Positions 1-40,528 of a stretch of 40,528 nucleotides of DNA are shown one piece after another; the stretch's first letter is position 1; every line of letters begins with the position of its first letter. A program made the translations under genes and the position numbers. The notes beneath the pieces were generated by a model. The model was not told the origin of the DNA, searched no databases, and was given only the letters and a program-made list of their open reading frames with translations. The stretch lies in assembly GCA_041577015.1 (NCBI GenBank), contig JBFGJV010000003.1, positions 1 through 40,528 on the forward strand, in the 5' to 3' direction. The DNA is from Myxococcota bacterium. Its GTDB lineage: Bacteria; Myxococcota_A; UBA9160; PR03.

Positions 1-3000
1 CTCGGCCTGCTTCACGGTGTCGATGCCGAGGTCGGCCTCGAGGTCGAGGTCGAGGTCGAGCATGTCGCGCGGGTAGCCGGTCTTGTCGCCCACGATCCCG
101 AGCACGCGCTCGCGGACCGGGTCGCCGCCCTCGGGCGCCGGCTCCGGCCTCGGCTCCGCCGGCGCCGCCGCGCGGATGGGTGCCGCCGCCGCCGGGCGGA
201 CCTCGGGCGCAGGCTCGGACGCCGGCGCGCCGCGATCCTTCAGGCGCAGGGTCCGGTTCACGACCTCGAGCTCCGGGCTCGCGTCTCCGGAGAGCGTGCG
301 CAGCCACGCGCTCCAGGCGCCCGCGTCCCGGATGCGCGCGGCGTAGCCGAGCTCGTCGGGGCTCGGACGCGCGCCGTCGGGGCCAGGGACCCAGCGCAGC
401 AGCGAGAAGCTGATCTGCGAGCCGAAGCCCGCGCCCAGCCTGAGCGCGTAGCGGATCGGATAGGCGCCGCCCCGGGAGAGGTGCAGCCGTCCCAGGTCGG
501 GATCCGGCTCCCGGTAGTTCGGGACCGGGGGCACGACGCCCGTCTCCAGCGCCTTGATGGCGACCACGTCTTCGATGCCCACACCCATCGGGTGTCCTGT
601 GAAGCCCTTGGTGTTGGCCACCACCACGTGGTCCGCGTCCGGGCCGAACACCTGGCGCAGGGCATGCACCTCGGCGGCGGCGCTGCCGCCCCGCGCGGGC
701 GTGTAGGTCTCGTGGGAGACGAACACCATCTCCCGGGCCATGGCGCGCCGGTCCAGACCGAAGCGGCGCTCCGCCTGCGCGACCAACTGCTCCATGGCGC
801 GCTGGATGTGGTCCACGTCCAGGCGCGTGCCGTGGAAGGCGCTGTTGGCCGTCACGGTGGAGATCACCTCGCAGATCGGGCGCAGGCCGCGCTCCCGGGC
901 GCAGGCCGGGCTCTCCACCACCGCCGCGGCGGCGCCCATGCCGAGGATCATGCCGTGCCGGCGGCGATCGAAGGGCAGCGCCGCCTCCTCCACCACGTCG
1001 TCGGTGGCGGCGGCGCCGGTGGCCAGGAAGCCGGAGGCGAACCACTCCAGCAGGTCGTCGGTGGTCACGTCGTCGGCCGCCACCACCACGACGCGGCGGC
1101 ACCGTCCGGCGCGGATCCAGTCCTCGGCCAGGGCGAAGGCCTGGGTCGTGCTGGCGCAGGCGGAGTTCACGTGCGTGTTGGGACCACGCGCGCCGATCAG
1201 TTCGGCCAGCTGGGCGTGTGCCATGGGCAGCACGCGGAACAGGAAGCGTCGGTCGAAGACGTAGGGCTCGTGCTCCAGGCGCGCCCGCAGCTCGTGGAGG
1301 CGTCGCTCGATCTCGTCGCGCAGGACGTCGTGCCCGTCGGCCTCCTCCACCACTCGCGCCAGCAGGCTCTCCAGCGCCTCGATCTGCTGGTGGAGGCCGT
1401 GCTCGGTCTGCTGGCGGGTGAGCTCGCGGGCAAAGGCATCGAAGCCCGGGAAGGCGGAGGCGAAGATCACCCCCGTCTCGTCGCGCAGGCCTTCCGGAAG
1501 CACCCAGCGCTCGGGGATCCGGGTGCCCTTGTGCGTGGTGCGGTAGCGCATCACCAGCGGGATGCCGGCGTCGCGCAGCGCCTCCAGGCCCGCCGCCACC
1601 GCCAGCCGCGTCGTGACGTCGAAGGCGGCGATGCGCTCCCGGTCGACCCCGAACTCCCGCTCCAGGTCGAAGGCTCCCGCCCGGGCGGCGAGCTTGATCA
1701 CCTCCGTGGGGTGCTCGATGGTCTCGAAGTGCGGTCCGTCCGCGCTCTTCACCAGCCGCGTGATGTGCTTCTCCACCATGGCGTTGCGGAAGCGGGCCGG
1801 GATCACGTCGATGCCCTGCTCGCCGTCGAGGATGCGCTGCACGTGGTCGTCGTCGAAGACGCGCGCGGCCCCGGGCAGGCCGAGCGCGGCGCCGGTCACG
1901 ACCGGCGCCTCCGAGGCGGCGGGCGCCTCGCCGTCGCCCCGGTAGACGCGCCACCCCCGCTCCAGGAACTCGGCGAAGAGTCGGCCCAGCTCCTCCACGC
2001 GATCCGCCGGGAGCGCGCCCACCGCCGCGGGGGCAGCCGTGGGCGCCGCCGTCGCCGGGGAGACCTCGCGCGGGACGGGGGCCTGGCGGGTCGTCGCCTC
2101 GTCGCGCGCGACGCCGCGGCCCGCCGCATACAGGCCGCACAGCGCCTGATTGAAGCTGGCGAGGTCGCCCACCTTGGGATGGTTGGCGAAGAGCGGCAGC
2201 ACCCCCTCGCGGGCACCGAGCACGTCCTCCACGAAGCCGTGCAGCGCCTTCTTGGGTCCCACCTCGACGAAGGCCCGCGCGCCGGATGCGTACAGCGTCT
2301 CGAGCCCCTTCACGAATTGCACCGGCGACGAGACCTGGGCCGCCAGCAGGTCCAGCATGCGCGGCACCGCGTTCGTGTCCATCGGATAGAAGTCGCCGTT
2401 CAGGTTCGCGACCAGCGGGATCCCCGGAGGCGCCAGGTGCAGCCGTTCCAGCGTGCGGCGCAGCGGCTCGCTGGCCGGAGCGACGATCGCGGTATGGAAG
2501 GCGTGGCTCACCGGCAGCGGAACCGCCTGGAGCCCGGCGTCCGCGCAGGCCTGCATGGCGCGCTCCACCGCCTCGCTGGCACCACCGATCACGGCCTGGC
2601 TCGTGCTGTTCAGGTTGGCGATCACCACGTAGCCGTCCACGCCTTCCAGCACGCGCTCGATCTGCTCCAGCGGGCCCAGCACCGCGGCCATGCGACCGTT
2701 GTCCTCGGTGGTGAGGCGGGCCATCTCCCCGCCCCGGGCGCTCACCGCCTCGAGCGCGTCCGCGAAGGGCAGCGCGCCCGACGCCACCAGGGCGCCGTAC
2801 TCGCCCAGGCTGTGCCCCATCACCATGTCGGGCTCGATGCCGTGGGCGGCGAAGAGCCGCGTGAGCGCCACGTCCACCGTCAGGACGGCGGGCTGGGTGA
2901 TCTCGGTGCGCTTGAGCGCCTCTTCCGCGCGGGCGCACGCCTCGGCATCGGTGGGATCGGCGAAGACGTAGTCGGTGAGCGGGCGATCCAGCAGGGGCCG

Positions 3001-4896
3001 CAGCACGCGGTCCGCCTCGTCGAAGGTGGCCGCCACCAGTGGCTCGTGCTCGCGCAGCTCCCGCAGCATGTTCACGTACTGCGAGCCCTGGCCCGTGTAG
3101 AGGAAGGCGACGGGCGTCGGGTGGCCGCTCCCGCGGAAGACGCCCTGGGCGCGCAGCGCCTTCCAGGCGGCCGGTTCGTCGCCGGCCAGGGCCCGCGCCG
3201 CACGCCCGGCGCGGGTTGCGAGCTCGGCCGCGTCGCCGTAGTCGATGGCCAGGCGTTCCGGGGCGCGGAGATCCGCCTGGGTGGGAGCCTGCGTTTCCGG
3301 CGCCCGACCGGCCCGCGCCTCGCGCTCCACCGCGGCCAGCCGCTCGCTCAGCGCCGCGACGTCGGGCGCCCCCAGGACGAGTGCTCCCCGGCGCGGAGCC
3401 CGGGCCTGGGCCACGTCTCGGGTCGCCGCCGCGACGCGGCCCGGAACGTCCGCCTGGGCCGTGCGTCGCGCCAGCCGGCCCGGCACGTATTCCTCCAGCA
3501 CGGCGTGGAAGTTGGTGCCGCCGAAGCCGAACGCGCTCACGCCGGCGCGCCGCACGCCGTCCGCCGGCGGATCCCAGGGCTTGAGGTCGGTGTTCACGTA
3601 GAAGGGCGAGTGGGCGAAGTCGATGTTGGGATTGGGGCGTTCGAAGTTCAGGCTCGGCGGCAGCACCTTCTCGTGCAGCGCGAAGATCGTCTTGAGCAGA
3701 CCCGCGGCGCCCGCGGCCCCCTTCAGATGGCCGATGTTCGACTTGACGGAGCCGAGCGGCACCGAGCCGGGAGCGAGGCCCGCACGCCCGAACACCTCGG
3801 TGAGGCTCTGCACCTCCACCACGTCGCCCACCCGCGTCGAGGTCCCGTGCCCCTCCACGAGGCCGACGCTGGCCGGCGAGAGGCCGGCGTTGCGCCAGGC
3901 GCGCTCGATGGCCAGGCGCTGTCCCACCGGGTTCGGCGCCGTGATGCCCTTGCCCTTGCCGTCGCTCGAGCCGCCCACTCCCCGCACCACGGCGTAGATG
4001 CGGTCGCCCGCCGCCTCGGCGTCCTCCAGGCGCTTGAGCAGGAAGAAGGCCGCCCCCTCGCCCATCACGAAGCCGTCGGCACCGTCCGCGTAGGGGCGCG
4101 TTCCGGTGGCGGAGAGCGCGCCGATCTTGCAGAACTTGACGAAGGCCGGTGCGCCCATGTTGCGGTCCACGCCGCCCACGAGCGCCGCGTCGTACTCCTG
4201 CTCCACCAGGCCTTCCACGGCCGCATCCAGGGCCGCCAGCGCCGCGGCGCAGGCGGCGTCGCAGACGAAGTTCGGTCCCCGAAAGTCGAACAGGTTGGCG
4301 ATGCGGCCCGCCATGCAGTTGGCGAGCTCGCCGGGCATGGTGTCCTCGGTGCTCTCGGCGAAGCGCCCGGCGATCTGGTCGTGCATCTCGCGGGCGATGC
4401 GCTCGCGCGCCTGGGGATCCAGCGACGCGAAGCTCGGACTCGCGGACAGCGCGGCGGCGTACTCGGGCAGGAAGATGCGCAGGGCGGTCAGGTAGTGCTT
4501 CTCGCCGGCCAGGGCGTTGCCGATCACCACCGCGGTGCGCTCGCGGTCGAGCGGTCGATCCTCGCCGTAGTCGAGCAGGGCGGAGCGGGCGCATGCCACC
4601 GCCCATTTCTGCCCGTCGTCCATGGCGTCGGCCACCTTGGGCGGGATGGGGAGACGCCACTTCATGGGCTCCCAGTCCCACTGGCGCACCCAACCGCCGA
4701 TCTTCGAGTAGGTCTTGTCCGGGACCGAGGGATCGGCGTCGTAGTAGAGCGCCGGATCCCAGCGTTCCGGCGGTACCTCGCCGATGCTGTAGCGGCCGTC
4801 CTTCACGTTGCGCCAGAAGCTCGCGGCGTCGGGCGCGTCGGGCAGGATGGCGCTCACCCCCACGATGGCGATGGCGCGGCCGGCGGTGTCTTGCAT
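1..4896 (-). CDS. Type I polyketide/fatty acid synthase-like megasynthase, KS-AT-KS-ACP (3' end outside window)
   Basis: Hand-translated from ATG 4896 ([23 protein letters not shown]...), open to base 1. KS1: DAAC (Cys 4249-4251), [33 protein letters not shown]: YTGQGSQ, GHSLGE, HAFH. KS2: NSACAST, SHETYT, GHPMG, GAGFG. ACP: [28 protein letters not shown]. Missing from the ORF track because it has no stop in the window. Confidence 0.95.
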
Positions 4897-4916
4897 GGGT
4901 CGCTTCTCCGAGGCGC

Positions 4917-6602
4917 TCAGGCCGCGGGTGCTTCGGCCCGGGCCGGTTGACGTCCGTACAAGGCGTTGGCGGCGGCATCCATGTCGGCGACCAGGTGCGC
5001 CTGGGCGCGGTGGATGGCGTCCAGGTCCAGCGCCCGGGTGAAGGCCGCCAGCTCGGCATCCGGGACGCCGTCGGCGCCGACGACCCAGCGCAGGCCCTCC
5101 TCGGCCACGCGCAGCGCCGCCTCGCGAGCGTAGACGCGCGCCAGCGTCGCCAGGGCGTCGGGTCCGAAGCGCGCGTCCGCCTTCTCCGGCAGCTCGCGGC
5201 GCGCCGACGCCGCGGCGCGTCGCGCCAGGCTGGCCGCGCCCTCCGCGCACGCGCAGAGCTCTCCCAGGCGGAACAGCACGTGCTGATTGCGGGTCAGACG
5301 CGCCACCCGGGCGCGCTCCATCACCGCGCCGAGCGCACGCAGCGCCAGGCCCGCGACGTCGGCTCCGCAGGCTGGGTCGGCGGAGGCCAGGGAGGCCAGC
5401 GCCTCCGCCTGGCGGACGTAGTGCTGGCCCCGGGTCTTCAGGTGCAGCTGCCACCGGTCCCGCGCGATGGTCATCTCCATGATCTCCGAGGTTCCCTCGT
5501 AGATCGTGGTGATGCGGACGTCGCGCTTGATCTTCTCCACCAGGTACTCGCGGACGTAGCCGTAGCCGCCCAGCGCCTGGATGCTGGCGTCCGCGGCCTG
5601 GTTGCCGGCCTCGCTGGCCAGGTACTTTGCGATGGCCCCCTCGGTGTTGAGGGAGCTCTCCTCCGCGTCGAGACGAAGCGCGGTCTCTTCGATGTAGGCG
5701 CGGGCCGCCTCGAGCCGGGCCGCGTGGGGGACGATCAGCTTGTGCGTGTAGCCCTGCTTCTCGGCGAGGGGCGAGCCCGCCTGGATGCGCTCGCGGGAGT
5801 AGGGGATGGCGCGATCCAGTGCCGCCCAGCCCGCGCCCAGCCCGAAGGCGGCCACCATGAGCCGGGTGTAGCCGAACACCTGCTGCGCCTGGGCCAGACC
5901 CAGCCCCTCGGCGCCTCCCACCAGCCCCTCCGGCTCGACCGAAATGCCATCCAGGACCAGGGCCGCGGTGTTGCTGCTGCGAATGCCGTGCTTGTCCTCC
6001 GGCCGCTCCGCCTGGAGACCCGGCGCTCCCTTCCCCACCACGAACCAGCTCGGACCCCCGGGCGCCAGGGCCAGGATCGTGTAGGCATCCGCGACGCCGC
6101 CGTTGCTGATCCACTGCTTGCGCCCATGGAGCTCGTAGCCCACCACGCGTCCGTCTCGCTCGATCGGCGTCGCGGTGGTGCGCAGCGCCGCAAGGTCGCT
6201 GCCGGCCTCGGGCTCCGTGGCGCAGTACGCCATCAGGAGGCCCTCTTCCGCGATGCGCGAGAGCCAGCGCTCGCGCTGCTCGGGGGTTCCTCCCACGCGG
6301 ATCGGATCGCTGCCCAGGAAGGTGGCCAGCAGGCCGGTGGCGACGCCGAGGTCGATGCGGGCCAGCTCCTCGCATACCCGGTAGACGTCGAAGGCGCCCG
6401 CCCCCATGCCGCCGAACTCCTCGGGCACGAAGAAGAGCTGGATGCCCAGCTGGGGACCGCACATCTCGCGCACGACCTCGAGCGGCATCTCGTCGCGGGC
6501 GTCGAGCTCGAGCAGCTGCTCGGGCCCGAGCCGGAGCTTCGCGAACTCCCGCAGGGACTCGAGCGTGAGCTCGAGGCTCTCGCGATCCAGACCTTCCGGC
6601 AT
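4917..6602 (-). CDS. Acyl-CoA dehydrogenase family protein with C-terminal extension
   Basis: [48 protein letters not shown] motifs; ends 20 bp upstream of the PKS start on the same strand. Confidence 0.93.
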
Positions 6603-6810
6603 GGGTCCTCGGGTGACTTGCGCGCCCGGGAGGGTACCTCAACCGGATCGCAAGGCTGGCTCCCATCCTGACTCCAAACGGAGGACGCGCGAGTGTCGGC
6701 TGGCCGACACCTCCGCCCGGCGCGAGGCCGCGAGCGGGTGGGAAATCCCTTGCCAGCCGACCGTCCGCCTGCTGCAATCCCCAGGGCGCGATGTGCGCGC
6801 TGGGGTTGCC

Positions 6811-8247
6811 GTGACACACCTGGACGAGATCCGAGTCGGGGTCCGACGCGTGGAGAACTTCGCCGCGGTGATGGGCGAGGCTCCCACGCGGGCGGCGCTG
6901 CGCACGGCCGCTTCCTTGAAGCGGCGGCTGGACGGAAGAGTGCTGTGGAACGTCAACTCCACGGCCGTCGGCGGCGGCGTCGCGGAGATGCTGCGCCCGC
7001 TGCTGGCCTTCTCGCGCGGCGCCGGCATCGACACGCGTTGGATGGTGCTGCGGGGCAACCCCGCCTTCTTCCGCGTCACGAAGCGGCTGCACCACGCCCT
7101 GCATGGCTCGGCGGGAGACGGGAGCCCACTCGGGGAGCAGGCCCGGGCCATCTACGAGAAGACGCTCTCCGGGGCCGCCCTGGAGCTGGTCGCGCGCGTG
7201 AAGCGCGGTGACGTCGTGCTGCTGCACGATCCCCAGACCGCCGGCCTGGCGCCCGCGCTCCAGCGCGCCGGGGCGCACGTCATCTGGCGCTGCCACGTGG
7301 GCGACCACGCTCGCAACGACCAGGTGGAGAGGGGCTGGACCTTCCTGTTTCCCTACCTGAAGGAGGTTCCAGCCTTCGTCTTCTCCCGGGAGAGCTACGT
7401 CCCCAGCTACTGCGACCACGGCAAGTCGCACGTGATCCAGCCCAGCATCGACGCCTTCTCGCCCAAGAACCAGGAGCTCGATCTGGACACGGTCCGCTGC
7501 ATCCTGGCCGACGTCGGCCTGGTGGAGGGGCCGCCGCCGCCGGGTGCGGCGTGCACGTTCCGACGCGAGGACGACACGCCCGGGCGCGTCGAGCGTCGGG
7601 CGGACGTGGTGCGGCACGGTCGCGCTCCCAGCTGGGAGACACCCCTCGTGGTGCAGGTGTCGCGTTGGGACCTGCTCAAGGATCCGATCGGTGTGATGCT
7701 GGGCTTCGCGACGTTGCTGGAGTCCGGCAACGCCCACGGGGCGGAGCTGGTGCTGGCGGGTCCCGACGTGCTCGCCGTGGCGGACGATCCCGAGGGCGCG
7801 GAGGTCTACGATCGTGTCGTGGCGGCGTGGCGCACGCTGCCCGAGATGGTGCGCGCGCGCGTGCATCTGGCCTGCCTGCCCACGGCGGACGTGGAGGAGA
7901 ACGCGGCCATCGTGAATGCCCTCCAGCGGCACGCCACGGTGGTGGTGCAGAAGAGCCTCCAGGAGGGCTTCGGACTCACGGTCACCGAGGCGATGTGGAA
8001 GGGCAGGCCGGTCGTGGCCAGCGCCGTGGGCGGCATCCAGGACCAGATCGAAGACGGGGTCCACGGCCTGCTGCTCGCCGACCCGGGTGACCGCCGCGCC
8101 TTCGCGTCGGCGCTGCAACGGCTGCTGGAGGACGGGGAGCTGGCGCGGCGCATCGGCGCCGCGGCGCGCGAGCGCGTGCGCGAGCGCTTCCTGGGCATGC
8201 GGCACCTGCTCCAGTACGCCCGCCTGTTCGAGATCTTGCAGCTCTGA
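6811..8247 (+). CDS. treT: GT4 glycosyltransferase, TreT-like trehalose synthase
   Basis: [51 protein letters not shown] motifs. GTG 6811 chosen as start because the upstream ORF extension overlaps the ACAD gene. Confidence 0.8.
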
Positions 8248-8258
8248 GCGCGTCGGGC

Positions 8259-8702
8259 TCAGGCCGCCTCGTCGCCCCCCGGGCTCGGGAAGCGGGCGCG
8301 GAGCAGCTCGCCGAAGCACCGGCACGCGTCCGTCACCGTGAAGATGCCGGCGAGCTTGCCGTTCTTCGTGACCAGCGCCGATCCGATGTGGCGACGTGCC
8401 ATCTCCAGGAGCACGTCGTCGAGGGGCGCGTCCACGTCCACCACGTAGGCGTCCCGCACGCAGGCTTCTCCCACGCTCAATGCCCGTGGCTCCCGAACCG
8501 CGGCGTCCCGCAGCAGGCCGATGTCGCGCTGGGTGACGACACCGACGAGCCTGCCGCCCTCGGTCACCGGGAGGTGCCGGATGTCGTGCTCCTCCATGAC
8601 TTCGAGGGCGTGGGCGAGCTCGTCCTCGACGTGGATGTACCAGGGGAACGGCGTCATCACCGTCTTGATGGTGGGGATGCGGTCGAGCTTCACGAAGTCC
8701 AT
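8259..8702 (-). CDS. CBS domain pair protein
   Basis: MDFVK...VMTP...IRHLPV...[10 protein letters not shown]...IGSALV...[12 protein letters not shown] 8702 lies 6 nt downstream of a TATGAT -10-like hexamer (8709-8714), so the mRNA may be leaderless. Confidence 0.88.
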
Positions 8703-8732
8703 GCGCGCATCATAACGGAGCCCGCGCGGGCA

Positions 8733-8760
8733 TTGACACCACCGGGAAACCGGGAACCCT
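8733..8760 (+). promoter_or_regulatory. Possible sigma-70 promoter of the dehydrogenase-pcm operon
   Basis: TTGACA at 8733-8738, 16 bp spacer, AACCCT at 8755-8760, ATG at 8768. Confidence 0.4.
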
Positions 8761-8767
8761 GAGCGCC

Positions 8768-9670
8768 ATGGCGGAGCGGGTGGCGTTCCTCGGGCTGGGC
8801 ACCATGGGCTTCCCGATGGCGGGGCACCTGGCCCGCGCCGGCCACGAGGTGGCGGTGTACAACCGCACCGCCGCCAGGGCCGAGCGCTGGATGGCGCGTC
8901 ACCCGGGACGAAGCGCCCGGACGCCGGCGGAGGCGGCGGCGGGAGCCTCCTTCGTGTTCTGCTGCGTGGGCGCCGACGAGGACGTACGGGCGGTGGCGAC
9001 GGGGCCGGACGGTGCCCTCGACGCCATGGGGGAGGGAGCGGTCTTCGTGGACCACACCACCGCCTCGGCGGGGCTGGCACGCGAGCTGGAGGCGCGGGCG
9101 CGCGCCCGGGGCACGGCATACCTGGATGCTCCGGTCTCGGGTGGGCAGTCGGGTGCGGAGGGCGGGACTCTCACGGTGATGGTGGGCGGGGATCCGGACG
9201 CCTTCGAGCGCGTGCGTCCGCTGCTGGCGGCCTACGCGCGTCACGCCCGCCTCCTCGGGCCCTCGGGAAGCGGCCAGCTCGCCAAGATGGTCAACCAGAT
9301 CTGCCTGGCGGGCCTGATCCAGGCCCTGGCCGAGGGCCTTCATTTCGCGCGAGCCGTCGGGCTCGACCCACACGCCGTGGTGGAGGTGATCGCCCAGGGT
9401 GCCGCCCGGTCCTGGCAGATGGAGCACCGTCACGAGACCATGCTGGCCGGAGAGTTCGAGCACGGCTTCGCGGTGGACTGGATGCGCAAGGACCTGGGCA
9501 TGGCGCTGGCGGAGGCGCGAGGGAGCGGAGCGTCCCTGCCCGTGACGGCGCTGGTGGATCAGCTCTACGCCGAGGTGCAGGCGCTGGGCGGCGGACGCTG
9601 GGACACCTCGAGTCTGATCGTCCGGCTCGGGGCGCCGAGTCGCGGCGGCGTGCGGCGGACGCCCGCGTGA
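8768..9670 (+). CDS. NAD(P)-dependent beta-hydroxyacid dehydrogenase (3-hydroxyisobutyrate DH / tartronate semialdehyde reductase family)
   Basis: [37 protein letters not shown] motifs. Confidence 0.92.
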
Positions 9671-10401
9671 GGCGAGCCCGGGCGACGCTGGCGCTGGCTG
9701 GGGCCGCCGTGGCGGCGGCGGGCTTCGCGGCCTGTCGGCCCGAGGGGGGTCTCCCCGCGCCGGACGCGCCGGCGGACGCCGCGGCGCGCATGGTGGCGGA
9801 GCAGCTCGAGCCGCGTGGCATTCGCGACGCGCGCGTGCTCGCCGCCATGCGCCGGGTGCCGCGTCACGAGTTCGTGCCGCCCGCGCAGCGCGCCCGCGCC
9901 TACCAGGACCGGGCCCTGCCGATCGGCCACGATCAGACCATCAGCCAGCCCTACGTGGTGGCCGCCATGAGCGAGGCGGCGCGGGTCGAGCCGGGAGACC
10001 GGGTGCTCGAGGTGGGGACCGGCTCCGGCTACCAGGCGGCCGTGCTCGCGGAGCTGGGCGCCGAGGTCTACAGCATCGAGATCGTGGAGCCGCTCGCCCG
10101 AAGGGCGACGGGGACCCTCCGGCGTCTGGGCTACGAGCGCGTGCGCGTGCGCCACGGCGACGGCTACCGCGGCTGGCCCGAGGCGGCTCCCTTCGACGCC
10201 GTGGTGGTGACCGCCGCCCCGCCCCGCGTGCCGCCGCCGCTGCTGGCGCAGCTCGCCCCGGGCGGCCGCCTCGTGATCCCGGTGGGCGACGCGCTGCAGG
10301 AGCTCGAGGTGCACACGCGCACGCCGGCTGGGTACGAGGTAGAGCGGCTGTTTCCGGTGCGTTTCGTCCCCATGACGGGGGAGGCCGAGGGGCCGGGCTG
10401 A
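9667..10401 (+). CDS. pcm: Protein-L-isoaspartate O-methyltransferase with N-terminal lipoprotein-like signal
   Basis: [44 protein letters not shown] motifs; GTGA overlap with the upstream stop. Confidence 0.93.
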
Positions 10402-10402
10402 G

Positions 10403-10849
10403 CTACGCCGCCGGCTTCGCCTTCACGGTCAGGACCGGGCACGGGGCGAGGCGCAGCGTCCGCTCGGCCACGCTCCCGAGCAGCACGTGGGCGAGCCCGG
10501 TGCGCCCGCGCGTTCCCATCACGACCACATCGGCGCCGAGCTCCCGGACGGTCTCCGCGATGGTCTCGGCGGGGGAGCCCTCGCGCAGCGACGCGCGCAC
10601 CGGGACGCCGGCCCGGCGCACCCGCTCGGCCTCCTCCTCCAGGCGCCGATTGGCGCGGGCCCGGGCCTCCTGGGCGACGGACGCCGGCAGCGGAACCTCG
10701 TAGGGAGACAGGATCTCCACCGGTCGCTGCCAGACGTGGAGCAGGTGCAGGCTCGCCGAGAGGGAGCGGGCCAGCTCGAGGGCGAGATCCAGGGCCGCGG
10801 TGGAGTCTTCCGAGAAGTCGTGGCACACCAGGATCTCGCGGAAGCCCAC
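10403..10849 (-). CDS. Universal stress protein (UspA family)
   Basis: ILVCHDFS, LHLLHV, ADVVVMGTRGRTG..LLGSVAE, APCPVLTV motifs. Confidence 0.93.
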   Translation of the reverse strand: MGFREILVCHDFSEDSTAALDLALELARSLSASLHLLHVWQRPVEILSPYEVPLPASVAQEARARANRRLEEEAERVRRAGVPVRASLREGSPAETIAETVRELGADVVVMGTRGRTGLAHVLLGSVAERTLRLAPCPVLTVKAKPAA

Positions 10850-10852
10850 GCT

Positions 10853-11086
10853 TCACACCTCCACGATCTCGCCGCTGATGCGGCTCACGCGAAAGACGCC
10901 CCGGTCCGTGCGGACGTAGTAGAGGTTCGAGATCCGCTCCCGGCGCACGCCGCTCTCGGGCTCGATCCAGACCAGGGAGCCGCCCTTCTTGACGTAGCGC
11001 TTGCGCTCGAGCTCCTCGCGCTCCTCCGGCGTGAGGCCCTCCAGGATCTCCCCGCCTCGCCCCGACGTCGCGACCTCGTCCGCCAT
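10853..11086 (-). CDS. Small hypothetical protein (77 aa)
   Basis: ATG start with GGAG upstream, normal amino-acid composition, GC3-biased codons, stop 3 bp before the USP start. Confidence 0.65.
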   Translation of the reverse strand: MADEVATSGRGGEILEGLTPEEREELERKRYVKKGGSLVWIEPESGVRRERISNLYYVRTDRGVFRVSRISGEIVEV

Positions 11087-11192
11087 GCCCGCTCCGGCCT
11101 CCCGTCAGCACAGGATAGGGATCCCGCCGCTCCCTGCCGCCTCTGCCCCGTGGCTCGTCCCCGGGGTATCCTGACGGCCGGAAGGAGTCTCC

Positions 11193-12410
11193 ATGCGCAT
11201 CGCCATCCTCTCCCGCGGCCGCCGACTCTACAGCACGCGACGCATCAAGGAGGCCTGCGAGATGCGCGGGCACGAGGCGCGCGTGCTCGACACGATGGGC
11301 TTTTCCATCGAGGTGGAGCAGGGGAATCCGCGCCTCTACTACCGGGAGAAGCCGCTCGGCCGCTACGACGCGGTGATCCCGCGGATCGGGGCGTCCATCA
11401 CGTTCTTCGGGACGGCGGTGGTGCGCCAGTTCGAGCAGATGGGCGTGTTCTGCCTCAACTCGTCGCAGGCGATCACCGTCTCGCGGGACAAGCTGCGCTC
11501 GATCCAGATCCTGAGCCGTCACCGCGTGGGGATTCCCAAGACTTCGTTCGTCAAGCGGCGGGAGGCGGTGCTCGCGGCCATCGAGCGCATGGGGGGCCCG
11601 CCGGTGGTGATCAAGCTGCTGGAGGGGACCCAGGGCATCGGGGTGATCCTGGCGGACACCAGCAAGGTGGCCGAGGCCATCATCGAGACGCTCCAGAGCG
11701 CCGCGCGTCAGAACGTGCTGATCCAGCAGTTCGTGAAGGAGAGCAAGGGTCGCGACATCCGCGCCTTCGTGGTGGGCAACCGCGTGGTGGCGGCCATGCG
11801 TCGCGTGGCGCAGGGGGACGAGTTCCGCAGCAACGTCCACCGCGGGGGTCGCGCCGAGCCCGTCGAGCTCGACGAGGAGTATTCGCGCACGGCGGTCCAC
11901 GCCGCCCAGATCATGGGCCTGCGCGTGGCCGGCGTGGACATGCTGGAGGGCGCCGAGGGGCCCGGCATCATGGAGGTCAACTCCTCGCCGGGCCTGGAGG
12001 GCATCGAGGGCGCCACGGAGGTGGACGTGGCCGGCGAGATCGTGAAGCACATCGAGGAGGAGGTGCTCTTCCCCGAGATCGACATCCGCCAGCGCATGAC
12101 GCTCCAGCACGGCTACGGCGTGATGGAGATTCCCATCGAGGAGCGCTCCGAGCTGGCCCACAAGACCGTGCGGGACAGCAAGCTGCGGGAGCGCGACGTC
12201 CTCGTGCTGACGATCAACCGCGGCAGCGTGACGATTCCGAATCCGCGCCAGGACCGGGAGATCCTGCCCGGCGACACGCTGCTGCTCTTCGGCAAGTCCC
12301 TCACGCTCAAGAGCCTGGCTCCGCGGCCCAAGGCGCGCGGGCGGCGCAAGAAGGCCACGAGTGAGGAGGTCGCCGCAGCCCCGGCGAGCACCCCGAAGCC
12401 GGATGCCTGA
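11193..12410 (+). CDS. rimK: RimK-family ATP-grasp alpha-L-glutamate ligase fused to a C-terminal RCK_C/TrkA-C domain
   Basis: MRIAILSR..LYSTRR, DAVIPRIGAS, RDKLRS, KLLEGTQGIGV, FRSNVHRGG, MEVNSSPGLEGIE; tail SELAHKTVRDSKLRERDVLVLTINRG..IPNP...ILPGDTLLLFG; AAGGAG RBS. Confidence 0.93.
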   Translation: MRIAILSRGRRLYSTRRIKEACEMRGHEARVLDTMGFSIEVEQGNPRLYYREKPLGRYDAVIPRIGASITFFGTAVVRQFEQMGVFCLNSSQAITVSRDKLRSIQILSRHRVGIPKTSFVKRREAVLAAIERMGGPPVVIKLLEGTQGIGVILADTSKVAEAIIETLQSAARQNVLIQQFVKESKGRDIRAFVVGNRVVAAMRRVAQGDEFRSNVHRGGRAEPVELDEEYSRTAVHAAQIMGLRVAGVDMLEGAEGPGIMEVNSSPGLEGIEGATEVDVAGEIVKHIEEEVLFPEIDIRQRMTLQHGYGVMEIPIEERSELAHKTVRDSKLRERDVLVLTINRGSVTIPNPRQDREILPGDTLLLFGKSLTLKSLAPRPKARGRRKKATSEEVAAAPASTPKPDA

Positions 12411-13446
12411 GGCGCTGCGGATCGCCGACGTCGAGATCCCGCCCGGCCGCGCGGTCTCGCTGCGCATTCCCGTGGCGCGGCCCTACGGCCAGGCGGAGGT
12501 GTTCCTGCCCGCGCGCGTGGTGCGGGGACGCAAGCCCGGCGCGCACCTCTTCGTCTCTGCGGCCATCCACGGCGACGAGATCAACGGCGTCGAGATCATC
12601 CGCCGCCTGCTGCGAAACCCGGCGCTGCGGCGCCTGCACGGCATGCTGATCGCGGTGCCGGTGGTGAACGTCTACGGCTTCCAGATCCAGAGCCGCTACC
12701 TGCCGGACCGGCGCGATCTGAATCGCTCCTTCCCGGGCTCCGCCACCGGCTCCCTCACCGCGCGTCTCGCCCACCAGTTCATGCGCCACGTGGTGGCCCA
12801 CGCCAGCCACGGGATCGACCTGCACACGGGCGCCATCCACCGGGCCAACCTGCCCCAGATCCGCGCCTGCCTGGACGACGCGGAGACGGAGCGACTCGCG
12901 CGGGCCTTCGGCGCGCCCGTGATCCTGAACGCAAACCTGCGTGACGGCTCGTTGCGTCAGGCGGTGCTGGAGCGCGACATCCCCATGCTGGTCTACGAGG
13001 CGGGCGAGGCGCTGCGCTTCGACGAGCTGGCCATCAGCGCCGGCGTGCGCGGCGTGCTCTCGGTGATGCGCGCCATCGGCATGCTGCCCGCCGGCAAGGT
13101 GCCCAAGAAGGCCGTCGAGCCCTTCGTGGCGCGCTCGAGCGCCTGGGTGCGCGCCCCGGACAGCGGCATCTTCCGAGCCGCTCCGCGCCTGGGCGCCAAG
13201 GTCTCGAAGGACGCGGTGGTGGGGGTGATCGCGAATCCCCTGGGCGAGAACGAGGTGGAGGTACGCGCGCCGGTGGCGGGGGTGGTGATCGGACGCACCA
13301 ACATCCCGCTGGTGAACGAGGGCGACGCGCTGCTGCACGTGGCCAGCTTCGAGCGGCCGGCCACCGTCGCCCAGCAAGTGGAGGTCTTCCAGGAGGCGCT
13401 GGCTCCCGGGCCGACGGCCGAGCCCCTGGAGCGTCCGCCCGCCTGA
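12403..13446 (+). CDS. Succinylglutamate desuccinylase/aspartoacylase family (M14-like) zinc peptidase
   Basis: AAIHGDEING, DLNRSFPG, IDLHTG, YEAGE and a C-terminal biotinyl-like hairpin domain; ATG 12403 overlaps the rimK stop. Confidence 0.92.
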   Translation: MPEALRIADVEIPPGRAVSLRIPVARPYGQAEVFLPARVVRGRKPGAHLFVSAAIHGDEINGVEIIRRLLRNPALRRLHGMLIAVPVVNVYGFQIQSRYLPDRRDLNRSFPGSATGSLTARLAHQFMRHVVAHASHGIDLHTGAIHRANLPQIRACLDDAETERLARAFGAPVILNANLRDGSLRQAVLERDIPMLVYEAGEALRFDELAISAGVRGVLSVMRAIGMLPAGKVPKKAVEPFVARSSAWVRAPDSGIFRAAPRLGAKVSKDAVVGVIANPLGENEVEVRAPVAGVVIGRTNIPLVNEGDALLHVASFERPATVAQQVEVFQEALAPGPTAEPLERPPA

Positions 13447-13451
13447 GCGGC

Positions 13452-13919
13452 TCAGCGGGCCGCGCGCTTCTTGCGCCGCCGCGGCTTGCCCAGGAGCTGG
13501 CCGTGGCCCACGTCGATCAGGAAGTTCCCGGCCAGCACCGAGCGCCCGAGCAGCATGCGGAAGATCATCCGTTCGCGGTCCACCAGGCTCATCTCGATCT
13601 CCTTCCGGACCGGTCCGATCTCCACCTCCGTGGCGACGAAGATGCGCTCGGTCCGGTGGCCGGTGCTGGAGCGCACGCGCCCGCGTCGGCGGATGCGCGT
13701 CTCCACGCGTACGCGTCGGTCCCGCTTCTGGCGATGCAACACCACCTCGAAACGAACCCGGTCGTGGGGCAGCTCCCGGATGTTCTCCACGTGTAGAGCG
13801 CTCGAGCGAGCGCCCGTGTCCACCTTGGCACGCAGGCCCCGGATGCCCCACTCCGGCAGGTCCACGTACTCGTTCCAGCCGATCAAGACGACCGTGCGCT
13901 GACCGCGTCGGTCCGACAA
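13452..13919 (-). CDS. Retropepsin-like 'ATP-dependent zinc protease' family protein (RimB-like)
   Basis: IGWNEYVDLP, AKVDTGARSSALH, VRSSTG, R..M.FRMLLGR motifs; TTG start preceded by GGAGGA. Confidence 0.88.
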   Translation of the reverse strand: MSDRRGQRTVVLIGWNEYVDLPEWGIRGLRAKVDTGARSSALHVENIRELPHDRVRFEVVLHRQKRDRRVRVETRIRRRGRVRSSTGHRTERIFVATEVEIGPVRKEIEMSLVDRERMIFRMLLGRSVLAGNFLIDVGHGQLLGKPRRRKKRAAR

Positions 13920-13983
13920 GGCTTCGTCCTCCGCCCGGCCCGGCGCAGGATAGGATCGGGAACGGGGGAACGCGAGCTGGCGT

Positions 13984-16900
13984 TCAGTAGTCGATGCTCC
14001 AGATCACGTCCGCCCCGGCGCTGCCGGTGCTTCCGATCTCGCTCTCGACGCTCCAGCGGGGTCGGAAGCGCCACTCGATGCGGACGTGGTCGGCCACGTC
14101 TCCGCCGAAGCTCCGCCCATAGCGGACGAAGACGTCCTCGCGCAGATACTTGCCGATCTCCACCGTGGCGCCGGTCCCCCCCTCGGCCAGGCTCACGTCG
14201 ATCAGATCCAGGGGAAGCGCGGGCGTGAGTGCGGACGTGACCGTGCCCGCGGCGAGCTGGCCCGCGATCTGGGCGGCGGTGGCTTCGAGGCGCATGGACT
14301 GCCCCTCGCCCAGCTCGCGCGCCGGGCGCCCGAACGCCAGATAGGAGAGCAGGTCCGTGGCGTCCAGCGGCGGCTCGCTCTCCAGCACCAGGTTCGGCGC
14401 GGACGCCCGGCCGGTGACCAGCGCGCGGAGCTTCACGTCGCGCACCCGGTGGGTCGCCACGAAGTCGAGCTCCGGGTCGAGCTCGTGGGTCCCGGTGAAG
14501 GTCGCGACGCCGCGCTCCACCTGGAAGGTGCGTCCCTGGAAGCGATAGCGGCCCCGCACCACCTGCACGGTCCCCAGATGGACGGGATCCTCACCTGGCT
14601 TCTTGGTGAGGCGCAGCGCACCCTCGATCTCCACGTCTGCGCCGCGTCCCCGCACCCAGGTGTTGCGCGGGATGTCGAGGGAGAGCTCGACCTCCGCCTG
14701 CTCGAGGATCCCGGGGGACGGCGCCGAGGTCTCCAGGATGCTCGTCGGCTCCTCCACGTCCGGGAGCCCCCGCACGCGGACCTCCTTCAGCAGGGGGTCG
14801 GAGAGCTCCGGCAGGCCGATCTGCGCGTCGCGCAGCGTGAAGGCGCCCTGCACGCGAAGTTCGGGGTGGCGGCCGGCGACGCGGAGCGTCCCGTCGAGAT
14901 CCGCCTGCAGGGTCGGTGTCCGCGAGAAGGCGAAGCGCTCGAAGCGCGCGTCGAGGCGGAGTGCGCCGAGCCCCTGCGGGCTCCAGCCGAGCTCGCCCTC
15001 CAGCTCCGCCACGCCCTCTCCCGACGCCACGCGCAGCGACTCGAGGATGGCGTGCGCGCCCTCCACGCGGGCCGTGCCCTCGGAGGGGCCGAAGGTCACG
15101 CCGAGCGGTGTGGCGGCGAGCTTCCCCTCGGCGAGGCGCACGCTCCCGGAGAGCGCGGGCCGCGGCGTTCCGCCCTGCACCGAGAGGTCGAGATCCAGGC
15201 GGCCTCCGAGCTTCGCGAGCTCGCTGGGAACCGCACGGGCGAGCCACGCCACATCGAGCCGGTCGCTCCGAAGCCGTAGCGTGGCTTGCGGGTGGGTGAG
15301 GAGACGGCGCCCGTTCGCGCGCAGGGCCGCCCACGGCAGGAGCCCGTCGGCGCGCAGACGCTCCTGCCCCTCGTCGAAGAGCCGTGCGGTTCCGACCAGC
15401 GCACCGGCTTCCGTGTGCATCTCGAGCGTGATGCGCTCCGCCACCGCGGCTCCCAGGCGCGGCTCGCGCCACAGCGCAGCGCCCTCCAGCTGCGGGCGGC
15501 GCAGCGGTCCGGTGGCCCGCAGCTGGGCGGTGAGTGCGCCGCCGAGCTCGACGTCCGCGCCGGCCAGCGTCCCCACGCGGGCCACGTCCAGCGACGTCAC
15601 GTCGACGTGCATCGGCGCGAGACGGCCGTCCCGCACACGACCCGCCAGGGCGAGGGCGCCTCCTGGCCAGACCAGACGCAACGACTCCACGTGGACGCCG
15701 CCCGGCTCGAGGGCGATCACGCCCGGGCCCTCGCTCGCCACGGCCAGGTCGGGTGCGCGTAGCGTCAAGGCGTCGATGCGCAGCCGGCGCTCGCCCAGGG
15801 CGGTGGCCCGGAGCTCGAGCGTGTCGGCTGCGAGCTCTCCGCTGCGGAGCGCTACCGCATCGAGCGCGAGCGTTCCGCGAGGATCGTCCCAGGGACCCTC
15901 GAGCACGGCGCGCAGGTCGGCCCGCCCGGCGACGACGGGCGGCCGCCACGCCTCGGGCAGGCGCGCCAGCCGGAGGTCCTGGCCCACCAGCTCCAGGCGC
16001 TCCGCGCCACCAAGCCCGCCTCGTCCGGAGGCGCTCACCCGGCCGAGCTCGCTCTCGATGGCCGCCTCCTCGAGCACCCAGTGCCGCCGGGCCGTGCTGG
16101 CGCTCCCCCGTGCCGACGCCCGCGCGATGTCCAGTCCCGCGAGCCTCGAGGGCTCCAGCCCCAGGGTTCCCTTCACCTCCACGCCGCCGCCCTCCGGCAC
16201 GCCGGTCAGCACCACGCGACCGTTCAGCGCGGACGCCCAGCGCGGGTCGCCGGTGACGGGCGCGAGGTCGAGCCCGGAGACGCGGGCCTCGAGGCGTCCG
16301 TTCCGGGGCGCCGGCCACCCCTCGCCCTTGCCGAGCTCGACTTCGCCTTCCGCGTGGAGCGTCCCGAACGCGCTCTGCAGCGACGAGGGCTCGAGCCGGA
16401 GCTCCGCTCCGTCGAGCGCCAACTCGAGGACCCCGCTCTCGATGGAGCGCCCGCGCAGAAGCGACGGGGCCAGGGCGAGGCGGGCGCGGGCGGCGCTCGG
16501 TCGCGGTGCAACGCCTCGCCAGGGCCAGACGAGATCGCGGGCCTCGAGCTCCAGCCCGGCCGCGAGCCGGCTCGCCGCGCCCGCCTCGTCCCAGGCCAGC
16601 TGGAGCGTCGCGTCGCGCAACGCGAGGGTCCGGATCTCGAGCGAGACGGACGGCGGCTCCGCCGTCTCCTCCTCCGCCTGGGGAGCAGGCTCGGGGAGCC
16701 CCGCCACGCGCCAGCGTCCCTCCGCGTCGCGCGCCGCGTGCAGCGCCACGCCCGAGATCAGGAGCCTCTCCACGACGATGCGACGCTCCGACCACAGCCG
16801 CGAGAGCTCGAGATCGGCGTCCAGGGACCCGATCCGCAGCAGGCTTCCCTCCGCGCCGCGCAGCGTCACGTCCCGCAGCTGGACGTGATCGTGCAGCACG

Positions 16901-17091
16901 CCTTCGAGCGCGCCGATGCGCACGGGTGCTTCGAGGGCGGCGCCGAGACCGGCCTCCGCCAGCCGACGCACGCGCTCCCGCTGCCAGCCCCGATCGACCG
17001 CGAGCACCACGAGCAGCGCGAGCAGGGCGAGCGTTGCCACGGCCACGGTGAGCCACCCGAGGGCCCGCAGGCCGATGCGCAGCACGCCCAT
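13984..17091 (-). CDS. tamB: Translocation and assembly module inner-membrane subunit TamB (AsmA-like, DUF490 C-terminus)
   Basis: N-terminal TM anchor, long beta-taco-like repeats, C-terminal DPELD..A, LESEPPL..DLLSYLAFG, EIGKYL, GADVIWSIDY; ATG 17091 in a TGATG overlap with the tamA stop. Confidence 0.88.
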   Translation of the reverse strand: MGVLRIGLRALGWLTVAVATLALLALLVVLAVDRGWQRERVRRLAEAGLGAALEAPVRIGALEGVLHDHVQLRDVTLRGAEGSLLRIGSLDADLELSRLWSERRIVVERLLISGVALHAARDAEGRWRVAGLPEPAPQAEEETAEPPSVSLEIRTLALRDATLQLAWDEAGAASRLAAGLELEARDLVWPWRGVAPRPSAARARLALAPSLLRGRSIESGVLELALDGAELRLEPSSLQSAFGTLHAEGEVELGKGEGWPAPRNGRLEARVSGLDLAPVTGDPRWASALNGRVVLTGVPEGGGVEVKGTLGLEPSRLAGLDIARASARGSASTARRHWVLEEAAIESELGRVSASGRGGLGGAERLELVGQDLRLARLPEAWRPPVVAGRADLRAVLEGPWDDPRGTLALDAVALRSGELAADTLELRATALGERRLRIDALTLRAPDLAVASEGPGVIALEPGGVHVESLRLVWPGGALALAGRVRDGRLAPMHVDVTSLDVARVGTLAGADVELGGALTAQLRATGPLRRPQLEGAALWREPRLGAAVAERITLEMHTEAGALVGTARLFDEGQERLRADGLLPWAALRANGRRLLTHPQATLRLRSDRLDVAWLARAVPSELAKLGGRLDLDLSVQGGTPRPALSGSVRLAEGKLAATPLGVTFGPSEGTARVEGAHAILESLRVASGEGVAELEGELGWSPQGLGALRLDARFERFAFSRTPTLQADLDGTLRVAGRHPELRVQGAFTLRDAQIGLPELSDPLLKEVRVRGLPDVEEPTSILETSAPSPGILEQAEVELSLDIPRNTWVRGRGADVEIEGALRLTKKPGEDPVHLGTVQVVRGRYRFQGRTFQVERGVATFTGTHELDPELDFVATHRVRDVKLRALVTGRASAPNLVLESEPPLDATDLLSYLAFGRPARELGEGQSMRLEATAAQIAGQLAAGTVTSALTPALPLDLIDVSLAEGGTGATVEIGKYLREDVFVRYGRSFGGDVADHVRIEWRFRPRWSVESEIGSTGSAGADVIWSIDY

Positions 17092-18935
17092 CAGAACGCC
17101 TGGCCCACCGAGAGGTGCAGGCGGGCGCGCTGCACCCCATCGGGCGGGTTCAGCAGGTAGCCCACGTCGAGGCGCAGCGGCCCGACCGGCGTCCGGTAGC
17201 GCAGTCCCAGGCCGGTGGCGTAGAAGACGTCGTCCAGCCGCCAGGTGTAGGGCGAGAGGTCGACCTGGCCGGCGTCCACGAAGCCCACCCCGCCGAGCTG
17301 GCGCCAGATCGGGAAGCGCCACTCGAGGCTCGCCTCCACCAGGCTCGTGCCGCCGACGGGGTCGTCGTCCACGTCGAGGGGTCCGAGCTTCTGGTACTCG
17401 AAGCCCCGCACCGTGGTGCTCCCCCCAGAGAAGAAGCGCTTCACGATCGGAACCTCGTCGGCGGCGGTGGCGCCGAAAGGGTCGATGGTGCCGATGCGGA
17501 GCCGGCTGGCGAGAACGCCCGGACCGAGCGGCCGGAACAGACGCCCTTCGGCCACGAGCTTCAGGTACCCGAACCCCGAGCCGAGCGCCGGGACCGAGGG
17601 CTCTACCGAGAAGTCGAGCCAGGAGCCCTCGCGCGGATCGAGGGAGGCGTCCAGCGTGGAGCGGCGCAGGCCCAGCTCGAAGAAGCTCAGCACGAAGCTG
17701 TCTTCGGGATCCTCGAGGAGGAGACGCTCGTCGTCCGAGCTGCTCCCGACGTCGTTCCACTCGAACTGGTGCGCCACTCGCGAGCTCCAACGCCGCCCGA
17801 GCGGCCGCGAGAGCTCGACGCGGGTCAGCAGCCGATCCGCCTCGTAGGCGGGAAGCCGCTCCCGGCGCAGGGAGAGGTCGGTGCCGAGCAGCAGCTCCCG
17901 GTCCAGGAAGCGCGGCTGCTCGAAGTCGAAGTCGAGGCTGGCCAGCAGCGAGGAGGCGCGGAGCGCGATCTCGAGCCGGCGCGCGCCGCCCAGGAAGTTG
18001 CGATGCAGCCACGAGACCTGCCCGCGCAGCAGGTCCTCGGTGCCGTAGCCGATCCCCACCCGAAGGCTCTGGAAGGGTCGCTCCGTGACGCGCACGTCCA
18101 CGGGCCACGACTCGGCGGTGCGGGGCTCGTCGTCCGTCTCGGCCTGCTCGTCGGGGCGGGGCTGGACCACCGCCGAGCGGAAGAGGCGGAGCCGGTAGAT
18201 CCGCTCGCGCGTCCGGCGCAGCGCCTCCAGGGAGAAGCGATCGCCCGGCTCGATCTCGATCTCACGCCGGACGAGATCCTCCTTCACCCGCTCGAGGCCA
18301 GAGAGGCGGACGGGTCCGAAGGAGATGGGCGGTCCCGGATCCACGGTCCAGTCGATGCGGGCCTCCCGCGTGGCGACGTCCACGTCGGCGCCCCCGGAGA
18401 TCCGGGCCCGGGGGCGGCCTGCCTCGGCGAGGCGGGTCAGGACTTCCTGCTTCGCGGCGCCGTAGCCACGCAGCGAGAAGACGTCGCCGACTGCGAGGGG
18501 CAGCGCCTCCGCCAGGCTCTCCCGCAGCTCCGGCTCGTCGAGCGCGCTGCGGTCCAGCCGGAGCTCCACCAGACGCACGGGCGGCCCCTCCTCCACCACG
18601 AAGGCGAGCCGCACCTTGCGGTGTTGGCGGCCCCACTCGACCTCCGGCGTCACCCTCGTCTCGTAGTACCCGTGCCGGCGGTAGAGGGCGACCACCCGGG
18701 CGACGTCGCGCTCGAGGACGGACTCGTTGAACTCGGGCCGCGACACCCAGGGCTTCCAGCTCGGGGCCCGCGTAAAGATGTGCGCCTCGAGCTCACGCTC
18801 CGGGATGGCGTGCACGCCCCGCCAATCGAGTGCACGGATCACCACGGCCGACGCCTCTCGAGGACGATCCTCGGCCGCGGGGGTCCCGGGCAGGAGCGCG
18901 AGGAGCAGCGCGATCGTGGAGTTGCGGAGCCGCAT
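17091..18935 (-). CDS. tamA: Omp85-family outer membrane protein, TamA-like
   Basis: Signal peptide, about three POTRA repeats (GYY, VEEGP), barrel with RFFSGGSTTVRGF, GLGLRYRTPVGPLRLD and terminal Phe; directly upstream of tamB. Confidence 0.88.
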   Translation of the reverse strand: MRLRNSTIALLLALLPGTPAAEDRPREASAVVIRALDWRGVHAIPERELEAHIFTRAPSWKPWVSRPEFNESVLERDVARVVALYRRHGYYETRVTPEVEWGRQHRKVRLAFVVEEGPPVRLVELRLDRSALDEPELRESLAEALPLAVGDVFSLRGYGAAKQEVLTRLAEAGRPRARISGGADVDVATREARIDWTVDPGPPISFGPVRLSGLERVKEDLVRREIEIEPGDRFSLEALRRTRERIYRLRLFRSAVVQPRPDEQAETDDEPRTAESWPVDVRVTERPFQSLRVGIGYGTEDLLRGQVSWLHRNFLGGARRLEIALRASSLLASLDFDFEQPRFLDRELLLGTDLSLRRERLPAYEADRLLTRVELSRPLGRRWSSRVAHQFEWNDVGSSSDDERLLLEDPEDSFVLSFFELGLRRSTLDASLDPREGSWLDFSVEPSVPALGSGFGYLKLVAEGRLFRPLGPGVLASRLRIGTIDPFGATAADEVPIVKRFFSGGSTTVRGFEYQKLGPLDVDDDPVGGTSLVEASLEWRFPIWRQLGGVGFVDAGQVDLSPYTWRLDDVFYATGLGLRYRTPVGPLRLDVGYLLNPPDGVQRARLHLSVGQAF

Positions 18936-19058
18936 GGTGAAGGAGGCTCACGGTGGGACGCCTCGGGCGCCCCCGAGGTTCACGGAGGGGCGAACGTCGG
19001 AGTGGGGTAGGTTATCGGTCCGGCGGGGCGCCGGCCCCACCGAGGCAAGGAGGCGTCC

Positions 19059-19916
19059 ATGTCCAGCGCCATCTCGAAGGCGGTGCTCGTCACCGGCTGC
19101 TCCACCGGCATCGGTCGCGCCACCGCGGAGCGCCTGGCGCGCGGCGGCCACACCGTCTACGCGACCGCCCGACGGCTGGAGTCCATCGAGGATCTGGCGG
19201 CGAAGGGCTGCAAGACCCTGGCCCTCGACGTGTGCGATGAGGCCTCCATGCGGGCGGGCGTCGAGGCCGTGGAGAAGGCCGAGGGTGCCGTGGGCGTGCT
19301 GGTGAACAACGCCGGCTACGGCTCCGAAGGGGCGATCGAAGAAGTCCCTATGGAGGAGGTGCGGCGTCAGTTCGAGACCAACGTGTTCGGCCTGGCGCGG
19401 ATGTGCCAGCTGGTGCTGCCCGGCATGCGCCGCCAGGGCTGGGGCCGGATCGTGAACCTCTCCTCCATGGGCGGGCGCATGACGCTGCCCGGCGGCGGCT
19501 TCTACCACGCCACCAAGTACGCGGTCGAGGCGCTCTCCGACGCGCTCCGCTTCGAAGTGGCGAGCTTCGGCGTCCACGTGGTGGTGATCGAGCCCGGGGC
19601 GATCAAGACGGAGTTCGGTGACACGGCCATCGCCAGGATCCGGGCCCTCGGCGGCGCCGCCGAGTCGCCCTACGCGAAGTTCAACGAGTCGCTGGTCTCG
19701 AACATCCGGGGCGCCTACGAGGGGCCCATGGCGGCGCTGGCGGGCGAGGCGGACGACGTGGCCAGGGCGATCGAGAAGGCCGTGACGGCGAAGCGGCCCA
19801 GGACCCGCTACCCGGTCACGCTCGGGGCGCGGCTCCTGATGGGCATGCGCCGCTGGCTGCCGGACCGTGGCTTCGACGCCTTCCTGCGCAGCCAGTTCGA
19901 GTCGCCGGGGCGCTAG
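19059..19916 (+). CDS. Classical short-chain dehydrogenase/reductase
   Basis: TGCSTGIG, NNAG, YHATK, IEPG motifs; AAGGAGG RBS. Confidence 0.93.
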   Translation: MSSAISKAVLVTGCSTGIGRATAERLARGGHTVYATARRLESIEDLAAKGCKTLALDVCDEASMRAGVEAVEKAEGAVGVLVNNAGYGSEGAIEEVPMEEVRRQFETNVFGLARMCQLVLPGMRRQGWGRIVNLSSMGGRMTLPGGGFYHATKYAVEALSDALRFEVASFGVHVVVIEPGAIKTEFGDTAIARIRALGGAAESPYAKFNESLVSNIRGAYEGPMAALAGEADDVARAIEKAVTAKRPRTRYPVTLGARLLMGMRRWLPDRGFDAFLRSQFESPGR

Positions 19917-20006
19917 CGCCTCAGCTGCCTCCGTGTTGCCGGTCGGCTGCGCGCGCCCGAGCACGCCCGGCTCAAACGCTCGCTCGGCCCGACCGAAGAC
20001 GCTTCG

Positions 20007-21008
20007 ATGGCGAGCGAGGCGGCGGGCGAGGGGGCCCCGGAGGACCGGCTCGGGGCCGGGCGGGCGGCGGAGCGGGCGGCGCGCGTGCGCGCCAACGTGG
20101 AGCGGGCCCTGCGCGGCAAATCCGAGGTGGTGCGCCGCGCGGTGGAGTGTCTGGTGGCCGGCGGCCACCTGCTGCTCGAGGACGTGCCGGGCGTCGGAAA
20201 GACCACGCTGGCGCAGGCGCTCGCTCGCTCGGTGGACGCCAGCTTCCGGCGCATCCAGTTCACCAGCGATCTCCTTCCCGGCGACGTGCTGGGCGTCTCC
20301 TTGCCCGAGACCGTGGAGGGGCGGCCCACGGGGCGCTTCACCTTCCAGCCGGGGCCGATCTTCGCGAACGTCGTCCTCGCGGACGAGATCAATCGCGCCA
20401 GCCCCAAGACCCAATCCGCCATGCTCGAGGCCATGAGCGAGGGCTCCGTCAGCATCGACGGCGTCTCGCATGCGCTTCCGGCGCCCTTCTTCGTGGCGGC
20501 CACGCAGAATCCGCTCGAGCAGCACGGGACGCATCCCCTGCCCGAGTCCCAGCTCGACCGCTTCCTGATGCGGCTCACGCTGGGCTATCCGGAGCGCGAG
20601 GACGAGGCGGCGGTACTGCGCGACGACCCCGCCACCAACGAGCTGCCGCGCCTGGAGCCGGCCATCGCGCTGAGCGAGCTGGCCTCCATGCAGGGTCTCG
20701 CCGCGGCGGTGAAGTTCGAGGATTCCCTGGTCGGCTACCTGCTGGGTCTCGTGGAGGAGACACGCCGTCACCCGGCTCTCGAGCTCGGCGTCTCCACGCG
20801 AGGAGCCGTGGCGCTGCGTCGTGCGGCCCAGGCCCGCGCCCTCGTCGCCGGACGCGACTACTGCATTCCCGAGGACGTGCAGGAGCTCGCCGTGGACGTC
20901 TGGGCGCACCGCGTCGTGGCCGGCGGCCCGGGCGGCGCGCGGCCGGGCTCCGAGGAGAGCGCGTGGACCCTGCGCGAGATCCTGGACCGGGCTCCCGTCC
21001 CGCTCTGA
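20007..21008 (+). CDS. MoxR-family AAA+ ATPase
   Basis: HLLLEDVPGVGKT, RIQFTSDLLP, LADEINRASPKTQSAMLEAM, ATQNP, LPESQLDRF motifs. Confidence 0.95.
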   Translation: MASEAAGEGAPEDRLGAGRAAERAARVRANVERALRGKSEVVRRAVECLVAGGHLLLEDVPGVGKTTLAQALARSVDASFRRIQFTSDLLPGDVLGVSLPETVEGRPTGRFTFQPGPIFANVVLADEINRASPKTQSAMLEAMSEGSVSIDGVSHALPAPFFVAATQNPLEQHGTHPLPESQLDRFLMRLTLGYPEREDEAAVLRDDPATNELPRLEPAIALSELASMQGLAAAVKFEDSLVGYLLGLVEETRRHPALELGVSTRGAVALRRAAQARALVAGRDYCIPEDVQELAVDVWAHRVVAGGPGGARPGSEESAWTLREILDRAPVPL

Positions 21009-21985
21009 TCCGGCGCGTCGTCCGCTGGCTGCGCCCTCCGCGCACGCTGCGACCGACGCGAGCCGGCTGGATCTTCTTCGCCCTGACCTTCGGGGTGGGC
21101 TTCGCGGCGCTCAACACCGGCAACAACCTGCTCTACCTGGTGCTCTCGCTGATGCTGGCCTTCCTGATCCTCTCGGGCGTCCTCTCGGAGTCCGCGCTTC
21201 GAGGCGTGCGCGTGACCCGGCGCCTCCCGCAGGAGATCTTCGCCGGGGCGCCCGCACCGGTGATGCTCGCCGTCGCCAATCGCAAGCGCCGGGTGCCCGC
21301 CTATGCGCTGGTGGTGGAGGACCATGCCCGCACGCCCGGGGGATCCGAGCGCGGCGTGGGCCGCGTGTTCGTGCTGCGCGTCGGCCCGCGCCGGAGCGAC
21401 GAGGCCATCTACCGACTGTGCGAGCCACGACGGGGATCGCTCCACTTCACGCGTCTGCGCGTCTCGACGCGCTTCCCCTTCGGTCTGTTCAGCAAGTCGC
21501 GGATCCTGGAGGCGCCCGAAGACGCGTTGATCTATCCGGCCCTGGAGCCGGCTCCAGCCGCGGACGCGCGACCTGCCGCCGCGCCGGAGGACGCGAGCCG
21601 CGCCGAGCGGGGCGCCGCGGATGCCTCGGTCGCGGGCCTGCGCGACTTCGTCCCCGGCGATCCGGTGCGCCGCATCCAGTGGCGCGCGTCCCTGCGACGC
21701 GCGGCGCTGGTGGTGCGCGAGAGCGAGACCGCCTGCCGGGGCGAGGTGGAGGTGCGGCTGGCCACGGGAGACGCACGTCCCGGCCCGGCGTTCGAGCGCC
21801 GCGTGGCACGCGCGGCGCACCAGGTGGTGGAGGCGCTCCAAGCCGGCGCCCGCGTGGCGCTGCGCACCCACGGCACGCGGCTCGCGGCGGGGAGCGGCCG
21901 CGCCCAGCGTTCGCGCCTGCTTACCTTCCTGGCCGAAGTGGAGCCCGCCCCGGCCGCCCGCCGCCCGCCGCAGGGCTCGCCGTGA
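21005..21985 (+). CDS. DUF58 domain protein
   Basis: RPTRAGW, ALNTGNNLLYL, TRFPFGLF, GLRDFVPGDPVRRIQWRAS motifs. Start uncertain: CTG 21005 overlapping the moxR stop is the only plausible start upstream of the conserved N-terminus. Confidence 0.85.
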   Translation: MIRRVVRWLRPPRTLRPTRAGWIFFALTFGVGFAALNTGNNLLYLVLSLMLAFLILSGVLSESALRGVRVTRRLPQEIFAGAPAPVMLAVANRKRRVPAYALVVEDHARTPGGSERGVGRVFVLRVGPRRSDEAIYRLCEPRRGSLHFTRLRVSTRFPFGLFSKSRILEAPEDALIYPALEPAPAADARPAAAPEDASRAERGAADASVAGLRDFVPGDPVRRIQWRASLRRAALVVRESETACRGEVEVRLATGDARPGPAFERRVARAAHQVVEALQAGARVALRTHGTRLAAGSGRAQRSRLLTFLAEVEPAPAARRPPQGSP

Positions 21986-24090
21986 CTCGCCGAGCCTTCC
22001 GGGCGGAGCTGGACGCGCCGCGGCCCACGGCCGCCTGGGTGATGGCCACGGTGGCCGCGTCGACGCTCTGGCTGACGCGTCAGCTCGAGCCGCTGGCCCT
22101 GCTGGCGCAGGCGGCGGCTCTGGCGATCTCCTTCACCTACCGGCGCCAGCCGTGCGCCTGGCAGCGCAACCCCTGGGTGCTGAACCTCGGCATGTTCGTG
22201 GTCTCGGGCGTCACCATCGCTACGACCCTGCGCGGCGCGTCGTCCACGGTCGCGCTGGCGCACTTCGCCGTGCTGGCCCAGGGCCTGCAGCTGTTGGATG
22301 CTCGACCGCGGCGCTCGGAGTTCCTGCTGGTGGCGCTGGCCCTGTTCCAGGTGCTGCTGGCGGCCAACCTGACCGACAGCATCTTCTTCGTGCCACTGCT
22401 CGGTGCCTTCGTGGTCTCCACGACGTGGACGCTGATCGTGCACACGCTGCGCGCCGAGGCTCTCGAGGCCGGGGTTGCTCACGCCCTTCCCGGCGTCCTC
22501 ACGGCGGGTCTGCTGCGCACGGCCTTCCTCGCGTCCGGCGCGTCCTTCTTGCTCGGCTTCCTGCTCTTCGTGATGCTGCCGCGCCTTCAGGGAAGCGTGG
22601 TGCAGGGAGGCGGCCCGGGGGCGCCGGCGGCGGGGTTCTCGGACCGCGTGGAGCTGGGCGAGCTCGGTCGCATCCGGCGGGATGCCACCGTGGCGCTGCG
22701 CGTGGAGACGCTGGAGGGGGAGCCGCCGCCTCCCGAGGCCGCCTACTGGCGGGGCCTCGCCTTCGACCGCTTCGACGGCCGCGGCTGGTCGGTGACGCCG
22801 GCCCGGCGCTGGAACGTGCCGGGCACCGCCGAGGTGGGACTGACGCTCGAGCCGGGAGCGGGGCAGGCGAACCTCGTGCAGCGCATCGTGCGCGAGCCGG
22901 TGGCGTCGGGGGTGATCTTCGCGCCGGGGGAGCCGCGCGCCCTCCAGGGAACCCTGCGCCGTCTGGAGCGCGACGCGAACGCGGGCTTCTACGCCCCGAC
23001 CCAGGGTCACGAGCGCGTCCGCTACACGGTGCGAAGCCACGCACCCAGCTGGAGCGACGCCGAGCTGGCCCGGGACGAGGCCCGGCCGCCGCACGCAGAC
23101 GGCGTGCGCTTCCTGCAGCTCCCGCCGTTCCCGGCCACCGTGGCGCAGCTGGCCGCGCGCCTGGTGGCGGGGAAGGGCAGCGATGCGGAGCGGGCCCGCG
23201 CCATCGAGGCCTGGCTGCGCCGCACCGGGCGCTACACGGACGATCCGCCCGCGCGCTCCGCTGCGCGCTCGCCGGTGGAGGCCTTCCTGTTCGAGGAGAT
23301 GGCCGGCCACTGCGAGTACTTCGCCACGGCGATGGTGGTGCTGGCGCGCTCGGTGGGGCTTCCGGCGCGCCTCGTGAACGGATTCGCCGGTGGGCGGGAG
23401 AACGCCATCGGGGGCTTCGTCGAGCTCACGCGCTCGGACGCCCATGCCTGGGTGGAGATCCACTTCGCCGACGCCGGCTGGGTGCGCTACGACCCGACGC
23501 CGCCCGATCGGCGCCTTCGCGCGGCGGTTCCCGCACCCCTGCTGGAGCGCATCCGCCAGCTGGGGAGTGCCGTGGAGCTGTGGTGGTTCCAGCGCGTGGT
23601 GGGATTCGATCGCTCCGACCAGCTCCACGCCATGAAGTCCGCCTGGCTGGCCTGGCGTCGCGTGCGACGCCCGGACGTGGCAACGCCGGGAGACATGTTC
23701 GAGCCGGGCGAGGGCCTGCGCAGCGCGGGCGCGCAGCTCCCGCGACTGGTGGCGGGCCTCACGGGCGCTCTCGCGCTGGCAGCCGGGCTGGTGTGGTGGA
23801 CGCGGCGCAGGCACCCGGCCGCGCGACCCGCGGCGTACGGCGAGGCCCTGCGCATCCTGGCGCGCCGCGGACTGGTGCGCGCGCCGAGCGCGACGGCCAG
23901 TGCGTTCGCGCGGCGCGTGCGACCCGAGCTTCCCGACGCCGCGGCCCACGCCTTTGACGCGCTCACCGCGGCGCACCTGGCCGTGCGCTTCGGGGGGCAC
24001 CGCGCGCCTGCTTCGGGCGAGCTGCTGGCGCAGCTGCGCCGAGGCCTGCGCGGCATCCGGGCCTCACGCGCCGGCAAGTCCAACGTGTAA
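21982..24090 (+). CDS. Membrane transglutaminase-like protein (DUF3488 + transglutaminase + DUF4129; TgpA-like)
   Basis: Multi-TM N-terminus, GFSDRVELG, YWRGLAFDRFDG, catalytic GHCEYFA / HAWVE / YDPTP; GTGA overlap with the DUF58 stop. Confidence 0.92.
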   Translation: MTRRAFRAELDAPRPTAAWVMATVAASTLWLTRQLEPLALLAQAAALAISFTYRRQPCAWQRNPWVLNLGMFVVSGVTIATTLRGASSTVALAHFAVLAQGLQLLDARPRRSEFLLVALALFQVLLAANLTDSIFFVPLLGAFVVSTTWTLIVHTLRAEALEAGVAHALPGVLTAGLLRTAFLASGASFLLGFLLFVMLPRLQGSVVQGGGPGAPAAGFSDRVELGELGRIRRDATVALRVETLEGEPPPPEAAYWRGLAFDRFDGRGWSVTPARRWNVPGTAEVGLTLEPGAGQANLVQRIVREPVASGVIFAPGEPRALQGTLRRLERDANAGFYAPTQGHERVRYTVRSHAPSWSDAELARDEARPPHADGVRFLQLPPFPATVAQLAARLVAGKGSDAERARAIEAWLRRTGRYTDDPPARSAARSPVEAFLFEEMAGHCEYFATAMVVLARSVGLPARLVNGFAGGRENAIGGFVELTRSDAHAWVEIHFADAGWVRYDPTPPDRRLRAAVPAPLLERIRQLGSAVELWWFQRVVGFDRSDQLHAMKSAWLAWRRVRRPDVATPGDMFEPGEGLRSAGAQLPRLVAGLTGALALAAGLVWWTRRRHPAARPAAYGEALRILARRGLVRAPSATASAFARRVRPELPDAAAHAFDALTAAHLAVRFGGHRAPASGELLAQLRRGLRGIRASRAGKSNV

Positions 24091-24194
24091 ACGCGCGACG
24101 GAGTGACCGCCCCGGGCGGCCGGGCCGACGACGCTCGCCGCTGCGTTCAATCCCGCCGACCGGTGCGCCGATCCGCAGCCTTGAGGGGGCTTCC

Positions 24195-24920
24195 ATGAGC
24201 GCAGAAAAGAACATCCTGCTCCTCGACTCCGAGACCCGGCGCAGCCAGGCGCTGGCCGACCGGCTGTACCGGATGGGGTTCGTCGTGCGGCGGGCGAAGA
24301 CGGCCGAGGACGCCTTCCAGCTGGCCGCGGAGCGGGGCCTCCAGTTCGGCGCCGCCCTGGTGCCTCCGGATCTCCCGGTGGCGAATCTGGCCGGTGCACT
24401 GACCGCGTGCGGTCGGCGCCTGGACGACGGCTCCCTGGTCTGGCTCGTGGTGGGGCGTTCGCCCGAGCCCGAACGGATGCAGGCGCTGCGCGACGCGGGC
24501 GTGCGTCTGGCGCTCTGGGAGCCCTTCGACGATGGAGCGTTGCGCTTCCAGGTGAACCGTGCTCTCGCGGGCCTTTGTGAGATCGCGCCGCGCCGGGAGC
24601 TCCGGGTTCCGGTGGGCCTGGCCACGGAGATCCGGGCCGGCGCACGCAGGAAGGTGGCCGGCGTCTACACCCTCTCGGCCGCAGGCGCCTTCCTGGAGAC
24701 TCCGCGTCCCTCGCTGAAGGGCGCCCCGGTCTCGTTGGACCTACCGATCGGCGCCGGCATCACCGCGGAGGGGCGCGTGGTCTACACCAACGTGCCCGGG
24801 AATCTGCGCAAGCGCACCCTGCCCGTGGGCATGGCGATCGCGTTCACCGGCCTGCCGGACGAGGCGGAGCAGGTGATCCGTCGCCGCGTGGCGGAGAAGG
24901 CGCTCTCCCTGGTGCTCTGA
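24195..24920 (+). CDS. Degenerate receiver-like domain plus PilZ domain protein
   Basis: N-terminal ILLLDSE...LWEPFD resembles a receiver fold without the canonical residues; RRELR (RxxxR), TLSAAGAFLET and GRVVY...GMAIAF are typical of PilZ. Confidence 0.7.
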   Translation: MSAEKNILLLDSETRRSQALADRLYRMGFVVRRAKTAEDAFQLAAERGLQFGAALVPPDLPVANLAGALTACGRRLDDGSLVWLVVGRSPEPERMQALRDAGVRLALWEPFDDGALRFQVNRALAGLCEIAPRRELRVPVGLATEIRAGARRKVAGVYTLSAAGAFLETPRPSLKGAPVSLDLPIGAGITAEGRVVYTNVPGNLRKRTLPVGMAIAFTGLPDEAEQVIRRRVAEKALSLVL

Positions 24921-25104
24921 GCCCGCCCCCCGGCCCGGCCTCGCGATCGGCGTCTCCGCGGCGCGAGCGCTGGGCGTGCGCCCCTCGCTCCCCGACCCAT
25001 GCTTCGTCGGAGTCCGCGCCAGGCAAGATGGGGCTTGATCCCCTCGCGCCAACGGCAGTAGAGTCTCCCGGGGGCGAGGTGGACGGCCATGGGAGGCGCT
25101 GAAC

Positions 25105-25686
25105 GTGAGGCAGAAGCTGGAAGCCCTGGAGCGGACGCAGCCCGCCGTTCCTGCTGCAGAGGTCCCGCCGAGCCAGGACGGACTCGGGGGTGAGCTGGCC
25201 AAGGTGCGCGACATCCTGTTCGGGAGCCACCTCCTCGACTGCGACGGGCGCTTTGCACAGCTGCAGCAGCAGCAGGCTCGGGTTGCCGAGCTGTGCGGGG
25301 ACCTGCAGCGGCAGGTGGGGCTGCTCGAGCGGGAGCTCAAGAACGAGGTGAGCGTCCTCACCGAGCAGATGCGAGGCGAGCGGGAGCAGCGCCGGGCCAG
25401 CGTCGAGGAGGCGCTCGACAAGCTGTCCCAGCTGCGCAGCGAGCTGGACGAGCGCATCCAGCGGACCGACGCACTGGGGGAACAGGGACGTCGGGATCTC
25501 CACGACCAGATCCTCTCCCAGACCAACGCCCTGGGCGCGGCGCTGGAGAAGCGCCACGAGGAGGCGACGGAGATGATCGCGCAGGGGTTGCGGGAGCTGC
25601 GCTCCGCCAAGACGGACCGCGCCACGCTCTCCGGCCTGCTCGCCGACCTGGCGAAACGCCTGCAGGAATCCAAACAGTCGGATTGA
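25105..25686 (+). CDS. Coiled-coil hypothetical protein (VRDILFG motif)
   Basis: GGGAGG RBS before GTG; heptad-rich E/Q/L/R sequence; GC3-biased codons. Confidence 0.75.
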   Translation: MRQKLEALERTQPAVPAAEVPPSQDGLGGELAKVRDILFGSHLLDCDGRFAQLQQQQARVAELCGDLQRQVGLLERELKNEVSVLTEQMRGEREQRRASVEEALDKLSQLRSELDERIQRTDALGEQGRRDLHDQILSQTNALGAALEKRHEEATEMIAQGLRELRSAKTDRATLSGLLADLAKRLQESKQSD

Positions 25687-25731
25687 CCGCGACGCCGAGC
25701 CTGCCGCCGCTTCTGGCATTCCGGAGGTGCC

Positions 25732-26580
25732 GTGTACGAATCCTTCTTCGGCTTCACCCGGGAGCCCTTCACGATGGCTCCGGATCCCCGCTTCCTGTGG
25801 CTGTCCGAGACCCATCACGAGGGCCTCGCAGTGCTCTACTACGGCCTCACCCAGCGCAAGCCGTTCGTGCTGCTGACCGGGGAGCCGGGCAGCGGCAAGA
25901 CCACGCTTCTGCGCAGCCTGCTGGCCCAGATCCCCCAGGAGCTGGAAAGCGCCGTGATCCTGAATACGTCCGAGGCCACGCCCTTCTCGCTGCTCAAGAT
26001 GATCGCCGAGCAGTTCGGACTCCCGGTGAGCTCGAATGCGAAGGTGGACTACGTGGTGGCGATCACGCGACACCTGCACGAGGGCGTCCGCAGTGGCCGG
26101 CGCTCGGTCCTGATCGTGGACGAGGCGCAGAACCTCGACACGCCGGCTCTCGAAGAGCTGCGGCTGCTCTCCAATCTGACCACCGACACGGAGAACCTGC
26201 TGCCCATCGTCCTGACCGGGCAGCCGGAGCTACGCCGGAAGCTGGCACAGAGCCCCTTGCGCTCGCTCCGACAGCGCATCGTGGTCGAGCACCACGTCGA
26301 GCCGCTGAGCCCGCTCGAGATCGAGCCCTACCTCGCCCACCGCATCCGCGTGGTGGGAGGCTCCTACGAGGAGACCTTCGTGCCCGGAGCCGAGGACGTG
26401 TTCTTCTCGTTCTCGTCCGGCTCTCCTCGTCTGCTGAACCTGCTCGGCGACCGGTCGTTGCTGGCGGGCTTCGTTGACCACGTGCGCCCGATCCCGCGCG
26501 CGATGCTGGAGCAGAAGGCCAAGGAGCTCGATGCGGCGCGTGGCGACGAGCTCCCCGCCCGCGACGACGGGGAGTCCTGA
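25732..26580 (+). CDS. ExeA/GspA-like AAA ATPase (ATPase domain only)
   Basis: MYESFFGFTREPF..APDPRF, GEPGSGKTT, LIVDEAQNL, LEELRLLSN, LTGQPEL, LRQRI, GSPRLLN; GGAGG RBS. Confidence 0.92.
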   Translation: MYESFFGFTREPFTMAPDPRFLWLSETHHEGLAVLYYGLTQRKPFVLLTGEPGSGKTTLLRSLLAQIPQELESAVILNTSEATPFSLLKMIAEQFGLPVSSNAKVDYVVAITRHLHEGVRSGRRSVLIVDEAQNLDTPALEELRLLSNLTTDTENLLPIVLTGQPELRRKLAQSPLRSLRQRIVVEHHVEPLSPLEIEPYLAHRIRVVGGSYEETFVPGAEDVFFSFSSGSPRLLNLLGDRSLLAGFVDHVRPIPRAMLEQKAKELDAARGDELPARDDGES

Positions 26581-26581
26581 C

Positions 26582-27358
26582 TTGGGCGAGTTCGCCGACG
26601 CGCTGCGGCGAGCCAGGGTCGATCTCGAGACCCGGACCGAGGCAGGAGCGGCCAGGGAGCCCGACCTCGAGCTCGAGGAGGAGCCTTCCGGGGCGTTCGA
26701 GGATCCCGAGGCGTACCCGGCGGCGAGCGTCCCGCTCGCGCCGGGGCTCGGGGAGCGGGCGCGGGTGCTGGTCGATCGGTTCCGGGGGCGCGAGCTCGGC
26801 ATGGGCCTGGCGTTCCTGGCCACGCTGGTGCTCGCCGCACCGTTGCTCTGGGTGTCGGCGCCGCACGGCGCGTCCGCGACCAGCGTCTGGCTGCCCTCGG
26901 AAGGGAAGGAGGGCGCGGCGCCTTCCTTCGAGCAGATCGAGCGGGCGGTGAGCGAGATCCTGGCACCAGGCCGCCTGGCCCGAATCGCCGAGCGGCATGG
27001 TCTGGCCGCCACGCCAGGCGAAGCCGCGCCGGGCGGGGCCGGGGCGCGGATCCGGGCCGACCTCCGGGTGGAGCCGCGCTGGGGTCCCGACCCCGCCACC
27101 GGGGGCGAGACCTGGTGGCTCCAGATCGCATTCCGGGCCGACCGTCCCGATCGGGCCCGGGCGGTGGAGCGGGACGTCGCAGACCTCTTCGTGGGGCCGG
27201 GGCTTCGCTTTCGCCACGCACCCCCCGCAGCCGGGCCGGCGCGCTGGCCCCGCCTGGGGCTCGCCTTCCTGATCGCGCTGGCGGTGGCCGCGGCGGTGGG
27301 GCTGCGCCCCAGGCGGGGGCCAGCGGGCGTGCTCCGCGCGTCCGGCAGCGCGGGCTGA
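26582..27358 (+). CDS. Two-TM membrane protein, loosely Wzz/GumC-like topology
   Basis: TTG 26582 after GGGGAG; acidic N-terminus, TM (LGMGLAFLATLVLAAPLLWV), soluble loop, C-terminal TM (LGLAFLIALAVAAAVGL). Family assignment is by topology only. Confidence 0.6.
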   Translation: MGEFADALRRARVDLETRTEAGAAREPDLELEEEPSGAFEDPEAYPAASVPLAPGLGERARVLVDRFRGRELGMGLAFLATLVLAAPLLWVSAPHGASATSVWLPSEGKEGAAPSFEQIERAVSEILAPGRLARIAERHGLAATPGEAAPGGAGARIRADLRVEPRWGPDPATGGETWWLQIAFRADRPDRARAVERDVADLFVGPGLRFRHAPPAAGPARWPRLGLAFLIALAVAAAVGLRPRRGPAGVLRASGSAG

Positions 27359-27380
27359 GCCCGGCTAGCACTCCGCGGGC

Positions 27381-28031
27381 CTACAGCGTGGCCACGAAGG
27401 CCTCGGCCTCCTGGATCGCGTTCTGCATCTCCGCGATCAGCGCCGCCACGTCGTCCTCGATGGACTCGAGATCCCCCCGCAGCGAGGCGATCGCGCGGGC
27501 GTTCAGGTTGTGCTTCAGGAACAGCACCTGGTCCCGGAAGGCGACCAGCACGGGGTCCATGCGCGTCTCCGCGCGCTGCATGGCAGCGATCAGGTCGCCG
27601 TAGCGTGCCCGGGTCTCGCGCAGGCTCGCCTGGCTGCGCCCTCGCAGACCCGGGTTCTGGATCTCCTCGATCTCACGCTCCCACTCCGTGAAGAGATCAC
27701 CTGCCACCTCCTCGATGGAGCGGATGCGATCACGGACGGCCTGCGCCTTCTCCTCACTGTCGGCGTACGCTCCCTCGAGACGACGGTAGAGCCGCTCCAG
27801 GTCGCCGCCGTCGAACTGCGTGACCTGCTGGAACAGCTCGAAGGTGGTCTGGAACTGCTCCTGGGCTGCCCGCTGGTCCTCCTGGCTGGCCTCCACGCGC
27901 TTCGTCAAGATGTGCCGCTTTTCCCGCCCAAACGCCTCCCAGACGTCGTAGTAGACCGTGCGACACGCGAACGTGGAGCCGAGCAGGAGAACCGCGACCA
28001 CGAGACTTCGAAGCGAGACGACACGTTGCAT
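27381..28031 (-). CDS. DUF2959 family lipoprotein
   Basis: Lipobox-like STFAC, YYDVWEAFGREKRHIL, FRDQVLFLKHNLNARAI; ATG 28031 with AGGAG RBS. Confidence 0.85.
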   Translation of the reverse strand: MQRVVSLRSLVVAVLLLGSTFACRTVYYDVWEAFGREKRHILTKRVEASQEDQRAAQEQFQTTFELFQQVTQFDGGDLERLYRRLEGAYADSEEKAQAVRDRIRSIEEVAGDLFTEWEREIEEIQNPGLRGRSQASLRETRARYGDLIAAMQRAETRMDPVLVAFRDQVLFLKHNLNARAIASLRGDLESIEDDVAALIAEMQNAIQEAEAFVATL

Positions 28032-28171
28032 GCGAAGCTCCTGTGCCGGCGGACGCACAGGCTAGCAGTCGGCGTACAGGGCAGCGCGTCACGCGGCGAC
28101 TTGTTATCTTCGACGACGCGTCCTCGCGGCAATTCGCGGGCCTTGCGCACGGGCGAGCGATTGGGGGAAGC

Positions 28172-28381
28172 GTGACGCATACGGAATCCATCTCGGCGCG
28201 CATCGTGACCGGGCTCGGTGCCGGCTGGAGCTCCGCGCGCGAGCGGGCGGACTCGGAGTTCCATGCGCTGGCGGAGGGGCTCCCGGTGGGTCGCCAGGGG
28301 CCGGTGCGCTTCCGCAAGTGGCTCGGCTGGGCCCTGTTCCGGCTCGCCGCGTGGGTGAATCCCGAGGTGGCGGACTCCTAG
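28172..28381 (+). CDS. Small hypothetical protein (~69 aa)
   Basis: GGGGGAAG before GTG 28172; fills the gap between two minus-strand genes; amphipathic Trp-rich C-terminus; stop overlaps the nuclease stop (CTAG). Confidence 0.45.
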   Translation: MTHTESISARIVTGLGAGWSSARERADSEFHALAEGLPVGRQGPVRFRKWLGWALFRLAAWVNPEVADS

Positions 28382-28923
28382 GGGCTGCTCCACAGCCCGC
28401 GCGCGGCGTCCCGCGCCTCGCGCTCCGCCCGGGTGAACTGCCGGGCGAAGCGTCCTCGGCCGTAGCGCGTGTAGTACGGCGACCACCCCGAACGCACCAT
28501 CTCGACGTTCAGGTTCGTCCCGTCCGCGTAGACGTACGCCAGCAGGCGTCCGTGGTCACCGCGCTCGGGCCGCTTCGGCGATTCGAAGACCAGATATACC
28601 TCGCGTCCCTGGAGCATCTCGCGCAGGGCGCGGGTCGCCTGCGCGTGGCCGGGCTCGTTGCGCTCGGGCGTGTCCACGCGCAGCATCCGCACGCGTTCGC
28701 GCTCGGAGCCACACTGGACGTCGAGCGTGTCCCCGTCGATCACGTGGCGCACGCGGCAGGGGCCCAGGTTCGCCTGGTCGCCCTGCCCCTCCGCGGTGAA
28801 GCTGGGCGGGGGCGGTCCCAGCAGCTCTCGCAGCCAGTCACCCAGCGGCTCCCCGCCGCGGGCCAGGACCAGGGCGGCCAGGGCGAGCACGGCGATCGAC
28901 GCGGTCCGGCGCATCGAGCGCAT
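28378..28923 (-). CDS. Thermonuclease (SNase-like) family protein with N-terminal signal/anchor
   Basis: VIDGDTL, VRMLRVDTPE, GRLLAYVY, NVEMVRSG, AEREAR..RGLW motifs. Confidence 0.92.
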   Translation of the reverse strand: MRSMRRTASIAVLALAALVLARGGEPLGDWLRELLGPPPPSFTAEGQGDQANLGPCRVRHVIDGDTLDVQCGSERERVRMLRVDTPERNEPGHAQATRALREMLQGREVYLVFESPKRPERGDHGRLLAYVYADGTNLNVEMVRSGWSPYYTRYGRGRFARQFTRAEREARDAARGLWSSP

Positions 28924-30105
28924 CTAGCCTCCGGAGACCGCGACCTCGGCGGCGACCGGGGGCGGGGCGGCGTCCTCGCGCTGCTCGAGCCAGCCTTCGG
29001 GCAGCAGCACGCGCTGCCTTCCGCCGGACTTTCCTCGCGGCACGCGCAAGGCATGCCGGGGGAAGGGTTGCTCCGGGTCCAGCCGGTCCAGGATCGCCGC
29101 GAGCTCGGCGAGGGTCTCGACCCGGAACAGCCGGGCCCGCAGCGCGGCGCTGCCCCGGAAGCCCTTGGTGTACCAGCCGGCGTGCTTGCGGAAGGCGCGC
29201 ATGGCCTCGCGCTCGCCGGTCCAGCCGGCCAGCCGCTCCGCATGCTCGCGCATCACGTCGGCGATCTCGCCGAGACGCGGAGGTTCGGGAGGCTCCCGCC
29301 CCTGGAACATGTCCGCCAGGTCGCGGAACAGCCACGGGCGTCCCAGGCAGCCGCGCCCCACCACCACACCGTCGCAGCCCGTGAGCCTCATCATGCGCAG
29401 GGCGTCGTGCGCCTCCCAGACGTCCCCGTTGCCGAAGACCGGCAGCGCGCCCAGCGCCCGCTTCAGCTCGGCGATCGCCTCCCACCGGGCCTCGCCGTCG
29501 TAGAGCTGCGCTGCGGTGCGCGCGTGGAGAGCCACCGCCGCGCAGCCTTCGTCCGCGGCGACCCGGCCCGCGTCGAGGAACGTGGGATGCGCCTCGTCGA
29601 GCCCCAGGCGGAACTTGATCGTGACGGGCACGTGACCCGCGTGACGCACGGCCGAGCGCACGATGTTGCGCAGCAGGCGACGCTTCCAGGGCAGGGCGGC
29701 CCCGCCTCCCCGACGCGTGACCTTGCGCACCGGACAGCCGAAGTTCAGGTCCACGTGATCCACGCGGCCTTCCCCCACCAGCCAGGCGACCGCCCTGCCC
29801 ACGATGTCGGGATCGACGCCGTAGAGCTGGAGGCTGCGCGGCGCCTCGTCCGGGGCGAAGCCGGCCAGACGGTGGGTCTTGGCGTCGCCCTCCACGAGCC
29901 CCCGGGCGGTGATCATCTCGCTCACGTAGAGGGCGGCGCCGAAGCGCCGACACAGGGCGCGGAACGGCGCGTTGGTGACGCCGGCCATGGGGGCCAGCAC
30001 CACGGGGGGCCAGACGCGCAGGCCGCCCAGCTGCACGGGCGCGAACTCACCCGGGCGCGCAGGCGGCACGCGGCGGTTGGACTGGTCGTCGTCGCAGGGG
30101 TCCAC
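28924..30105 (-). CDS. dusB: tRNA-dihydrouridine synthase B
   Basis: LAPMAGVT, DLNFGCPVRKV, PVTIKFRLG, LHARTAAQLY, GNGD, GRGCLGRPWLF, RKHAGWY motifs; exact start uncertain. Confidence 0.92.
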   Translation of the reverse strand: MDPCDDDQSNRRVPPARPGEFAPVQLGGLRVWPPVVLAPMAGVTNAPFRALCRRFGAALYVSEMITARGLVEGDAKTHRLAGFAPDEAPRSLQLYGVDPDIVGRAVAWLVGEGRVDHVDLNFGCPVRKVTRRGGGAALPWKRRLLRNIVRSAVRHAGHVPVTIKFRLGLDEAHPTFLDAGRVAADEGCAAVALHARTAAQLYDGEARWEAIAELKRALGALPVFGNGDVWEAHDALRMMRLTGCDGVVVGRGCLGRPWLFRDLADMFQGREPPEPPRLGEIADVMREHAERLAGWTGEREAMRAFRKHAGWYTKGFRGSAALRARLFRVETLAELAAILDRLDPEQPFPRHALRVPRGKSGGRQRVLLPEGWLEQREDAAPPPVAAEVAVSGG

Positions 30106-30138
30106 GGTCTGGGAGGGTAGGGCGCCCAGCGATTCCCA

Positions 30139-30552
30139 TCAGCCCGCGGCGGTGCGCCGCGGGTTCTCGTGCGTCGCGCAGCGCTCGTCGCAGCCCACGC
30201 GTCCGGTCAGCCGCAGGCGGTTACGGGCGAACCAGCGGTAGCCGGCCTCCGCCACCCGCCGCAGGCCCGGCCAGCGGGTGGGCGCCAGCAGCCAGCCCAG
30301 ACCCACGGCGGCATAGGCGCGCCGGAAGACCTCGAGGCCCTCGATCACCCTTCCGTCGGGAAGGCGCCCGTGGATGCGCGCCATCAGGTCGGCCCGGGAG
30401 CGCCGATAGGGCGCCGGGTCGAAGGCGGGGGCCGCGATGTCGGTGAAGACGATGCGCCCGCGCTTGCGGTCGAGCCGTCGCAGCCCGCGGATCTCCCGCG
30501 CGCAGAGCGGGCAGTCGCCATCGAAGAGAATCTCGATCTCCCAATTCGCCAT
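30139..30552 (-). CDS. DCC family (DUF393) thiol-disulfide oxidoreductase-like protein
   Basis: ILFDGDCPLCAREI (DxxCxxC), Y.WFARNR; ATG 30552. Confidence 0.9.
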   Translation of the reverse strand: MANWEIEILFDGDCPLCAREIRGLRRLDRKRGRIVFTDIAAPAFDPAPYRRSRADLMARIHGRLPDGRVIEGLEVFRRAYAAVGLGWLLAPTRWPGLRRVAEAGYRWFARNRLRLTGRVGCDERCATHENPRRTAAG

Positions 30553-30634
30553 AGGGTGAATATAGACGAAAAATCCCTGTAATGACCAGTGAGAGGCAGA
30601 AATACGATCTAAGCTACTGTTTTTGCTAATTTCT

Positions 30635-30661
30635 TGTTGTCTAAATATTTTATAGACAACA
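30635..30661. promoter_or_regulatory. Palindromic operator TGTTGTCTA-N9-TAGACAACA (candidate CarH/LitR site)
   Basis: Perfect 9-bp inverted repeat in an AT-rich intergenic region; its core geometry matches 36151-36173 upstream of carH/phrB. Confidence 0.7.
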
Positions 30662-30681
30662 GCCCGCCAGCCGGGTACACT
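30653..30681 (+). promoter_or_regulatory. Sigma-70 promoter of the sigma factor gene
   Basis: -35 TAGACA 30653-30658, 17 bp spacer, -10 TACACT 30676-30681, then GGAGGAG RBS and ATG 30707. Confidence 0.7.
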
Positions 30682-30706
30682 CTCGATCGCGCCCGGAGGA
30701 GCTTCC

Positions 30707-32026
30707 ATGTATGCCACGGCAGCTGCGCTCGGCCACGCCAACGAGCCCGGTGCTGCGCGTTCGCCCGGGCGTCGCCCGGCCGCCAGCCCGGACATCCTCG
30801 ACTGCTACCTCGCCGACATCCGGGACATTCCCCTGCTGTCTGGAGAGCAGGAGCTGGCGCTCTCGCGGCGCATGCGGAGGGCGGAGGCCGAGCTGCGGCG
30901 GTCCCTGCTGGAGACGCCGGCGGCGGCCCGGCTCCTGGCACGGCGCTGGCGGCGGCTGCGGCGCGCGGGGCGCGTGACGGGAGGCCTGAGCGTCCTGCAC
31001 CGCGGGGGCGGCGACGGTGACGCGAGCCAGCACGTGAACGGCTGCATGGCGCAGGTGGAGAGGGTGCTCGGGCGACTCGACGAGGTAGCTCACGGCCGTC
31101 GCCGCGGGGCCGCCTCCGCGCGTCGAGCCCTGCGCGCCCGCTTGACCAGGATCTTGGAGCGCCTCGATCCGACTCCGGAGGTCCTCGCCGAGATCCACCG
31201 CGCGCTCAAGGCGGAGTCGGAGGACCCGGCGCTCACGGCTCGGGAGTGGGCGCGGGAGCGCGCGCGCGCACGACGCGCCTGTCGGAGCCTCACCGAGGCC
31301 AAGAACACCTTCATGCGCCGCAACCTGCGCCTGGTGGTGTCCGTGGCCAAGGGCTTTCGCGGCATGGGTGTCGAGTTCGAGGATCTGATCGAGGAGGGCA
31401 ACCTGAGTCTGATGCGGGCCGTGGAGAAGTTCGACCCGGAACGGGGCTTCCGCTTCTCCACCTATGCCGTGTGGTGGATCCGTCAGGCCTGTATTCGAGC
31501 GGTGCAGAACACGTCGCGGACGATCCGGCTGCCAACCCACCTCTACGACCGCCTGCTCAAGTACCGCCGCATCCTTGCAAACTGGCATCGAGACCACGCG
31601 GAGGATCCCAGCCTCGCCGACGTGGCGCGGGAGATGGGCGTCTCCGAGGACGAGCTCGCGGAGCTGGTGCAGGCAGACCGCCGGCCGCTCGGTCTCGACG
31701 AGCCGGTCAGCGGAAGCGATGACGTGGTGGTCGCCGATCGCATTCGTCACGACGAAGATGCCGATGCCGTCCTGGACGGGCTGCGCCTGCAGGGCGAGAT
31801 CCCCTCCCTTCTGGCCCGCCTGTCTCCACGCGAGCGGCGTGTCCTCGAGTGGCGCTTCGGTCTCGGCGAGGGGCCCGAGCAGACGCTTCAGGCGGTGGGC
31901 GACACGCTGGGCCTCTCTCGCGAGCGCGTGCGACAGATCGAGCGTGAAGCCCTGGTGAAGCTGCGCGGCGAGGCGGAGGTGCGCGGCCTGCGCAGTCTAC
32001 TGGATGGGGAGGTCGCGCCGACCTGA
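30707..32026 (+). CDS. RNA polymerase sigma-70 factor, RpoD/RpoS-like (group 2-type, no region 1.1)
   Basis: Region 1.2 YLADIRDIPLLSGEQE, non-conserved insert, NLRLVVSVAK, DLIEEGN.SLMRAVEKFD, RFSTYAVWWIRQA, RTIRLP, region 4.2 LSRERVRQIE. Confidence 0.95.
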   Translation: MYATAAALGHANEPGAARSPGRRPAASPDILDCYLADIRDIPLLSGEQELALSRRMRRAEAELRRSLLETPAAARLLARRWRRLRRAGRVTGGLSVLHRGGGDGDASQHVNGCMAQVERVLGRLDEVAHGRRRGAASARRALRARLTRILERLDPTPEVLAEIHRALKAESEDPALTAREWARERARARRACRSLTEAKNTFMRRNLRLVVSVAKGFRGMGVEFEDLIEEGNLSLMRAVEKFDPERGFRFSTYAVWWIRQACIRAVQNTSRTIRLPTHLYDRLLKYRRILANWHRDHAEDPSLADVAREMGVSEDELAELVQADRRPLGLDEPVSGSDDVVVADRIRHDEDADAVLDGLRLQGEIPSLLARLSPRERRVLEWRFGLGEGPEQTLQAVGDTLGLSRERVRQIEREALVKLRGEAEVRGLRSLLDGEVAPT

Positions 32027-32033
32027 GCGGCGC

Positions 32034-32516
32034 TCAGGCCTCCAACCGTGAGCCGACCTCCGCGGCGGGGAAGAGCTCCCGGATGCGCCGGAAGCGGTAG
32101 TCGAAGATCGCGGCCAGCGCGGCGCGGACGGCCAGCTCGTGAGCCAGCGTTCCGAGCGGGCCCAGCGGCAGTCGGTAGTGCACGCGGTCGGTCATGAGCA
32201 CGCCGCCTCCCAGCGTCGCGAAGCGATGCTCGTGCTCCCAAAGGGCGTACGGGCCGCGCTGTTGGACGTCGAGGAACCCATCGGGCGGCTTCCAGCGCGC
32301 GATGCGCGTCCGCCAGCGCACCGGGAGGCCGGCGAGCCGGATCCGATAGGAGATGAGTGCTCCCTCGCGCATCGCGATGGGCAGGGGCGTAAGGATGCGG
32401 AAGCCCAGCCAGGGCGGCGTGAGGGTCTCCAGATTGGCCGCGTCCGAGAAGAAGGAGAATACCCGCTCCCGGGGAGCGGGAATCCACTGCTCCCGCTCCA
32501 GCAGGTACGGCTTCAA
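32034..32516 (-). CDS. SRPBCC (START-like) family protein
   Basis: LEREQWIPAPRERVFSFFSDAANLETLTPP, F.D.Q.RGPY..WEHEHRF, DRVHY.LP, IFDYR; TTG 32516 in a TTGA overlap with the acyltransferase stop. Confidence 0.88.
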   Translation of the reverse strand: MKPYLLEREQWIPAPRERVFSFFSDAANLETLTPPWLGFRILTPLPIAMREGALISYRIRLAGLPVRWRTRIARWKPPDGFLDVQQRGPYALWEHEHRFATLGGGVLMTDRVHYRLPLGPLGTLAHELAVRAALAAIFDYRFRRIRELFPAAEVGSRLEA

Positions 32517-33556
32517 GCGGCGCTCGGGAGCGTTTCCGCCCGATGCGCCTCGATCCAGGCGTCCAGGCGACTCCACTGGTTGTAGAGCCACGCCACCCGC
32601 TCCTCGCGGCCACGGGGAATCTCCGTCGCCGGCGCGCGCCCGAAGGCGACACGGATGCGTCGCCCGATCAGGGCGCCGCGCCAGAGCTGCCTGAAGCTGG
32701 CGGTGCCCTCGAAGCCCACGTGGGCGAGGAAGAGCACGTCGGCCTCGGGGCTGGCCTCCAGCAACGCCAGCGGGCCGCCGAGCCGCGGTGGAAGCACGTG
32801 GTGGAGCTGGCGCGCCCGTGCCACCAGGCCGGGGTCGTGGGCGCGCTCCAGCCGCGCCAGCACGCGCTCGCGCTTGGCGGGGCTGAAGCGTGTGCCCTCG
32901 GGAAAGATCAGCACGCCCTCGTCGTCGGCCAGGTGCTCCGCGAGGCGCCGCACCGCGTCGAGTTCGCGCTCGCTGTCCGCCGAGTCGCGTCTCACGAAGA
33001 CGTTCGGCACGCGCTGCCCCACCACGTCGAGACAGGGATCCCACAGCAGCTCGCGCTTGATCACGTAGCGCAGGCGAACGTCGTGCTGCGCCGAGATCAA
33101 GACGGCCGGCAGGATGGTGTCGCCCACGCTCGCGTGCCGGCAGAACACGAGCAGCGGTCCGCGCCCGATGGCCCCCGCCCCGCTCACCTCGAGCTCGACG
33201 TCGTAGATGCGCCGCACGCCCCACAGCAGCAGCCGCGCCCACAGGCCCTGGAGCCGGTGGTTCCAGCGCGCGTAACGCTCCGGCGCCGCGCCTGCCCAGC
33301 TTCCGCTCGCGAGCCAGGCCGTGCCCGCAGCCACGAGGCCCAGGCTCTCGCACCCCAGGTAGAAGGCCAGGAACAGCACGAGGCGTGCGATGGGAAACGG
33401 CCGTCGCCGCAGGGCGTCCACCAGGAGGGCCGCGGGCAACACGATGGGCAGCAACGTCCACAGCGCGACGGTCATGGCCAGATAGCCGGGAATCGTGAGC
33501 GCACGGCGGCCCCAGCGCGCCGCGAGCGTCTCGTCCCCGGGAAGCGGTCCTCTCAC
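32513..33556 (-). CDS. PlsC-like phospholipid/glycerol acyltransferase with N-terminal TM segments
   Basis: HASVGD (HxxxxD), YVIKRELLWDP, FVRR, IFPEGTR, LPPR motifs; start GTG 33556 is approximate. Confidence 0.88.
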   Translation of the reverse strand: MRGPLPGDETLAARWGRRALTIPGYLAMTVALWTLLPIVLPAALLVDALRRRPFPIARLVLFLAFYLGCESLGLVAAGTAWLASGSWAGAAPERYARWNHRLQGLWARLLLWGVRRIYDVELEVSGAGAIGRGPLLVFCRHASVGDTILPAVLISAQHDVRLRYVIKRELLWDPCLDVVGQRVPNVFVRRDSADSERELDAVRRLAEHLADDEGVLIFPEGTRFSPAKRERVLARLERAHDPGLVARARQLHHVLPPRLGGPLALLEASPEADVLFLAHVGFEGTASFRQLWRGALIGRRIRVAFGRAPATEIPRGREERVAWLYNQWSRLDAWIEAHRAETLPSAA

Positions 33557-33576
33557 GGTTCGAAGCGGACGCGCGC

Positions 33577-34119
33577 TCAATCGCTTCCCAGCGCCGGCCC
33601 CGCCCGAGCACGGAGCTCCAGGAAGCCAGCCATCACACCCGCGGCCAGCAGGTTCGCGACGGCCACCGACCCGGCGCCCAGCTCGCCGAGCGCGCCCGGC
33701 ATGAAGAGACCACCGATTCCCAGGAAGATCGCCTGGCACGCCACGAAGAGCGCCAGCCACACCAGAAGAGCGTGCAGGAAGCTGCGAGCCCCGGAGCGCC
33801 GACGGCTCAGCGCGGCGAACGCCGCCGTCAGACCCAGGAATACGAAGATCGTGCCGTGCATCACCGTGTAGCCGGCGACCAGCGCGCCCTGCACGACGCC
33901 GGGCTCGGGAAGCTTTCCCAGGAAGAAGGCGGACCCGAGCGCGTGGGGCGTGGCGAACGGCCGGCCCTCGCCAAGATCGAGCACGAAGAAGAAAGCGGCG
34001 ATCGCGAATGCACCGAGCACGCCCGCGAGGATCCCGTGGGCCACCCACGGGACGGAGCTCACGTCCACCGCGTCGACGTCGACCTCGCTCGCCGTGGTCT
34101 CGACGGATTTCGTGGTCAT
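33577..34119 (-). CDS. Hypothetical four-TM membrane protein
   Basis: ATG 34119 with AGAGAGGA RBS; hydrophobic helices; G.PF.TP.ALG and YTVMHG segments. Confidence 0.75.
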   Translation of the reverse strand: MTTKSVETTASEVDVDAVDVSSVPWVAHGILAGVLGAFAIAAFFFVLDLGEGRPFATPHALGSAFFLGKLPEPGVVQGALVAGYTVMHGTIFVFLGLTAAFAALSRRRSGARSFLHALLVWLALFVACQAIFLGIGGLFMPGALGELGAGSVAVANLLAAGVMAGFLELRARAGPALGSD

Positions 34120-34224
34120 GGGGTCACGTCCTCTCTGCGTATCCGACGACCACACTACATGAGATGCCGGCAGCGGGTACACGGCTTGCCCCGTGGGGTC
34201 GGGCGTGTGGAGGTCCCCGCGCCC

Positions 34225-35223
34225 TCAGGCGGGCGGGGCGGGGGCCGCGCCCACCCCCCGCCGCGGTGCGCGCCGGCGCGGCGCGCTCTCCAGGCCGGCG
34301 AGCCGGGTGCAGAGATCCCAGAGCGCACGGCGGTCGTCCGCCGTCTCGCGGGTGAAGGGCAGCAGGTGCTCGCGGGCCGGTGCCCGGTCGAACCAGAAGC
34401 CCCCGCTCGAGCGCGCGGGCTCGGCGGCCACCGCCAGCCAGATGGCCGTGTCCGCGCCCTCCTCGGCTGTGCGGAGGATGGCGCGCGTTGCGCGCCAGAA
34501 GCGCGGCAGAGACGTGCGCACCCCGGCGGTCGCGGCCCATCCCGGATGCATGGCGTGCACCACCACGCCATCCTCGCGCAGCCGCTCGGCCAGGAGCCCG
34601 GTCAGGACCACCTGCATCCGCTTGGCCTGCGCATAGGCGACGGTGCCGTCGAAGGCCCGGCGCCGCCAGGTGAGATCGTCCAGGGAGAGGCGCTGGGTGT
34701 ACATGCCGCCCGAGGACACGAACACGATCCGCGCGTGTCGGGCCGCCCGGAGCTTCCCCTCGAGCAGACGCGTGAGCAGGAAGGGACCCACCACGTGGGT
34801 TGCGAGCGTCCGCTCGATGCCCTCTTCGGTGAGCTCGCGCTCCGCCAGCAGGGCTCCGGCGTTGTGGACCAGCAGGTCCACGCGAGCCTCGGAGAAGTGC
34901 TCGGCGAAGCGCCGCACGGAGCCCAGGTCCGAGACGTCCAGCACGGCCAGGCGTATCCGGGGGTTGCCGCTCTCGGCCCGCAGTCCCGCCTCGGCCTCGC
35001 GGCCGCGCGCCTCGCTCCGACACAGCAGCCACACCGTGGCGCCCCGACGCGCCAGGGCCAGCGCCGTCGCGCGACCGATGCCCGCGTTGGCCCCCGTCAC
35101 CAGGCAGATGCGGCCGGACAGATTTGCGTCCAGATCCTCGGGCCGGAAGCCTCGCGCATGCCGCCGGAAGCCGTTGCGGTCGAAAGAGAAGACGATCGAG
35201 GCGTCGAGCAGGCGCCCGATCAC
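34225..35223 (-). CDS. Short-chain dehydrogenase/reductase (DHRS12-like)
   Basis: TGANAGIG, HNAG, VSSGGMY, YAQAKR, MHPGWAATAGV, GADTAIWL; GTGA overlap with the carH stop. Confidence 0.9.
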   Translation of the reverse strand: MIGRLLDASIVFSFDRNGFRRHARGFRPEDLDANLSGRICLVTGANAGIGRATALALARRGATVWLLCRSEARGREAEAGLRAESGNPRIRLAVLDVSDLGSVRRFAEHFSEARVDLLVHNAGALLAERELTEEGIERTLATHVVGPFLLTRLLEGKLRAARHARIVFVSSGGMYTQRLSLDDLTWRRRAFDGTVAYAQAKRMQVVLTGLLAERLREDGVVVHAMHPGWAATAGVRTSLPRFWRATRAILRTAEEGADTAIWLAVAAEPARSSGGFWFDRAPAREHLLPFTRETADDRRALWDLCTRLAGLESAPRRRAPRRGVGAAPAPPA

Positions 35224-36122
35224 GACGCGCGCCGGGCCCGGGCGCCGAGCAGACCCACCTTGTGCTCGAGCGCCTCGGCCGACTCGATGCGCTGAGCGCC
35301 GGACGGAAGCTCGACCGCGTCGGAGCCCGGGCCTCCCAACCAGAGCTCCACCTGGGGCGGAAGTCCGGCGCGCAGGCTGCGCAGCGTGCGCTCGGCCTCG
35401 CGCGCGGGAAGCCGGGCGATGCCCAGCGCGACCGCCCGCGCATCGAGCTGCTCGGTGGCGGCCAGCACCTCCTCAACCGGGAGGTCCGGTCCCAGGAAGA
35501 CCGCGTTGGCGCCCGCCTCCGCGGCGGCTACGGCGGCGACGAGCGCGCCGATCTCGTGGCGCTCGTTCGGGGGCGTCGTGAAGAGCACCGTCGGGGCCTG
35601 GGCCAGCGCGCGTCGGCGCAGGGAGGAGCCGAGCAGGCTGCGTATGGCTGCGCTCGCCAGGTGCTCCGCGGCCACGCACAGCTCGCCGGCCTTCCAGCGC
35701 TCGCCCACCTCGCGCAGCAGGGGCGAGACCACCAGGCTGCCGAAGCGCCGGGGGCCGAGCGCCGCGAGCTGCAGGGCCAGCTGGCGCTCCACCTCGTCCA
35801 CGTCCAGTCGATGGAGCGCCGAGAGCAGCGCCTGCAGCGGACCCTGCGCGGGCGCCTCGCGCGTCTCCACGCGTCGCTCCAGCTCGGCGTCCCCGAGCGC
35901 CGCGACCTCCGAGATCGGATGACCGGCCTCCACCGCCGCGCGGAGTAGACGCAGGCGCATCACCTCCGACTCGCGGTAGCGCCGCGTGCCCCCCGGCGTG
36001 CGCAGCGGTCGGACCGCCCCGTAACGCCGCTCCCAGGCCCGCAAGACGTGCGGGGAGAGGCCGGTCAGTCGGGATACGGCGCCGAGGGAGTAGGTCGCTT
36101 CGAGGGATCGGGTCCTGGGCAC
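35220..36122 (-). CDS. carH: MerR-family, cobalamin-binding light-responsive repressor (CarH/LitR)
   Basis: MerR HTH with LRAWERRYG and RTPGGTRRY; W-x9-EH (WKAGELCVAAEH) AdoCbl photoreceptor motif; ERHEIG B12-binding motif; FLGPDLP; LGG. Start taken as GTG 36122. Confidence 0.92.
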   Translation of the reverse strand: MPRTRSLEATYSLGAVSRLTGLSPHVLRAWERRYGAVRPLRTPGGTRRYRESEVMRLRLLRAAVEAGHPISEVAALGDAELERRVETREAPAQGPLQALLSALHRLDVDEVERQLALQLAALGPRRFGSLVVSPLLREVGERWKAGELCVAAEHLASAAIRSLLGSSLRRRALAQAPTVLFTTPPNERHEIGALVAAVAAAEAGANAVFLGPDLPVEEVLAATEQLDARAVALGIARLPAREAERTLRSLRAGLPPQVELWLGGPGSDAVELPSGAQRIESAEALEHKVGLLGARARRAS

Positions 36123-36128
36123 TGAGGA

Positions 36129-36205
36129 AGGGTCGCGAGTGAGGGCAGCGCTGTCAAGAAAGGATCTAGACAGGATTTGACAGCCCGGGAGCCTCGTGCG
36201 AGCTT
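36129..36205. promoter_or_regulatory. Divergent carH / phrB promoters with candidate CarH operator
   Basis: CTGTCAA-N9-TAGACAG palindrome 36151-36173 and a further TTGACA 36177-36182 (AGGATCTAGAC/AGGATTTGAC direct repeat). Minus-strand TTGACA-17-GACCCT places +1 near GTG 36122; plus-strand TTGACA-17-GAGCTT precedes phrB. Confidence 0.7.
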
Positions 36206-36218
36206 CCGGGCGATTCGC

Positions 36219-37631
36219 ATGCGTGCCCTCCACTGGTTTCGCAGCGACCTGCGTCTGCGCGACAACGCCGCCCTGGCCGCCGCGGCGTCCGCCGCGGACG
36301 AGCTGGTGGTCGCCTTCGTGCTGGACGACCGCCTGCTGGCCGGCGAGTCCACGGGCGCACCCCGGGTGCGCTTCCTGCTCGGTTGCCTGGAACGTCTGGC
36401 CGCGGATCTGGAGCGGCGCGGTCAGCGCCTGGTGGTGCGACGCGGCGACCCCCGCCGTGAGCTGCCCCGCCTGCTGCGGGAGACGGGAGCCGAGCGGCTC
36501 ACCTTCGCACGCGACTACGGCCCCTATGCCCGCGCTCGGGACGAGGCCGTGCGGGTGGGCGCCGAGAAGCTCGGCGTCGTGGTTCGCGACCTGAAGGACC
36601 GGGTGGTCTTCGAGAGCTCCGAGGTGCGCACCCGAGCCGGCGAACCCTTCCGCGTCTACACGCCCTTCCGGCGCGCGTGGGTGGCGCGCTTCCGCGAGGA
36701 CCCGCAGGAGCCGCTGGGGCCGGTGCGCCTGCCGCCGCCTCCGTCCGACCTGCGTGCCGGCAGGCTTCCGGAGGCCCGCAGCGTCGGCGCCGCGGACGAC
36801 GCCACCCAGATCCCCCCGCCCGGCGAGGCGGCCGCGCGTCGCCGGCTCCATGCCTTCCTGGAGCAGGGTCTCGCCGCGTACGCGAAGCGCCGCGACCTGC
36901 CGGGCGTAGACGGCACCTCCCGTCTCTCGCCCTACCTGCGTCTCGGCGCGATCTCCGTGCGCTGCTGCATCCAGGCCGCTCGCGAGCGCGTCCGCGACGA
37001 GCCGGCGGCCCGGGACGGGGCTCGTACCTGGATCGACGAGCTGGTCTGGCGCGAGTTCTACCACGCGATCCTGGCCGAGCATCCGCACGTGCTCGAGCGC
37101 GCCTTCCGTCCCGAGTTCGAGGCGATGCGCTGGAACGACGACGAGCCCGGCTTCCGAGCCTGGTGCCAGGGACGCACGGGCTATCCCTTCGTGGACGCCG
37201 CCATGCGGCAGCTGGCGGCCACGGGCTGGATGCACAACCGTGCGCGCATGGTGGTGGCCAGCTTCCTGACCAAGGACCTGCTGGTGGACTGGCGCCTGGG
37301 CGAGCGCTTCTTCATGCAGCACCTCGTGGACGGGGACCCCGCCTCGAACAACGGGGGCTGGCAGTGGGCGGCCTCCACCGGGACCGACGCACAGCCGTAC
37401 TTCCGCATCTTCAACCCCGTCTCCCAGGGCGAGCGCTTCGATCCGGACGGGAGCTACGTGCGGCGCTGGGTGCCCGAGCTCGCGCAGGTTCCCGACCGCT
37501 TCCTGCACAAGCCGTGGCTCTCACCGAGCCCTCCGCGCGACTATCCGGCGCCCATCGTCGATCACGCCGAGCGCCGGGCGCTGGCCCTGCGCCGCTACGA
37601 GGCCGCACGCGGCGCGCACTCCGGGCGATGA
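36219..37631 (+). CDS. phrB: Deoxyribodipyrimidine (CPD) photolyase
   Basis: HWFRSDLRLRDN, YTPF, TSRLSPYL, ELVWREFY, GRTGYPFVDAAMRQL, GWMHNRARM, NNGGWQW, YFRIFNP, FDPDG.YVRRWVPEL; ATG 36219. Confidence 0.96.
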   Translation: MRALHWFRSDLRLRDNAALAAAASAADELVVAFVLDDRLLAGESTGAPRVRFLLGCLERLAADLERRGQRLVVRRGDPRRELPRLLRETGAERLTFARDYGPYARARDEAVRVGAEKLGVVVRDLKDRVVFESSEVRTRAGEPFRVYTPFRRAWVARFREDPQEPLGPVRLPPPPSDLRAGRLPEARSVGAADDATQIPPPGEAAARRRLHAFLEQGLAAYAKRRDLPGVDGTSRLSPYLRLGAISVRCCIQAARERVRDEPAARDGARTWIDELVWREFYHAILAEHPHVLERAFRPEFEAMRWNDDEPGFRAWCQGRTGYPFVDAAMRQLAATGWMHNRARMVVASFLTKDLLVDWRLGERFFMQHLVDGDPASNNGGWQWAASTGTDAQPYFRIFNPVSQGERFDPDGSYVRRWVPELAQVPDRFLHKPWLSPSPPRDYPAPIVDHAERRALALRRYEAARGAHSGR

Positions 37632-38620
37632 GCCCGTCCCGACCCGGACCGGTCGAGCCGCTCTGGAAGGATCGCGCGCCCATCCGCGTCGGCGTCTCCA
37701 GCTGTCTGCTGGGTCGGAAGGTGCGCTGGGACGCCGGGCACAAGCGCGACCGTTTCGTCACCGACGTGCTGGGCGCGTACGTCGAGTGGGTGCCGGTCTG
37801 CCCCGAGGTGGAACTCGGCATGGGGATCCCGCGTGAGCCGGTGCGGCTCGTGCGCGACGAGGGCGGCGTGCGCATGATCGCCGACCGCAGCGGGCGCGAT
37901 CACACCGGGGCCATGCGCCGCTGGGCGAAGCGTCGCGTCCGTGAGCTGGAGAAGCTCGAGCTGTGCGGCTATGTGCTGAAGAAGGATTCCCCCAGCTGCG
38001 GGATGGAGCGCGTGAGGGTCTACGCCGCGAGCGGCATGCCGCAGAAGAACGGGCGCGGACTGTTCGCGGATGCCCTGCTGCAGCACTTCGAGAGCCTGCC
38101 GGTGGAGGAAGAGGGGCGTCTCCACGACCCCCGGCTGCGCGAGAACTTCGTGGAGCGCGTCTTCGCGTATCGGAGGTTGCGCTCGCTGTTCGCCTCGCGC
38201 TGGAGCCTCCGAGACCTGGTTGCCTTCCACACCGCCGAGAAGCTCCAGCTGATGGCGCACTCACCGGGGGGCTATCGGGAGCTCGGGCGCCTGGTGGCCA
38301 ATGCGAAGCAGCACACGCGGACCCATCTCCGCGAGCATTACGTTCGCGGCTTCATGCGCGCACTCGGCCACCCGGCCACGGTGCGACGCAACGTGAACGT
38401 GCTCCAGCACGTGCTCGGCCACTTCAAGAAGCGCCTGGAGGCTGCGGACCGCGCCGAGTTGCTCCACCTGATCCAGGACTACCGGGCCGGGCTCGTGCCG
38501 CTGGTGGTTCCGATCACCTTGATCCGTCACCACGTACGACGGCTCGGACTGGACTACCTGGCGGGCCAGGTCTATCTGGAGCCCCATCCCAAGGAGATGA
38601 TGCTCCGCAACCACGTCTAG
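37628..38620 (+). CDS. DUF523 + DUF1722 (YbgA) fusion; TudS/RudS-like thiouridine desulfidase
   Basis: VGVSSCLLG..VRWDAGHK, CPEV, KKDSPSCG (Fe-S Cys ligands), EEEGRL.D..LRENF, C-terminal YL.GQVYLEPHP; ATGA overlap with phrB. Confidence 0.9.
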   Translation: MSPSRPGPVEPLWKDRAPIRVGVSSCLLGRKVRWDAGHKRDRFVTDVLGAYVEWVPVCPEVELGMGIPREPVRLVRDEGGVRMIADRSGRDHTGAMRRWAKRRVRELEKLELCGYVLKKDSPSCGMERVRVYAASGMPQKNGRGLFADALLQHFESLPVEEEGRLHDPRLRENFVERVFAYRRLRSLFASRWSLRDLVAFHTAEKLQLMAHSPGGYRELGRLVANAKQHTRTHLREHYVRGFMRALGHPATVRRNVNVLQHVLGHFKKRLEAADRAELLHLIQDYRAGLVPLVVPITLIRHHVRRLGLDYLAGQVYLEPHPKEMMLRNHV

Positions 38621-39198
38621 CCGGCGGGGCCCCGGAGCAAGCGCTCGATGGCCCGGATCAGCTCCGGGTCTTCGGGCTGCTGCGATGGCGCGAACTTCGC
38701 CACCACGCGTCCGCTTCGGTCCAGCAGGTACTTCTGGAAGTTCCAGGCCACCTCGCCGCCCAGCGGCTCAGGCAGACCGGTGAGCCGGGCATAGAGCTCG
38801 TGCTTATGCTCGCCGCGCACGTGGATCTTCTCGAACATCGGGAAGCGCACGCCGTACGTCGAGCGGCAGAACTCCGCGATCTCGCGGTTCGTGCCCGGCT
38901 CCTGGCCCGCGAAGTCGTTGGAGGGGAAGCCGAGCACGACGAGGCCTCGCTCGCCGTAGCGCTCGTAGAGCTTCTCGAGCCCGGCGTACTGCCTGGTGAA
39001 GCCGCAGCGGCTCGCGACGTTCACGATCAGGACCACCTTGCCCCGGTAGGCGAGCAGATCCTGCGGCGTCCCGTCGATGCGCTTCATGGTGAGCTCGAGG
39101 ACCGGCGGTGAGGCGGCGTCCGGCTCGGCACCCGCCGCAAGGACCGCCAGCCCCGCGATCGCCGCCGCCAGACCTCGTCGGAGCAAGGCGTTCATCAC
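38617..39198 (-). CDS. Cys-type glutathione peroxidase family protein with N-terminal signal peptide
   Basis: GKVVLIVNVASRCGFT, GFPSNDF..QEPG, WNFQKYL; hydrophobic N-terminus; start is GTG 39198 or ATG 39195. Confidence 0.92.
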   Translation of the reverse strand: MMNALLRRGLAAAIAGLAVLAAGAEPDAASPPVLELTMKRIDGTPQDLLAYRGKVVLIVNVASRCGFTRQYAGLEKLYERYGERGLVVLGFPSNDFAGQEPGTNREIAEFCRSTYGVRFPMFEKIHVRGEHKHELYARLTGLPEPLGGEVAWNFQKYLLDRSGRVVAKFAPSQQPEDPELIRAIERLLRGPAG

Positions 39199-39228
39199 GT
39201 GCTCTCCCTCCGACCCCGGCCGCGTTCT

Positions 39229-39256
39229 TTGACAAGCCGCGGACGAACCCTATCCC
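39229..39256 (+). promoter_or_regulatory. Candidate sigma-70 promoter (possibly CarH-controlled) of the FAD oxidoreductase
   Basis: TTGACA 39229-39234, CGGACG 11 bp later, TATCCC 39251-39256 (16 bp spacer), purine-rich RBS before ATG 39288. Confidence 0.45.
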
Positions 39257-39287
39257 CCAAGGTTAGCCAACGGGGGAAGGAAGTCGG

Positions 39288-40528
39288 ATGAACGCCACGA
39301 GGCAGCACCCGGTGGCGGTGGTGGGCGCCGGCATGGCGGGCCTCACCTGCGCGCTGACGTTGGTCCGGGAGCACCTCTCCGTGCGCCTGTTCGAAGCGGA
39401 CGATGCGGTGGGAGGTCGGGTGCGCACCGACCAGGTGGGCCGCTTCCGGCTCGACCGGGGCTTCCAGGTGCTCCAGACCGCGTATCCCGAGGTGCAACGC
39501 TTGCTCGACCTCCAGGCGCTGCGCCTGGGTCGCTTCCTGCCGGGCGCCCTGGTGCGGGTGCACGGGCGCCTCGAGCGCGTGGTGGACCCGTTCCGGCGCC
39601 CCGGCGAGGCTCTGGTGGCCCTCCGGGCCCGCGTGGGCTCCACCGCCGACAAGCTGCGCCTGGCGCGCCTGCGCTGGCGACTCACCCGCGGCTCCCTGGC
39701 CTCCCTGAGCGAGCGTCCGGAGCGCACGACCGAGGCGGCGCTTCGCGACGAGGGCTTCGGTCGGGAGATCGTCGAGCGCTTCTTCCGTCCCTTCCTGGCG
39801 GGGGTCTTCCTGGAGCGGGAGCTCGCCACGTCGAGCCGGATGTTCGACTTCGTGTTCCGCATGTTCGCGCTGGGCGACGCCGCGCTGCCGGCCGGCGCCA
39901 TGGAGGCGATCCCGCGCCAGCTGGCCTCGCGACTTCCGATCGGAGCGCTGCACCTGCACTCCCGGGTGCAAGCCCTCGGCAGCGACGAGGTCGAGCTCGC
40001 CAGCGGGGAGACGTTCCCGGCCTCGGCGATCGTGGTGGCCACCGACGCGGACGAAGCCCGTCGCCTGGTGGGGGACGGGGACCCCCTGGAGTGGAACCCG
40101 GCCACCACGCTCTACTACGACGCTCCGGAAGCTCCGGTCCGCGCGCCCATGCTGGTGCTGGACGGCGAGGGTTGCGGCCCGATCAACCATCTCTGCGTCC
40201 CGAGCCAGGTGGCCGCGGAGTACGCGCCTCCCGGGCGCGCGCTGGTGTCCGCCAGCGCGATCGGCGTGCACTCCGAGACGGATGCCGCGCTGGACGCCGC
40301 CGCTCGGGAGCAGCTGGCGCCGTGGTTCGGCCCGGCCGTGGGGGACTGGCGCCTGCTGCGCGTGGACCGCATCCCGCACGCGCTTCCCCGCCAGGGGCCG
40401 CCCCTCGCCCGCGCCGGGGCCGAGGCCCGGCAGGTGGCAGCGGGCCTCTTCGTCTGCGGCGACCACCTGGCCCTGGCCTCCCTGAACGGCGCCATGGCGT
40501 CCGGGCGTCGCGCCGCCGAGGCGGTGGC
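39288..40528 (+). CDS. FAD-dependent oxidoreductase (amine oxidase / phytoene desaturase-protoporphyrinogen oxidase superfamily), 3' end outside window
   Basis: Hand-translated: VAVVGAGMAGL, FEADDAVGGRVRTD, LDRGFQVLQTAYPE, FFRPFLAGVFL, CGDH...SLNGAMASGRRAAEAV; missing from the ORF track. Confidence 0.92.
   Translation, partial: MNATRQHPVAVVGAGMAGLTCALTLVREHLSVRLFEADDAVGGRVRTDQVGRFRLDRGFQVLQTAYPEVQRLLDLQALRLGRFLPGALVRVHGRLERVVDPFRRPGEALVALRARVGSTADKLRLARLRWRLTRGSLASLSERPERTTEAALRDEGFGREIVERFFRPFLAGVFLERELATSSRMFDFVFRMFALGDAALPAGAMEAIPRQLASRLPIGALHLHSRVQALGSDEVELASGETFPASAIVVATDADEARRLVGDGDPLEWNPATTLYYDAPEAPVRAPMLVLDGEGCGPINHLCVPSQVAAEYAPPGRALVSASAIGVHSETDAALDAAAREQLAPWFGPAVGDWRLLRVDRIPHALPRQGPPLARAGAEARQVAAGLFVCGDHLALASLNGAMASGRRAAEAV

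Follow-up and report, generated by a model that had tools for sequence, protein, structure and literature searches.

An inverted TnGACA motif at the promoters of a CarH-type repressor gene and a sigma factor gene: candidate operators of a light regulon in a Myxococcota bacterium

CarH of Thermus thermophilus (LitR) represses transcription in the dark, and the repression is relieved by photolysis of AdoCbl (PMC8156234). The CarH operators described in PMC8156234 and PMC9304148 are tandem 11-bp direct repeats, nAnnTnnACAn, with the core TnnACA. The myxobacterial CarH of PMC9304148 has two genomic operators. Each is located between divergent genes and overlaps promoter elements of the two, so that one site can regulate both directions. 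These operators consist of three tandem direct repeats, or of one repeat and two pseudo-repeats, and their targets are carotenoid genes. In Sorangium cellulosum, footprinting showed that one CarH site shuts two divergent promoters (PMC9304148). At the carB promoter of Myxococcus xanthus, two inverted repeats, pI and pII, one of them over the -35 hexamer TTGACA, were first proposed as CarA/CarH elements (PMC9304148, citing Lopez-Rubio 2004). They are degenerate outside Myxococcus/Corallococcus, and direct repeats were concluded to be the recognised elements (PMC9304148). Class II LitR of Pseudomonas (PplR1 / PmlR2) is also a MerR-family repressor of light-inducible genes, some of them near a photolyase gene, but it senses light via a LOV-protein anti-repressor instead of AdoCbl and binds a bipartite site over the -35 element, TGTACA-N12-TGTACA (PMC9758184).

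The locus analysed here lies in a 40.5-kb stretch of DNA (40,528 nt, referred to as the window) from a Myxococcota bacterium. Its regulator gene, carH (35220..36122, minus strand), encodes a protein with MerR-type DNA-binding, B12-binding_2 and B12-binding domains. The N terminus is a winged-helix domain (Pfam MerR_1, residues 11-76, E = 3.4e-15), and the C terminus has the four-helix bundle and Rossmann-type module of CarH: residues 97-164 match Pfam B12-binding_2, and residues 178-266 match B12-binding with a score at its curated cut-off, 32.1 bits. Thermus CarH has the same architecture and the same cofactor motifs, with Wx9EH and ExHxxG identical (W143-x9-E153-H154 and E187-x-H189-x-x-G192 in the window protein). 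The first motif caps the 5'-deoxyadenosyl group, the second provides the lower-axial His, and both together define CarH homologues (PMC8156234). Residues 9-285 aligned with 3WHP and 5C8D (E = 2e-36); W143, E153, H154 and H189 aligned to the same residues of 3WHP and were invariant in 28 homologues. The helix and wing segments also aligned closely with those of Thermus CarH. The two proteins differ in that their identity is about 37-39% and the window protein has 8 more residues in the linker that joins the DNA-binding domain to the B12 domain. The best-scoring family was the NCBIfam CarH equivalog NF052513, at 159.8 bits against a cut-off of 400, and the protein is a distant member of it. Judged from its sequence, the regulator is a genuine CarH-type, class I AdoCbl protein.

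Downstream of carH on the same strand (32034..35223), genes whose starts and stops overlap or lie close together encode an SDR (35223-34225), a membrane protein of no family (34182-33577), an acyltransferase (about 33430-32513) and an SRPBCC/polyketide-cyclase-like protein (32516-32034). A divergent operon of two genes (36219..38620, plus strand) encodes a DNA photolyase (36219-37631) and a 2-thiouracil desulfurase/DUF1722 protein (37631-38620). Thermus carH is likewise divergent from an operon with a photolyase gene.

The original prediction was that one operator motif is shared by two divergent promoter regions of the window, as TGTCTA-aatatttta-TAGACA at 30638-30658 (site 1) and TGTCAA-gaaaggatc-TAGACA at 36152-36172 (site 2). 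Both sequences and their coordinates matched the window, the 9-bp spacing was the same in both, and site 2 was located between the divergent carH and photolyase genes as proposed. The description of site 2 as a palindrome of two halves had to be revised, since the site contains three TnGACA hexamers, one inverted and two direct with a 10-bp period. H1 (TTGACA, 36152..36157, minus strand) is the presumptive -35 element of the carH operon, whose GTG start at 36122 lies ~30 nt downstream. H2 (TAGACA, 36167..36172, plus strand) is inverted with respect to H1 across the 9-nt spacer, and its 11-mer GATCTAGACAG (36163-36173) fits the published CarH repeat nAnnTnnACAn (PMC8156234). H3 (TTGACA, 36177..36182, plus strand) repeats H2 in the same orientation with a 10-bp period, and together with H1 it makes an 8-bp outer palindrome, GCTGTCAA-N19-TTGACAGC. 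H3, rather than H2, is the more likely -35 element of the photolyase operon. The consensus scan gave no promoter-like site at site 2, where the -10 hexamers (GACCCT and GAGCTT) are weak. From the position of the two TTGACA hexamers, 30-37 nt upstream of the carH and photolyase start codons, and from their conservation, we infer that site 2 overlaps the -35 elements of both operons. The Thermus crtB-carH operator, as read from the promoter sequence, has three same-strand repeats with an 11-bp period, TGTACA-N5-TTGACA-N5-TATACA; it shares TTGACA as the carH -35 element, with the start codon ~30 nt later. Unlike in Thermus, TTGACA at site 2 is preceded by an inverted hexamer 9 nt upstream, with a further hexamer 10 bp beyond, and there is no repeat in the -35/-10 spacer.

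Site 1 was found to be longer than first reported. It is a perfect palindrome, TGTTGTCTA-aatatttta-TAGACAACA (30635..30661, without strand), in which 9-bp arms at 30635-30643 and 30653-30661 extend the core. Its right arm provides the -35 hexamer TAGACA of a promoter-like site (30653..30681, plus strand) that was identified by the consensus scan and has a 17-nt spacer and the -10 hexamer TACACT. GGAGG at 30695-30699 and an ATG at 30707, both read from the sequence, follow. The gene behind this promoter (30707..32026, plus strand), the predicted target of site 1, encodes a 439-aa factor of the sigma-70 family in which regions 1.2, 2, 3 and 4 were detected; this RpoD/RpoS-like protein scored under the cut-off of every NCBIfam model. 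Divergent from it is a gene for a DCC1-like thiol-disulfide oxidoreductase (30139..30552, minus strand). The sole promoter-like site of the latter in the consensus scan (TGGTCA-18-TATATT, 30588..30559) does not overlap the palindrome and is ~50 bp away from it. Thus, site 1 does lie between divergent genes as proposed, but it overlaps the sigma gene promoter only. The proposed overlap with a candidate -35 hexamer was likewise found by the scan at site 1 but not at site 2. With the site 2 hexamers read as above, both sites overlap a sigma-70-type promoter at its -35 and/or -10 element, as canonical CarH operators do. A classical MerR-type activator site is a palindrome within an over-long spacer of 19-20 bp between the -35 and -10 elements. 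The window sites do not have this layout, because their palindromes both overlap the -35 hexamer and extend upstream of it, and site 1 has a spacer of 17 nt. The class II LitR operator, TGTACA-N12-TGTACA (PMC9758184), was also considered and rejected since the window sites are TGTCWA-N9-TAGACA; the window protein, with its class I AdoCbl motifs and a TGTCnA-N9-TnGACA site, differs from class II LitR.

Next to the occurrence of single hexamers, that of the paired motif in the window was far from random. TGTCWA-N9-TAGACA gave three matches (site 1 on both strands and site 2) against 0.01 expected, and none of 100 shuffles got to three. The two sites are not chance matches. All three TAGACA hexamers on both strands of the window fall within sites 1 and 2, although TAGACA alone was not enriched there (3 versus 1.94 expected, with 31 of 100 shuffles getting to 3). 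When up to three mismatches were allowed, the window held no extra site (2 found versus 1.52 expected, not significant). We derived a weight matrix from 16 sites upstream of carH in other genomes, with the window, L010 and L013 (near-identical to L012) left out. It ranked site 2 first in the window (25.8 bits) and site 1 second (22.5 bits), and the next unrelated 21-mer scored 4.9 bits (mean -34.3, sd 8.3).

Conservation was examined in 21 related Myxococcota-type loci (L001-L021), which are not phylogenetically independent, so that counting loci exaggerates how many independent observations there are. TGTCnA-N9-TnGACA was present directly upstream of carH in 18 of them. In 17 loci, the motif with at most two mismatches was within ~130 bp upstream of the carH match, L010 had CGTCGA-N9-TTGACA (25.9 bits), and only L014, L019 and L021 had no site directly upstream of carH. 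The motif was also found upstream of the sigma orthologue in both loci that have this gene (L001 and L002). The L001 site is a perfect palindrome with a TAGACA-18-TAGACT arrangement, in which the -10 hexamer TA(C/G)ACT is kept. Altogether, 1.11 Mb of fetched loci contained 28 motifs, 26 of which adjoin carH or its neighbour genes. The idea that both sites represent one motif linked to carH was thus upheld by comparative genomics. When inverted TGTnnA...TnnACA pairs upstream of carH were collected, the spacer was 9 in 16 of the 21 loci and 21 once, with no other length. The flanking intergenic sequence had diverged in the aligned carH-upstream sites, and the invariant columns cluster in the hexamers. 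In contrast to the M. xanthus repeats, the inverted pair is better conserved than any other feature of the loci, whose CarH proteins are only 47-66% identical. TTGACA is a generic -35 hexamer, and the conservation of half-sites is therefore confounded where they serve as promoters.

The window hexamers fit the published core TnnACA (PMC8156234, PMC9304148), and the inverted geometry with its 9-bp spacer is real and unlike both the Thermus promoter and the direct-repeat model of these papers. The published model has same-strand TnnACA repeats with an 11-bp period; site 2 has two same-strand hexamers with a 10-bp period (36167 and 36177) and an inverted one, and site 1 has the inverted pair only. 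With the strict TnnACA pattern, an 11-bp direct period upstream of carH was seen in none of the 21 close loci and in 42 of 58 more distant loci. The window sites also differ from those of PMC9304148 in their inverted core with a fixed 9-nt spacer and in their putative targets, which are photolyase, lipid-related and sigma factor genes; neither site adjoins a carotenoid gene.

Both sites are probably operators of a light regulon under the AdoCbl-dependent repressor CarH (36122-35220), which is the best candidate binder because it is the sole DNA-binding protein common to these loci. This reading was weighed against three others. CarH might contact same-strand repeats alone, H2 and H3 at site 2 and one repeat with degenerate pseudo-repeats at site 1, the inverted hexamer being merely a -35 element and the palindrome incidental. 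CarH proteins can indeed bind one good repeat plus two degenerate ones, and direct repeats are also the later interpretation of the M. xanthus palindromes (PMC9304148); moreover, H2 and H3 are in direct orientation, and 17 of 19 aligned sites have a perfect TTGACA as their carH-proximal hexamer, as expected of a -35 element. However, the sigma-gene sites of the window and L001 are perfect palindromes without a second same-strand TnnACA at a 10-11 bp period. The spacer of exactly 9 in 16 of the 21 loci also speaks against contacts to direct repeats alone, as does the palindrome TGTCTAGATAAAATCTAGACA of L019 and L021, which has 8-bp arms and whose left arm has no divergent gene to serve. In addition, about 25 of the 58 more distant loci have two hexamers per strand that face each other, a pattern absent from 1.05 Mb of control sequence. 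We consider such a direct-repeat operator unlikely.

The original prediction had itself offered the simpler alternative of two back-to-back -35 boxes, that is, divergent sigma-70 hexamers that no repressor recognises as a unit. Ten of the 19 aligned carH-upstream sites do lie between divergent genes and have a perfect TTGACA on each strand, as this would require. Independent promoters would nevertheless need no fixed 9-bp spacing. In 9 of the 19 sites, the distal half is not a good -35 element but reads TAGACA, TCGACA or similar, and in 7 of these 9 a separate hexamer with TTGAC, located 10-11 bp farther out, can act as the -35 element; such a third hexamer accompanies only 2 of the 10 sites with a TTGACA-like H2 (9 of 19 in total). 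The palindrome also persists where the flanking genes share a strand, and in these loci it stays with genes of the presumed regulon: L019 and L021 have it between carH and the following gene, and L008 has a second copy ~0.9 kb upstream of an SDR homologue. At site 1, the consensus scan found no acceptable -10 after the left arm, the minus-strand promoter-like site being ~50 bp off. Back-to-back boxes fail as the sole explanation, and we regard them as very improbable. Hardly more probable is another regulator of the palindrome, such as a LysR-type protein, a CRP/FNR-type protein like Thermus LdrP, or a light-induced sigma factor acting on TAGACA. The core does contain T-N11-A, as for LysR-type regulators, a distance of 15 bp between half-site centres is unusual for CarH, and the CRP/FNR gene ldrP adjoins carH in Thermus. 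Against this, the 21 loci have no other regulator gene conserved next to the motif and neither window site adjoins one, the motif tracks carH itself even in loci without the sigma gene, a sigma factor would need no palindrome, and the half-site equals the published CarH core TnnACA.

The sites are most likely real operators, in a new architectural variant of the known CarH system. If CarH is the binder, its AdoCbl-bound oligomer would set its MerR-type domains on the TnGACA hexamers in the dark, with the inverted hexamer presumably contacted by a domain in the opposite orientation, and binding would be expected to repress. At site 2, the oligomer would cover H1 in inverted and H2 and H3 in direct orientation and so mask the TTGACA -35 elements of its own operon (carH, SDR, membrane protein, acyltransferase and SRPBCC genes) and of the divergent photolyase/desulfidase operon. 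The proposal that one site could shut two divergent promoters would apply to site 2; such control by one CarH site is already published for Sorangium cellulosum (PMC9304148). At site 1, CarH would cover the two-hexamer palindrome whose right arm is the -35 element of the sigma gene. Photolysis of AdoCbl by light would make the oligomer fall apart and release the three transcription units, and the sigma factor, acting downstream of CarH, may then carry the response on to other genes. LitS of Streptomyces coelicolor is an ECF sigma factor driving carotenoid genes, whereas the window factor is full-length, with regions 1.2 to 4, and RpoD/RpoS-like. The LitR-LitS system of that species, reportedly described by Takano et al. 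in 2005, links a light regulator of this family to a sigma factor for light-dependent transcription.

An inverted contact would be unprecedented for the CarH family, because the published CarH operators are direct repeats and the M. xanthus palindromes were re-read as such (PMC9304148). We tentatively raise the possibility that in a large, uncultured branch of CarH proteins, known from Myxococcota-type and Gemmatimonadota MAGs, the domains face one another on the DNA instead of sharing one direction, and that in the window lineage the same repressor gates a full-length sigma-70-type factor. The operators would then be inverted TnGACA pairs with a 9- or 10-nt spacer and direct repeats on the flanks, and the oligomer-DNA architecture would be unlike that of the solved Thermus complex. 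Gating of the sigma factor would amount to a two-tier B12/light cascade that controls not carotenoids but DNA repair, tRNA de-thiolation and lipid-related genes. In the Gemmatimonadota relatives, a four-hexamer version of the motif was found, TGTCAA-N5-TGTCTA-N10-TTGACA-N5-TAGACA. As for gene content, a photolyase gene is divergent from carH in 16 of the 21 loci, the gene set from SDR to SRPBCC also flanks carH in L001 and others, and DCC homologues occur downstream in the carH gene string of L003, L005-L007, L009, L011 and L015.

The two inverted repeats lay exactly at the positions given in the original prediction when the sequence was checked. Site 1, TGTCTA-aatatttta-TAGACA (30638-30658), had arms that were perfect over 9 bp (TGTTGTCTA and TAGACAACA, spanning 30635-30661) and fell within an A/T-rich island (G+C of 0.485 at 30500-30699) of a window with a G+C content of 72.8%. 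Site 2, TGTCAA-gaaaggatc-TAGACA (36152-36172), was followed by a third hexamer, TTGACA (36177-36182); its hexamers are referred to below as H1 (36152-36157), H2 (36167-36172) and H3 (36177-36182). An outer 8-bp palindrome, GCTGTCAA-N19-TTGACAGC (36150-36184), enclosed the N9 palindrome, and therefore H1 paired better with H3 than with H2. The pattern TGTCWA-N9-TAGACA, with 0.01 occurrence expected per window, was found only at sites 1 and 2, a count reached in 0 of 100 shuffles. The number of TAGACA hexamers in the window was unremarkable (3 observed versus 1.94 expected), and all three were inside these sites. Allowing up to 3 mismatches across the window added no site, which is not significant by itself. 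With a weight matrix (PWM) built from 16 carH-upstream sites of other genomes, excluding the window, site 2 scored 25.8 bits and site 1 scored 22.5 bits; the next best 21-mer of the window, an unrelated one, reached 4.9 bits, and no further operator site was found in the window by either approach.

The gene layout was derived from frame-specific G+C, open reading frames (ORFs) and Pfam. At site 2, the flanking genes are carH, on the minus strand (36122-35220), and a photolyase gene on the plus strand (36219-37631). The identification of the window protein as CarH is sound: it has the Pfam domains MerR_1, B12-binding_2 and B12-binding, and its residues 9 to 285 aligned to the Thermus thermophilus CarH structures (E = 2e-36). 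The Wx9EH and ExHxxG motifs were identical in this alignment, and their residues were invariant in 28 homologues. It is a distant member of the family, scoring 159.8 bits against a cut-off of 400 for the NCBIfam CarH model, and its closest database relatives, from Myxococcota metagenome bins, were only about 64% identical. carH is the first gene of a same-strand string encoding a short-chain dehydrogenase/reductase (SDR), a membrane protein without family, an acyltransferase and an SRPBCC protein. Stop and start codons overlapped on the minus strand at the carH/SDR junction (35220-35223, GTGA) and the acyltransferase/SRPBCC junction (32513-32516, TTGA), which implies translational coupling within the carH operon. 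The predicted membrane protein (33577-34182, minus strand, 201 aa) had no Pfam or NCBIfam match. On the other side, the photolyase gene is followed by a 2-thiouracil-desulfurase/DUF1722 gene (37631-38620, plus strand), which was syntenic with the photolyase gene in most related loci; PMC11417400 describes this domain pair as RudS, a tRNA 4-thiouridine desulfidase.

GTDB species representatives were scanned with a CarH alignment, and the best 80 of 177 relatives were kept. Loci L001 to L021 were Myxococcota-type bins with CarH proteins 47 to 66% identical to that of the window, and L022 to L080 (the distant group) were mostly Gemmatimonadota, at about 40%. The motif proposed as a shared operator was conserved upstream of carH orthologues: the palindrome, with at most 2 mismatches, occurred within about 130 bp in 17 of the 21 loci L001 to L021. 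L010 had CGTCGA-N9-TTGACA at the equivalent position; there were three exceptions, the site being about 1.1 kb upstream of carH in L014 and just downstream of it in L019 and L021. The distant site of L014 read TGTCAA-N9-TAGATA-N5-TAGACA (6212-6243). Read toward carH, the consensus was TGTCnA-nATnnTTnC-TTGACA, and the intergenic DNA around it was unconserved. Inverted TGTnnA...TnnACA pairs upstream of carH had a spacer of 9 in 16 of these 21 loci, the sole other value being 21, seen once. The loose pattern TGTnnA-N9-TnnACA occurred 28 times in the 1,110,101 bp of fetched loci; 21 of these occurrences were directly upstream of carH (16 in L001 to L021 and 5 in the distant group), 5 were second sites adjoining genes that also neighbour carH, and 2 (L034 and L056) looked like chance. 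Weaker PWM matches were also seen 2 to 3 kb downstream of carH in L008 (12945, 16.7 bits) and L020 (12545, 17.7 bits).

The original prediction had offered a simpler reading, namely that the palindrome is just two back-to-back -35 boxes. This is not the whole story, since the palindrome was also kept between genes on the same strand. In L019 and L021, a perfect palindrome, TGTCTAGATAAAATCTAGACA, immediately followed the carH stop codon, with 6 nt separating it from the start codon of the next gene on that strand, so that its left arm had no gene to serve. L008 carried a second copy, flanked by ORFs that run in the same direction; an AhpC-TSA_2/SDR fusion gene, whose product was 57% identical to the window SDR, began about 0.9 kb downstream of it. 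The L008 ORF at 17524-18159 was considered as a counterpart of the membrane protein of the window and rejected, with no similarity (E = 0.51) and no Pfam match. Among 19 aligned carH-upstream sites, which come from related loci and are not independent events, the distal hexamer was TGTCTA, TGTCGA or CGTCGA, a poor -35 for the divergent gene, in 9, and an extra (G/A)TCAA hexamer was present 10 to 11 bp further out in 7 of these 9, versus 2 of the 10 with a perfect TGTCAA. Even at sites that offer another hexamer as the -35, the distal hexamer has thus been retained with its exact spacing. An RNA element or terminator was rejected as well. Site 1 could form a hairpin of 9 bp, but its stem is A/T-rich, it sits on a -35 hexamer with no T-run after it, Rfam gave no match in the whole window, and position 5 of the half-site varied independently in the two arms according to the PWM counts.

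Site 1 separates two divergent genes, one for a DCC1-like thiol-disulfide oxidoreductase (30552-30139, minus strand) and one for a 439-aa sigma-70 family factor (30707-32026, plus strand). This sigma factor has regions 1.2, 2, 3 and 4 and was RpoD/RpoS-like by NCBIfam, at scores below every curated cut-off. About 140 Arg/Ala-rich residues without Pfam coverage separate its region 1.2 (29-58) from region 2 (203-271). A sigma orthologue near carH was found only in L001 and L002, and in both the palindrome was just upstream of it (TGTCTA-N9-TAGACA and TGTTTA-N9-TAGACA, respectively); site 1 is thus itself conserved. Downstream of the right arm, both the window and L001 had gccggg-TA(C/G)ACT at 17 to 18 nt, then GGAGG and ATG, which makes this arm the -35 of the sigma promoter. 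The idea of two back-to-back promoters was unsupported at site 1, because the only promoter-like site of the DCC1-like gene was about 50 bp away from the palindrome. The left arm was rejected as its -35: no acceptable -10 could be read at 16 to 18 nt, and none was listed by the scan. The divergent partner itself varied, being DCC1-like in the window and L001 and a glutathione peroxidase in L002. Spacer asymmetry was discarded as a direction signal, the PWM orientation being toward the sigma gene in the window and away from it in L001.

We infer, on indirect evidence, that CarH is the putative binder of both sites, because no other DNA-binding protein was shared by the loci, the motif tracked carH irrespective of the neighbouring genes, and the half-site equals the CarH core TnnACA. 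A LysR-type (T-N11-A) or CRP/FNR binder was rejected, with no such gene conserved nearby. In the published family mechanism, AdoCbl-bound oligomers occupy promoter-overlapping operators in the dark and fall apart on photolysis (PMC8156234 and PMC9304148, in the text available). By the same mechanism, CarH would cover the two TTGACA -35 boxes of site 2 and, at site 1, the -35 of the sigma gene. From the 11-bp repeat nAnnTnnACAn given in the accessible part of PMC8156234, a geometric observation follows: with a 9-nt spacer, two putative repeat units would abut with one base between them. Against the inverted reading, every characterised CarH operator was read as direct repeats, and palindromes once proposed in Myxococcus xanthus were later re-interpreted in that way, in the sections available of PMC9304148. 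The same sections already show for Sorangium cellulosum CarH that one site can serve a divergent pair of promoters and that the genome has two operators. The class II LitR site is TGTACA-N12-TGTACA (PMC9758184, available text), in contrast to the inverted TGTCnA-N9-TnGACA here.

At site 2, the start codons of carH and of the photolyase gene were only about 30 to 37 nt downstream of TTGACA (stretches 36120-36157 and 36177-36221, respectively), with no Shine-Dalgarno sequence. The sequence suggests leaderless or near-leaderless mRNAs for both genes, with weak candidate -10 hexamers (nAGnTT); a consensus promoter scan called no promoter at this site. The same short geometry was seen upstream of carH in L001 to L020 and in the T. 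thermophilus region (L081, 1478-1515). In the latter (HB8, plasmid pTT27), TGTACA-N5-TTGACA-N5-TATACA provided three repeats on one strand, in agreement with the literature, and was followed by TACCCT and ATG. Thermus and the window have in common the TTGACA repeat at -35 and a short untranslated region, and a photolyase gene also adjoins carH in Thermus; in contrast, the window has inverted repeats replacing the upstream direct repeat and no repeat in the -35/-10 spacer.

Read toward carH, site 2 is TGTCAA-N4-TGTCTA-N9-TTGACA. The distant group had the same hexamer order plus one, TGTCAA-N5-TGTCTA-N10-TTGACA-N5-TAGACA, and a relaxed form of this four-hexamer pattern was found upstream of carH in 25 of 58 distant loci and had no match in 1.05 Mb of control DNA. 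An 11-bp direct period was present in 42 of the 58, inverted N10 pairs in 12 and inverted N21 pairs in 27. In L022 to L080 (for example, L036, L040 and L070), the Gemmatimonadota operator preceded the carH match by about 130 bp, and many of these loci had another pair, TGTCTA-N5-TGTCGA, about 40 bp upstream. In L022 and L024, the core of the four-hexamer operator was N9.

Among B12-based photoreceptors, CarH is the founding member, and it has wide use as an optogenetic and materials tool. To our knowledge, what is understood of its DNA recognition comes from a single crystal structure and a small number of footprints, all interpreted as repeats that point the same way. Literature text searches, of partial coverage, so that an earlier description is possible, returned no inverted CarH operator of this kind, and a query with the hexamer itself gave nothing relevant; the operator alignments in Supplementary Figs S7 and S10 of PMC9304148 may bear on whether inverted pairs were noticed earlier. 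By these searches, three things appear unpublished: the fixed inverted core, its conservation in uncultured bacteria of two phyla, and a predicted CarH target gene that encodes a full-length sigma-70-type factor. If true, a clade-wide fixed inverted core would mean that one and the same DNA-binding domain can also work in a head-to-head arrangement. It would offer short symmetric 21-bp operators for engineering and a ready motif by which the light regulons of uncultured Myxococcota and Gemmatimonadota could be predicted. The predicted targets (photolyase, RudS-like desulfidase, acyltransferase, SRPBCC and SDR proteins, DCC oxidoreductase and sigma factor) would broaden the view of what bacteria place under B12/light control. 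Should the sites bind CarH in the ordinary way, a clean regulon annotation would still result.

Elsewhere in the window, the divergent intergenic region between the glutathione peroxidase and amine-oxidase genes (39199-39287) contained a lone TTGACA (39230-39235) without a palindrome partner. In L002, homologues of these two genes adjoined the two operator sites.

Follow-up and report, generated by a model that had tools for sequence, protein, structure and literature searches.

The window analyzed here, a stretch of 40,528 nucleotides from a Myxococcota bacterium, carries a gene for an RpoD-like (group 1/2-like) sigma factor and, 3.2 kb away, a gene for CarH, a protein that combines a MerR-type HTH with B12-binding domains. 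The features of the locus, in the order of the sequence, are as follows:

30139..30552, minus strand: gene for a DCC1-like thiol-disulfide oxidoreductase (PF04134, 99 bits), divergent from the sigma gene
30559..30588, minus strand: promoter serving the DCC1-like gene, sigma-70-like (TGGTCA-N18-TATATT), clear of the palindrome
30635..30661, no strand: putative CarH operator, a perfect palindrome TGTTGTCTA-N9-TAGACAACA with the core TGTCTA-N9-TAGACA at 30638-30658
30653..30658, plus strand: -35 element of the sigma gene, TAGACA, doubling as the right arm of the palindrome
30676..30681, plus strand: -10 element of the sigma gene, TACACT, part of a sigma-70-like promoter match
30707-32026, plus strand: sigma factor ORF, 439 aa, RpoD-like, with regions 1.2, spacer, 2, 3 and 4
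32034..35219, minus strand: same-strand genes that follow carH, a putative single operon
32034-32510, minus strand: SRPBCC/polyketide-cyclase-like protein, last in the run downstream of carH
32513 to about 33570, minus strand: PlsC-type acyltransferase, in the same run
33577-34224, minus strand: protein without assigned function, in the same run
34225 to about 35200, minus strand: SDR oxidoreductase, in the same run
35220..36122, minus strand: carH, MerR-type HTH and B12-binding domains, 300 aa, GTG start
36152..36182, no strand: intergenic operator region of carH and the photolyase gene, TGTCAA-N9-TAGACA-N4-TTGACA
36219..37631, plus strand: photolyase gene (phr; PF00875, PF03441), divergent from carH

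An earlier note on this DNA had read the -35 element of the sigma gene as the right arm of a palindrome, and the coordinates agree, with TAGACA at 30653-58 lying within 30635-30661. The palindrome was matched in none of 100 shuffled sequences, and the promoter itself, TAGACA-N17-TACACT, has 9 of 12 consensus matches and is one of just two sigma-70-like promoter matches between 30000 and 40528 (mean in shuffles, 0.2); transcription is predicted to start near 30688, and GGAGG stands 7 nt ahead of the ATG. The promoter of the divergent DCC1-like gene ends 7 nt before its ATG, and hence the mRNA of that gene is probably leaderless. The DCC1-like gene is also a conserved neighbor of the sigma gene or of carH-sigma pairs in related genomes.

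The sigma protein itself is as the same note described it, namely, a 439-aa sigma with regions 1.2, 2, 3 and 4 and a nonconserved spacer and lacking region 1.1. Pfam profiles for region 1.2 (Sigma70_r1_2, residues 29-58, 31.0 bits), region 2 (residues 203-271, 79.4 bits) and region 4 (residues 368-420, 71.4 bits) score above their cut-offs, region 3 (residues 284-352) at 24.2 bits falls slightly below its cut-off of 25.3, about 140 aa between regions 1.2 and 2 are without a domain match, and no match to Sigma70_r1_1 was found in the Pfam search. The best matches of the protein are primary sigmas (residues 184-433 align to mycobacterial SigA with an E value of 1.7e-56), and the presence of regions 1.2 and 3 sets it apart from the ECF (group 4) sigmas. 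Its scores lie well below the thresholds for the primary RpoD families (NF004208, 248 versus a cut-off of 555; TIGR02393, 217.5 versus 354) and for RpoS (TIGR02394, 253.2 versus 378.7). Region 4.2 reads SRERVRQIE, as in primary sigmas, and region 2.4 reads WWIRQACIRA, compared to the canonical WWIRQAITRA of the RpoD of this genome, which is encoded by a separate gene on contig C6. The I/V at the position of the RpoD threonine in region 2.4 was considered as a mark of light-responsive sigmas and rejected, being common to all alternative paralogue clades; likewise, an identity with the anti-phage sigma MzaA of the MZA system was rejected (249 bits versus a cut-off of 800), the match arising because the sigma-70 core is shared. 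In a search of the phylum, no genome beyond the class of the window reached an E value of 1e-60 with this sigma.

carH and the genes at 32034-35219 probably form one operon, which is convergent with the sigma gene and ends 8 nt from its stop codon. Upstream of carH, the outer hexamers TGTCAA and TTGACA of the operator region face outward, each resembling a -35 for one of the two divergent genes. The claim that the palindrome of the sigma gene is also found here holds, with one refinement: the right arm TAGACA and the 9-nt spacing are identical, and the left arm is one base off (TGTCAA versus TGTCTA). This second site lies 5.5 kb from the first. The CarH protein displays an HTH domain (PF13411, 54.6 bits) with RAWERRY, in agreement with the RxWERRY recognition helix, and the Wx9EH motif (WKAGELCVAAEH, from residue 143); the latter, located in the helix bundle, is needed for photoreceptor activity, and these motifs and the B12 motif have been defined previously (PMC9304148). 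Using the B12-binding motif D/ExHx2G/P-x41-SxT/V-x22-27-GG, we found ERHEIG at residue 187 and a correctly spaced GG, with GIA at the SxT/V position. Of the two further domain profiles, PF02607 scores 38.5 bits, above its cut-off of 23, and PF02310 30.2 bits, below its cut-off of 32.1. Among families, the NCBIfam CarH equivalog NF052513 scores best, matching residues 9-285 with 159.8 bits, where the cut-off is 400. One such CarH-like protein was found in the genome, along with two weak HTH-only matches (E values of about 1e-4); a PduO-type adenosyltransferase (204.9 bits) is also encoded.

The pattern TGTCWA-N9-TAGACA occurs exactly twice in the 3,234,206 bases of the genome, at the carH/photolyase promoter and at the -35 of the sigma gene, and the reversed pattern, used as a control, does not occur; the genome is 88% complete, so more sites or regulators may be absent from the assembly. 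Relaxing the pattern to TGTnnA-N9-TnnACA yields 11 sites, the other 9 of which have GC-rich spacers, 6 of these being inside ORFs flagged as coding by the GC3 criterion. The form of the query matters: an exact search for TGTCTA-N5-15-TAGACA found the sigma site alone, missing the carH site by one base, the best 25 hits of an inverted-repeat search were GC-rich noise that included neither site, and a pattern with an all-A/T spacer was too strict for family f4. The half-site of these two sites, TnnACA, is the footprinted half-site of CarH (PMC9304148), and it overlaps promoter elements in both places, as TAGACA at the -35 of the sigma gene and as TAGACA and TTGACA at carH/phr. Characterized CarH operators are built from direct repeats of 11 bp, three or four in tandem (PMC9304148). 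Such repeats are absent from the sigma site of the window, where the pair is inverted, the spacer measures 9 nt and the half-sites are 15 bp apart; the direct pair TAGACA-N4-TTGACA at carH/phr has a period of 10 bp, not 11. An 11-bp period is found in the relatives G083, G401, G457 and G228, which display TAGACA-N5-TTGACA or TTGACA-N5-TAGACA.

A sigma orthologue with 66% identity from another Myxococcota MAG has TGTCTA-N9-TAGACA at the same place, followed by a -10 of TAGACT at an 18-nt spacing. The carH/phr region of that genome, TGTCAA-N9-TAGACA-N4-TTGACG, has the same architecture, and the two are its sole sites with an AT spacer. The earlier note had held that orthologues lacking both the operator and the carH linkage would speak against its proposal; this orthologue keeps both sites. 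The note had also raised the co-occurrence of the sigma with carH, which we traced across the order. carH is present in 84 of the 151 genomes searched; at least 26 of these 84 have a homologous sigma no farther than 7 kb from it, and at least 22 have one within about 500 bp, both being lower bounds among the matches listed (150 of 450 sigma rows). The adjacency spans at least seven families of the order. In contrast to this genome-wide homologue search, a search for related loci was less informative, giving four loci, one of them spurious (a Saccharibacteria region-4 match).

Of nine divergent carH-sigma pairs, eight possess TGTnnA-N9-T(T/A)(G/T)ACA, the right arm of which stands 17 nt away from a -10-like element belonging to the sigma gene. 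Both the spacing of 9 nt (in some, 8 nt) and a GAT....TC spacer are conserved from family to family. Where carH and sigma follow one another on the same strand, the motif lies between the genes as TGTCTA/TGTCGA-N8-TAGACA-N5-TTGACA (G083 and G401) or GGTCTA-N9-TTGACA (G303). Operator-like motifs were found upstream of none of the conserved sigma paralogues, RpoD included (0 of 10 and 0 of 11; 0 of 21 in all), nor upstream of any of six sigmas from sister genera. The linkage is patchy within the family of the window, six genomes of which (genera g2 and g4) have a carH at 56 to 58% identity, only a different, unlinked sigma clade, no operator and no sigma of the window type. Three sigmas near the window clade (L020, L004 and L022) have neither linkage nor operator, two genomes with a sigma 5.7 kb from carH (G093 and G460) have no site within 300 nt upstream of it, and G409 and G218 show variant arrangements only. 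The window sigma falls in a tree clade of eight rows (SH-aLRT 90), seven of which are carH linked or operator bearing; the linkage label changes 8 times on the tree versus 19.2 times in shuffles (none of 500 as low), on rows that were partly picked for carH linkage and that include related, nonindependent genomes. The motifs of an AdoCbl photoreceptor are retained by all sigma-linked CarH copies examined, with Wx9EH in 21 of 21. In one relative, a peroxiredoxin gene and an SDR gene also bear the site.

We therefore propose that this gene encodes a dedicated light-response sigma, RpoD-like (group 1/2-like), the transcription of which would be gated directly by CarH. In the dark, oligomers of AdoCbl-bound CarH would sit on TGTCTA-N9-TAGACA over the -35 of the sigma gene and exclude RNA polymerase with the housekeeping sigma, and they would likewise occupy the related site in the divergent promoter that carH shares with the photolyase gene. 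Upon illumination, photolysis of the Co-C bond would break the oligomers and free both promoters, such that the photolyase, the products of the carH operon (SDR, acyltransferase and SRPBCC proteins) and the sigma would be made; the last might then turn the core RNA polymerase toward genes of a second tier. We give dark repression of the sigma gene by AdoCbl-CarH and its release by light a probability of roughly 70%, as a reading of sequence. It draws on the sites, which are unique in the genome and conserved, on the linkage of carH with a sigma gene that recurs among genomes and on the photoreceptor motifs of CarH; binding of CarH at the sigma promoter, repression and light induction, like anything said of the targets of the sigma, are what we infer from these. 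The wiring at the core of the earlier note, which puts a B12 photoreceptor repressor on the promoter driving an RpoD-like, non-ECF sigma, thus gained support from comparison, in the operators of orthologues, the linkage, the placement of sites over the -35, their absence at paralogues and the match of the half-site.

The identity of the protein that reads the palindrome could be disputed: it might be bound by another regulator, or the promoter might be read mainly by the sigma itself, with the proximity to carH reflecting a shared photo-oxidative stress neighborhood. An inverted repeat is indeed unlike the footprinted direct-repeat operators of CarH (PMC9304148), many promoters of the pairs carry an odd -10, GAnnnT, 17 nt after TTGACA, which might mark a non-housekeeping sigma, and the sigma-70-like -35 contact residues SRERVRQIE are kept, so the sigma could read TAGACA/TTGACA itself. 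We consider this unlikely, given that the same motif occurs at the promoter of carH and nowhere else in two genomes, that its half-site is that of CarH/LitR and that the genome offers one CarH-like protein besides the two HTH-only matches; as for self-reading, the sigma promoter of the window has an ordinary TACACT -10, and autoregulation would be compatible with repression by CarH and no replacement for it. One might go further and deny that the inverted repeat is an operator, viewing it as a pair of -35 hexamers, set back to back in divergent promoters, along with the AT-rich DNA of promoters, conserved as promoters are. Either arm could be a -35 in the nine divergent carH-sigma pairs, and the outer hexamers at carH/phr do face outward. 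However, in G083, G401 and G303 the motif lies between same-strand carH and sigma genes with no divergent gene, so that in G083 and G401 the left arm is unexplained by a divergent promoter, and in the window the DCC1-like gene is served by a separate promoter at a distance of 50 nt, and hence the left arm is not its -35. Together with the spacing and spacer kept across families and the lack of the motif upstream of the 21 conserved paralogues, this renders the back-to-back arrangement highly improbable.

A further alternative accepts control of the sigma by CarH and questions the signal, which in nature would be the supply of cobalamin rather than light; since the repressor cannot bind without AdoCbl, the sigma would then report B12 starvation. 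AdoCbl is needed for CarH to form oligomers and attach to DNA (PMC9304148), and phytoene synthase was found neither in the window genome nor in that of the orthologue, such that the classical light-protective output is missing. Against this, the photolyase gene shares its operator with carH, the Wx9EH motif is kept throughout the sigma-linked copies examined, an adenosyltransferase gene is present, and the peroxiredoxin and SDR genes that bear the site in a relative fit a photo-oxidative response; we regard cobalamin supply as the natural signal as rather improbable, a little more so than another reader of the palindrome. We hence retain light-released repression by CarH as the preferred reading.

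Non-ECF sigmas are known in light and photo-oxidative stress responses, as exemplified by the RpoE to RpoHII cascade of Rhodobacter sphaeroides and the light-responsive group 2 sigmas of cyanobacteria. These are induced via an ECF sigma and its anti-sigma or via photosynthetic or redox signals, and to our knowledge none of them is under a photoreceptor repressor acting on the promoter of the sigma gene. In the literature covered, mostly outside the subscription journals, no link of CarH/LitR to a non-ECF sigma was found, the precedents being ECF sigmas only; this bears out the background given in the earlier note, in which the known light cascades use LitS (PMC11519972) and CarQ (PMC9304148). 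Close in logic is LitR-LitS of Streptomyces, where a B12-based light sensor of the LitR/CarH family and a sigma form a two-step light cascade (PMC11519972 and PMC9758184). As there, repressor and sigma genes are linked in our case, at 3.2 kb in the window and within about 500 bp in at least 22 relatives. LitS, however, belongs to the ECF (group 4) sigmas and acts on carotenoid genes, whereas the sigma described here possesses regions 1.2 and 3, finds its best alignments among primary sigmas and comes from a genome in which no phytoene synthase was found.

In the same phylum, CarH in the CarH/CarA system of Myxococcus xanthus is an AdoCbl-dependent repressor; its operator overlaps the -35 of a promoter of the sigma-A type, from which light releases it. 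Its target is the carotenoid operon and its operator is made of tandem 11-bp direct repeats, unlike the inverted repeat with a 9-nt spacer seen here, and CarH operators in Sorangiineae and Nannocystineae are often shared by divergent promoters (PMC9304148). CarQ, according to the same text, is an ECF sigma freed from the anti-sigma CarR by singlet oxygen and is no target of CarH (PMC9304148). Another parallel is provided by the class II LitR proteins of Pseudomonas (PplR1 and PmlR2), MerR-type repressors that bind paired TGTACA hexamers, as TGTACA-N12-TGTACA, over the -35 of a light-inducible promoter of the sigma-70 type. PmlR2 is itself not light sensitive, the blue-light LOV protein PmSB-LOV being its anti-repressor; further, the class II hexamers are 12 nt apart, versus 9 here, and no sigma gene is among the targets reported in the accessible portion of that account (PMC9758184, for all of these points).

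The described CarH/LitR circuits end at structural genes (for instance, carotenoid or photolyase genes) or at ECF sigmas, and a conserved pairing of CarH with an RpoD-like sigma would be a new type of output. Sigmas of the housekeeping-like kind compete for core polymerase and are able to shift much of transcription, so the reach of one light-sensitive repressor could extend well beyond what its few operators suggest. As two of these genomes yielded no phytoene synthase, CarH would have a wider role in myxobacteria, beyond carotenoids. The inverted TnnACA pair with its 9-nt spacing also offers a test case for the way in which CarH oligomers recognize DNA, and repressor, operator and sigma make a compact, orthogonal set of parts that could extend the CarH/LitR optogenetic tools. 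All carriers found are metagenome-assembled genomes, so that studies of cultured model species would not have turned up the module.

More tentatively, and with somewhat less than even odds in our estimate, one could envisage a two-tier light regulon in this uncultured Myxococcota order: CarH would directly gate no more than two or three promoters per genome, among them that of a dedicated RpoD-like light sigma. Having evolved in a pair with carH, often joined by the DCC1-like gene, this sigma rather than CarH would switch on most photoprotective genes in lineages apparently without carotenoid synthesis. TTGACA-N17-GAnnnT is perhaps the promoter class of the sigma itself; if so, positive feedback would be added to the switch. 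The intergenic region between a glutathione-peroxidase gene and an amine-oxidase gene displays a TTGACA followed by a poor -10, which says nothing decisive on this promoter class.

The sigma gene considered here lies on a contig with a G+C content of 72%, in a 3.23-Mb MAG (368 contigs, completeness 88%) whose closest named relatives are "Myxococcota bacterium" MAGs. Around it are the following elements:

30139 to 30552, divergent from the sigma gene: DCC1-like thiol-disulfide oxidoreductase gene
30588 to 30559, minus strand: promoter of the DCC1-like gene, TGGTCA-N18-TATATT, ending 7 nt 5' of the ATG (consensus scan)
30635 to 30661: perfect palindrome, TGTTGTCTA-N9-TAGACAACA
30653 to 30681, plus strand: sigma promoter, TAGACA-N17-TACACT (consensus scan)
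30707 to 32026, plus strand: sigma gene, 439 aa, with GGAGG 7 nt 5' of the ATG
35220 to 36122, minus strand: carH, MerR-plus-B12-binding protein, 300 aa, GTG start
36152 to 36182: putative carH/phr operator, TGTCAA-N9-TAGACA-N4-TTGACA, in a 96-bp intergenic region
36219 to 37631, divergent from carH: photolyase gene (phr)

The description of the sigma protein in an earlier note, based on the sequence alone, proved correct: its 439 aa contain Pfam regions 1.2 (residues 29 to 58), 2 (203 to 271), 3 (284 to 352; 24.2 bits against a cut-off of 25.3) and 4 (368 to 420), with about 140 residues lacking a Pfam match between regions 1.2 and 2, and region 1.1 was not found by Pfam. It scores below all curated NCBIfam cut-offs, including those of the RpoD/SigA subfamily (260.5 versus 384.5), RpoS (253.2 versus 378.7) and RpoD (248 versus 555) models. 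Primary sigmas are its best-aligned solved structures (mycobacterial SigA, E = 1.7e-56, residues 184 to 433), and its region 4.2, SRERVRQIE, is of the primary-sigma type. Region 2.4 reads WWIRQACIRA, and the corresponding stretch is WWIRQAITRA in a sigma on contig C6 of the same genome, which is likely its housekeeping sigma. Three further RpoD-like paralogues (41 to 48% identity) are encoded in this genome.

The palindrome, which matched in 0 of 100 shuffles, lies in the AT-rich, 154-bp intergenic region upstream of the sigma gene. A consensus scan of 30000 to 40528 recovered two sigma-70-like promoters against a shuffle mean of 0.2; from their positions, the -35 element of the sigma gene coincides with the palindrome's right arm, as the same note had claimed, and that of the divergent DCC1-like gene does not coincide with the left arm. 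The note had also placed this palindrome at carH, which is essentially correct: the site there has an identical right arm and the same 9-nt spacing, with a one-base change in the left arm. TGTCWA-N9-TAGACA occurs in the genome only at these two sites (control, 0). Relaxing the pattern to TGTnnA-N9-TnnACA raises the count to 11; each of the nine added sites has a GC-rich spacer, and six fall inside ORFs flagged as coding.

CarH is the best NCBIfam family of the carH product, which retains the RAWERRY motif and Wx9EH (at residue 143) described in PMC9304148, along with ERHEIG...GG spaced as in the classic B12 motif, the SxT/V position reading GIA. It is the sole CarH-like gene found in the genome, which also encodes a PduO-type adenosyltransferase. 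Downstream of carH on the same strand are genes for an SDR, a protein of unknown type, a PlsC-type acyltransferase and an SRPBCC protein, and this string stops 8 nt from the sigma stop codon.

A sample of 400 genomes from across the phylum yielded one clear sigma orthologue (66 to 67% identity), in G073 (JBFIML010000006.1). It likewise has a divergent DCC1-like gene, and upstream of it stands TGTCTA-N9-TAGACA followed by TAGACT at 18-nt spacing; carH/phr, with the site TGTCAA-N9-TAGACA-N4-TTGACG, lies 6.7 kb away. Only the sigma and carH/phr sites, among ten matching TGTnnA-N9-TnnACA in G073, have an AT-rich spacer. The orthologue has both the putative operator and the carH linkage, the absence of which the earlier note had regarded as refuting its proposal. 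Phytoene synthase (PF00494) was not found in this or the source genome (completeness 95% and 88%), both of which carry carH, and in these lineages CarH appears to stand apart from carotenogenesis and to be associated instead with photolyase, the sigma and lipid-related genes.

The deciding result is the linkage of carH and sigma genes across the order, where the co-occurrence that the earlier note had suggested checking is indeed seen. carH is present in 84 of 151 genomes, and in at least 26 of these 84, from seven families, a sigma match lies within 7 kb of the carH match, as counted from one sigma search and from 150 of the 450 sigma rows of another, and taking in related, non-independent genomes. 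The matches are within about 500 bp of each other in 22 genomes (G228, G083, G218, G318, G098, G263, G363, G273, G088, G398, G283, G303, G432, G401, G457, G479, G409, G411, G415, G435, G487 and G456) and 3 to 6 kb apart in four (G000, the source genome, and G073, G093 and G460). Every one of the 21 CarH proteins examined that are linked to a sigma retains both Wx9EH and ExHxxG. The DCC1-like gene recurs as a divergent neighbor of the sigma gene or the carH-sigma pair, Pfam-confirmed in the window, in the related locus L003 (6321 to 6752) and in L101 of G228 (2272 to 2769), and judged by eye, from coding similarity near the gene start, in G303, G401, G432 and G457; it may be a third conserved module member. 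In G432, the gene divergent from carH appears, from its N-terminal sequence, to be of the FAD-binding type.

Operator-like sites in the loci inspected, which took in the linked genomes above other than G479, G411, G415, G435 and G487, are as follows:

Divergent carH-sigma pairs: TGTnnA-N9-T(T/A)(G/T)ACA in 8 of 9 inspected, e.g., TGTACAgatattttcTTGACA, the right arm lying 17 nt 5' of the sigma gene's -10-like hexamer in those eight; G218 has a variant
G083 and G401, same strand, carH then sigma: TGTCTA/TGTCGA-N8-TAGACA-N5-TTGACA between the genes; in G083 a photolyase gene is divergent from the pair
G303, same strand: GGTCTA-N9-TTGACA
G457, same strand: TAGACA-N5-TTGACA
G228, same strand, genes 11 bp apart: TGTCAA-N8-TTGACA-N5-TAGACA upstream of carH, beside the divergent DCC1-like gene
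G432, where carH (62% identity) and sigma (47% identity overall) are convergent: TGTCTA-N9-TAAACA in front of sigma
G456: TGTATA-N9-TATACA upstream of sigma
G373, sigma on a short contig: TGTCTA-N9-TAGACA upstream of sigma
G409: a distorted arrangement only
G093 and G460: no operator-like site within 300 nt upstream of sigma

As a control, the 300 nt preceding each sigma gene were searched for an operator-like motif, either half-sites inverted around N8-9 or a direct pair of 11-bp period. It was present in 8/8 members of the carH-adjacent clade of family f4, 2/3 of its sister rows and 3/8 of the clade of the window's sigma (that sigma itself excluded), and absent from the slowly evolving C37-like paralogue clade (0/10), the C251-like and RpoD-like rows (0/11, two with little upstream DNA), sigmas from other genera of the window's family (0/6) and, with the strict pattern, further fast-evolving rows (0/8). 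A quick IQ-TREE analysis of 61 sigma rows groups the window's sigma with that of G073 (support 99); both belong to an eight-row clade (SH-aLRT 90) with G432, G373, G456, G093, G460 and a single row lacking linkage. The all-adjacent G083, G401 and G409 (support 99) and the f4 clade (support 100) are separate from it on an unresolved backbone, and linkage is 0/19 in the conserved paralogue clades. The linkage label changes 8 times on the tree versus 19.2 in shuffles (0/500 as low); the linked proportions in the tree are biased because several rows were added for being linked.

Taking these findings together, we propose that in the dark AdoCbl-CarH would most likely cover the -35 element of the sigma promoter and that of its own divergent promoter. 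From the known photochemistry of CarH (PMC9304148), light would destroy the oligomer and release both promoters, and the sigma might then redirect polymerase to further genes, this last step being purely conjectural. The presence of just two CarH-type sites each in the source genome and G073, and the failure to find phytoene synthase in either, are compatible with such a cascade and do not prove it. The window's TAGACA and TTGACA fit the CarH half-site TnnACA; according to PMC9304148, footprinted operators are 11-bp repeats containing this half-site and overlapping -35 or -10 elements, and one operator often serves divergent promoters. TGTACA-N12-TGTACA over a -35 element is the site bound by class II LitR (PMC9758184). 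The layout is not the same, however: the half-sites at the sigma gene are inverted and spaced 15 bp apart, and the carH/phr direct pair has a 10-bp period. This departure from the characterized geometry counts against the CarH reading, as does the score of the carH product, 159.8 bits against a curated cut-off of 400. Six genomes of the window's family with a 56 to 58%-identical carH and no window-type sigma also count against the wiring.

In full-text searches of literature largely outside the subscription journals, in the main text of PMC9304148 and in PMC9758184, the only sigmas met in CarH/LitR circuits are ECF factors (LitS and CarQ) and the housekeeping sigma at the repressed promoter; within that scope, this agrees with the background given in the earlier note. 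The CarH-type sensor and the logic of a repressor over a -35 element and a sensor-to-sigma cascade are already known; what differs here is the sigma class, the putative operator geometry and, apparently, the lack of a carotenoid output.

The module promoters mostly combine a perfect or near-perfect TTGACA, 17-nt spacing and a -10 element of GAnnnT instead of TAnnnT. This pattern was noted in the window at 36123 to 36218 (carH, GACCCT; phr, GAGCTT), in L003 at 13520 to 13660 and in the sigma promoters of L029, L032, L035, L036, L040, L043, L046 and L077; the relatives' versions are GACACT, GACTCT, GACATT, GAATCT, GACTTT, GATAGT and GATGCT, and TACACT of the window's sigma promoter is an exception. 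Such promoters may be those that the putative light sigma reads, or they may reflect a habit of this lineage. Since carH (start 36122) and the DCC1-like gene (start 30552) begin 6 to 7 nt past putative -10 hexamers, their mRNAs are probably leaderless; the carH ATG of L003 is likewise 6 nt past GAAGCT.

At 38617 to 40526, a glutathione peroxidase gene (minus strand) and a flavin amine-oxidase-family gene (plus strand) diverge; their 68-bp spacer has TTGACA and no CarH-type site, and both are candidates for second-tier, sigma-dependent control. Upstream of second f4 sigma paralogues that carH does not adjoin (L028, G353:C23; L094, G273:C15), 11-bp direct pairs, TTGACA-N5-TAGACA or TTGACA-N5-TATACA, stand about 100 nt away, and hence some genomes may have two CarH-controlled sigmas. 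Operator-like sites also occur at about 2042 of L098 (G373:C19), in the gap separating an SDR gene from an AhpC/TSA peroxiredoxin and ABC1-kinase operon, genes of the kind expected in a photo-oxidative regulon, and at about 2039 of L099 (G098:C29), in front of an SDR gene that precedes a second MerR-type gene.

Elsewhere in the window, both strands have long open frames (up to 1649 aa) at 1 to 4950 and 14003 to 17091, in which no Pfam match was obtained and a GC3 filter flagged no convincing gene. Genes for a RimK-type ATP-grasp ligase, a succinylglutamate-desuccinylase/aspartoacylase-like protein and a putative ATP-dependent zinc protease lie together at 11175 to 14003. Genes for a MoxR-type AAA ATPase, a large TgpA-like transglutaminase (with DUF4129) and a PilZ-domain protein stand in a row at 19917 to 24920, apparently a MoxR/transglutaminase cluster of the usual kind with no relation to the sigma finding.
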